NCBI GenBank assembly: GCA_964035545.1
Contig: OZ037769.1
Location: 15,840,633 to 15,904,632, forward strand
DNA from: Bugula neritina
Lineage: Eukaryota > Animalia > Bryozoa
Direction: 5' to 3'
Length of the DNA stretch: 64,000 nucleotides
Under the pieces are notes generated by a model. That model was given only the letters and a program-made list of their open reading frames with translations. It had not been told where the DNA came from and did not search any database. Every line of letters starts with the position of its first letter. Positions within the stretch are counted from its first letter, which is position 1. The translations under genes were made by a program, and so were the position numbers. Positions 1-64,000 of the stretch are shown piece by piece.

Positions 1-143
1 CTACAGTTAGTGCTTAACTGTTGAATGAAGAACTTTAACTTAACTGTTGAATGAAGAACTAACTAAGTATTCACCATATATGTGTTTACTATGTTGTGTT
101 CATATTCCTGTACTGTATGTTATCTCTTGTGTTCATTTAACAG

Positions 144-3100
144 TTGCAAACAGTGTCCGGTACTGATGTGTCACTAGACTACTACCTCCTAAAGACGGGG
201 GACACGCCCTCCGACCCCACCTGCCACTTTAGTTACAGTAAACGTGATGCTAATGGTAAGGTGCAAGTCTTCTACGACTTTGCAGAGAATGGTGTGGAGC
301 TGGACAGGGTCTATGGTTACGAGTGTTATGTTCCCAATAAGCCAACGGAGAGATCTTCATCTCACCATGTTAGTATTCCTAATATATTCCAGTGGGCAGA
401 TAACTACTTAGATAACTGTGTGGTAGTTTAGTATACAGAAGTGATTCTTCTTTTTACATGCTCCACTCTCCTTGTAGATAGGATGTAATTATACTTGGTG
501 TGTATTTATTGAGGAATAATGTGTATCCGATTATTGTATTTCTAAGAAATCCTTTCTTCCGATAATTAATTTACTGTAATTACTTCGCTATAACTCATGT
601 TGAATAAATAAGTTTAGGAGATGTATTGATTGGATCTTAAGCTCAGCCGTCCCGTCACACGCAATGCTCAGTTATATAGAAGAAAGTTCAAGGTCGTTAG
701 TCGTATTGATTTCCCTCTGCATGTGACTGAGTTTCACATATGCTAAGTCTGTGTGTATGATTTCCCAGGAGTACACGTACTCGTTTGAGATGTACATTGA
801 GAGAGTGCCCGGGGAGCTCGAGCTTGTCATGTTCTATAGAAAGCACATAGATGGTGTAACAGGTCCGCAGAGACTACCAGCAGGATACCCTGAACACAAC
901 TACGCAGGTGTTTATTCTCTTTCTTCCCTATAGAAGGATATGTGTGGGAGTTATGCTCCTTCTCTAAGCAGCATTTCTGTGAATCAGCTTATTCCGAGTT
1001 TTGATTTTCTGATTTACAATTAGCTGCAAATTTCTTTAAAAGTTTTAAAAGAAGAAATATTCGATGTCATATTTTGCACTCTATGCTCAAGTCTGTATTA
1101 TTTTGGCATGAAATAAAAAGGATTGTCTCCACCTGTGTTTTGTAAACTAAAGATTTTTGGTGGAAGGAAATTTAATATTAGTATTGGAATCTTGATGTGT
1201 ATATAATATTGATCATGTAATAATATTTTACAATAAAATAAGGCAGTATAATAGAATACTTTAACTATAATAATATAATATAATAGTATAATATAATAAT
1301 ATAATATAATAATATAATATAATAATATAATATAATAATATAATGTAATAATATAATATAATAATATAATGGAATAATATAATGTAATAATATATTATTA
1401 TGTGTATGACGTTGTAGTGAATCTCCACCTGGTCACAGTAGACATGTTTGGTAACAGAAGAGCTACGTGTCAGCAGCCACACATCGTGCTGCCGCAGAAC
1501 TATACGCTCAACAAGACAGCCACTGATGTCATGTGAGTAGACGTCCTCCCTACTCTTCTAACCCCCCCCCTTCCCCCCTTCCCGACACTGTAGCCCCCTT
1601 CCCGACACTGTAGCCCCTTCCCGACACTGTAGCCCCCTTCCCGACACTGTAGCCCCCTTCCCGACACTGTAGCCCCCTTCCCGACACTGTAGCCCCCTTC
1701 CCGACACTGTAGCCCCTTCCCGACACTGTAGCCCCCTTCCTCCTTGTTGGCAATTGGTTAAAGATCGATTTGTACTATATACTTTATCACTTGTTTGTAA
1801 ATTGAATTACACTTCTGTCTGTCTGTCTGTCTGTCTGTCAGCATAATATTAAGGAAGACATACAGGAAGAAAGTTCGGCAGCACTTGCTTTGATTCAGCT
1901 TACATTTGCAGTTCCATTATTGAATATAATAATGATATATTATGAGCAGCATAACGCCTGTAATATGATTACTAGCTTGGTGCTAGAAGTGCTTCAATTT
2001 TAATGAGAAATCAATATAAACATTACAAGATTGCTGTTGGCCTCTTGCCGTATCGAGTTGATGAAAATGGCGACTCAGCACTTGTCTGTCTTCCCCTTCG
2101 TTAGTAGCAGGTGAACCTCTAATTGGTGGTCCTTCGCTGTTGATGGTAGATACAATTTCTAGAAGATTCCTAATTTGACAGTTACATCATTTGTATGAAG
2201 GATTATACTCATTTCCATATTTCCTTTCTGGAAAGCTGTTTTAATCTCAATTGCATGATGGATGTCAGGATATTTAATTCCTGGATTTGAGTAGGTAGAA
2301 GACATGCAGGTAATGGGTTGCTTACGTCATACACTGGCACAGGTTGTTTCTGTGAGATACAGTAGAGATATAATCAGTAGCTAAGCCCTTGCTTTGGGAT
2401 CAACCATTGAAATCTAGTAATGGAGGAATTCTAATAACTCAAGTTACTTAATTACCCATCAATATTGGTTGAAAATTCCATGGGGAATTATTTTTAATTT
2501 TTTCATTTATTGTTAATGATAACTAATTTGCAGTTTGCATTTGAATTTGAAGACTGATTTTTATTTTTTAGCAAAGTATTTAATTTAAATCAGTTTCAAG
2601 GATATCTGTTCAAATAGAAAAGCCCCCCCATGTGATGCTCTTTTAGCTCTATTTAACTCGGCTTTTATTACAACCTTCATATGCTATACTTGTACAGTGT
2701 GTAGCGAGGACACAACTACTAGCAACTCCCCATGTGTATATTAACAACATTGCTGATACCAGGAAAGTTGTCTAAGAAAACAGCTTTTTGCTAGAAGGTT
2801 CTTTTCTGGTATGTGAAATATTATTGCAGATCTTCATTAACAGTTTGGACCTGGAGGATTTCCAAATGCTTAGCATTGTTAGAATGTTACCACTTCCATA
2901 ATTTTCTTCTGGTGAGACGTTTGTACAGTGACTTTACCGCCATTGTTGACTTTTCATATTCCTCTTCCACCTTGTCAAGTACCTGTAGAGCAGTAGAGTT
3001 GTGTGTGTCGGGGGGGGGGGGGTGGAGGGAGAAAGGGGGAGGGGGTTAATGGTGGTGTGCTCTATTGACAATCTATTCCAAACTGAAACTGAAACTTACT

Positions 3101-6100
3101 TACTCTGCTTCTGGAGATGTGCTAGATTTAGCCTAAGATTTTATACACAAATATAAAATAGTAGGGCAGTGTGCTAATTTCTCCACCACAATTCTAGACT
3201 TTAAATAAGTATTTCAATCTTGCTGTCTTTTTATTAGAAGATTTGGTTGACCAGCACAACATTGCATCACACGAGTTATATAAAAGTTTGTACTCTGCTC
3301 ACTAAATTATTATCTTGGCGACTGTTTGCTCTGTTTTTGTAACGTTGAAGAGTAACACACTCGCTTTGATCTGTAGTGGTAGGCACGCAGCTATGTTGAT
3401 ATTGGACTCACTACACACACCTCACATCCTGTTAGTCTGCTTGTTTTACACACGCAGACTACATAATTAGCAGCTATTTATATAATTCTCACCTCATCCC
3501 TGCTGGCTGTGTGAACATTTCGTAATCATAACTTTTCTGTTGCGCACTTATATTGATAATTAGATTTTGCCGGCAGCATTCTGGTGAGATCGGCAGCGTG
3601 TTGGTGAGAGTGTGACATCTATTTGAACCTACCTTAAGACTGAATATACGCTGCAGGCTGTGATATTCTCTCTCACATCTTCACACTGTCACTCTCAGTG
3701 GCTCCATTTATCTATAAAGCTAGTAACCATGTCTAATTTATGCTCCTGATTGCCTCTAAAACTCAATAATTACCATATAATTTCCTATTCTGTCACTTGC
3801 TTTCTGATAATTCAGCCCTGAAGGTATTTCTAGTGGTAATTGCTTTGATTATTGAACACAGTTACAGTAGTCTGTACTGTATACTACTACATATAATATG
3901 TATTCTGTACAGTATACAGTACACTCTACATTATATACAGTAGTATGTACAGTACACTCTATTGGGTAGTATATATACTGAATTCACTGTCATAAGTGAC
4001 TACAGAGTTTTTGTTGAAATTATAATACACTGCTGTAACAGGTTGACAATAACAAGTGCAAATTTTATGTAAACTAAGAGCATTATGTAGGAGATAGGAA
4101 ATGTTTGACTCCATTATTAGTATATCAGAGCAGCTGTGTCCATTGTGACCTAGTTGAGAGTTTCCTACCTTCTCATTACAAGTGCTATTAGATTACTCAC
4201 TTCTCTATTGTGGTCTATTTTCCTTGATAAGACTGGTTTTTGCTGCTAGTTGTGAGATGAGTCAGAAATTAGACCAGAAATGGACATCTGATAATTTTAC
4301 CTATCTCCCTGGCAATTATGACTCATCAGGCAGCAGTAGATGTTATATTGAGGCAGCAGTAGATATTATATTAAGGCAGCAGTAGATATTATATTAAGGC
4401 AGCAGTAGATATTATATTAAGGCAGCAGTAGATATTATACTGAGGTAGCAGTAGGTATTATATTAAGGTAGCTCTTATAACCCACACACAAGTTTCCAAC
4501 ATGGGACTAACTCTAGTTGTACAGTTTTTTAATATTATAAAATTCAAAAGTTGTCTTACCCACAGTATGTTATAGAGCAAATTAAGCCTGAGGTACTAAC
4601 ACCCTTCTCATGAGTACACTGCTAGCCTGTGTTCTATAACTGATTTCTAGTGGGCTGTCACTTGTATTTCATGTTCCTGTTGGTTTTAGTATCTAGAAAA
4701 AGGGGCTAAGTTCTGTGTCTACAGTTTAAAGAAGTTTTAGCTCTGGTTTTTTGGTCAGCTTGTCAATTGGTTTGTAAAATAATTTCCTCCATCACGGATC
4801 GAACCACAGGCCTCAGACAGCGTGCTAACCATTTCACTATAAGAGCTACAGGAGTAGAGCAACACTACATGGCTTAACACAACTTCCAGCTTTTTGCATT
4901 GTAGATTTTTAGCTTCAGCTGTGTAGATGTCATCTTCTCCCATTAGATTCATCTGATGCTATCGCTGCTGCACTGACATTAAGTAAAGTTTATCTCTCTG
5001 ATCACCCAACTCCCAGTGGTGTTCAGCCCAGCAGCCTATCTGTCATCTTTCCACTCTATAGGTTATTGCTAGTCCTCCACAAGCCGTGGTATTTAAATGT
5101 TTCCACGGAAAGCTATTTTAGAGGCAGCTGACCTAAACAGAACTCCTTTCTAAATATCAACTAGATGTCAGCAATAAGTGTCAGCCATAGGTGTCATGTC
5201 TGCTCAGTCAGTGTCTGGTAGAGGTTACAGATCTGAAATGTCAACATGAAGGATTGAAACGTGTCTTGAAATGCTAAAAAATCCTTCCCTACTTTGCACT
5301 GTGATGGTATATAAACTTTGTGTGTAGCCTTTTGTCTGTTTAGACTTTACATGTTATAAATTTCTAAACTGATTTTTAAAAAAAAATCTATTAGACAGTT
5401 TTAGAGTTGTCTTTTCATAGCTTGAAATTTTGTTTATATATTATTGTGCAAAATGTAAATCTGGTAACTTGAGTTCTGGTTAAAAATATGGTTGGTTTAT
5501 TTGACGGCTGTGATTACGGCAGCACCTGGCAGCATCCAGGTTCCTGTCTCACTTGTAGCCTCGGATAGTTAATCTAGACGTCACTGTGTCACTGTGTCAC
5601 TGTGAAGCTAACAACTTTTCATTCCACAATTTACTTACAGAGAGCAGACTGCCTGATGTATGAATATTCTAGTTTTTTTCAGTTAACATTTAACACCTGC
5701 TGAATTTTGACACAGTACTCCAATCAGCACAGTGCTAAACTGTGGCCAATAATTGTGTTTTGTTAATCAACACCTTAAATAAGAGAGTTGTCTGCTCTAC
5801 TATGGAAACCTTCAGTATCTTATAGCTTAAGTCAGCATTCAGTGACAACTGCTGCCTGAAAAACAGTAGCTCAACTCTGCTGTGAGATAGGACCCTGCTG
5901 TAATCAGCCCAGCTTAGCCCTGTGTTATGGCATGCTGTTTATCAGCTTTGTTAGAAACACACCTATTGTTCTGGCCTACCGAGTTTATCTGCTTTATTAT
6001 CAATGAGTTGTTAGGAACCGCAAATCTAATTATAACGACTCAGTTTTTGACTTCATCATCAATCTGATGAATGAAATATTTCTTGGACAAGCTCTCTTTG

Positions 6101-9100
6101 TCTGCCACGTTTTGTTACGGTTCTTTTAATACGCCATCTGCTTTTTACAATCTAAGCTTCCATCAATCAATGTCTAATTGAGTATTGCAAGAGGTTACAG
6201 TTCAATAGTTATCTTTTCTAGCGTGGGAAAAGGTAATAAAATTTCATTCGAATTACCTAGTAAGCCCCGCCCCTTCTTCCCGCCGCGTACCTATCGCTGC
6301 ACTCTCGTGTGCAATCAATGTACGCGGCCAGCATATATTACAGCTGCATTAGCAAACCATTGAGGTTTCGGTCAGTTGGTGATTTGCTCTTGCAGTTGAA
6401 TGTTGGTTAAAGGATTATTCATTGCTCCCTGATTGTGCTGGTAGTACAAATTATATGCATTGTGGCTGTATTCTTGTAGCTGTAGACTTGTACTATAGTT
6501 CTGGCTATCTTGAGTATCATTTTCAGTAGCACTATCTCATACTCATACTGTGTATCAGTCAGTATCACTATCAGTATGACTATCAGTATCACATTCACTA
6601 TGCCTTACTTCTAGTGCCTAGCATTATTACTATTAGTATAAGTATTACTATTTGTATTATTATAACTAGAGCTCATCAATTTGTCTACTATAAGTATAAT
6701 CATAGACTGATAGAGTGATTGTATCAATATCATACTCACTGATGCTAATATTCTAACGGTAACAGTCTAACTCATAGTTACTAGTACTAGTAGTAATACT
6801 ATGATTAGATGACATTGAATGTTGCAATACTAATACTAATAAATATAAGATGTCATATAAAAATTTATAGTATGGAAAATATTGCTAATATAATAATAAT
6901 TATAAATACTAAGAAACAATACTCAATAGTATTCGCTTACAGTTACTGAACCTGCTAGTGCTTGAACATCACTAGCTACAGTTACTGCCAATAGTTGTAG
7001 AAAAATTTCAGAGTAACGGCTAATTTAATTCACGAATCAATTTTTATAAGTTGTCAGTGTTGCATTTTTATTTATGTCATTCATCATGTTGGTGTGAAAT
7101 GCTTGCCATCAAATCCCTAGTCTGGGTTTTCTTGGACTGACACTAAGTTCTGCTGTTACAGGCACTCTCTGGTCAACTGGAGTCATGAGTTGGACTGGTA
7201 CGACGAGACCAGAAGTTGGGGTGGCGTGTTCACCATCCGCACCAACATTCTGGCCGTCTCTGAGGTGCTCAACCGAGTGGTACAGACTGAGGACTCTCTG
7301 GCGCATGTCCAACAGAGGACCACCACCCGTAGCCAGTTACTCTCTCAGCTTATCTCCACCCCTCACAGATACATGGTGAGGGCAAATCTCTCTCTAATAT
7401 TTCAGTTGTATTCGTTGACTCAATACTTTGTTTTGTGTGGCAATCAAAACTGACTGTTTATTTTGACAAGTGTTTTTGATAAGAACTTCTTGGTGGTTGA
7501 AGTGGTGTCAGTGATCAGGGATAGGTTACCTTTCTAGGAGTGCTTCATTCACTATCTATATGTATTATCTGGTGAAACAATTAACAACTAAGTTTCCTGA
7601 TGGGTTTTTGAACTGGAAAATCAATGAGTTGTGAAGCTTTCTGAAAATGAGAAGCTTATAGGATGCAATAAAAATTCCATGGAGGTTTTAGCTAGATGTT
7701 TTTACTCACTGAATAAATATTTACCCTTTAAATAGAAGGAATTCGGCCTACTAAATGCGGATTCAAAATGCATATCAGGTGATTTGACACTTCTATTGGG
7801 GTAGTTAGAGTTTGTAGCTAGCCCAGGAAATTGCACTAAATTAAACTTATAGTACAGAACCAGCACAAATGTACCACCATGCCCGGTTTAGGCCATTAAT
7901 CACCCTGGTGCGCTGTGTAAAACTCTATCTACTGATACAGCAACTAACCTAGTATTGGTCATTAATGGAGAAGTAATTGAATGACTACATCTAATTATGT
8001 TGAACAGCACAAAGAACTGTATGGGAGTGTTTCATAGTCTCCTGTGTAGATAAGCAATGTATATACATGTAGAGTAAGAAAGTATGTAGAGCATAATAGT
8101 ATATAGAGTATGAAAGTATAATAGTATAGAGTATGAAAGTATAGACTATAGAGTATATAGTATAGACTGTAGAGTATATAGTATAGACTGTAGAGTATAG
8201 ACTTTAGAGTATAGACTGTAGAGTATATAGTATAGACTTTAGAGTATAGACTGTAGAGTATATAGTATAGACTGTAGAGTATATAGTATAGACTGTAGAG
8301 TATAGACTATATAGAAGTTTAGAGTATGAACTGGCAGGTCACTTGCTTTGGCATGTGCTCGGCTAATGAGCCGAATATCAGCCTCAGTACAGGATGTAGC
8401 GTCTACTATAGCCGATTACGTAATCTCAGTGTAGCAGCTATATCCAACCCTGTGTGTAATAGAGATACAACCCTGTGTGTAATGGAGATAGCTGGTGCAG
8501 TCAGGTGGAAATGATTTTATCTTCAGCCGTGAGCCTCGATTTTACAGAATATAACTTACCTTTCTCTACTAGACTTACTACTCTCTAGCTACTACACTGT
8601 ATACAGTATACACTACAGCTACTACACTGTATACAGTATACACTACAGCTACTACACTATATACCGTATACACTACAGCTACTACACTGTATACAGTATA
8701 CACTACAGCTACTACACTGTATACAGTATACACTACAGCTACTACACTGTATACAGTACACACTACAGCTACTACACTGTATACAGTACACACTACAGCT
8801 ACTGCACTGTATACAGTACACACTACAGCTAATACACTGTATACAGTACACACTACAGCTAATACACTGTATACAGTACCACTGACTAGAACAGTAACTA
8901 TTAAAAGTCAGTTTGTCTTACGAGTCATTCTATTTCTCTTATATACAATTAAACCACCTGCTGACACCTTGTTTCTTCATCCTTCATCTTTCACAGCATG
9001 ATGTGTGATTGTCCTGTCCTCTCTCTTCTGTCACACCTGCTATCTCCTGTCACACTTGTTATCTCCTGTCACACCTTCTATCTTCTGTCACACCTGCTAT

Positions 9101-12100
9101 CTCCTGTCACAGTGATATCAGCTACACCTGTGAACAAGTGCCCTACACTTATGAAATGTCCAGTTCTTGGTGGACAATATAAACCTCTGTATGATCAACT
9201 GTCTCTAGAAAATACTTTATCAACACTTGAGGGTATTCTACATGTTCCACAGCTCTACAGTTCTACATGTTCTACAGTTCTACATGTTCTACAGTTCTAC
9301 ATGTTCTACAGTTCTGTATGTTCCACAGTTCTATAGGTTCTGTATGTTATCTTTACAGGCTGAAGTAGAACAGAAGCTGGTAGTTCTGAAGTATATTGTG
9401 AAGGTGAAGTCTGAGGTGAGACTAACTATAGACTGACTATTGTATATTACTAGTATTACTCTAGGTCATCTCACATTGTCATTAAACCTCTTTTAGTTAT
9501 GCTAATTAGTTGAGTACATTCATTTAGTATCCCAGTATCTCACAATAGAGCTACAGCTCGTAGGTAGCCCTAGTACCACAGCTCTTAGCCCTAGAGCCAA
9601 CAGTGCCCTGGGTCAGCTCAGCTAGTAGAAAGACGAGGTTTAAGTCACAATCTCTGCAAAGGGGAGATAATTCTCAATGTATAACATGTTTTAGTTGGAT
9701 GACAACAGTACGATGAAAGCCATGGACCTGCTAGCAGACCTGGTAAGGGCGTTTGTAGACTACGCCCCAACCGACAGGCCTCGCAACGTGACGGCTACGA
9801 CTAACCTCGTCCTCACCATCAGCAGTCAGCTGATGCGGTGCGTCTCTTCTGCCACCTCAGAGGTGTTGCGCAACACTTACAGTGACAGCAGGAAACTGGA
9901 CTACGCCATCAACAGCATGATCATGGTAGGTGCTCAGTCTACAGCTGGTCTGTTTGAGACAAAGAGAGACAATTTCCAAAGGTTTAAAAGAACATACTAA
10001 TACTTCTAGAATGTTTGCTTTACATATGAGTAATTTCTCCACTGTTCTGGCTACGAATGTGAAGTATAAACCATCTCTAGGAAAGCACTTTGTGTCTAAC
10101 ATCTAAACACATTACCTGTTGTATCTAGGCATCACTGAACACGGACTACGTACCCACTGCCAAGCACATTGTCAGCGATGTCAACGGGATGACTATTGTC
10201 TCCCACAAGCACACTCGAGTCAGCGACGAGACCATTAGCCACGGAAACGTCTCGTTTACCATTCCATCTAAGCTACTTGACCATACGCAAGGCATAAAGG
10301 CAAGTACTCCATGTGAATTCCTAAGGGCTCATTGCAGCTGCTATAGTAACTGTTGCTACAGTGTAGACCTTCTCCATAGCATTGTGTAGACCTTCCCCAT
10401 AGCATTGTGTGGATTATGCTGAGTGTCATGTCTCTTGTACAGGATTGCTATTCAACTACGATGATGCAATACCCTGTAAACCCGTTCAAAGCTGGCGTAC
10501 ACAGTGCTGTTACATCCATCAACGTGTTTGACTGCAACGGCAAGGAGATCACCGACATCAGAACAGACGATCTTGATGCCCATGTCGGGTTCGCAGTGCC
10601 GTCATTACATAACGAGGTATGGGCAATGAGGGGCTTCTATCATGTGTCTAATAATTTGCTTTTCACAAATTATATTCTTTGCTTTAAAAGGGGTAAAAAT
10701 AATTTGAAAAGCATGACTTGCTTCAATTTGTTAAAAGCTGTGTACATGGAACTGTACTATGATGTTATTTAGAGTTTAAATAACTTTCAACATGTATTAT
10801 TTTCTGCCTCTGGTACCTGTTGCTAGTGTCACTTGGGCCCATAGAACTTGTTAGCACTGTCATCTGGGCTAGTAGCACCTGTTCATACTGTCACCTGGCC
10901 AGTAGCACCTGCTAGTAGTGTCACCTGGGCCAGATATAGCACCTGTTAGTAGTGTCACCTGGGCCAGATATAGCACCTGCTAGTAGTGTCACTGTAATAT
11001 CTGTCAAGCACTTGTTTCAGGTGTCAGACTCACAAGTGCTGCACTCCCTACACAAAGCAAACATGAACATTCACTCTCTGGACATATCCCGCAGTAAAGA
11101 CAGGTTCCTCAACCTGGTCCTGGAATTTGAGCCGGTGGAAGGTCACAGCTTCCCTATTACCATCCTAATCAGGTGAGGATCCACACTTTGTATGTAACTA
11201 TTGTTTATTTCTATATACAGGTAACCGCACAGGTGTGTGAAATACAGGTGCCACTACCTGCCCACTTGGCTCTTGGCTCAGCATTGTTACCTGCTGTTGA
11301 GCAAAGGTTCAGGTGTGCTGGTGGTGGTCAGGATGATGCAACAGCCAGCCGTTACCTTCTCGCAGCTATCCCAGTGTGCATTGCAACTTGTCTCCAGAAA
11401 TCTCATTAATCAGCTTAACCAGTCAATATGTGGTGTCATGCGTCAGGCAGTGTCACTGCTTACTACGCTATATACTATATACTATCTACTATATACTATA
11501 CTACTATATATTATATACTATACTACTATATACTATACTACTATATACTATACTACTATATATTATATACTATACTACTATATACTATACTATCTACTAT
11601 ATACTATATACTATACTATGCTACTATCTACTATACTACTATATACTATACTATCTACTATATACTATATACTATACTATGCTACTATCTACTATACTAC
11701 TATATACTATATTATACTACTATATACTATATACTATATTATATACTACACTGCTATATTATCTGGTCTCCGTGCTGATTGGCTAAGATCATGTGAACCA
11801 GACGCCTGGATAGTTGTTCAACCTCGAGACTGCTATGTAGGTGAGCAAAGATTCAGGTGTTTGGTTGGCGTGTCCAGTGTTTCATCTACCACCTTCTCTG
11901 TTTGAGATGTGACTGTTGGAAGAGATGAATAGACTGAGATGACATTTCCTCTGTAGGGTATTACTGACTCGGTTTACCTGCAGCCTGGCGAAACAACCTT
12001 CACCTTGCTGGCTCCTAGCTTATCCTTGTTTAGTCTGACAGCTGCTGGACTGTTGGTTGCCATGGAAACCTGTAGTTTGGGATACGATGATCTGATTATG

Positions 12101-15100
12101 TTAATTCAGTTGACGTAATGTACTCTCAGTTGTTAGATACTCTTGTGCGAGAGATAGCATTCCTCTTCTACCATTATCTCTCTCTCAGATGGTTAGCTTG
12201 TGATTCTAAACATTCTTTCATTGTTACAGGAAGGGCAAAGCGCCCACCCCGCACGCCGGAGGCTGGGACAGGAAGTTGACTGTGTACAGTCAGGACCGCC
12301 ACGTCAAATTCTTCCTGGATGATAGCGAGCTCGGCTCTGCTCGAAAGTTGTACGTCGGCCTGGCAGACGCCAAGTTCAACGAGGGCAAGCCCAGAGAGCG
12401 GCAGGTTGGTTTTGTGTTGTCTGGCGCCACCCTGAGCTTAATATAATTTGGGAACTTGGGCTATGTCAGCTTCTTCCTGACTACCTCAACTCCTGTTGGC
12501 CATATTTCAGAATGATACGTCGATATGTAGTCTGTCTGTCTGTCTTCTTGTATTACTCCATCTTTATGATTATTTCTCTATTTTGCCAATTGATTTCTCC
12601 TTATCCCACTACAACTTTTACTAATCACATTCATAGTTATACTCACAGTCACAGTTACACTCACAGTCACACTCATAGTTATACTCACAGTCACAGTTAT
12701 ACTCACACTGCAGATAAAGGAAAGGAACTACACCATGACCAGCTGGTGGAGTGACTGTGTATACTGGGACACACTCATACATGATTGGTCGACTCAAGGA
12801 TGCCGTGTAACTAGTGACACAACGCTGGCCATGACTCACTGCTCGTGTAGTCACATGACTGCCTTCGCCACCAAGCAGGAAGTGGTTAGGGTGAAGGTCA
12901 CCGAAGAAGAGGTGGAGGACTACTTTAAGTGAGATATATGTGCTGATTTGCACTGTAGTGTTATTGTTTACTCCACTTATCACTTTTGACTCTCAGTATG
13001 TTTAACCTTTAGTAGTTGCTCCACTGAGAGTCGTCTGCTGTCAGTATAGTTCCAGAAAGTGCTCTGGTTTTAAAGTATTTGCTGTTTAAAAAGGCAGCCC
13101 AGTCAACAAAACACTGAGAAACATGATTGTAGTGATAACTGCTGCCATTGCTTCTTATGATAGTCTAGACTCTAGTCTAAGTAGGAGTCCCTGGTGTCAA
13201 GGTCGCTTATGGCAGCGACTGTTGAAAGTTACACTGCTGCCGCCAACTCTAGCCACTGATGCAGGCCGACCATCTATTAGGGAGTCTACATCAATACAAT
13301 CTCTCCTCTAATACTAGTAATTAGCTGAGATCAATCTTCTCAACTCAGCCCTAAGTGTTTTCTACTTATAAATTAAATTCCTAATCAGTTTAATTAGTAG
13401 CTGTGTGCGTGCTGAGGGGACGCGCTGTGGGGTCCCTTAGCACACAGCTGACTGTAGCCCTGTAATTACACTGTAATTAGACTAGAGCTTGTTTGCTGTG
13501 CAGTGCTTCTAATCTCTTCCAGGCATCATAACATAAGCTGCTGCCTCCAGTGAAAAGTCAATACATGATGTTGTTCGTGTTATATACTGCTTGTAGTATT
13601 GTATTTACTAATATACTTACTGATATACTTACTAATGCACCTACTAATGTACCTACTACTGTACTTACTACGTACTCTGTGTACTGTAGACTAGAGTACT
13701 AATATACTTACTATGTACTCTGTACTGTAGACTAGAGCACTACCCCACCACCGTAGTCATAGTCTCCATCATAGTACTCACCTACGTGGTGCTGGCGGTA
13801 GTCAGCTATATGGCTGACAGGAAGTGCCCGGTTCAGGAGAGGGTAATTCCAATACAGGACAACAGCTCCACCGACACACAGAGGTACATCATCACCTTGG
13901 AGACGGGGAGTGAGCCGGGATCTGGTACCACCGCCAAGGTACGTACACTTCCTGCTGGTCACCTGCTGGTCACCTGCTGGTCACGTGCTGGTCACCTGCT
14001 GGTCACGTGCTGGTCACCTGCTGGTCATGTGCTGGTGAGGTGATCACATGACTTCTATGAGTGAAATTCATATATCTGTTACAAGTTGCACCATGTGTGT
14101 GTCGTGTCAAAATATACATAAGAATGCTGTTTTTTTCTTTTTGTACTTTATTATTTTTATTTCTTATCTGTGTGGAGTTCTTGAGTGTGAATTTTACAAT
14201 AGTGTGTAAATAGCTTTGTGTTGAATGATATAATATTGCTATGTCACACACATAGACCTAGTATTGCTATGCCACACACATAGACCTAGTGTTGCTATGC
14301 CACACACATAGACCGAGTATTGCTATGTCACACACAGCTGTTGCCACGGTTACTGTTACAGGTCAGCATGGTGCTGCACGGAGAAATCGGAATGTCAGAG
14401 ACGAGGGAGTTGGTGGGGCCAGAGGACTGCCAGGTGTTCCAGACCAACTCTCGGGACACGTTTCTGTTGACCCTCCCCGCCTCTATCGGCCCGATATGGA
14501 AGGTGAGTTGGGCCCCAGTCTAATGTGGAAAGTAAACTGATTATATAAAACTGTCAGAAGTTACATAATCCTGTTAAACAGGCACTTCTTGCCTAATAAA
14601 TGCCGATCCCGTGTGTAATGGCCATTGATTTTGAGATTACATGAGATATTTAGTGAGATTAGAGTGAATCCAATTTAACTTAATGTTTGTATGAAGTATA
14701 TGGGCGAGTGTAATGGGCTTACTGGAGTACAGTGCAGGCATTGTTAATGGAATTTACAAGTTTAATGTCTATCTAATGTTAGGTAAAGCCTTTCTGAGTG
14801 TCTTAATACTAAATTGTGTTGTCACCCCAGTGACGTGTGGAGTGTTTGCCTGGTGTAGGTGCAGCTGTGGCATGACAACAAGGGAGGCAGTCCGGGATGG
14901 TACGTGAAGAGAGTGACGGTGCGGGACATAGAGCACGGCCAGTCATACTACTTCCTGTGCGAGAGGTGGCTGGCCGTAGAGGAGCAGGACGGCAAAGTTG
15001 AGAGGGAGTTTATGGCCTTGGATTCACACATCGGGTTCAACGTGGTGAGTGCGAGGCCGGGACCTCATTCTATTGGCTAGTATTTTGTTGCCTAAGCAAC

Positions 15101-18100
15101 AACCAGATGCTTGGAATAGAATTGCCGGATTTGATTGGCTGCTAAGCTAACATGTGGCTGTTTAAAGTTGCCGATATTCATCTGATGTGACGAAACTTTC
15201 TTGAATCACTTCTTCTTTTGCCATTCAGCCAATCAGCTTTTAGATTGACACACCAGTGCCGTTAGTAGTTCCCGTGACATCACTTCTGTCTTCTGCAGGT
15301 ATTCAAGGTCAAGGCTCCTCAATATTTCAACGACTATCACCTGATTCGCTCGTTGGTCTACAAGCCGACGTACAGCCACTTCTCCCGGGTTGAGAGACTC
15401 ACTTGTGTGTTTGTAGGACTTCTGGCTCACATGGCACTCTGTACGGCCTACTACTACGTGGAGGTGGAGGTGGGTGGATCCGGTGCTGTTAGTACTAGTA
15501 CTAATACTACTAGTAGTATTAGTATTAGTACTACTACTAGTACTAGTAGTAGTACTACTACTAGTAGTATTAGTACTAGTACTAATACTACTACTAGTAG
15601 TAGTAGTATTAGTACTACTAGTAGTAGTACTAATACTACTAGTAGTAGTATTAGTACTACTAATAGTAGTACTAATATTACTACTACTAGTAGTATTAGT
15701 ACTAGTACTAATACTACTAGTAGTACTACTTGAATATTTACTGTATGTCAGTTACTGAGTGGTAGTTGAATGAGACTCAGTTGGGAAGATATTTCAGCAC
15801 CCAGTGTGAGAATCTTCCACGCCCTTCTCTTTAACTAGCAGTAACTGCGTATCATGATACAGTGACTTGTATTGTTAGCTTGTACACAACGCGTTAGGCA
15901 TAGGGGTTAGCTTCACCACCATATACTTGTACCATATACTTACCACTAATGTATACTTACCACTACCATATACTTACCACTAATATATACTTACCACTAC
16001 CATGTACCCTGTAGCTCAGGCACTGTGATTTAGTGAACCTGTACACACTGTATTACCTCTCTACTTTATTTCAAAGTGATATGACTTCAGTGCAGCTTTA
16101 CAAGCTTTGGAGTTGTGTTATCAACATGCAAATTATTTTTATACTCTATACTAATGTTACAGTATATACCCTACTATACTCTCTACTGATGCTACAGTAT
16201 ATACCCTACTATACTCTATACTGATGTTACAGTATATACCCTACTATACTCTATACTGGTGTTACAGTATATACCCTACTATACTCTATACTAATGTTAC
16301 AGTATATACCCTACTATACTCTATACTGATGTTACAGTATATACCCTACTATACTCTATACTGATACTACAGTATATACCCTACTATACTCTATACTGGT
16401 GTTACAGTATATACCCTACTGTACTCTATACTGATGTTACAGGAGTATAGAGGGCAGTACAACCTGTTTGATTTGTCATCCAACACTGTTGTCGTCTCAT
16501 TGGCTGTCAATGCAATGGCCTGTCCACTCATGTTGGCTCTTTCAATGCTCTTCAGGTAACTAACCTATAATATAGTGTTTTATTGTTTTATTCTTGGTCT
16601 TCAACCAGCATGTTGAAATAATAATATATTAATTAGTATATACAATTCTATTCAGGAGTTCGTTTTAATGGGGGAATAACTCCATATTACAAGTGCAATG
16701 GCACCAAAATATTTTTATTGGTAATTTAATATTATCTAATAATAATAATAATGTAGAGCTCCGTGATAGTTTAAGATTTCTTACTCAAGTTAGTTTCTGG
16801 TGTAGCCTATAGTGCTGAATGTTTTAGACGAAGCAGTATTGGGGGCCGGTCAGCTTCCAGGTCTAAATACAGTAAGAAAGGTGTACTAGGTCCTAAGGCT
16901 TGTGAGAGTGGTTTGGAGGGGGTTGATATAAATGGTGAGCCCCCCGCACCGGGCTCTCATTCCTTCCTGGAGCAGAGTATACTGCACTGGCAGTCCCTGC
17001 AGCAGTGGGCGCAGAAGCAGTGGGAGAAGAGATACCAGAAGGCCATGTTGGCCGGAGAGGAAATGAACTCGGTGGAGGCGCAGGTGCAGGAGCAGGTACG
17101 TTCGCTTGTCACCACGGCAACACTGATGTGTACGTGTAGAGGGAAATGTGGGAGTTGTTTTCTATTGATCCATGCTGAAGCTCTCAGAAGTATTATACAA
17201 GTTGTTAGGTTTTTGTTAGTTGGAATAGTTTGAATAGATTGGTGGATGAGAACTGTGTGGAATATTCCGGCACTCTCCTGATTGTAGGTGCTGACTATGA
17301 ACAGCACACAGACTGGAGGGCTGCTCGGGGGTCACGTAGGTCAGCACAGGGTCAGCTCGCAGAGTGACGTGAAACACTTGCTAACTCACAGTGATACTGA
17401 CAGTACTACTACTAGTAGTCAGGGTGAGTGACTGACAGTACTACTAATAGTAGTCAGGGTGAGTGGCATACAGTACTACTACCAGTAGTCAGGGTGAGTG
17501 ACATACAGTACTACTACTAGTAGTCAGGGTGAGTGATACTGACAGTACTACTACTAGTAGTCAGGGTGAGTGGCATACAGTACTACTAGTAGTCAGGGTG
17601 AGTGACACTAACAGTACTACTACTAGTAGTCAGGGTGAGTGACATACAGTACTACTACTAGTAGTCAGGGTGAGTGATACTGACAGTACTACTACTAGTA
17701 GTCAGGGTGAGTGACACTAACAGTACTACTACTAGTAGTCAGGGTGAGTGACATACAGTACTACTACTAGTAGTCAGGGTGAGTGACACTGACAGTACTA
17801 CTACTAGTAGTCAGGGTGAGTGACAGTACTACTACTAGTAGTCAGGGTGAGTGATACTGACAGTACTACTACTAGTAGTCAGGGTGAGTGACATTGACAG
17901 TACTACTACTAGTAGTCGGGGTGAGTGACACTGACTACTACTAGTAGTCAGGGTGAGTGACACTGACAGTACTACTACTAGTAGTCAGGGTGAGTGACAT
18001 ACAGTACTACTACCAGTATTGAGAGTGAGTGACATACAGTACTACTACTAGTAGTCAGGGTGAGTGACATACAGTACTACTACTAGTATTGAGAGTAAGT

Positions 18101-21100
18101 GACATACAGTACTACTACTAGTATTGAGAGTGAGTGACATACAGTACTACTACTAGTAGTCAGGGTGACTGACAGTACTACTATTAGTAGTCAGGGTGAC
18201 TGATACTGACAGTACTACTACTAGTAGTCAGAGTGAGTGACACTGACAGTACCACTACTAGTAGTCAGGGTGAGTTACACTGACAGTACTACTACTAGTA
18301 TTGAGAGTTATGTTATCCTTTGAAGGTACGTCATCAGTCCACTCCTTCGTCGTGTCACGCAAGTGGGTCCTGCCGCCCTGGTTCAGATTTGTAGCCTGGT
18401 TCCTCTCCTTTGCCTGCGCCAGCTCATGCGGCTACTGCACCGTCCACTACAGCTACCAGTTCCAGGAGGGCCGCTTTGTCCTCTGGCTACAGTCCATCTT
18501 TGTGACTTTCCTCTTCTGTAACTTCCTGATTCAGCCGTTCGGCATACTGATGAAAGCAGTGGGTACAGCCATAGTCTTCCGGAAAGATCCCACGGTAAGC
18601 GTTTGACCTTGACTCTTTGAGTTTATTCACTGCCACACTCTGTAGTGTAGTTATACAGAAGTGTTTCTACCTGCGCAGGTGCTGCAGCACTTCCCCGACA
18701 GATACGAGGAGGACATCGAAGAGATCAGACTCAGATCTGCTTTCCTCTCTGACGAGGATGAGATAACTCGGGGAACTCGGGCTAGACAGCGGTCCCGGTA
18801 CCTGCGGTTCGCTCGACCTCCTCAGGAGAAGCAGCTGATAGCGGCGCGGAAGAGGACTATGAAGGAGAGGAAGTTGAGTAGACTCGGGGCGGAGTGTGCC
18901 GTGCTGACTCTTCTGCTCACTCTCGTCCTCATCATCGTCTTCTGTAAGCTCCACTTCCTGTCTTCTGTAAGAAAGTAATGTGAAATAGTTTAAACATGGC
19001 TGTAACTCAACTTTCCTCAGTGACAATCTGTGTTTGTCTGCGTAGTCAATTTGTAAAATATTATCAGGTATTTTATGAGGATATTTTGAAGTGAAATTTT
19101 ACATGGAACAGTTGTTTTATCCGATAATGTCTGTGCGAGTTTAGTTTGATCAGGCTGTATCCACTCCTGGCACATAGCTAGCTGTATCCACCCCTGGCAT
19201 GTAGTGATCTGTATCCACTCCTGGCATGTAGTGATCTGTATCCACTCCTGTTTCAGGTTGTGACAGGAACTCTTCCTTCTACCTCAACACCAACATCAGA
19301 GCTCTACTCGCCACCAATGACATCACAGCCCGTCACCAGTCCTTTGTGGACATCAGCAAGCCGGAGGACATGTGGCGGTGGCTCGGCAGCGACCTGGCTG
19401 ACCTCCTTTTCACCAACCACTCTCTCAACCTCGGCGCCAGCATCATCATTGGAAACGCCAGCAGAATCAAACAGGTGACCAGTTCTTCCGCCGCAGTTGA
19501 TCTCTACAGCGGTATTCTCTCCTTTGATCTCTACAGCAATATTCTCTCCTTTGATCTCTATATTGCTGTGTGTTCATTTTAAGATATTCTATGCTCGTTC
19601 GTTTTACTGTCTGATAAACATGCCAAGCTTGCAGACGTCAAGTTATCAGACTATAGTAATTATACAGGTGGTTGTGGGATCACAACTCCCAATAATGACT
19701 CTAGAATACAGTTTAGTTGGCAGTTACTGTGAATAATCGGTGTCTCATATTCACTCGCTGGTTTGAAATGGTCTACTTGTTGTCATCATTTAAATTTCCT
19801 TAAAAATTTCTTCTAACTTCTGTAATTGGAGTTGGCTTCCCTTTCCTCACGTTTCATTCTCCATAGTGCCCTGCTCTCTCTCACGTCCATGTTCTCTCAT
19901 ATCCTAATGTTACAGGTGAGAGTGCAGAAAGAGGCCTGCGTAGCCCGAGATCGTATGCCCTCGTGGGTCATGGGAGACACCTGCTACCCTCCCTACTCGG
20001 CCTACACGAATGACAAGAAGCCTATGAGAGTGAGTAACCTCACCGTCCCGTACACCAAAGTGGCCAGTACAGCCGAGACGGTGCTACATGGCCGACTCAC
20101 TCACTACGGCGGCTCAGGTATGACACTTCCTCTTCCGGTTGGTTGCTATTGACAACACCAGATGCTATCCATTACTTACAAGTATTAGTCTTGGTATTCT
20201 GATACTACTAATTCCCTCTCATTCTGTGTGTCCCCCAGAGCCGTAGTAAGTGTCTGATAAGAATGGTGAGTTTATTATGTAACATGGTTATTTACCCTCG
20301 CTCTCTCTCTGTCTTGGCAGGATATGATATTCTACTTCCTGTGACCAAGCAGCCATTCCTCGACTACCTGGAGAAGTTGAAGGCGGCCGGGTGGGTGGAC
20401 AGACAGACGAGGGCCGTGTTCATAGAGTTCACAGTCTACAACATCCCCACCCACCTCTACTCCTCCGTGACAGCATTCTTCGAGTTCTCCCCCTCAGGGC
20501 AGGTGCTGCCGCAGCTGGAGGTCGACTCGGCTATTCTCTACAAGTAAGTAACTAGTAGAAGTAAGTAACTAGTAGAAGTAAGTTACTAGTAAAAGTAAGT
20601 AACTAGTAGAAGTAAGTTACTAGTAGAAGTAAGTTACTAGCCTCAGTTCCTATCCTACAGGTACAGATCGGATAGGGGGTATGTGGTGCTCACCTGCGAA
20701 CTGCTCTTCATATTCGTCTACCTCTGTCAGCTACACTTCCACATCGTCACCATCCTGCAGAAGAAACGGAAATACTTTACTCAGATTTGGAACATTCTGG
20801 AAACTCTGTACTTACTTTTCTCTATGGCGTACATTGTGCTGTACCTGTTCAGATATGAGGTGAGTTTATATACCATCATGCTAAATATTTAGCAACATAT
20901 TCCAATGACTAATGGACATATATATTCTTTGACTATAATGTTGTTATGTATTTCATCATATATGATACTAAGCTGTCCCATATATTATTACCATACTATT
21001 CCATATATTACGTAATATAAACTATATATAACACCATACTAGACCATATATCACCATATTATATTGTGATATAGTACCATTTTATATCATATAGTACCAT

Positions 21101-24100
21101 ATTATGTATGTCATATATTACTACATCATATCATATATTACTATATTGTATAATATGTTACTATATTATGCCATATATTACTATATTATATCATATATTA
21201 CTATATTATGTCATATATTACTATATTATGTCATATATTACTATATAATGTCATATATTACAGATTGTAGAGACGTTACACACAGAACTTACTCAGACTT
21301 TTCACTCCTCCTTCGTCAGCGTTGCTCCTCTCGTATTCTGGGATCGTCTCCTCCGCCTCGTTCTCTCCCTCCTCCTTTTCATTCTCCTCGTCAAGATCCT
21401 CAAGCTATTCCGATACGTCAAGATGTTCGCTCGCTTCGGCAACGTCTATCGGAGAGCTGCTCGTGATATCCGGGCTTTTGCTGTGCGTTATTATATAGTA
21501 TTATATCTATAGTATTATATCTATAGTATTATATCTATAGTATTATATCTATAGTATTATATCTATAGTATTATATCTCTAGTATTATATCTATAGTATT
21601 ATATCTCTAGTATTATATCTATAGTATTATATCTCTAGTATTATATCTATAGTATTATATCTATAGTATTATATCTACAGTATTATATCTCTAGTATTAT
21701 ATCTATAGTAATATATCTCTAGTATTATATCTATAGTATTATATCTATAGTAATATATCTATAGTATTATATCTACAGTATTATATCTATAGTATTATAT
21801 ATCTATAGTATTATATCTATAGTATTATATCTATAGTATTATATCTCTAGTATTATATCTCTAGTATTATATCTATAGTATTATATCTATAGTATTATAT
21901 CTATAGTATTATATCTATAGTAATATATCTATAGTATTATATCTATAGTATTATATCTCTAGTATTATATCTATAGTATTATATCTATAGTATTATATCT
22001 ATAGTATTATATCTCTAGTATTATATCTATAGTATTATATCTATAGTATTATATCTCTAGTATTATATCTATAGTATTATATCTATAGTATTATATCTAT
22101 AGTATTATATCTCTAGTATTATATCTCTAGTATTATATCTATAGTATTATATCTCTAGTATTATATCTATAGTATTATATCTATAGTATTATATCTATAG
22201 TATTATATCTCTAGTATTATATCTATAGTATTATATCTCTAGTATTATATCTATAGTATTATATCTATAGTATTATATCTATAGTATTATATCTATAGTA
22301 TTATATCTCTAGTATTATATCTATAGTATTATATCCCTATAGTATTATATCTATAGTATTATATCTCTAGTATTATATCTCTAGTAATATATCTCTAGTA
22401 TTATATCTATAGTATTATATCTATAGTATTATATCTCTAGTATTATATCTATAGTATTATATCTCTAGTATTATATCTATAGTATTATATCTATAGTATT
22501 ATATCTCTAGTATTATATCTCTAGTATTATATCTCTAGTAATATATCTCTAGTATTATATCTATAGTATTATATCTCTAGTATTATATCTCTAGTATTAT
22601 ATCTCTAGTATTATATCTCTAGTATTATATCTATAGTATTATATCTATAGTATTATATCTATAGTATTATATCTCTAGTATTATATCTCTAGTATTATAT
22701 CTCTAATAATATATCTATAGTATTATATCTACAGTATTATATCTATAGTATTATATCTATAGTATTATATCTCTAGTATTATATCTCTAATAATATATCT
22801 ATAGTATTATATCTCTAGTATTATATCTCTAGTATTATATCTCTAGTATTATATCTATAGTATTATATCTCTAGTATTATATCTATAGTATTATATCTCT
22901 AGTATTATATCTACAGTATTATATCTACAGTATTATATCTATAGTATTATATCTATAGTATTATATCTCTAGTATTATATCTCTAGTATTATATCTCTAG
23001 TATTATATCTCTAGTATTATATCTATAGTATTATATCTATAGTATTATATCTCTAGTATTATATCTACAGTATTATATCTACAGTATTATATCTCTAGTA
23101 TTATATCTATAGTATTATATCTCTAGTATTATATCTATAGTATTATATCTATAGTATTATATCTATAGTATTATATCTATAGTATTATATCTCTAGTATT
23201 ATATCTATAGTATTATATCTCTAGTATTATATCTATAGTATTATATCTATAGTATTATATCTATAGTATTATATCTCTAGTATTATATCTATAGTATTAT
23301 ATCTATAGTATTATATCTATAGTATTATATCTATAGTATTATATCTATAGTATTATATCTCTAGTATTATATCTATAGTATTATATCTCTAGTATTATAT
23401 CTATAGTATTATATCTATAGTATTATATCTATAGTATTATATCTATAGTATTATATCTATAGTATTATATCTATAGTATTATATCTCTAGTATTATATCT
23501 CTAATAATATATCTATAGTATTATATCTATAGTATTATATCTATAGTATTATATCTCTAGTATTATATCTATAGTATTATATCTCTAGTATTATATCTAC
23601 AGTATTATATCTACAGTATTATATCTCTAGTATTATATCTATAGTATTATATCTCTAGTATTATATCTACAGTATTATATCTATAGTATTATATCTATAG
23701 TATTATATCTCTAGTATTATATCTCTAGTATTATATCTCTAGTATTATATCTCTAGTATTATATCTATAGTATTATATCTATAGTATTATATCTCTAGTA
23801 TTATATCTACAGTATTATATCTACAGTATTATATCTCTAGTATTATATCTCTAGTATTATATCTGTAGTATTATATCTATAGTATTATATCTCTAGTATT
23901 ATATCTATAGTATTATATCTATAGTATTATATCTATAGTATTATATCTATAGTATTATATCTCTAGTATTATATCTATAGTATTATATCTCTAGTATTAT
24001 ATCTATAGTATTATATCTCTAGTATTATATCTCTAGTATTATATCTATAGTATTATATCTATAGTATTATATCTCTAGTATTATATCTCTAGTATTATAT

Positions 24101-27100
24101 CTCTAGTATTATATCTCTAGTATTATATCTATAGTATTATATCTCTAGTATTATATCTATAGTATTATATCTCTAGTATTATATCTATAGTATTATATCT
24201 ATAGTATTATATCTATAGTATTATATCTCTAGTATTATATCTATAGTATTATATCTATAGTATTATATCTATAGTATTATATCTCTAGTATTATATCTAT
24301 AGTATTATATCTCTAGTATTATATCTCTAGTATTATATCTCTAGTATTATATGTATAGTATTATATCTACAGTATTATATCTATAGTATTATATCTATAG
24401 TATTATATCTATAGTATTATATCTATAGTATTATATCTCTAGTATTATATCTCTAGTATTATATCTCTAGTATTATATCTATAGTATTATATCTCTAGTA
24501 TTATATCTATAGTATTATATCTATAGTATTATATCTCTAGTATTATATCTATAGTATTATATCTATAGTATTATATCTATAGTATTATATCTCTAGTATT
24601 ATATCTATAGTATTATATCTCTAGTATTATATCTCTAGTATTATATCTCTAGTATTATATGTATAGTATTATATCTACAGTATTATATCTATAGTATTAT
24701 ATCTATAGTATTATATCTATAGTATTATATCTATAGTATTATATCTCTAGTATTATATCTCTAGTATTATATCTATAGTATTATATCTATAGTATTATAT
24801 CTCTAGTATTATATCTATAGTATTATATCTCTAGTATTATATCTATAGTATTATATCTATAGTATTATATCTACAGTATTATATCTCTAGTATTATATCT
24901 CTAGTATTATATCTATAGTATTATATCTCTAGTATTATATCTCTAGTATTATATCTCTAGTATTATATCTCTAGTATTATATCTCTAGTATTATATCTCT
25001 AGTATTATATCTATAGTATTATATCTCTAGTATTATATCTCTAGTATTGTATCTATAGTATTATATCTATAGTATTATATCTATAGTATTATATCTATAG
25101 TATTATATCTATAGTATTATATCTCTAGTATTATATCTATAGTATTATATCTCTAGTATTATATCTATAGTAATATATCTCTAGTATTATATCTCTAGTA
25201 TTATATCTCTAGTATTATATCTCTAGTATTATATCTCTAGTATTGTATCTATAGTATTATATCTATAGTATTATATCTATAGTATTATATCTATAGTATT
25301 ATATCTCTAGTATTATATCTCTAGTATTATATCTATAGTATTATATCTACAGTATTATATCTCTAGTATTATATCTATAGTATTATATCTCTAGTATTAT
25401 ATCTCTAGTATTATATCTCTAGTAATATATCTCTAGTATTATATCTATAGTATTATATCTATAGTATTATATCTATAGTATTATATCTCTAGTATTATAT
25501 CTATAGTATTATATCTCTAGTATTATATCTCTAGTATTGTATCTCTAGTATTATATCTATAGTATTATATCTATAGTATTATATCTATAGTATTATATCT
25601 CTAGTATTATATCTCTAGTATTATATCTATAGTATTATATCTCTAGTATTATATCTATAGTATTATATCTATAGTATTATATATCTATAGTATTATATCC
25701 CTATAGTATTATATCTACAGTATTATATCTACAGTATTATATCTCTAGTATTATATCTATAGTATTATATCTATAGTATTATATCTATAGTATTATATCT
25801 CTAGTATTATATCTATAGTATTATATCTCTAGTATTATATCTATAGTATTATATCTCTAGTATTATATCTATAGTTTTATATCTATAGTATTATATCTCT
25901 AGTATTATATCTCTAGTATTATATCTCTAGTATTATATCTATAGTATTATATCTATAGTATTATATCTATAGTATTATATCTATAGTATTATATCTCTAG
26001 TATTATATCTATAGTAATATATCTCTAGTATTATATCTATAGTATTATATCTATAGTATTATATCTATAGTATTATATCTCTAGTATTATATCTATAGTA
26101 TTATATCTCTAGTATTATATATCTATAGTAATATATCTATAGTATTATATCTCTAGTATTATATCTATAGTATTATATCTCTAGTATTATATCTATAGTA
26201 TTATATCTATAGTATTATATCTCTAGTATTATATCTCTAGTATTATATCTCTAGTATTATATCTATAGTATTATATCTATAGTATTATATCTCTAGTATT
26301 ATATCTCTAGTATTATATCTATAGTATTATATCTCTAGTATTATATCTATAGTATTATATCTATAGTATTATATCTCTAGTATTATATCTATAGTATTAT
26401 ATCTATAGTATTATATCTCTAGTATTATATCTACAGTATTATATCTCTAGTATTATATCTATAGTATTATATCTATAGTATTATATCTCTAGTATTATAT
26501 CTATAGTATTATATCTCTAGTATTATATCTATAGTATTATATCTCTAGTATTATATCTCTAGTATTATATCTCTAGTATTATATCTATAGTATTATATCT
26601 ATAGTATTATATCTACAGTATTATATCTATAGTATTATATCTCTAGTATTATATCTATAGTATTATATCTATAGTAATATATCTCTAGTATTATATCTAT
26701 AGTATTATATCTATAGTATTATATCTATAGTATTATATCTCTAGTATTATATCTATAGTATTATATCTCTAGTATTATATCTATAGTATTATATCTATAG
26801 TATTATATCTCTAGTATTATATCTATAGTATTATATCTCTAGTATTATATCTATAGTATTATATCTATAGTATTATATCTATAGTATTATATCTCTAGTA
26901 TTATATCTATAGTAATATATCTCTAGTATTATATCTCTAGTATTATATCTATAGTATTATATCTATAGTATTATATCTACAGTATTATATCTCTAGTATT
27001 ATATCTCTAGTATTATATCTATAGTAATATATCTCTAGTATTATATCTCTAGTATTATATCTATAGTATTATATCTCTAGTATTATATCTATAGTATTAT

Positions 27101-30100
27101 ATCTATAGTATTATATCTATAGTATTATATCTCTAGTATTATATCTCTAGTATTATATCTCTAGTATTATATCTATAGTAATATATCTATAGTATTATAT
27201 CTCTAGTATTATATCTATAGTATTATATCTATAGTATTATATCTCTAGTATTATATCTATAGTATTATATCTATAGTATTATATCTATAGTATTATATCT
27301 ATAGTATTATATCTCTAGTATTATATCTATAGTATTATATCTCTAGTATTATATCTATAGTATTATATCTATAGTATTATATCTATAGTATTATATCTCT
27401 AGTATTATATCTATAGTATTATATCTATAGTATTATATCTCTAGTATTATATCTATAGTATTATATCTATAGTATTATATCTATAGTATTATATCTCTAG
27501 TATTATATCTCTAGTATTATATCTATAGTATTATATCTCTAGTATTATATCTATAGTAATATATCTATAGTATTATATCTATAGTATTATATCTATAGTA
27601 TTATATCTCTAGTATTATATCTATAGTATTATATCTCTAGTATTATATATCTATAGTATTATATCTCTAGTATTATATCTCTAGTATTATATCTATAGTA
27701 TTATATCTATAGTATTATATCTATAGTATTATATCTCTAGTATTATATCTATAGTATTATATCTCTAGTATTATATCTCTAGTATTATATCTCTAGTATT
27801 ATATCTATAGTATTATATCTCTAGTATTATATCTATAGTATTATATCTCTAGTATTATATCTACAGTATTATATCTCTAGTATTATATCTCTAGTATTAT
27901 ATCTATAGTAATATATCTATAGTATTATATCTATAGTATTATATCTATAGTATTATATCTCTAGTATTATATCTCTAGTATTATATCTCTAGTAATATAT
28001 CTATAGTATTATATCTCTAGTATTATATCTCTAGTATTATATCTATAGTATTATATCTATAGTATTATATCTACAGTATTATATCTCTAGTATTATATCT
28101 ATAGTAATATATCTATAGTATTATATCTATAGTATTATATCTATAGTATTATATCTATAGTATTATATCTATAGTATTATATCTCTAGTATTATATCTCT
28201 AGTATTGTATCTATAGTATTATATCTATAGTAATATATCTATAGTATTATATCTATAGTATTATATCTATAGTATTATATATCTATAGTATTATATCTAT
28301 AGTATTATATCTATAGTAATATATCTATAGTATTATATCTCTAGTATTATATCTCTAGTATTATATCTCTAGTATTATATCTCTAGTATCTCTCTCTGCA
28401 GGTATTTTTCTTCCTCCTTACTCTCATGTACACCAACGTCGGAGTTGCCCTCTTCCAGTCCGTCTCCCTCCCGTTCAGCGACTACTGGCGAGGCATGATG
28501 ACGGTGACGGCAGCTCTCACCGGCTCCGCTAGCTTTGCCGACTTCAAGGATACGATGCCGTATCTGGGCGGAGTTTATCTGGTTGCCGTGACGTGCACAG
28601 CTGGAGGCGTTCTGTATGCGCTGGTAAGTGTCGTACTTTGTAATACGAGGGCTGAGATGGTCTGTGTGTAGCGTACTGTACAGTGTCGGGTGTCTCTACT
28701 CGTAGATGGCCTCTATTCTCTCCTTCCACCTGCGAGACTTCAGACAGGATCCTATACTGGCCATGGACATCAAGGAGGCGCTCTGCTTCCTCTTCCACAA
28801 GTCAATCTGCGGCTCTAAGGCTAATAAGGAGAAAGAAGAAGACGATTCCAGCAGTCAAGATCTCTCGCCGGTATGTAGTGTTGTGTGGCGGGGAGTTTGT
28901 CACTGTAGGGTAACAGCAACAGAAAATGTGCATCACATGACCAGGAATAGTCTCAGATATAAACCTTAGAGCGGGGCTGTCCAACAGGCGGCCTCAGGGC
29001 TAGATGGGGCCCTCAGTCTACATTTATGTGGCCCTTGAAAGCATAACAAATCAAATTATTTGCATACATATACGGATTACAGTGGACAAAGCACCTTTTT
29101 AATGCCTTATTTATATGCATACAATAAAACATGCAGCCTGCAGTAGTTATTAGGACTTTATTGTGTAATGATTCATAAGAATTCGGAATAAAGTTATTTG
29201 AAAAACACTGATGCTGTGGCCCCAACCCAAGCTGAAGTTTACAGTATTCCCTTTCAGTGGCCCTCGGTCTAATTGAAAGGTTAAGGATACAAATAGCCAG
29301 CAGTTTTCTTGTTACATACTGCATACAACTAAGTAATCAGCTCAGAGTAGTAGTGCGACCTTTAGCTGACCTCTGCTACGTGGTGTCTGTTTGGTAGGAG
29401 TTTGCCCTGGCTGAGATGGAGTACCAGGTGGAGGAGCTGCTCTTCAAGATGTCCGCCCTGTGCGACGGAGCCTCCCCCCGCCACAAGCCGGGACTCTACT
29501 ACACTCCTGCCGAGTCGGACAACACCGGGGGAGTGGTGTCGGAGGAGGGGGACAGTGGTGGAGTGAGCATGGCGCTGGCAGGGGTTACCGACAAGATTGA
29601 AGATGTCAACTCCCTGAGTAGACTGCTTCACCTCCAGGGGATCGGCAGCGGCATTAGTGACGCACACACCTACAACAGGTAGACTGGCAGCGTGACCTTA
29701 GTGACCTTAGTTGGTATAATTATACTAGTATATCATTGCACCACTCTTACCCTGTTGCGTTGTGTGTAGGTCGCAGCTAGAAATGGACGTACTCCGGCAG
29801 CTACAATTATCACACGGCAGGGATATGGGTATCGGCGTGTGGGACAATCTAAGAAGTGTTCGGGTGGAGAGACCTCTCTCTGGTGACCTCAACTGTAGTG
29901 GTACGTGCTGTGTGTAGTATGTACAGTGTACTGTGTAGTATATACAGTGTACTGTGTAGTGTGTACAGTGTACTGTGTAGTATATACAGTGTACTGTGTA
30001 GTATATACAGTGTACTGTGTAGTATGTACAGTGTAGTGTGTAGTGTGTACAGTATACTGTGTGTAGTATGTACAGTGTAGTGTGTAGTATATACAGTGTA

Positions 30101-31262
30101 CTGTGTAGTATATACAGTGTACTGTGTAGTATGTACAGTGTACTGTGTAGTGTGTACAGTGTACTGTGTAGTATGTACAGTGTACTGTGTAGTATGTACA
30201 GTGTACTGTGTACATTCTAACTGAGACTCAACAAGCCTCTATTCACACATACTTTTCCTCTATTCATACAGTCTACAGAACTATTCACAGAATGCTTTGT
30301 TCTACTCTCCCTATAGACCTGCTCACTCTATTATAACTCAACAATACTCAATTATAATCATAATAACTTGTACAACTCAAGGGTTGGCACCTCTAGACAA
30401 GTGTGCCCCACTCTACCTTCAACAGCACTACTTGTTTGCTCTCTTGAGGCTTGTTGCCATAGCAACTAGCTTGTAAACACATCAGATAAGGCACTGGTTA
30501 CTATAGCTGGTGTAGGTTTCAAATTGATTGTACAGAACAAGGGTGGCCCGTGTCTTATCAGTTGATGTAAATATCACGTTACTGTTGATATCCCCCTTTC
30601 ATGTTGGCCTGTAATACCGCTCCTAGCTAGCTATAGTGTCCCCGTCTGATCTGTAGTAGGGGGGGGGGGTTATTGTCCACTGCCCCATCATTCTATAAGG
30701 GAGTTAAGAACTCGCTCTAACATAGTCTGAGCACCTCTAGACTCGTGCAGTTAGAGAGGGTACCTTGTACTGCTGCAGTATAAGCTAAGGCAGTGATCTC
30801 TACTTTGTAATGTGTGTGATTGTAGAGGGAGAAGTGGAGATGCACGGCCCCGAGTACAACAATCCGGCCTTCCACTCGTACGAGGGGGCCGGCAGCGATG
30901 ACGATGATGACTCATTCATCAGCATCCCTGATGAGAGTCACGTCCCCTTCTCTACCTACCGACTCACTCCGTCTCCCCCAACCAAACTCAAGTCAGAGAA
31001 GTCCAAGAGAGCCAAGAGCGGCGTGAAACAATCAACTTCTGCCGAGGTGTACGAACTAGCCGAGCACCAGAGACCTCTATCTCCTCAGATAGCTTATCAT
31101 AATGACGCGTATGTAAGTGACGTGGAGGTTGAGGTGGACATTGAGTATACTGAGTCACCTCCCCCGAGGTCCCGCCTCCGCAGGAAGTCGAGATCTGGCA
31201 GAAATCATGGTGCCTATCAGAATCCCGCCTACCAGGATAGCGTGCAGCAGACCCCAGTCTAG
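144..31262 (+). CDS. Polycystin-1-like (PKD1L/PKDREJ family) protein, 5'-partial; 30 exons in window, ~1,973 aa
   Basis: Phase-consistent exon chain: 144-368, 769-907, 1418-1532, 7162-7375, 9359-9415, 9695-9925, 10129-10299, 10443-10616, 11021-11172, 12230-12404, 12714-12928, 13731-13938, 14362-14502, 14859-15044, 15299-15469, 16443-16555, 16828-17095, 17288-17423, 18326-18594, 18679-18943, 19257-19474, 19916-20117, 20321-20543, 20661-20859, 21264-21482, 28402-28623, 28706-28870, 29398-29678, 29770-29900, 30826-31262 (5,922 nt, open to TAG). Motifs: REJ end (LPAGYPEHNYAVNLHLVTVDMFG), GPS (CVYWD..WSTQGC..THCSCSHMTAF), TM1, PLAT (YIITLETGSEPGSGTTAKV..LWHDNKGGSPGWYVKRV..YYFLCERWLAVE), FSRVERLTC, LPPWFRFVAW, and polycystin domain (GWVDRQTRAVFIEFTVYN). 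The exact paralogue cannot be assigned. Confidence 0.93.
1565..1740. repeat. ~20-bp minisatellite (CCCCTTCCCGACACTGTAGC) x ~8-9
   Basis: Direct reading; lies just downstream of the donor at 1533. Confidence 0.9.
8090..8880. repeat. Two intronic minisatellites: ~21-bp TATAGACTGTAGAGTATATAG (~8090-8320) and 30-bp CTACAGCTACTACACTGTATACAGTATACA x ~10 (~8580-8880)
   Basis: Direct reading; explains the repetitive ORFs 8578-8853 and 8657-8851. Confidence 0.88.
11465..11750. repeat. (TACTATA)-type low-complexity repeat
   Basis: Direct reading; source of the Tyr/Ile/Leu-rich spurious ORFs. Confidence 0.88.
15488..15730. repeat. (AGT/ACT)n degenerate trinucleotide repeat just after donor 15470
   Basis: Direct reading; the Ser/Thr tail of ORF 15353 is intronic. 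Confidence 0.88.
16141..16442 (+). repeat. 35-bp minisatellite (~8.5 units) containing the 3' splice site
   Basis: Unit ATACTCTATACT(A/G)ATGTTACAGTATATACCCTACT. The TTACAG of the last unit is the acceptor of exon 16443. Confidence 0.93.
17396..18300 (+). repeat. ~35-37-bp minisatellite (~25 units) containing the exon end and 5' splice site
   Basis: Unit CAGTACTACTACTAGTAGTCAGG|GTGAGTGACAC(TGA). The first unit overlaps exon 17288-17423. Confidence 0.95.
20544..20640 (+). repeat. 17-bp repeat (~6 units) of the 5' splice site
   Basis: (GTAAGT[A/T]ACTAGTAGAA)n starts exactly at the donor of exon 20321-20543. Confidence 0.92.
21489..28389. repeat. 14-bp satellite (AGTATTATATCT[A/C]T)n, ~6.9 kb, ~490 units, filling a polycystin intron
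   Basis: Direct reading shows two main variants (..CTATAG / ..CTCTAG) and rare ..CTACAG, AGTAAT and ATTGT variants. Confidence 0.98.
28971..29292. mobile_element. Degenerate non-autonomous hAT (Charlie-like) element remnant
   Basis: Start CGGGGCTGTCCAACAGGCGGCCTCAGGGCTAGATGGGGCCC resembles hAT-Charlie MITE termini. GTGGCCC motifs recur toward the right end, but TIR and TSD are not cleanly recoverable. Confidence 0.45.
29908..30213. repeat. 21-bp minisatellite (TGTGTAGTATGTACAGTGTAC)n after donor 29901
   Basis: Direct reading. Confidence 0.9.
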
Positions 31263-31324
31263 GGCCAGTAGTTCTCAGTTTAGGCCAACTTCTGTTTATC
31301 GATACACATGTATATTCTAGCGCT

Positions 31325-31503
31325 GCGTACACCTGGTATTGTATGTGTACACCTAGTATTGTATGTGTACACCTGGTATTGTATGCGTACACCTGGTATT
31401 GTATGTGTACACCTAGTATTGTATGTGTACACCTGGTATTGTATGCGTACACCTAGTATTGTATGTGTACACTTAGTATTGTATGAGTACACTTAGTATT
31501 GTG
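31325..31503. repeat. 20-bp repeat (GTACACCT[A/G]GTATTGTATG[T/C])n in the polycystin 3' UTR
   Basis: Direct reading; about 9 units. Confidence 0.85.
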
Positions 31504-31904
31504 TTAGAAGTTGACCTTTTTCAGTATAGTTTTGTTTCCATACTACTTATTCACCACTAGCCAGCGTCTTGGCTCTCAGTTGACCTTATTCTATGACGTA
31601 TAATATGAAAGTTGATCTGAATCAAAGTGCTGTTTTATATTTTTAATATTGTGGGTTTTTTTATTTTGAAGTTTAAAGCTTTAAAACTAATCAAATTATC
31701 GTTCTGCATTTTACATTGTTCTATTTACAGCTCCTGTTAATCAAGCATTTTGTGTGCTCTATGCAATTTTTACCATGACTACATATTTTATATTACCATT
31801 TTGTTTCATAATGTTCACTGGTTATCAAAGCACTTGTTATCATATTGATTTTTACCTCTTTGTTATGGTTAGAATATAACAATTGTATTTATGCTAGTAT
31901 AGTT

Positions 31905-31918
31905 TTTATTCTAATAAA
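31905..31918. terminator. Back-to-back polyadenylation signals for the convergent polycystin-like and HSBP1 genes
   Basis: TTTATT-CT-AATAAA. This is the first AATAAA after the polycystin stop on + and the first AATAAA after the HSBP1 stop on -. Confidence 0.55.
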
Positions 31919-32179
31919 ATATTATCAAAGATAGCATCTTATTTTGTGCCTGTGCAATAGAAGCATCATAACAAAAATAAATTTCAAAAAAGTTCAATTA
32001 GTAATAGTTTGAAAAGAAGAAAAATCTATCAATGAATGCTGCTACATACAGTGAAGTGATAAAAATAGTTACACGAGTGAGATTGTCTACTAAGTGAGCT
32101 AATGACGTGGACGGTTACTGTTGGACTGTTAATGGTGGACGGTTAGTTGAGCAGAGTCGAGTGAAGTGCTCAGATGAGT

Positions 32180-33269
32180 CTACTTCTCTTCTACTCCAGC
32201 CTGCGTCATCAAATCAGCAATATTCCTCTCTAAGTCATCAATCCTGTTTCCCATGTCGTCTAGTATAGCAATGGTTAAGGACATTCACAGTTCACATTTT
32301 TTTAAAAATACTTCCATCAGGCTGTAAAAACTTAGAAATCATATTATTTTTGGGCAAATTATTTTGATAGAATAGTTTTTTTGCAAGAAAACGCACGTCT
32401 ACACTCCGGTATCACCATCTGATTACTACTTAGGTATTAGCAAAGAAATATACTTAATTATGTAAATTTAATGAAAATTAGGTTTTGTGAGGAAGTAAAG
32501 GATATGTCTTGAAATAATTTGATCCGACATTGTCTTGAATTTGTCCTGCATCTGCTGCATCACTCCTTGTACCTACAAATATTGTTTTAAATATAAAATG
32601 TTTATTCAGACTTGAATCGAAATTCTATTTAAAACAAAACAAATTTAATTTTTACATGTCAACTTATAATAACTATAATCAATTTAGTTGACAACATAAT
32701 GTTTTGTGAAATGATTGGAATAACTATAAAAAGTCATGATCCACAAACAATCAATTCATGGTATTCATACTTCACACAATTTTTTAATTTATGAAAAACA
32801 TTTTGATTTATTATAAGGCTTTTAGTTATAATAAATTATCTCTCAATTGCTTTACTGGTACATAACTACAGTGATCAAGTATGTGAACACCTGATCCAAA
32901 GACAAATATCAACTTTCATTAGCGATGCCAGCTGAATTAAAACCACATTGACGAGACTGTGATTTATATAGAGAATCTCAAATTTGTACGATTTAAATGC
33001 AAGTAAAAATACAATCACTCTACTATTCCAATTGCAGTTGTTAGCAAATAAACGTTAATGTACACTAGTGCTAGTAAAAAACGGTTAGTCAAGCTCAAAG
33101 TCAAAGTAAAAATCAAAATCATCGTGATCAGTTTGAGTCTGAGCCAAAGCTTCTGCAAAAATTTTATATTTTACAGTGTAAAAAGTTAATTTGTAAAACT
33201 AAAACTTACAAACACTGTTAAATCTTGCACATTGTGTGGATTGGCATCAGCTGTGCTAACTACGTCCAT
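32180..33269 (-). CDS. HSBP1: Heat shock factor-binding protein 1 (69 aa, 3 exons)
   Basis: Exons 33269-33210, 32572-32506 and 32262-32180 translate to [69 protein letters not shown], matching the HSBP1 signature ([37 protein letters not shown]). Intron 1 is GT-AG and intron 2 is AT-AC. Confidence 0.96.
32263..32505 (-). other. U12-type (minor spliceosome) AT-AC intron in HSBP1
   Basis: Minus strand 5' end ATATCCTTT, branch point TCCTTAAC at 32281-32274, and 3' end ..CTATAC. Removing it restores the frame (C|TA = Leu). Confidence 0.93.
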
Positions 33270-34115
33270 GACTAAGCAACTTCTTTTACAACAAGCTCGG
33301 CTCAACTAAACAAACTGGTAGAGAATTTATTGCTGTAAAGCGGTTGCAAGGTACGCCGTAAGTGTTAGCTAAATCAAAGAGTGTTATCCACAGCAATATT
33401 GCTCAATATACTCAAATAAAAGTCAGCAGCATATTTCAAAATAAATACATTTTAATAAACAAAAATAAATATAATACTAAAATATTTTAATTATTTTTAA
33501 ATTTTGACAGAAAAAACCCTAGCCAAATTAGTCAAATTATAGAATGCTCGGCACACATTATAAAAAAGACAACTCCGCTAGTAAAAGTAAAAAAGTAATG
33601 TGGTTATTTTGTATAAAACTTACAACTGTTTTGACAAACATGCAAGCAGTAATAAACACGAAAATGTAATTATATTGCTTTCCTGTAAAATAGTTGCCAT
33701 AAACTTCGGTCAGACTTGATGGAAAAGACAAGTTTTAGCAGATAAGCTAAACTTTGTTATTCTAGTTACTATAGCTATGACAACTATATTATTATATTCA
33801 TGCATTTTATCTTTGCAGCGAAAATGGATCGACATTAATTTTTAAAATTAATTTGTTCAAAAATCATTCAGCTTTTTGGAACTTTAAGAACCCAAAAATT
33901 TAGGATATTACATGTGTTACATCAGTTACAACATACTGGCATTAATTTTTTTCAGATTTGTAAGTTGTACGGTTTAATGAAGTTAGCTTCACTTCGAAAT
34001 AGCGTTTACATATACTATAGGAAGCATGCATATGTTAATTTATATGCAATTTATATGATCTTGCTTAGTGCTTCAATTACCATCCTTTATGTATGTCTCG
34101 AAGTATATTTGTGTG

Positions 34116-34383
<268 letters not shown>

Positions 34384-34545
34384 AATATCTTTGTTTTTGA
34401 GTGAGAGAGGAAAGATATTTGTACACCAATAGATATGTTTATAGACCGGCTTATTATAGAACTCAAGTCTAGCTCTTTTCTATACTAAGTAGGAAAGTAT
34501 AAAGGCAATAGTATAAGACTATATAGAACTGTTATACTCGAGTAA

Positions 34546-34895
34546 AGGCTTGGCTTCACGCCCGTGAGAATCACACGGAATCGTTTACTTCACACGAAAA
34601 CACAAATGTATGATCAAATCTGAGGGAATTCAAACGAAATCGGCTTTGTTGGGTTCACCCAACGAAGACGATGGACGAAAAAGCGCAATTATCAACAAAC
34701 ACCGTTTAATTGCTCTATAGAATTTTAGCAACCGTGATTATTTCATTTCTATCACGTTTATCTGTTTGACAGTTTTTTTGTTGTTTGTATCTCGTGCGAA
34801 ACTGATTCGCGGACTATTTATTTATAACGAGAGGATAACTCACGAAAATTGTCGCACGAGTTTCGTGTGATTCTCACGGGCGTGAGGCCAGGCCT
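34546..34895. mobile_element. MITE, PIF/Harbinger (Tourist)-like, 350 bp
   Basis: TIRs AGGCTTGGCTTCACGCCCGTGAGAATCACACG / CGTGTGATTCTCACGGGCGTGAGGCCAGGCCT with TAA target-site duplication. The empty site ACTCGAGTAACGCTTTAA is present in the paralogous copies near 40301 and 43450. Confidence 0.9.
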
Positions 34896-36184
34896 TAACG
34901 CTTTAATTCGAGTGAAACTGTCGCTGCAAATCATGTCACTTATATAACCAGATGCTTTCTTCTCATTGGTCAGTGGCTTCCGGTTCTGTTGCAGGGTAGC
35001 GTTTCCTACAGTGGGCTGCTATTCCTGTAATGACATGTGCTCACCACATCTTTAGAGTCTGTGCACACGTGCTGCATGTGGATCAGGTGTTAGAGTATAC
35101 AATAGAATTGTAGCCTAGCTCCATGCAATTGAAACAAGTTGCTGGCCAAGATGAAGTTAATGTAACAGCCATGCACCAATGCATTTGCTTACCTCTAATT
35201 ACATAATAAACTATATATTTGTATCATTAATTCACCATTAGGGGGGGGGGGTCTTTTGAGGGTAGCATGGTGTATGCCCAAGTCTACTACACAATTATAT
35301 AATGTATCCGCTATAACTGTGTGATATTTACCTGTATAATATGAATTATATATCCTCACTATGCTTTAACATTTTTTTTATTGTTTATAAAGAGAAAGTT
35401 ATTTGAGACAAACTCTGTTGATCCTTTGTTAATTATTTTACTTAGTTTATTGCTTTATTTTTTTCGTCTTTTAGATATATAATAATTGTTAATATAACAA
35501 TTAGACTTTATCTGCATTCAGTTGGTTGCTCATCACAAATGTTCACATTTTGGCTTACATGAGTAAATAAAAGTAACTTTTTTCCATAGTCTTTGTTCAA
35601 CTTCTTATCACATTTGCTCTAAGACTTTGATAATATGGCGGAATTAAATATTTTTTGAATAACTATAGCTGGGTGTCCAAATCTTAATTCTCGTTTAAGG
35701 TTTCAGGAGTGACAGGGTTTTTCCCCTCTTATGTTGCAAATATCTGATGGAACTCACGCTACTCAAAACTCTGCACCTATTCCTCTCAAGTAGCACATAA
35801 CTTGGGTTATCGTGCGTCAGGAAAAACAGTAATTTAGTGAGTTTGTAAGCTTTATATATATATATGAGGCGGTTTGAAACTGTTGAATAATGTAAAATGG
35901 AGCATAATGTAATATCTGCCTCTTGTTATCAAGTATAGACGAAATAGCTGGCTTAATGATTTACTGGTGTCCATCAGTCTATAAAGATGGGTCATACTTT
36001 CATAAACCTAAAGTAGAAGGGGGGGGGGGGGAATGGTTTACTTGTATCTATGCAGTCTATGAAGTTCAGTCATACTTTAAATTACCCTAAAGATATTGGT
36101 TAAATGAGGTGTTCATCAAACGACCTTGAACTATATCCCCTGCTGGTCAAGAATGAATTGCATTGAATAACGCTGAGGGTTAGT

Positions 36185-37972
36185 CTAATCATCTGTGTGA
36201 GTAGAAGTAGGTGATCTCGGTTTATGTATTTTGTAGCACTTGATTCCCACATACAAAGTTATAATAATCATCAGAGGAATAACAACTCCGAGTGAAACCT
36301 TGATGGCTGTCATCCTGTAACATAGTGAAGGCAACAGTGACATCAATAGTTAAACTCTTTTATTTGATTACATTAACAAATAGGACCTAAACATGCATAG
36401 TACATTGGGTTATATAACTAAAACTTCTTTACAACTTCATGAAGAGAAGTAGTGTTTTTGCTCCTTTTTCCTAATGGACCTCCATACATCAGTGTAGCCT
36501 ACTAGAATAACATTTTTCTGTAACGAAGTTTTTTACAATTTGCAAATCATTCTTTAAAGTTTTGTAGTATCTGACTACAGAAGAGAGTCCAAGTACTGAC
36601 AGAGTAGTTTTTAGAGGTACAATAATGAAATATTCAAGCTTTCGTATAAATACGCACCCGCCTGAAGCGTCACAGCAAAAATATTCTTCTTCGAGTTCTT
36701 TACAGCAGTATTCATACTCTTTTGGTTCTAAAAAGATGGGACACGTAACCAATCCTCTAAGGATTCCAATATCATACTTCTGGTATTTCCAGCAGATGTT
36801 ACCTTGTGCCCCTGTTGGTTAGACATGCAGCATGTGCTAGTAATCTTATTACCAGTGAATAACAACCTTTGTACAACAACATATTATGCTTTGTAAGTTC
36901 AAGTGAAACAAATATAATCTTAATAATCAGCTGCACATACATTGGTTAGTGTGTAAGCACAAGTTATTTTGCCTCTAGGAAGTGATTTTTTACTTATAGT
37001 GCTTATACCATACACTCGTAATATATTTTACATTTGATAACACAAAGCACAGGGTTATTGAAATATAGCATTAAATTACTTTGTGTAAACTCAAATACTA
37101 TATTAGTAGCCCAATTCTTATTTAAATTCCTGGTCAAACAAACCATATGGTATAATATTAATATAACATTGTAATACAGTGCCCCTCTGTGTCTAAACAC
37201 ACGCACACCTGCTCACATGAACACATATGTACATATATTTTGTCTAATAAAAATGTAGAATAAATAAATAAATTGACCACCTAAACATTATAATTACTCT
37301 TAAAATTAGTAAAACACAAAAATATTTATAGTGTTTTCAACTGTGTTATTTATATAGAGCTGTGACCCTTCAAAGATGTCAAAATTACAGACCACCTTTT
37401 TAGATTTACATGCTAACGTTCTTTTTCAGAATTAGAACAGTGCTCCTTCCATATTTCACAAATTCCTTTCTAACAAAATTCCATACGCCTGGAAAAGGGC
37501 TTAGAATATTATATATAAATGTGCAACACTTGGTACGGCACTAATAGCGTAGATGTACGCGCAGTGTGTGCCTCTATTTTACTACAGTGTGTGGCCAAAT
37601 TATGTTTAATTCAAATAACTGGATGTAATTGCGTGTAAATAAACTTGCTCTATAGAAGTTACAGCAATATTTCCACTCTTCCACTGCAATATTAATACCC
37701 CCTTGGGCTCAGCGGAAATAAAAATCCTGAACTCTTTAAAATAGGTTTTGCTTCAGTTAGTTATTGATAAGTAAGTTTAATTCATATGTTTTATAATAAG
37801 CAGCTGGGTCGGTAACAGCTAAACATTGAAAGATACTACATAGACCTATCAATGCTGATTAAATGCATTTTTAATTGCAAGCTAATCCTTATTTCAAGCA
37901 GGAGTATATATAATAGCCTGATAACTTACCAATTAGAAGCACATATAAAATTGTTAAGGCTTTCATTCCCAT
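36185..37972 (-). CDS. Shisa-like small cysteine-rich single-pass membrane protein (108 aa, 3 exons)
   Basis: Exons 37972-37930, 36811-36658 and 36314-36185. Signal peptide MGMKALTILYVLLIGAQG, a C-C-CC-CC ectodomain (ICWKY..TCPIFLEPKEYEYCCKELEEEYFCCD), TM segment VSLGVVIPLMIIITLYVGI, and a short cytoplasmic tail. GT-AG introns have consistent phase. The family call rests on the cysteine pattern only. Confidence 0.8.
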
Positions 37973-38715
37973 CTTCCCTCCAGAACACACAACATGAATA
38001 TGGGGAAATAGAAATGAGAGTATATTTATCCTTCTACAATATGCAACTTATTTCTATTATGTAAGTAGAGAAAAAACAGAACAGTTTTTCTAATCCTCAT
38101 TCTCTAGTCCCTGAATGAACAGAATAGCTGATAAAATAACTTGCAATATAATCTCTGCTCACGTTTGCTCTAAAATTTCTGATAGTAGCAAAATGACATG
38201 CCTTTGAAGAATTGGGTGTCTAAATTTCAGCTCAAATATCAGGTTTGGAACGTGATAGCTTATTTCTTTCCAGTGTTACAAATATCTGATAGAACTAGGC
38301 TATACTCAATACTCTGCACCTATTCCTCTCAAGTAGCACATAACTTAAGTTATCGTGTGTCAGTAAAAAATAGTTTAGTGAGTTTGTAAGCTTTACATAT
38401 ATAAGACGATTTGGCACCCACCGTTGAGTAATGTAAAGTGTAACATAGTAGATCTATCTCTTGTTATAAAGTAAACACAATAGCTGGCCTATTGACTATT
38501 GACATTCAATTCATCGTTTCTCCTTGATTCCATTATATCTTATGTCACTTTGTTTATCCTATTGTATTCATGTTCCCCATTCATCATAATAATTAATGGT
38601 TTATTAGTAACTATCCAGTTTACAAAGTTGGGTCTGTTATAGTTTATCCAACTTTATTTTTTACTGATCATAGACAAAAGAGTTATATGCTCTTGTCTAG
38701 TCTACATATATAAAC

Positions 38716-38750
<35 letters not shown>

Positions 38751-38775
38751 AATATATATATAAATATATATATAA

Positions 38776-38865
<90 letters not shown>

Positions 38866-38934
38866 GAACATTCATCTATAACAGTTAATAGAGCTTAAAC
38901 TTCCCTATGGAACATGTTGTGTTATTTATTTAAC

Positions 38935-38997
<63 letters not shown>

Positions 38998-39266
38998 GCA
39001 CATAAAAATAAATCAGTGAATTGTGCAGCTATATAAGTGTTAAAATTACCATAAAAGCCCAAATTTTACGCAAAACATAAGAATATTTCTAGTGTTTTCT
39101 ACTGCACTATTTATGGAACCAAGATCTTTCAAAGCTATCCAGATTGAAGACAACTCTGCTAGGCTTACATAGTAAACTTTCTTTAAGAATTAGAATAATG
39201 AACAGTGGTTTGGAGAATGTAGAAGTACAACTTATTAAAACTAATAACATAAACACATGTATCACA

Positions 39267-39480
39267 GGAGCAGCCGTGGCCTAGAGGTTAGAGTGTTTGC
39301 CTATTAAACACAAGGTCATGGGTTCGAGCCCAGACAAAGGCCATTGGTGATGTTAGGAAGAGCATCCAGTCATAATTGCTCCTGTGCCTCATTTAAATAA
39401 GTCCTTAGCCTGCTTTAACAAAAACCCTTTCTATCAGGGGTTTCTCACGGGGATAGTGACTATAAACTTGCGTGAGTTTT
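39267..39480 (+). mobile_element. tRNA-derived SINE
   Basis: Pol III A box (TGGCCTAGAGG) and B box (GGTTCGAGCCC) followed by GGTGATGTTAGGAAGAGCATCCAGTC. Further copies at ~42430 (+) and ~46845-47001 (-). The 3' end is approximate. Confidence 0.8.
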
Positions 39481-39781
39481 TTCCGCTACCCGAAGAAGAC
39501 AAAGTGGAGATAGTTGAGAATATATACTGCCCAGATCTTATATTACAGTTCATGTGTGGGCATATATACTGTTTATTTCAACCAACAAGACCAGATTGCT
39601 TGCAAATAAACCTGCACTAGAAACTAAAGCAATATTTCTATACTCTTTCTGCTGCAGTTGGTTATTAATAAGTAAGTTCAATTCATACCTTTTATAACAA
39701 GCTCTTGGGTTGGATCTATAAAAGCTGAGCATTGAAAGATACTATACATGCACCCATGATACATGCAGCCTAATAACTTAC

Positions 39782-39815
39782 CGATTAGAAGCGAAAATAT
39801 TGTTAAAAATTTCAT
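39782..39815 (-). other. Duplicated first coding exon (signal peptide) of the Shisa-like gene, copy A
   Basis: ATG AAA TTT TTA ACA ATA TTT TCG CTT CTA ATC G|GTAAGT = MKFLTIFSLLI(G). Paralogous to 37972-37930 with the same phase-1 donor. Confidence 0.7.
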
Positions 39816-41930
39816 TTCCTTCCTTCTTCCAGAAGCTGCAAATAAAAAATGAAAGCATTTAACTTTCTGTAATGGGCAACTTCATTCTATTATGCAATTA
39901 GAAAAGAAATCCTACAGCTTTTCTATAGTTCTCATTTTCTATGAATGAATAGAATAGCTAACAAAGAAATTGAAGTTTATTATGGTAATAACGATTAACT
40001 TTGCACCAGAGCTTTTGCTTTAGTGCAAAGTTAATCATTAATTGCGTTTGCTTTGCTTTTAAAACTCAAGGTGTTTTTTCTTTAGAATATTGTTGTAACC
40101 TTGTGTTACGTAGCAAGTTACAGTTTTTGTGGAACTAATGCTAGAACACAACTCTTTGTTTTTGAGTGAGAGAGGTGAGATATTTGTTAGCCAATGGATA
40201 TATTTATAGACCGGCTTATTATAGAACTCAAGTCTAGCTCTTTTCTATACTAAGTAGGAAAGTATGAAAGCAATTGTATAAGACTATATAGAACAGTTAT
40301 ACTCGAGTAACGCTTTAACCGAGTGAAACTGTCACTGCAAATCTTCTCATTTATATAGGAGTATCAAATAGAATTGTAGCCTAGCTCCATGCAGTTGCAA
40401 CGAGTCACTGGCCAGAGTGAAGTTAATGTTATATCCATGCACCAATGCTATCTGTCTAATTACATAATGAACTATATTTGTATCCCTAATTCGCCAGTGG
40501 GGGGGGGGGTCTTTTGAGGGGTAGCATTATATAATGTATCCCGCTATATAGGTGTGTGAGATTTACCTGTATCATATAAATTGTATATCCTTACTTTGAA
40601 GCAGTTATACCCTGTCTTTTTATTTCTTGTCTGTGAATTGTTAGTGTAAATTGTGTGCGGTAACCTTGGTTACGGGCTCTGTAAATTTATAATAATAAAT
40701 TCAATATAAGAAAAACTAATAAATAATAAAACTTTAAGTAAAGATGGCACAGTGAAAATAGCACGGGCAAAAATGACAGGTAATAATGGTAACAATGGAA
40801 AAATATATAACAATGGCACATCGATGTTGAATTCACCCAGAAGTAAACCCCCCAATCCTACACACCCAAAATTTAAACCCCAAGCTACAAATTCTCCTCA
40901 AACCCTCCTCCAAACCTGACTTGGTTAAGAGAATATAGTACTATATATAATGTTAGTACTATAAATAATGCATGTATATATAATAATAGAGTAAGTGCAA
41001 TACAGTTGTTATATTTGTCATGAAAACTAATAAACTTTTTTCATAAAAAAGACAAAGCAATGTCTCACTGTAAAAAAAATAACAAATAACAATAAACTAA
41101 TGTGAGTTATACATGTTTTATTAATATCAATTTTTGCTATTTTATGAATGCAACTTAGAATTTATGACTTAACATAGTTTTCAACATTCATAAAGAGAAA
41201 GTTAGTATAAAATTTAAAGAAATCATCAAGAAATATTCATTATTCAGTATTCAGCTGGTTGCTCATCACAAATGCTCACATTTTGGCTTACATAAATAAA
41301 TATAAGTAACTTTTTTCCAGGGTTTTTGTTTAAAAAGAATAGATATAATATAGTTGTAATTTAGCCCCTTATCACATTTGCTCTAAGACTTTGATGATAT
41401 GGCGAAATTAAATATTTTTTGAATAGCTATAGCTGGGTGGCCAAATTTCAGCTTCGGTCTCAGGTTTGGGACGTGACAGCTTTTTTCTTTCCAGTGTTAC
41501 AAATATCTGATAGAACTAGTCTATACTCAATACTCTGCACCTATTCCTCTCAAGTAGCACATAACTTAAGTTATCGTGTGTCAGTAAAAACAATAGTTTA
41601 GTGAGTTTGTAAGCTTTACATATATAAGACGATTTGGCACCCACCGTTGAGTAATGTAAAGTGTAACATAATAGATCTATCTCTTGTAATAAAGTAAACA
41701 CAATAGCTGGCCTATTGACATTCAATTCACCTTCTCTCCCTGATTCCATTATATCTTATGCCACTTGGTTTATCCTATTGTATTCATGTTCCCCATGCAT
41801 CATAATGATTAATGGTTTATTAGTATCTATCCAGTTTACAAAGGTGGGTCTATTATAGTTTACCCAAATTTCTTTTTTACTGATAAACAACAGAGTTATA
41901 TGCTCTTGTGTAGTCTACACACCTGAATGG

Positions 41931-42040
<110 letters not shown>

Positions 42041-42429
42041 AATCTGTGGACAGTAGCTGTATATATATATAAAGGACCATTCATCTATAACAGTTAGTAG
42101 AGCTTAAACTTCCCCATGGAACATGTTGTGCTATCTATTTAACAAAACACAAGCGAACACGCATATAAAAATAAATCAGTGAGTTGTGCACCTATTTAAG
42201 TGTTAAAATTACCATAAAAGCCCAAATTTTACGCAAAACATAAGAATACTTCTAGTGTTTTCTACTGCGCTATTTATAGAACCAAGATCTTTCAAAGCTA
42301 TCAAGATTGAAGACAACTCTGCTAGGCTTACATAGTAAACTTTCTTTAAGAATTAGAATAATGAACAGTGGTTTGGAGAATGTAGAAGTACAACCTATTA
42401 AAACTAATAACATAAACACATGTATCACA

Positions 42430-42625
42430 GGAGCAGCCGTGGTCTAGAGGTTAGAGTGTTTGCCTAGTAAACACAAGGTCATGGGTTCGAGCCCAGACAA
42501 AGGTCATTGGTGATGTTAGGAAGAGCATCCAGTCAAACTTGCTCCTGAACAAGTCCTTAGCTCGATTTAACAAAAACCCTCTCCATCAGGGGATTCTCAC
42601 GGGGATAGTGACTATAAACTTGTGT
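42430..42625 (+). mobile_element. tRNA-derived SINE (copy within segmental duplication)
   Basis: Near-identical to 39267-39480. Confidence 0.8.
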
Positions 42626-42931
42626 GAGTTTTTTCCGCTACCCGAAGAGGACAAAGTGGAGATAATTGAGAATATATACTGCCCAGATCTTATTACAGTT
42701 CATGTGTGGGCATATATACTGTTTATTTCAACCAACAAGACCAGATTGCTTGCAAATAAACCTGCACTAGAAACTAAAGCAATATTTCTATACTCTTTCT
42801 GCTGCAGTTGGTTATTAATAAGTAAGTTCAATTCATACCTTTTATAACAAGCTCTTGGGTTGGATCTATTAAAGCTGAGCATTGAAAGATACTATACATG
42901 CACCCATGATACATGCAGCCTAATAACTTAC

Positions 42932-42965
42932 CGATTAGAAGCGAAAATATTGTTAAAAATTTCAT
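42932..42965 (-). other. Duplicated first coding exon (signal peptide) of the Shisa-like gene, copy B
   Basis: Identical to 39782-39815 at a 3,150-bp offset, with intact ATG and GTAAGT donor. Confidence 0.7.
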
Positions 42966-45900
42966 TTCCTTCCTTCTTCCAGAAGCTGCAAATAAAAAAT
43001 GAGAGCATTTAACTTTCTGTAATGGGCAACTTCATTCTATTATGCAATTAGAAAAGAAATCCTACAGCTTTTCTATAGTTCTCATTTTCTATGAATGAAT
43101 AGAATAGCTAACAAAGAAATTGAAGTTTATTATGGTAACAACGATTAACTTTGCACCAGAGCTTTTGCTTTGGTGCAAAGTTAATCATTAATTGCTTTTG
43201 CTTTGCTTTTAAAACTCAAGGTGTTTTTTTTTAGAATATTGTTGTAACCTTGTGTTACGTAGCAAATTACAGTTTTTGTGGAACTAATGCTAGAACACAA
43301 CTCTTTGTTTTTGAGTGAGAGAGGTGAAATATTTCTCAGCCAGTAGATATATTTATAGACCGGCTTATTATAGAACTCAAGTCTAGCTCTTTTCTATACT
43401 AAGTAGGAAAGTATGAAAGCAATTGTATAAGACTATATAGAACAGTTATACTCGAGTAACGCTTTAACCGAGTGAAACTGTCACTGCAAATCTTCTCATT
43501 TATACAGGGAGATGCTTTCTTCTCATATAGGAGTATCAAATAGAATTGTAGCCTAGCTCCATGCAGTTGCAACGAGTCACTGGCCAGAGTGAAGTTATTG
43601 TTATATCCATGCACCAATGCTATCTGTCTAATTACATAATAAACTATATTTGTATCGCTAATTCACCAGTGGGGGGGGGGGTCTTTTGAGGGGTAGCATT
43701 ATATAATGTATCCCGCTATATAGTTGTGTGAGATTTACCTGTATCATATAAATTGTATATCCTTACTTTGAAGCAGTTATACCCTGTCTTTTTATTTCTT
43801 GTCTGTGAATTGTTAGTGTAAATTGTGTGCGGTAACCTTGGTTACGAGCTCTGTAAATTTATAATAATAATAAATTCAATATAAGAAAAACTAATAAATA
43901 ATAAAACTTCAAGTAAAGATGGCACAGTGAAAATAGCACGGGCAAAAATGCCAGGTAATAATGGTAACAATGGAAAAATATATAACAATGGTACATCGAT
44001 GTTGAATTCACCCAGAAGTAAACCCCCCAATCCTACACACCCAAAATTTAAACCCCAAGCTACAAATTTTCCTCAAACCCTCCTCCAAACCTGACTTGGT
44101 TAAGAGAATATAGTACTATATATAATGTTAGTACTATAAATAATGCATGTATATATAATAATAGAGTAAGTGCAATACAGTTGTTATATTTGTCATGAAA
44201 ACTAATAAACTTTTTTCATAAAAAAGACAAAGCAATGTCTCACTGTAAAAAAAATAACAAATAACAATAAACTAATGTGAGTTATATACATGTTTTATTA
44301 ATATCAATTTTTGCTATTTTATGAATGCAACTTAGAATTTATGCCTTAACATAGTTTTCAACATTCATAAAGAGAAAGTTAGTATAAAATTTAAAAAAAT
44401 CATCAAGAAATATTCATTATTCAGTATTCAGTTGGTTGCTCGATCACCACAAATGCTCACATTTTGGCTTACATAAATAAATAAAAGTAACTTTTTCCCA
44501 GGGTTTTTGTTTAAAAAGAATAGATATATAGTTGTAATTTAACCCCTTATCACATTTGCTCTAAGACTTTGATAATATGGCGAAATTAAATATTTTTTGA
44601 ATAGCTATAGCTGGGTGTCCAAATTTCAGCTTCGGTCTCAGGTTAGGGGCGTGACAAGACTTTTCCTTTCTTATGTTGCAAATATTTGATAGAACTAGGC
44701 TATACTCAATACTCTGCACCTATTCCTCTCAAGTAGCACATAACTTAAGTTATCATGTGTCAGTAAAAACAGTAATTGATTGAGTTTGTAAGATTTATAA
44801 ACAGAATGAGCTAGGCGGTTTGGACCTGTTGAGTAATGTAAAGTGGAAAATAATAGATCTTCTCCTTGTTATAAAGTATAAACGAAATAGCTGGCCTATT
44901 GAAATATTGATATTCAATTCATCTCCTTGAACCCATCATATTGTATGCCACTAGGTTTATTCATATTTCCCCATTCATCATAATGAATAATTATTTAATA
45001 GTATCTCTATCTAGTTTACAAAGATGGGTCAAACTACATTAAACTTAAAGTATAGGAGACTTCAGTTCAGCCTAGTATAGTTTATCTAACTTCTTAGTCT
45101 ACTGACAAACAAAAGAGTTGCACACAGTTGCTTGTTTACACACATAGGAATTGAATCTGTATGATTTGGTGTATCATAAATAGAAGTTGTCATTCCATGA
45201 AAGGTAAGTCTTTTCTAATATTATTATTAAGAGCTTATCTCTCATATCATTCATCAGATCTACACTGGGGTTCCATTAACTGTATCTTCACAAGCAAATG
45301 CTTACAATAAACAAACTAACTTCAAGTATAACAGACAAGTTATCACAATCATTAACATTTTAAAAGTTGATCTGTAAAAATTGTTTTAAGCTTCTGTTTA
45401 GAACTCTAAACCCGAGAAAGAATAGTGATTTTCACTAGACTATAGTTGCTGCTTTTGTGAGTCATACAGAAATACTCATGCAAAGGGTAAAAGTCCTCAA
45501 CTTTGAGTATAGCGCCATGTTAGGTCTCTACAAGAGAGAGCTTGCTATTGATGACCAAACATATAGCCTATAAGGATAGTCTATTCCAGGGATATATGCA
45601 GTGTAAAGTTGGAGTTCAGCTGTCTCTGCCAGCAGTCTGTAAAGATTCTTTGAAAGGCAGCTAAGCAATACTCTGATGCTGGCAGCCACTGTCACTGTGA
45701 ACAGCTGTATTTGTCTAGATTCTAGACTATAGAAGGAATTCGGAGATGAATTTATAAAATAATGTCAAATTTATTATACTGTTTGGTATAATTAAGTAGA
45801 CCATATGAGGTTATGCTGTGACAGACTACTTGTGGTTTTTTTTACTTATACGGCTTACTTAAGTTTTGTGTGATCTAAAGAAATTACATTATTTATACAC

Positions 45901-46063
45901 TTGTCTAATAATTTTACTGAGTGCACATGCATGAAAAGGATCACTAGTTCATGTACTAGTTATTTTTGTATCTCTCTTTGTACCTGCATTATATTTATCT
46001 TATTTACTTCTTGTAGGCGTGTGTCTGTAAAATCCGTTCACCAGAAGGTATCTAAAAGCTAAT

Positions 46064-49000
46064 ATGGCTCGTCTTCAAATAATTAAAAAGCCACAACTTG
46101 CTAAAGACAAGGGCTATGCTTGGGTTATACTCTTCTTTTCATTTCTCTCTCACTTTGCACATCTGGGATTTAGCTTTAGCACTGCTGGTAACTTGACAAT
46201 AGCTCACCAGAAGTTCTTCAATATTGACCTTCAGGAAGGAAGTCTACTGGGGACCATTCATATTGGAGTGCTTATGCTGTTTGGTAAGTTTGCTGTTTTA
46301 GCAGTACACCTAATATAGTTCTTTCAACAAGTTCACTTTGTTTTGCAACGGTTTAGTCCTCGAAGGGTATAACAAGGCTTTTTCTTAACAAACAGGCAAT
46401 TCAATGAGTGATCTTCAACTAAAACTGTGGTATGTGTTTTTGCTATTCAATTAAACTTTTTGTCATATCCAATTGTTTAGATCTTCATCTCTTTTTTTAT
46501 TGGTGTTTCAGTAAAATCCGTGTGAACTTTAATTTATTTTAATAGCGTGTACATGCAGCTGTTAAAATATCATTATTGGAATATAAAAGATATTATGCAT
46601 AAGTGCTTTTAATTTTTTTAACACAGGACCTATAGCTTCTGTGTTGGTAAAGACGTTTGGTTGCAGAGCTACACAGATATTTGGAGGAGCCTGTATCCTG
46701 GTTGGTAATGCTCTCTCAGCTTTATCTAGACAGCTGTGGCATGCTGTCATTCTGTACAGTGTTCTTGCAGGTACTTAATAAAAAAATCACTCAAGTTTAT
46801 AGTCTCCAACTCTGTGAAAAAACTCCGATGAAAAAGTTTTTGATTAAATCGGGTTAAAGATTTATTCAGATGAGGCATAGGAGCGCAATTATGATTGGAT
46901 GCCCTCCCTGAGATCACCAATGGTCTTTGTCGGGCTCGAACCCATGACTTTGTGTTTAGTATTAAGCAAACCTCTTATAGAGTTTAGACCATGGCTGTTC
47001 TTTTGTGGAGACAGTTAATGAGATGAAATGGGCTGAAATAATTGAAAACTGTTATTGAAGCTTTTTAAAACAGACTGCCTCGGGAAAATACCATACCCCT
47101 AATGATAAGAAAATTCTTTGCTTTGGTTGCCATAACTACTTACTTTACTCTGTTGTAGGTGTGGGAGTTTCCTGTACTTACACAGCTAGCTCTTCCATTC
47201 TACCACTTTACTTTGAGAGATTCAAATACATAGCTTTCGCAGTTGCTGCACTTGGAGGTTATATTGCAGTGGTAACATGGCCGCTCATTTCACAGTATTT
47301 GCTGAGCAAATTTGGTTACTCCGTTGCCATGGGGATTATGTCAACATTTAATATAATCCACTTGATTGCTGAGGTATCTTTCATTAATCCTCAACTGGAG
47401 AACAAAAGCTCCGGTAGTACACAAGTGAATATTATCTGCTAAACCTCAGTGTTAAGTTCTTGTTTAAACAATGAAAAATGCTAAGAAGTTATGTATAGCA
47501 GTAACTCTAAATATGCAAGTTTTACATGGAGCTTTTGACATAATATTTTTATGGGTATTTAGCAGCGCAATCATTATAGAAAACTTTAGAGAGCGGTCAA
47601 ATGATGTTGAAGGAAAAGTCGAAGTATCAGCTGACAGAGATACAGATGGGGGTGTTGACAGTAAAGCTGCCGAGTTTAGTGAGGTGAAACTATTTTATAA
47701 ATCACGGCAGATGGCAGATCAAATGATAAGAATTAACTGTCATTGTCTCAAATGGTTTCACATCATCAAACTTGCTAAAAACTATAAAACTGTACATTAG
47801 AAGGAAGCTGACTCAAGAGCATGCCTATTATTGTCGTTTAGATTGATGCAGCAGACATGCACTATTGAAGAGTCAAAGTCAGAATCTGTTGCTACAGAAG
47901 TACCAGAAGTGGCTGAAGCAGAAAATATACAAACTTTGCGTCAGGAGTTTAAGATTTTGTTTAAGTCACCACAGGCAAGTGCATAAATCAGCAAACTATT
48001 TTATTCATGCACTGGATGACGTATCTTTTGCTGATTTTACCAAATGCAGAACAGCTATAATTTATAACCTGTGATAAACTTGGAAGTTTCACGAGTACTT
48101 TATTCGTTACCGCGGCTGTAGATACACTTTTCCGTACCGTAGGCCTAACGTAAAATATGTCAGCCATTTTTAGTGTGTCTAAGCTGAAGTTCTCAATTAG
48201 TCTGCTATTGGGTACGATTTATGACATCTCATTGGACATTTATATTCAATAGGATGTCGCAAATGTCTCCCTATACAATATAGGAACCTGACGAAACTTT
48301 TTTTTTAACCAAGCATGGTGCAGTGCTAATTGACACTGATGTATACCACAACGCCGTACAGGAAGCTTAAGGACATTTGTAATAATGGCTGATATTTTAT
48401 GCTACGGTCTACGGTATGGCAAAGTGTGTCTAGAAGGTTAAACTGTATAATTGCAGGGATAAAAAGACTTAAAAAAATCAAGCATATTTTGAAGCAAAAA
48501 ATATATTTCTTAAAAATGATTTATAGTATAGAAGAATATGTGTATTTCTTGAATTAATTAGTTTTTAAGTACCAAAACATGAAGCCAAATTTTTAATAAA
48601 TAGTAAAACTCTGGAGAATATTACAGGTCTGGTTGTTGGCAGTGAGTTCTATATTCTGGAGCACGGCCAGCTCTGGTTACTTTGTTCTGATTAATGATTA
48701 TATTGTTAAGAACACGAATCTGAACGAGCTGGAAGCTGCCCTGGGAATAACTATAGCAGGTAGACTAATGTGACTGCAGGTGTTTCACAGTCTTGGTATA
48801 TAATATTTTGAGTAGGACACAGAAAGGCTAAACAGTTTTTTCACCCATTTAAAATTAAACCTGCAAATGAAACATTATATACTAATATATTTATTATTTT
48901 ATTGAAACATGGCAAAACAAATTTTTCAACGTTTGAATTTAGAAGAATCAAATTTGAAACTTCAACCGCTTATCTATAATCTATAAATTACCTGCAATGT

Positions 49001-50603
49001 ATAAGAATAAACAAAAAAGTTTTCTTAAATATAATAGCAATTCACATATATTATTTCATAAGTGTAAAAAAATAGAAAAAATTAGTTGAATCACAAAAAT
49101 TATGAACATTATATAACTGGTACTGATTGAAGTTGTCAGAGAAATTACTAAGAGAGCACATGTTTAAACCTGTCATACTTTGCTGCATGTGAAATATTTA
49201 ATTTATAGGAATTGGCAACATCGTAGCCTGCCTTACTTTAGCTCTCACCGGCTCACTCACACTAAACAGATTTATCCTATTTGGAAGTTCTATCTTGCTG
49301 ATGAGTGTTGGGATCTTTATTGCACCATTTGCTACCACTAAGGTGAGGGGCAGTCTTTTGAAATGTAGTCATATGAAACTTTTTATTTTCCCCACTTCAT
49401 TAAAATATATTATAGTGTTGAGTTTACCCAGTAGTCCCCGTGGTGTAATGGTTAGGGCATCTGCTTGCAAGCCGGAGGTCTCAGATTCAAATCCTAGGGT
49501 GGGCAATTATTTTATAATATAAATAAGTGCATTTACACCTATTCATATAAAAACTTTGTTTTAGCCTATAAGCTAGGGCCACACGGTGCGTATTTTCGCA
49601 TGCGAAAATTGAAATCACAAGTAGCAAAGGTGTCCACTGTAGCATCAGTAATGCGTGATAAATAAAGCTTTCATTTTTAAATCGCACTCGCCTTCAATAA
49701 AATGCAATTTACTGGAATGTAGCACAAAAATAAAGAAATTGGGCTCGCTGAATAACTATCAGCCAATTAGGTGACGACAACAGAGACGATTCGCACTTGC
49801 GTTGAGAATGCTGAGCGACAAGTGAGAATGTTTTCTCAACGCGTACAGTGGACACCTTTGCTACTTGTGATTTCAATTTTCGCATGCGAAAATACGCACC
49901 GTGTGGCCCTAGGCTTAGCAGTAAAATGACAATGAACAATATTTTGGTGTTTTTATGAACTTGTGAGTGGAATATCCAGAAAAGAATTGAGTTACAAGCC
50001 TGAGTCTGCCTTGAAGTGCGATAATAACAATATACAGAAATGTAATATGATAATTTCTCTTACACCAACGAGTCATAGCTAGTATAGAAGTTGTCTCTCC
50101 ATGTATTTATGGGCAGGGCAAGAAATGGTGAATAGCTATTTTGCATTTTGCTTTAACTATTTTAGATTATATAAATTTTATAACTGTGGAAATATTATTG
50201 CTGCAGGCAATCTACTACACTTCAACTTCACTCTACGGCTTAGGAATAGGTTTCGCTGTGACCAGTGTATTAGCAGTTATCAGTGACTTATGTTCAACTC
50301 AACAACTTCCACTGCTCTTTGGCATAGAGTCTTTTTCAAAAGGTTTGGGAGTTCTCGCTCTACTCCCTCTAGCAGGTAAGCCATGAGTTATAGATCTTAG
50401 CCTATTGATGATTTTACATGTTTTGCCATACTTTATAGTTGCATGTTATCTTTAATCAGCATTGTTACGGTGATTGTATTACAGCTTACATAGCTGAGAG
50501 CACAAAGGAGAAACACGGGCTCATATTTGTGGGTAGTTGTGGAGTTGTAGGAGCTCTGGCTATGCTGGCTATAGCTGTACTAACTGCAAGAAAGAGAAGA
50601 TAA
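46064..50603 (+). CDS. Monocarboxylate transporter (SLC16/MCT family, MFS), ~466 aa, 9 coding exons
   Basis: Exons 46064-46283, 46627-46770, 47159-47413, 47580-47683, 47852-47974, 48627-48759, 49209-49342, 50207-50375, 50485-50603. MCT motifs DKGYAWVILFFSF, GPIASVLVKTFGCR, ILPLYFERFKYIAFAVAALG, and WPLISQYLLSKFGY. Acceptors of the two central-loop exons are less certain. Confidence 0.9.
46845..47001 (-). mobile_element. tRNA-derived SINE, same family, in MCT intron 2
   Basis: GGATGCCCTCCCTGAGATCACCAATGG..GGGCTCGAACCCATGAC..TAGACCATGGCTGTTC is the reverse complement of the 39267 element head. Confidence 0.75.
48115..48438. mobile_element. Degenerate MITE with ~55-bp imperfect TIRs in MCT intron
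   Basis: TAGATACACTTTTCCGTACCGTAG..AAAATATGTCAGCCATT versus AATGGCTGATATTTT..CTACGGTATGGCAAAGTGTGTCTA. Confidence 0.65.
49434..49505 (+). pseudogene. Decayed tRNA-like sequence (tRNA pseudogene or SINE head)
   Basis: CCCGTGGTGTAATGGTTAG..CTTGCAAG..GATTCAAATCC shows cloverleaf remnants, but the acceptor and anticodon stems are mismatched. Similar decayed heads occur at ~53055-53125 and ~53280-53360. Confidence 0.55.
49576..49909. mobile_element. MITE with ~65-bp perfect TIRs, TA-flanked, in MCT intron
   Basis: GGGCCACACGGTGCGTATTTTCGCATGCGAAAATTGAAATCACAAGTAGCAAAGGTGTCCACTGTA and its exact reverse complement at the other end. Confidence 0.9.
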
Positions 50604-51517
50604 CTCTTAAAAGAACTTACATATTTTATGCACTGTACCCATAATGCACTACATGTCATTGTGTTGTAGTATATTCCAATAGTGTGAGATGCTCTAACTT
50701 TTATTTTTTATATTGTCAAATGTAAATTTCTTGTTTTGTCATCAACAAAATTAATCAACTGTACAGTTTTGCTGTGGCAGCGTTATATCTCAATATGAAG
50801 AGTATATAAGAAGCAGTTGGCTGATTAAATAGGTCATAAATTGCTAAGACTATACCAGAATTTTGACACATAATATGTACTGCAGAAAAGATATTAGACT
50901 TATTTATCTAGCAGTATATATATGTGTGTGTGTGTGTGTCTCTAACCAATAGACTTGTTAACCTGTAAACTGAAAGTCCCTTAGCATTATCTATTGACTG
51001 CAAAATGGCTATAAAGGAATTTAAAACACCATTCGCATGGCATCTCATTAAAATCTTTTAGCAATGTTTTGTGTTTATTGCTTTCTAGCTGTGCATACTA
51101 TTATATACCTACTGCTATTATAAAACAGGTTTAATCTTTTAGATTACTGATTTGCGTAAGGAATGGAATGCTTAGTTATAAAAGGTTTACCTAAAAAGTT
51201 ATATGCATACTTTTTGAGATGTATATTTTAAAACTCCGCAATACTATATATTATTATTGGTGTTTTCATTTAATAGTTCAAGGTAATTTTTATTCATGAT
51301 ATCAAAAGAATAATATATTTGCAGCTAAAATGAATAGAAAAGCTGTATCAAATATGTGCAATTCTTCCAAAGTATTGAAATAAGAAAGAATATAAATATT
51401 ATACTAGGTGCATCTGTATTATTGAGTGGATAACTCCAAAATATAATAGTGTAAAATATAATAGAGCAGTCATCTCCACTTGACACTTAATCCTCATACT
51501 ACGATATCATTTAGAAT

Positions 51518-54500
51518 TTAGATGTTGCAGTAACTGGGTATGTTGAAGATACTCGGATCTGTGATTCCTTTAGTCATGTTTCCATATTGTAGTGTCACCA
51601 GCTGTGGAACTACAAGATATAAATACATAGGAATGGAGTACTAAATGCAGATGTAGACAAACAGGAGTGATTGCAATATTTACATAAAAACCACTTGACA
51701 ATTTAGACTAATGATATTTATATAAAGATAAAACAGTGTAAACTATTGTAAATAAGGAAAGTCAAGCTATTTACACTTTCACGCATGCAGCAGCTAGAAA
51801 CTAGTGGAACCAATATATTACAGATGCTTACATTTATTTTAACTGACTGGAGAATTCATTCCCTTCTAAGGACCTTTAAGAATTAGATAAATATTCAAAG
51901 TATACAATAGAAATTCTACTCACCACCTCCTATCACATGCTCTACATTTTCAGAAATCATAACGAAGTTGTCTCTCATGACGGTGACGGTAGTCTTACTG
52001 GATCCGTTGTTGTACTGGTAGGTGTCACTCCACTGGGTACCTCCAACCAACCAGGAGGTTCTGTAAGTCAACCAGTCTGAAGGGTATAAAGGTTATGTAC
52101 AAGAGATATATACTGTATTTGAATATGTGCTACTCAAACAAACCCTTTGAATATGTAGAAGCTCTGAGCTTGTAATAGGTTACCAGTGCAGCAGCTTTAA
52201 GCAAATGATTGACAAATTTGCAAGCTGAGGGGAATTGTCTACATGTAACACGAGTTAATATATATTGATTTAATAATTATCATGTATAAGTACAGAGAAT
52301 AGAGCCCACCCCAACCCCCACAATCAAAACCTGGGAGAAACCTAACTTGAACCTAATTGACTTACACAGAGAGAAATATTAGTGTTAGAGTGAACATTAG
52401 CTGACAACTAAAACCTCTCGTTTTTTGGATCCCTAAATTGACCAGCAGTAAATAGAAATTAGTGTCAGGTACTGTTCACAGTGAATAGTATGTTAGATCA
52501 ATGTTGATATAAAGAGTTGTGAAGTTGATTCTTTGTATTTATCACAATGAGCCAAGTTATGTTCAATGGTGATCTTATATATGTTCAATGGTGAGCTTAA
52601 ATATTTTCAATGGTGATCTTATTTATGCTTAATAGTGATATTATATATGTTTAATGATGATCTTATTTCTGTTCAATGATGATCTTAGATATGCTCAATG
52701 CTGAACTAAGTTATATTCAAAGCTGAACTTATAAATGTTCCATGCTGCTCTAATTTTTGTTGGAAATAAGCTTCTGCAAAAATTATTACTGATCACTCTG
52801 AACTAACTTGTCATAACTTCTAACCAGTATGAGAGTATAGTAATGTGGATTTTATTGTATATGATAGTTGAATATAAGAAATGCAACAAAAAATAACTTC
52901 TAAAGATTAAAATAAGAAAAAAAACATGAAAATAAGCATTTGCAGAATTTTTCTACGACTGTAAATTCAGTTAACTTTTCTCAATATTAGCAGAACCTGC
53001 TAAGACCATAGTGTGTGTCATTACATTCTTGCTCTGTAGTGTAGCGATAACCAAGCAGTTGTAATGGTTAGCACACCTGTGTGCAAGTCCGAAGTCTGTG
53101 ATAGGAACCCAAGTACGGGAAGGGGGGAGGGGGAAGTTTTATAACTAATTCCAGCGGTTAGTAAAGTGTGGTAGAACTCCGAGAGGAGTTGAGTGGTCAG
53201 GGAAGCTTGAAGGAGTAGTATAAAAAAGGCAGCTGAGTTCTTGAAAAAAGGGTAAGGTGTAGTGTCGAGAGCACCCAGTGACGCTTGTAATGTAGTGGTG
53301 AGTGCGCCTGCTTGCAGGCTGAAGGTCTCTGCATGATTCAAAGTTTTGTAGCGGTCAAATTCTTTTTTGTGCTCTTATTCAGCATCTTTGAGTGCATGTT
53401 CTTAAAAAATGTTATGGGATCTACAACAAAAGATAAAAGTTGGGTAATATTTAAACTGTATTAGTATGAACAGTAAACATTTGGTTAAGATATACAATCA
53501 CAAGCAGCTTATAAATTAAGTTCAACTTTGAAGAAGCTGAAGTCTAAGGCCAAAACTAATAGTATCAATGATGTTAGCTATGAATCTTTCAGCATATTTT
53601 CAGCACCACCGTACCAATCGTTTGATTCTGAATAACCATACAGGCTTTGGCAAACTTATGATCATTATGTTGCGTAGTGTTTGGGTTAGTTTGAGCTTAT
53701 CAAAATTTAGTAAAAAAAGAATAAACTGGTAGCACGGAAGTTAATAAGAATTTTTGCCAACTCACCACTAATATTGGCATTTTGGTACTTAGCTATAAAA
53801 CAAGAAGCTAGCTTGGCAGCTGCTTAAGGCTAATAACTACTTGTAGGCTGCTAAACTGCATTATTAACAATACTTCTACAATGGGGGGGGGGAATTCAAA
53901 TTAATGAATTTAGCACAAATTGCTAGAAGGTGAAGTGGAAATAAAACGCTAAATTTTTTGAAAATATATTGTTACAGGAAAACTTGTATCAAATTGATAC
54001 AGGAATAGAGTAGTTTGGGAAATATCAGTTAATGTGGTCTCTTAAAAGTTATAGTGGCACAAATTCAATTATCTGTCTACAGCAATAGTCGTACTGTCAT
54101 TGTGATTGTGATATAAAATCAAAATGATAACGTTAAGCAAATGATTGAGCTTACCTTTTGCTGCAATGACAACTTCAGTTCCTAACTCTGAAAGAAAGTG
54201 ATCATCTTCTATCTCTGAGAGGTAGCTGCAATCTTTACCCATGTGATGAAATGATTCAATGTTTTCCATGTTGTGAGGTTGTTTGAAAGCACAAATTCAC
54301 TGAATCTCAAAGCACAACCTCTTAGTCTGAGCCTCTGGTGTTCACTATGCTGGCAGAATATTTCTTCTGTCAATAGCCATGAATGAAAACTATGTGCTGT
54401 TATGTAATAACCTTTGTTTTGCTCTGTCACTGTTTGGTAAGCCAGTTTCTTGCCTTTGAATTACAATTTAAATATTTCCTTACTATAGCTCTGTTATGCA

Positions 54501-56642
54501 ACATCTTCTTTTGTTCCACCGGGTAGTTTACACAAGTTTACACAAGGCTTTTGAAGTGGTTCACCTGATCCACAATTGACTATTCAGTAGCTTGTTTCAT
54601 TGTTAATTTTAAGCTTCTTGTTTGAAACACATTTGCTGATAACTGAGTACATTGGAGTTTAATGGTGCATCTCCCTGATTTCTCTTTTACACACATTTCA
54701 AATTAGTTGGCTTTCCTTTCCATGAATGAAATTGACTAGTGAAGCCTAAACTACCCATGCAAGAGATATGTGCAGTTGAAATTTTTTGTTGATAAATTCA
54801 ACTTAAGTCTTTGATAAACGGAGTGGGGCAATGTTTAATAGTAGTCTGGTAACAAGCTATTTGAAAATGTCTTGGGTTCAAAAAAATTTTGAAATCATAA
54901 ACAGCTGGTAGGTTGAAGGAGTTTCATTCCACTTATATGCTCCCCAGTTAGGTTGTATTTTTTGTTTTGGTACTAAGTATTATATACCTATATACCCTTA
55001 TATAACTTTCATATCAATTGCTAAACATAAAATAACCATTATTATGATATATTTGCAATAGTATTTAAATTTTTCCAAATTTGTGTTGAAAAAAGCATTA
55101 AATGCATTAATAATAACATTTTTTCAAAAAACAAAAAATATAGAAAATGCAAAATTAATAGGTTTATGCAGAGCAAAGAAATTTATTTGTATGCCAATTA
55201 TAAAAAGCAATTGACTCAAATTTATTTAAATGCACATATATTTCAATAGTATTCAAATAAATTGCACGTAAATGTATAAATAGCATCTAACTGGGAAGCA
55301 CCAATCGAAATGACCCAAATGTAGGGTTCAACTCTATCCTAGCTTCCTATAAAGGTTTGTGATCATCATTAGTGCACATGTGAACGAATAATGTTGTTAG
55401 GTGAACAACTGCCGGTTGTTCCATAATTCTTATGTAAATAAAATTTTGCTTGAACATATGTAGTTGTAGCATTGATCTCACTTTCAGCTCCTATCAATTA
55501 CTGTTTAGCTTCATTAAGACCTAGGGATGATAATTACGTAATACTTGTGAAAAGTAGCATCGACTTAACAACTAAGTGGTTTCAGAGCTACTACAAAATA
55601 TTTTTCAGCTTACACTAATCGGATTAATTTTCAATTTCATCAAAATAAGTGCAGGTCTAACAACCATTAGAGGTGTGGTGCAGGCTATACCGACAATAAA
55701 AGGCTCTTTGAACAACTTTAGTGCAAGCACTGCACTAATATTTCTCTCTGTGTATAGTCACTTACTGCTGTCTGAACAAGGCTGATTCACTGTGACTGGT
55801 GGTAACTTCTGACATTTCCTGTTCACTACATCTGCCAAGTATGATGCAGACTACAACAGGAAGCAAAATGGTTCTGCATAGTTTTGCTGTAGCTGTTATA
55901 TTAACACACTGTACTAAACTACTGAAAAGCAGGGGAAGCAATCCTGTTTCTTATGGCATGGAGGGCGAAAGATTTTCTCCGAGCAGCTTAAGTTGATAAA
56001 AGCTCCTCATTAGTGATAACAGCAAGTATTATTTCTTATTGATATTGTATAAGTATATAATGCTCTGGATAAGCATTGACTAAGTCTATAGACTTATTGG
56101 TGTATAATATATTATACACCAATATTGATAGCAGTTCCCTATCTGTGAAAAATAGCAAGTGGCTTTCAAATCCAAGTGCCAAACAATTGTAAGCATAAGG
56201 GAAGCTACAATCTCAACTGTAAGCGTAAGCAAAGTCAAAATGCCAATAATAATTCACCTCATAAAAAGTGAAGTTGGCTCATTTTGTTAAAAAATAGTTA
56301 GAAAATAGCCATATTTCAAGAAAATGGCAGAGTTTTGTCTAGTTTTACAAGACTGTACCTGCGTAGTTATCTCACCTTTGTGTTCAGATAGAGATAGCTG
56401 CCAACATACTGCCCTTGGGAGAAGACACTCTCTGACAGACCAATCACTCCTCTTCCATAGTCAGCCGCTGCTTTTCCAACCACATCGATAATGTAGAACT
56501 TTCCTTGTGATTGCTCTGCCACCTTTCCAACCACCACAGCCTCCCACTGCTCTGGTGTACACACTCTCTCACCTTGGTGGGCTGGAGAAGTGTTTACAGC
56601 AACCACCAAGGTGATCACCAATACGCTCAGGTATCTTGACAT
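51518..56642 (-). CDS. Ependymin-related protein (EPDR family), 198 aa, 4 exons
   Basis: Exons 56642-56376, 55850-55766, 52076-51924 and 51609-51518. Signal peptide, CTPEQWEA, KCQKLP..QPC, and C-terminal YGNMTKGITDPSIFNIPSYC, typical of ependymins. All introns are GT-AG with consistent phase. Confidence 0.92.
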
Positions 56643-56755
56643 AGTGACTGTGTATTGCTCTACTGCTTGCTAAACTATATATGCTCAGTTTTAACAGGTA
56701 AATGCATTCAATAGTTATATTCAATTCATTGTGAATGCAATCGGAGATGTTTTGA

Positions 56756-57350
56756 TCACGTGATTTGATTGATCACGAGGCTGTATTAGCAACAAAAGCG
56801 ACTTTGTATAGAGACGTCACGTGTCTACAGCTTATTTGATTTCTATGACTCATTAAATATGTTGAGCACGTGCTGAACTATAATTAGGCTTAGAAGAAAT
56901 AAACACCAAATTTTTACAATTTATGCAAATAACTTATACAAGTAGAATTAATAAACAATGGTTTGTTTATAAAATGCAGCTGCTTCAGATATATCTGCGT
57001 GTATTTATACATGTTGCGTCAACAGTCAATTATTATGGAGAAATAAAGTAATGAAAGTTAAGGACGTGCACACACTATATGTTACATAAAAAGCAAGGTT
57101 ATGTTGTTTACAGTTTTCTCTTGCGTTATTATATCACAGTTTGAACAGGTGAGCAGCATTGTAAGATACTCTGATAAGAAATATAGCCTTAGGTTTAGCT
57201 AAACAGTCCCCCATCTGGTTGTCACAAGACGTTAGTTTGCTATAACTTCAAGCACCTGCATTAGCAGTTCATTTACAACATTTTGTTCTTTCTCTACATT
57301 AAGAAAGTGACTCAATATATAAGTTTCTTTTGTTTCAATTGTCACGTGAC
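56756..57350. promoter_or_regulatory. E-box/CLEAR-like motif cluster upstream of the ependymin-related gene
   Basis: TCACGTGA 56756-56763, TCACGAG 56773-56779, GTCACGTG 56816-56823, CACGTG 56867-56872, and the perfect GTCACGTGAC at 57341-57350. A TATA-like ATATATAG lies on the minus strand near 56675-56682. Confidence 0.6.
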
Positions 57351-58524
57351 ACAATCTCATGACAATTTATTTCTTCTCATCTGAAGTTTAGTTGCATGGT
57401 ACCCACTGTTGGAATGATGAGTTAGAATCAATGAAATATCTTATTATTACATAATTTTATTGCGAATAAACTAGATTCATTCCTTGGCCTGCCAACAGTA
57501 TAACAGGTTTGAAACTGTTTTTTATCTCTGATGGAACTGAAGAGTAAATATTTAAACTCCATCTTGGATTCTAAAAGGTATTGTATATATAGGCTATTCT
57601 TATCATCTGTCACTGTTTGTACATAAAGTTAATTAAGGTTATTAATATGCAGAGTGTTATCATTATATACACATCATGGGAGGCCTACAATGTACACATC
57701 CCTGCTATATACTGTTTATAGATAACTATAAAAACATTACAAATAATGGGACGCAGTTATGAAACTTTTCAAACTTTGAACTTCACCATGTTAAGTTATG
57801 CATAGCCTACGAATATATAACTTGTTTAAATAGAATAATCTTATCAAGGTACGTCTGCGGAGTTAACACTCCTTATATGGAGTGTTTTTCCTCCATAAAC
57901 ACGACACATGATGTGAGACGATGCCTCAAGCCACTCCTATAGTGTGCGAAGTTAGTGAGTGGAATAAGTTTATTAAATTAGGAAGTTAAAAAGAAGAAGC
58001 ACTTTGTATGTGATACTAACGCTGCTTCATCTTGGATCATTCAACACACATTATATTATGCAGAAATAATTTCTATAAGTAATAAGGTAAGACATACCAT
58101 CGTTGTATCTTATTATATTTATTTGGTTGAATATTTACTACCATATTTCTATACACAAAACTATACACACTATCCCTAAAGACTCTATAATAAGTAACAT
58201 ATATAATGTAGTATATATGGTGTATTTTATGTTATGGTATAATGCATGTCTGTCATCCATTTTGAAAAAGACATCGCTGCCAAACATTGTAAGATTAAAA
58301 ACCTTTTGTCTTTATTGATGACGTCACAGAATTATTGTGAAATTACCAATGTTATTGTTATTTTATGTAGTGTAGAGATATGATGTCAGTTTGAAAGTAT
58401 TTCCTGGAGAAGGTGTACAGAGGAAGTACAAGATACAGACAACTGAGTTAACAAACTTTGAAGGTAAAAACTGCGTGCTTATTTTGTTATTACATTTTTA
58501 TCTGGTTGCAGTACAACATTATGC

Positions 58525-58984
<460 letters not shown>

Positions 58985-59921
58985 TTATATATATTGATAT
59001 ATATATTTTTATTGTTATTTATTATTATATAAACACTCATTTATTATTCCAATACTCAGGTACAACATAACATGGTGAATCATGGAGGAGTACATTGCTG
59101 AATTAGAGTTGCTTTTAATAAAACAATTGAGAAAAGCAGAAAAAACAAGAAACTGGGTTGACTTTGTCAAGGTACTACAATATATATTTTATGGTAGAAT
59201 ATATTAAAATACTATTTGAATTTGAGTAATATACCTAGTTGTTGAATTATAGCTAAAATAATATAACATATACAAATTACAGTAACGAATAAAATAATAT
59301 ATTACTCATTTGTAGACATAAACAATTAGTAAATTATTATAAAAAGTGATGATGCAGGACTTGCAGCAAATTAATTAGAACTCTGATCTACTTATAATAC
59401 TACAATAAAATAACTTTAATTATTTCTATAGAAAAGTTTATTTTGAGACAGTTGCTGCTAATTAAGCTTGAAACTAGATAACAGCTCTCTTAAAATGAAA
59501 GCCTCATTCAAAGACTGCAAATTTTCTCCTGCTGTGAAGATTTGGAAGAATTAAATCATATAAATTCACAAAGCTGGGTATTTACAAATATATATAGTAT
59601 AAGTTGGTCCCGAATCTTTCTTTACAAACTGAATATATTAATAATACAATTATTTAAGAAACTATAGGAATACAAATTTTTATTTTCTATTTTATAACTA
59701 TTATCTATAATAGGTATATACTGAACTTACTCGTTTCAAATAATTTTCAATTTTATTCTATTTACTGCCTTTGAGAGTTATCTGATTAATATCTAGTCAC
59801 TGGAGCCTCACAAAAACTTAGCTGCTGGAAAACAGCTGCACCTAGCTATATGGTTATACATAAAGCACCGTTGACAATTACAAAAATCATATAGTAGCTG
59901 TGCGTGTCGAAGACAGTGCTA

Positions 59922-60355
59922 GGGCCACACAACGCGATTTACACACGCGTGACATGCGAGAAAACCTGTTTAGCTCAAAAATGGGACGTTGTTTGCGAGT
60001 TTTCATGCAACTAACATGCTAAGCGAGAAGTAGGGAAGCTTGTGCGTGTTTGATCTAATTGGCTTATTATCATTTAGCGAGCACACTTTTTTATTTTAAT
60101 TTATGTTCTAGCTTTTATCGAACTAAATTAAAATAGTTTCATATAGTTTGCATTTCCACTTTTATAATATCTAAAGTCACTTTGTCGATGATGTAGTTTT
60201 AAAAACAAAAGTCTGTAGGCGAGCAGTAAAGTTTAACGCTAACATTATTATTGCTAATAAATTTCTGCAAACGAAGCACACTCATTGTGTGTAGCATATG
60301 TCTATAAACGGGTTTTATCGTACCTCACATGTGAGTAAATCGCGTCGTGTGGCCC
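59922..60355. mobile_element. MITE related to 49576-49909 (older copy, opposite orientation)
   Basis: Termini TA-GGGCCACAC..GTGTGGCCC-TA with imperfect ~50-bp TIRs. Internal CTAATTGGCT..AGCGAGC matches the reverse complement of the 49.7-kb element interior. Confidence 0.75.
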
Positions 60356-61658
60356 TAACTGCACTGTACTAAAAATAAACTATAAAGTCAGTTGCAAGTA
60401 TCTCGGAGATTATACGGCTAAATTGCAACTACACAGAGTGAAGACCAGTTTTAGGGTCTCGGCAACACGTTTACAGAAAAAGATGGTGACTGTGAGAGTA
60501 GTTGCATGGAGGTTGAAACTTGTAGTCTGGGACTGCAGGGTGTTTCCTGAGCAGGGATAATCATTTTGATCATAACAACTTTCTATAATAATTATAGCAT
60601 CCACTACAAATCAAAATTTTACAGTTTAAATATTATAATAAACAATTCATGCATATGTTAAACAAATCTACCCTGTATATATTAAGCAGTTAACATAACC
60701 CATGACAAGTAACTAAATGCAGAAAACAGCATATATAGTAGTGAGTATAGCATATGCTAAGAATAAAAAAAGTTAATAAATTTTAAACAATATTCAGATA
60801 ATGTTAACAACTCAATAAATCAGATGATAGTTATTGGAATGTAGCGTTCTAGACTTTAACTATCTGTCTCCAAAACCGTAGTTGGCTTCTCACTTGCAAT
60901 CATCTTGGAAACCCTGTCTTGGAGTGCGAGGAATATTGGGTAGTTGGAGGTTACCAGTTGTAGTCTCAGACTGCTAATTGGTGTTACCTCGTGATAACAA
61001 CTTTACCAACCAGTCTCCCATAGTTTGAACCTCTTCATCCCAAAATATAAATAATTGAACAAAGTTAGCATGTAAACAATATTGAGCATGCGTAATTACC
61101 AAAAAACAGATGAAGATAATGCATATATATTATACTGGAAATAGCTATAGGAACATAGAATTAGCAGTTGCCTTTTACATGAACTTAATACTACTAATAA
61201 TCCAAGAACCAACTTCATGTTAATGTACAGTTACTCTAAAAATGCTATAGTGTAAAAATTGATCCTGTCAGGGTTGTGTATACGTTTTAGTATCTCCAGA
61301 TTGAAAAAGAAAACAAGTAAACGTCAAGATATAAAATTGAGTGTTAAAAGTTGATATAGTATTAACAATATTTTATTTAATTGACTTGCATTTTTTCAGT
61401 ATACTGCCGGTATTGATTCACCTTTCATTGTAAATGTTAAACAAATTTCAGTGTAGAGGAGTCAAAAAAATACTTTTTCCTTGAAGAGCAATTTTTGTTC
61501 TTGTAAACATAAGCAGTTGTCTTTCCTTTGTTATGTAGAGTCATGGAATAGCAAACCATCTGCAAAGCATAGATTCACAAAACAGTCAGAGATGGTACCA
61601 AAAAGTCTATGAAATAGAAAAAAATGGTACAAAGGAAAACATCCACTCACTTTTACAG

Positions 61659-64000
61659 AGCATCAAGAATTGACAAGACAACACAAACAACAACTTAAAG
61701 AATACCGAGAGAATACAATCATTAACTTTGACAGTTTGAATAGTGATGTAGAGTTGTTGGACATAGACAATGTGTTTAGTGATGCTAATTTAGAAATATC
61801 TAATCGGTTGTCTAATGATGTGTTTGCAAGTAGTGAGGAGTGTTCCAAAGCATTTGCAGAGTTTTCTTGTTCTATATTTAAATCAAGTAGAGAGTTGCTT
61901 AAAGGGTATCAAGTGGAGCCACCCTGTGATTTTGCTGTAGTTGCTTTGGGCTCAGTAGCTCGTGGTGAGGCAACCCCATATTCTGACCTTGAATACGCAT
62001 TTCTCATTGAAAATGAGAATGAGAAAGATTATTTCACTCAGCTGGCTGTTGACACATATTTTAGAATAACTAACCTCAACGAGTCCCCATTGAAAACCTT
62101 CAACATTAAAGTTGAAAACTCTCCTGACTGTCTCAGTGAGATCTGTCCAGTAGGATATAGAATAGATGGTCTGACACCAAATGCTGGTAACATACCAACA
62201 GGAAATGGATTGGGTAGATCTCTCACCTTCACAGTTGAAGAAGCAGTGAAATTGTACAAAGAGGAAGTGATGTCACCATCTGGAGAACTAGCTAGTCTTT
62301 CGGATCTGCTCATGACATCGCAGCTGATATACTGTTCTGATGATGGAGCACAGTTACATGACAGATTTATGAAAGAAATAGCTACATATGAGAAAGTCAC
62401 AGCTCAGAATGATCCTAAAATCAAACAGAAGAGATTGGAGAGACTTTCTCTAGATTTAGAAAAATATGATTTCCTCCCAGAGTTTGAATTTACAACTTTT
62501 GTTGGTGAAGATGTGAAGGTAAAAGAAGACATTTTCCGTTACATCACTCTGTTGGCTACTAATCTGAACATTGCTCTTTGTTTTCAACTAAACTTTCCAT
62601 GGAAGGTTTATGAGGCACTTTATCAGTCCGAGATGATTTCTAAAGGAAACTTGAGATACCTTCACATTATCCTTGGACTCTCAATATACATGAGAACTAT
62701 GGCATATATCATGATGGGAACTCAAAAAGCTGAAATCTTACTGAGTACTCCAACTGCTGAAATGAAAAGTGGAAATGAAAGACACAAACATTACTATGTA
62801 CCTAGAAAAATATTTGTGACATATGGATCAATACTGATTCCAATAAAGCAATCCCTCATATCAAGTATGAACAAAGGAAATAGGCTACTGTCAGCATTCA
62901 AGGAAAAGAGTGTGAGTGAATACCTAAAATTAGTGATTCCCAGTGACTTGGTGACAGATAAACATGATTATATGACAATTTGTGAGGTACTGTGTTATGT
63001 TAAAGACAGAAACACAGCCTTAAAGTACATATCTGCTGATTCAGGTGTTGATATCAGAAGTGTAGGGTATGAGGAGTTTGTGAAATGTATAAGATCAAAA
63101 TACAGTACAAACAAGTCAGACTTTCTAGAGAAAAAGTATTTGGAAATGTGCTGTCATTTGCTGACTAACAGTACCCATTATAGTAGTGCTATCGACTACC
63201 TAAGTTGGTTAATCAGTTATGAAACAAATTGGTTTAGTATACTGCAACGTAAGAGGCTGATAGCTGACTGTATGAACAAACTGAGTAGATATAAATCTGC
63301 TAGAAATATTCTCAATCAGATAAAGTCTACACTAGAAGAAGAGCTCATGATAGACAAGAACACATCTCTCACTGAGTACATACTAAGAAAGGTAGACACT
63401 TCTACTAAATTGCCACAGTATATGCTACATTTCTTTCAATTCACATCTGATCTCTTCCACTCACTGGGTGACACTAATATTCACTTATCAAATCTAGCTG
63501 AAGCTAAGTCTTACCTGATGCAGTCTCTTTCTATTAGCAGAGCATTGTGTGAAAAGAATGTTTTAGATTATAGTGCAAGAAAAAACAAGATAATGGAATC
63601 AATTATTAGGAGCAGCTTAGGAACTGTGTATTCACAGGAGGGTGCATATAGCACAGCATTAGAATATTACACAAAGTCAATAGAGATGATGAAAGCTGTT
63701 TATGGTGAACATACAAACCACTCTAATATAGCTAGCAGCTATGGCAATATTGGTGATGTACACAGACAACTAGGTAACTATGACACAGCACTAGAATATT
63801 GCACCAAGTCAATAGAGATGAAAAAAGCTGTTTATGGTGAACATACAAACCACTCTAGTATAGCTATCAGCTATGGCAATATTGGTGATGTACACAGACA
63901 ACTAGGTAACTATGACACAGCACTAGAATATTGCACCAAGTCAATAGAGATGAAAAAAGCTGTTTATGGTGAACATACAAACCACTCTAGTATAGCTATA
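61659..64000 (+). CDS. DUF294-like (GlnD/GlnE-type, Pol-beta superfamily) nucleotidyltransferase fused to TPR repeats; large exon, 3'-truncated by window
   Basis: Frame is stop-free from 61613 to the window end (~795 codons) and is missing from the ORF track because it has no stop. It contains PPCDFAVVALGSVARGEATPYSDLEYAFLIE (GS at 61949, SDLE at 61982), GYRIDG, a helical VKEDIFRY..MRTMAY..GTQKAEI segment, and then TPRs (AVYGEHTNHSNIASSYGNIGDVHRQLGNYDTALEYCTKSIEMKK). Candidate acceptor is CACTTTTACAG|61659. Upstream exons are unresolved. Confidence 0.85.
63650..64000 (+). repeat. Coding tandem repeat, 132-nt unit (44-aa TPR), about 2.7 copies visible
   Basis: GCTGTTTATGGTGAACATACAAACCACTCTA recurs at 132-nt spacing with near-identical DNA between units. 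Confidence 0.92.

Follow-up and report, generated by a model that had tools for sequence, protein, structure and literature searches.

Does an animal genome carry, as a gene of its own, a nucleotidyltransferase of bacterial type joined to a long array of TPRs, and what would such a protein do? The question arose at the end of a 64,000-nucleotide stretch of Bugula neritina DNA (the whole of which is called the window here), where the first-pass annotation had described an uninterrupted exon of more than 2.3 kb with a Pol-beta-type catalytic signature. All features discussed below lie on the forward strand, and residues of the enzyme frame are numbered from 61661.

Structure and transcription of the locus

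The reading frame from 61661 is free of stops for 780 codons to the end of the window. In the genome beyond the window it extends to a total of 1137 codons, and the last base of the stop is at window-equivalent 65074 (L001:4575), 1074 bases past the window. The open frame described in the first pass is therefore real, but its exon begins at 61539 and not at 61659. This start was placed from the open frames of 7–8 paralogues, which begin exactly at the counterpart of 61539, from the alignment of the paralogue exon start with residue 30 onward of the protein P0017 (among the Watersipora RefSeq N-termini) and from one RNA-run contig that reads uninterrupted through 61625-61683. An acceptor (gttatgtAG, 61530-38) lies directly 5' of position 61539. 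The AG at 61657-58 that would give a start at 61659 falls within the exon and was rejected on the same three grounds.

The true 5' end of the big exon (61539-61617, SHGIANHLQS...VYEIE) is in the same frame as a separate exon that supplies the ATG. The coding part of this ATG exon (59082-59171; 30 codons, MEEYIAELEL...WVDFVK) is followed by a GT donor at 59172 and shares 83% identity with the N-terminus of P0006, an annotated B. neritina protein. Seventeen copies of it were found in the genome, and most are followed by a big exon 1.4-2.7 kb further downstream. The GT...AG intron (59172-61538) has a high-copy repeat inside it at about 59998-60333; a simple repeat lies at 58879-58980, 5' of the ATG exon. 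The locus is a two-exon bryozoan gene, in which the short exon with the ATG (59082-59171) is followed by a giant one reaching from 61539 to about 65074, and the gene model has been corrected to this form.

Transcription was examined in short contigs that are 95-99% alike and may come from paralogues, in sequencing runs that were only guessed to be RNA. In three such runs from three studies (X1, X3 and X6) both exons are covered and the intron is not, and a DNA run (X8) covers all of it. The RNA-like runs cover 58990-59157 and fall to zero in the next bin. Depth is likewise zero in all three over 60334-61509; X8 covers every bin and reaches a depth of 14,000-18,000 over the intron repeat at 59998-60333. 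Among the contigs listed, none spans the splice joint 59171-61539. These data show transcription at the level of the family. A loose end at 59058 in X3 hinted at a 5' UTR exon; its 30 letters had no match within the window at up to 3 mismatches.

The copy in the window had been taken as intact, and this does not hold for the sequence as assembled. A run of seven A residues occupies 61618-61624, where the paralogues read AAAACAAA (18/18 genomic paralogue matches), so that the window copy has a 1-base deletion 80 bases from the start of the big exon; an alignment of 8 paralogues also shows it. The deletion puts 61539-61617 and the ATG exon out of frame with the enzyme, and the ATG exon and each of the frames on either side of the deletion were analysed separately. 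In the enzyme frame of this copy there is no ATG ahead of the catalytic motif and none before residue 213. As assembled, the copy is thus unable to make the enzyme from its own ATG. Either the gene has become a pseudogene very recently, or this is a null allele or an error in the consensus.

On one reading the gene is dead, the locus yields no more than a peptide of about 77 residues, and the long frame is an undecayed remnant; we regard the odds of this as about even. It is favored by the deletion, by the missing early ATG and by a copy-specific in-frame TGG insertion near 61593-95, 25 bases upstream of the deletion, and among the cluster copies three others carry stops and one is frameshifted. 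On the other hand, all 1137 codons are stop-free and the 420-residue enzyme part has no unique amino-acid change relative to 15 close copies, so any inactivation must have been very recent. A contig of the DNA run X8 also has one extra A at 61618-61624. This in-frame A8 form, absent from all assembly copies, points to an allele or a homopolymer consensus error. Since the window copy is broken as assembled, experiments would be better begun from an intact neighboring copy, such as the one with a big exon beginning near G000:C5:16003905.

A two-domain nucleotidyltransferase fold followed by TPRs

The enzyme frame opens with an N-terminal helical region (61625-61915), modeled as long helices with pLDDT >90 and covered by the structural alignment with DrrA. 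The Pol-beta-type nucleotidyltransferase core follows at 61916-62290. Its catalytic motif, GSVARGEATPYSDLE at 61949-61993, contains G97-S98-x9-S108-D109-L-E111, and the third carboxylate is D169 in GYRIDG (62165-62167); the signature and third acidic residue noted in the first pass are thus both present. G97-x11-D109-L-E111 together with D169 constitutes the adenylyltransferase signature, the G-x11-D-x-D/E motif of adenylyltransferase-type AMPylases having been defined previously (PMC12409994). The helical second domain (62291-62920), the counterpart of the substrate-binding DUF294_C or HEPN-like domains, carries the invariant residues K288, R293 and R345 and on its own matches HEPN proteins at Z about 6.

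In Pfam searches, DUF294 (PF03445) matched residues 57-129 with 30.3 bits against a cut-off of 21 (E 4.3e-7). The same domain was matched by 61/64 homologues, and a six-frame search found 16 genomic copies above the cut-off. DUF294_C (PF10335) gave no match on the window copy and reached E 0.01 or better in 1/64 homologues; its cut-off of 22.5 bits was passed by two relatives, one from amphioxus (34.7 bits) and one from Chlamydiales (27.7 bits). SidM_N (PF20879) scored 18.9-19.5 bits on the window copy, below its 27-bit cut-off, and was found at E 0.01 or better in 44/64 homologues, with 40.7 bits for an amphioxus relative. The family is related to SidM_N, yet under Pfam's rule the window copy does not belong to it. 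The GlnD equivalogs of NCBIfam scored 13-18 bits against cut-offs of 519-1299, in the motif region only.

When the family profile was compared with the PDB, DrrA was recovered at E 1.7e-6 with the catalytic motif aligned with GS...SDLD of DrrA. A profile was required for this, since a search with the single sequence found DrrA at only E 0.11. The model of the enzyme domain (pLDDT 88, pTM 0.88) gave Foldseek E-values of 1.7e-9 to 8e-6, with DrrA at 1.7e-9 and GlnE at 1.8e-6 and 5e-6. VIA-align gave Z 22.8 for DrrA, 19.9 for the N-domain of GlnE and 18.7 for its C-domain over 274-288 residues, spanning both domains, so that the predicted two-domain fold of Pol-beta core and helical domain superposes on solved adenylyltransferases. 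The next fold, that of aminoglycoside nucleotidyltransferases, reached only Z 7.8.

The comparison also bears on an alternative raised in the first pass, in which binding of a ligand to the TPRs makes the enzyme synthesize a nucleotide second messenger or polymer, as cGAS, OAS and CD-NTases do. The combination of a Pol-beta-type catalytic triad with a variable repeat domain would fit such a synthase, and the expansion of the family and a TPR dN/dS near 1, described below, resemble receptor families. However, the fold is specifically of the kind seen in DrrA and GlnE, both of them protein modifiers (Z 19-23), whereas CD-NTase reached only Z 3.7, cGAS-like, OAS-like and TENT folds had Foldseek probabilities of <=0.13 (MB21D2, 0.10), and no Mab21 or OAS Pfam domain matched in the frame. 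We therefore consider a messenger synthase very unlikely. The DrrA/GlnE assignment agrees with the first-pass annotation, which had placed the enzyme with DUF294 and GlnE and apart from cGAS, OAS and TENT.

Downstream of the enzyme, a solenoid of helical hairpins (62921-63580) links it to the canonical TPRs, which start at 63581, run to the window end at 64000 and extend beyond it to a last codon at window-equivalent 65071. The full-length model (pLDDT 88, pTM 0.82) is all-helical from about residue 437 and forms a solenoid over residues 437-1136. TPR_12 was detected at E 7e-37 in the window frame and at E 1.8e-77, in 7 stretches, in the full frame. The TPR array noted in the first pass is real. 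A tandem repeat with a 132-base unit (6.4 copies, 90% match) occupies L001:3153-4002. By Pfam, the 1137-residue frame contains no HD or ACT domain, and no NACHT, NB-ARC, other NTPase or signaling domain.

The gene family and its relatives

We found 61 copies of the gene in the genome, 57 of them stop-free in the enzyme part. Every intact copy (57/57) keeps the G-x11-D-x-E motif, the third Asp and the K/R/R residues, and the residues G, S, D, E, D, K, R and R do not vary among 64 homologues. Among close copies, dN/dS is lowest in the catalytic core (0.12) and rises through the helical domain (0.24), the N-terminal helical region (0.30) and the linker (0.47) to 0.99 in the TPRs. These values show purifying selection on the core, and in the TPRs a change that is either relaxed or diversifying.

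Outside animals, the nearest relatives come from intracellular bacteria, which might suggest that the assembly is contaminated here with symbiont or bacterial DNA. This reading is refuted. A 17.7 Mb chromosome-scale contig surrounds the locus, whose GC content of 0.34-0.36 is like that of the neighboring sequence; the gene has a spliceosomal intron and a separate ATG exon, the latter repeated 17 times; and about 60 paralogues occupy 9 contigs. Orthologous families are present in the RefSeq models of another bryozoan, and the bryozoan sequences form a clan of their own apart from all bacteria. The gene is an animal gene, as the first pass had held; its intron is bounded by GT and AG, and its two-exon structure is conserved.

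Relatives with the enzyme-then-TPR order were found in Watersipora, Branchiostoma (amphioxus), Owenia (an annelid) and many endosymbionts. The first-pass annotation had mentioned similar architectures in amoeba endosymbionts and marine invertebrates, and they are indeed carried by Candidatus Jidaibacter acanthamoebae, Branchiostoma and Owenia. In order to recover the bacterial relatives, a scan of bacterial genomes had to be based on a bacterial alignment; one based on the animal alignment gave nothing, the single pattern being too specific. Almost all of the bacteria recovered are named endosymbionts or intracellular lineages (Rickettsiales, Holosporaceae, Chlamydiae and Amoebophilaceae). Two longer ENA/Logan contigs with relatives show a eukaryote-like context with exon fragments of separase and ECM29.

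In an unrooted tree the bryozoan clan has 100% support, and the endosymbiont proteins form a separate clan with 97% support. A link to the bacteria by gene transfer is plausible from these sequences. The possible horizontal origin raised in the first pass thus stands as a link. The tree is unrooted and gives it no direction, and a root taken from classical DUF294, GlnE or DrrA sequences, at 8-15% identity, would be unreliable. A literature search, which was not exhaustive, found no paper on an NTase-TPR family in animals.

Proposed function and comparison with known systems

TPR arrays are typically protein-binding modules. We believe, with a probability of roughly 60%, that the locus belongs to a bryozoan family of about 60 genes in which a two-domain nucleotidyltransferase of the DrrA/GlnE type is combined with a TPR solenoid for TPR-guided NMPylation of proteins. 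AMPylation or another NMPylation of proteins would be its likeliest function. A family protein would be cytosolic and consist of a short N-terminal helical region, the two-domain nucleotidyltransferase and the long TPR_12 solenoid. The enzyme would bind NTP-Mg via D109, E111 and D169 together with K288, R293 and R345 of the helical domain, and would move an NMP onto a hydroxyl side chain of its protein target. This NMP could be AMP, which DrrA and GlnE use, or UMP, which GlnD uses. The fast-evolving TPR solenoid would select or sense the partner protein. What we infer here is that the substrate is a protein, which nucleotide is transferred, and any role in the biology of the animal.

The domain could instead work in the opposite direction, removing AMP or UMP as the N-domain of GlnE does, or could pass NMP to something other than a protein, such as a small molecule or the end of an RNA. 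The fold similarity cannot separate AMPylation from phosphorolytic removal of AMP, the deadenylylating N-domain of GlnE matching the model as well as the adenylylating C-domain (Z 19.9 versus 18.7), and aminoglycoside nucleotidyltransferases and MntA-type enzymes are weaker relatives. On the other side, the AMPylation domain of DrrA comes out on top in the sequence-profile search as well as in the structure comparison, and the joined TPRs would be expected to bind proteins. We consider removal or a non-protein target rather unlikely.

An immune role is hinted at by the family expansion and by a TPR dN/dS near 1 only. In a 2025 review FICD and SelO are the only AMPylases given for animals, and the adenylyltransferase type (GlnE, DrrA) is assigned to bacteria (PMC12409994). 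It is conceivable, though doubtful, that bryozoans, amphioxus and some annelids have a third, undescribed class of AMPylase or NMP-transferase, of the DrrA/GlnE type and with dozens of genes, whose diversifying TPRs serve as sensors or targeting parts for immunity, allorecognition or control of intracellular symbionts, and whose ancestry is shared by gene transfer with effectors used within eukaryotic cells by Rickettsiales, Chlamydiae and Amoebophilaceae. Dozens of animal genes keep, under strong purifying selection, an intact active site of the DrrA/GlnE type and couple it to a fast-changing TPR array. If active, they would represent a new class of writer in animal signaling and a tractable case of a module common to hosts and intracellular bacteria.

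The closest solved structure is the N-terminal AMPylation domain of Legionella pneumophila DrrA/SidM (PDB 6yx5, 3nku), aligned over 288 residues. It has the same two-domain build and G-x11-D-x-[DE] motif, with GS...(S)DL(D/E) aligned, and comes from an intracellular bacterium, as do the bacterial relatives of the NTase-TPR family. However, it is only 11-15% identical to the window enzyme; DrrA is a secreted effector that continues into Rab GEF and PI4P-binding domains, while the gene described here is the animal's own and continues into TPRs. Both halves of E. coli GlnE (PDB 1v4a, 3k7d) match the fold and share the class of catalytic motif. The window gene is not an orthologue of GlnE or GlnD, and it has neither a second enzyme half nor HD or ACT domains; relatives in UniRef bear the automatic name 'Protein-PII uridylyltransferase N-terminal domain-containing protein'. 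Bacterial proteins with DUF294 and DUF294_C superpose as ESM Atlas models (TM 0.69), and a language-model search also puts them nearest. They often carry CBS or cNMP-binding sensors of small molecules where the present family carries TPRs, and, unlike in them, DUF294_C is undetected by sequence in 63/64 TPR-linked family members.

TPR receptors of the STAND/NLR type have a central NACHT or NB-ARC P-loop NTPase; in the window gene, the part between enzyme and TPRs is modeled as helical hairpins. FICD is encoded by a single-copy gene and is membrane-anchored in the ER. Also known as HYPE, it resembles the present family in being an animal protein with TPRs joined to an AMP-transferring domain, but its catalytic fold is unrelated (Fic versus Pol-beta) and its TPR part is short (PMC12409994).

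The endosymbiont NTase-TPR_12 proteins, such as those of Candidatus Jidaibacter acanthamoebae (WP_161791869, KIE04896), contain the same enzyme (profile E down to 1e-91), keep its invariant residues and likewise have the enzyme ahead of the TPR_12 array. Others are held by Holosporaceae, Tisiphia, Rickettsia endosymbionts, Amoebophilaceae, Parachlamydia and other Chlamydiae. They differ from the animal proteins in being much longer, often with two enzyme domains, and in having N-terminal F-box, ankyrin or PARP domains, which suggests that the endosymbiont proteins may be effectors acting in host cells.

Enzyme domain and protein class

The first-pass annotation had read 61659-64000 as an exon encoding a DUF294/GlnD-GlnE-type nucleotidyltransferase (NTase) followed by TPRs, and as a candidate sensor system resembling immune architectures. 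The frame from 61661 (the enzyme frame, from which residues are numbered) is open for 780 codons as far as the window end and for 1137 codons in the genome, where the window occupies G000:C5:15840633-15904632 and a stop ends the frame at window-equivalent 65074. On the forward strand, this frame encodes the catalytic motif GSVARGEATPYSDLE at 61949-61993 and, as the third acidic residue, the Asp of GYRIDG at 62165-62167. In a Pfam search DUF294 scored 30.3 bits (cut-off 21), and TPR_12 reached E 7e-37, or 1.8e-77 with the full frame as query. Since open frame, motif and Pfam matches were all found, the initial observation is real. In a full-length model (pLDDT 88, pTM 0.82) everything from residue about 437 onward forms one continuous solenoid of helical hairpins; a 132-base unit with 6.4 repeats is part of the canonical TPRs.

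A profile from an alignment of 64 homologous enzyme domains was compared with the PDB and matched Legionella DrrA at E 1.7e-6, with GS...SDLE aligned to GS...SDLD of DrrA. When an AlphaFold model of residues 40-420 (pLDDT 88, pTM 0.88) was searched with Foldseek, DrrA ranked first (1.7e-9), followed by both halves of E. coli GlnE (1.8e-6 and 5e-6). An aligner independent of Foldseek gave Z 22.8 for DrrA and 19.9 and 18.7 for the GlnE halves over 274-288 residues; the next fold was that of aminoglycoside nucleotidyltransferases (Z 7.8). For CD-NTase Z was 3.7; cGAS-like and TENT folds stayed at noise level, in agreement with the annotated distinction from cGAS, OAS and TENT enzymes. The motif G-x11-D-x-D, stated for SidM and GlnE (PMC12409994), is matched by G97-x11-D109-x-E111 of the window copy. 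The GlnD equivalog models fail on the window protein by a wide margin, and neither the HD nor the ACT domain, both GlnD features, was found in it. Because fold and motif match while the equivalog models fail and HD and ACT are absent, the protein is of the GlnE/DrrA/DUF294 class, yet an orthologue of neither GlnD nor GlnE.

Gene structure and transcription

The big exon, which carries enzyme domain and TPRs, starts at 61539 and not at 61659 as first annotated. Upstream of 61659 on this strand, the enzyme frame reads WYKGKHPLTFTE and, further up, another frame reads SHGIANHLQS...VYEIE; in Watersipora subatra, also a bryozoan, RefSeq models contain exactly this upstream sequence as a single continuous N-terminus. 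In seven close paralogues the frame opens at the equivalent of 61539, directly after the acceptor gttatgtAG, and one read-through contig spans 61625-61683 without mismatch, which counts against splicing at 61658. A 30-codon ATG exon on the forward strand (59082-59171) ends at a GT donor; the annotated Bugula neritina protein EB796_007152 begins with a stretch 83% identical to it. The exon occurs 17 times in the genome, compared with about 20 big exons, usually 1.4-2.7 kb upstream of one of them; the ATG exon and pieces of the big exon were searched separately. In keeping with these counts, two big exons with intact frames, at G000:C5:15924032 and G000:C5:16105852, have no ATG exon of their own in the interval back to the previous copy; they may serve the gene upstream as alternative terminal exons.

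Three sequencing runs from three studies were taken as RNA by guess; X1, the sole one with a library record, is labelled RNA-Seq. All three had depth over 58990-59157 and 61510-64000 and none over 60334-61509, and a DNA-like run had depth in 30 of 30 bins. The contigs from these runs are short and 95-99% alike, and thus show that the NTase-TPR family is transcribed, not necessarily the window copy. Among the contigs listed, none crosses the splice joint between ATG exon and big exon. Around 59058-59060, one contig from RNA-like run X3 begins to match (from 59058 on); ahead of this it carries 219 unrelated letters, next to a possible acceptor ctcAG, which suggests a further 5' UTR exon; 30 reported letters of this loose end were not found in the window. 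Within the intron, 59998-60333 is a very high-copy repeat, probably a transposable element or SINE: the DNA run has a depth of 14,000-18,000 there, and depth is also high in the RNA-like runs. The repeat is about 81% conserved at three loci, two of them overlapping, that lie upstream of two other copies.

The family in the Bugula neritina genome

A six-frame search gave 65 matches: about 20 closely related copies, arranged in tandem clusters on contigs C5 and C7, about 23 further copies with 39-44% identity and about 18 with 29-35%. Of 61 that were retrieved, 57 had no stop in the enzyme part. Residues of the catalytic motif and others proved to be conserved among paralogues: G97, S98, S108, D109, E111, E141, G165, D169 and P179 are kept in 57/57 stop-free copies, and K288, R293 and R345 in 56/57, the remaining one having an alignment gap. 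Among eight close copies, dN/dS rose from 0.12 in the catalytic core through 0.24 (helical domain), 0.30 (N-terminal helices) and 0.47 (linker) to 0.99 in the TPRs, where repeat misalignment and gene conversion may inflate the value.

A segmental duplication takes in about 11 kb ahead of the big exon (50209-61700), with 88-93% identity to the sequence preceding the copies at C5:15957550 and C5:16021370; the unit repeated in the cluster is therefore larger than the gene. Elsewhere in the window lie a 6.9 kb satellite at 21494-28389 (14-base unit TATAGTATTATATC, about 492 copies, 94% match, GC 0.18) and a second array with a 20-base unit at 21065-21261.

The window copy has seven A at 61618-61624, where 18/18 paralogues identified in the genome have AAAACAAA. 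Translation that begins in the ATG exon therefore runs out of the enzyme frame, which has no ATG before residue 213. An in-frame TGG insertion peculiar to the window copy lies about 25 bases upstream of the run. This copy has 0 stops in 1137 codons and, over the 420 residues of the enzyme part, no amino-acid change unique to it. A contig of DNA run X8 carries one extra A in the run, and this in-frame A8 form was not found in any copy of the assembly. The window copy is thus a pseudogene of very recent origin, a null allele or an error in the consensus.

Relatives, origin and proposed role

A profile search over 1.84 billion cluster representatives gave 2458 matches at E 0.001 or better, 986 of them at 1e-30 or better. 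Similar architectures, which the first-pass annotation had mentioned for amoeba endosymbionts and some marine invertebrates, were found in both. Named relatives include many Watersipora and many Branchiostoma proteins, some of the latter with three enzyme domains (identical and in tandem in P0074, 2060 aa); P0165 of the annelid Owenia fusiformis (1909 aa) combines an OTU protease domain, two enzyme domains and TPRs. In Candidatus Jidaibacter acanthamoebae, a symbiont of amoebae, two giant proteins carry F-box, TPR_12 and two enzyme domains. Unnamed metagenome relatives lie on eukaryote-like contigs, and one relative of 3107 residues adjoins nusA-infB-rbfA-truB on a bacterial contig.

A bacterial scan with one genome per species found 78 loci, most of them named as, or in lineages of, intracellular symbionts: Holosporaceae, Tisiphia, Rickettsia endosymbionts, Megaera and Midichloriaceae; Amoebophilaceae and Cytophagales; Parachlamydia, other Chlamydiales and Rhabdochlamydiaceae; and a few MAGs labelled only by phylum or class (Bacteroidota, Alphaproteobacteria, Gammaproteobacteria) or as uncultured bacterium. 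Several bacteria have many copies per genome; about 20 enzyme-TPR loci (L127-L157) lie in one Chlamydiales MAG, CAWHVD010000001, and about 8 (L091-L108) in one Cytophagales MAG, OY970075. One Chlamydiales protein joins a PARP catalytic domain, ankyrin repeats, enzyme and TPR_12. In the sampled bacterial proteins TPR_12 follows the enzyme, as in the bryozoan family, and ankyrin or PARP domains precede both.

An unrooted tree of 100 enzyme domains placed the bacterial sequences in one clan (97% support) and the bryozoan sequences in another (100%), with amphioxus and Owenia between them; branching inside the bacterial clan does not track taxonomy. A single transfer between animals and bacteria, in either direction, would suffice for this pattern. 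The big coding exon is intronless in all of roughly 60 copies, which fits bacterial acquisition but is no proof of it. As proposed earlier, a horizontal link between animals and bacteria is plausible.

The best-supported reading, on the observed fold, conserved residues and selection pattern, is that the family protein would be a cytosolic protein nucleotidylyltransferase; we infer its nucleotide, acceptor and role. Only four hints, namely the expansion, the tandem clusters, the rapidly evolving TPRs and the effector-like partners seen in the bacterial relatives, suggest an immune or conflict role. An expanded animal-encoded family of DrrA/GlnE type fused to TPRs was not found in the searchable literature, and its database names are automatic only. 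The fold and chemistry of the enzyme are already known. In the predicted mechanism, D109, E111 and D169 of the Pol-beta core would hold NTP and metal, the helical domain would supply K288, R293 and R345, and the TPR solenoid may serve partner recognition or regulation. NMP would be passed to a hydroxyl on a target protein, as DrrA does to Rab1 and GlnE to glutamine synthetase.
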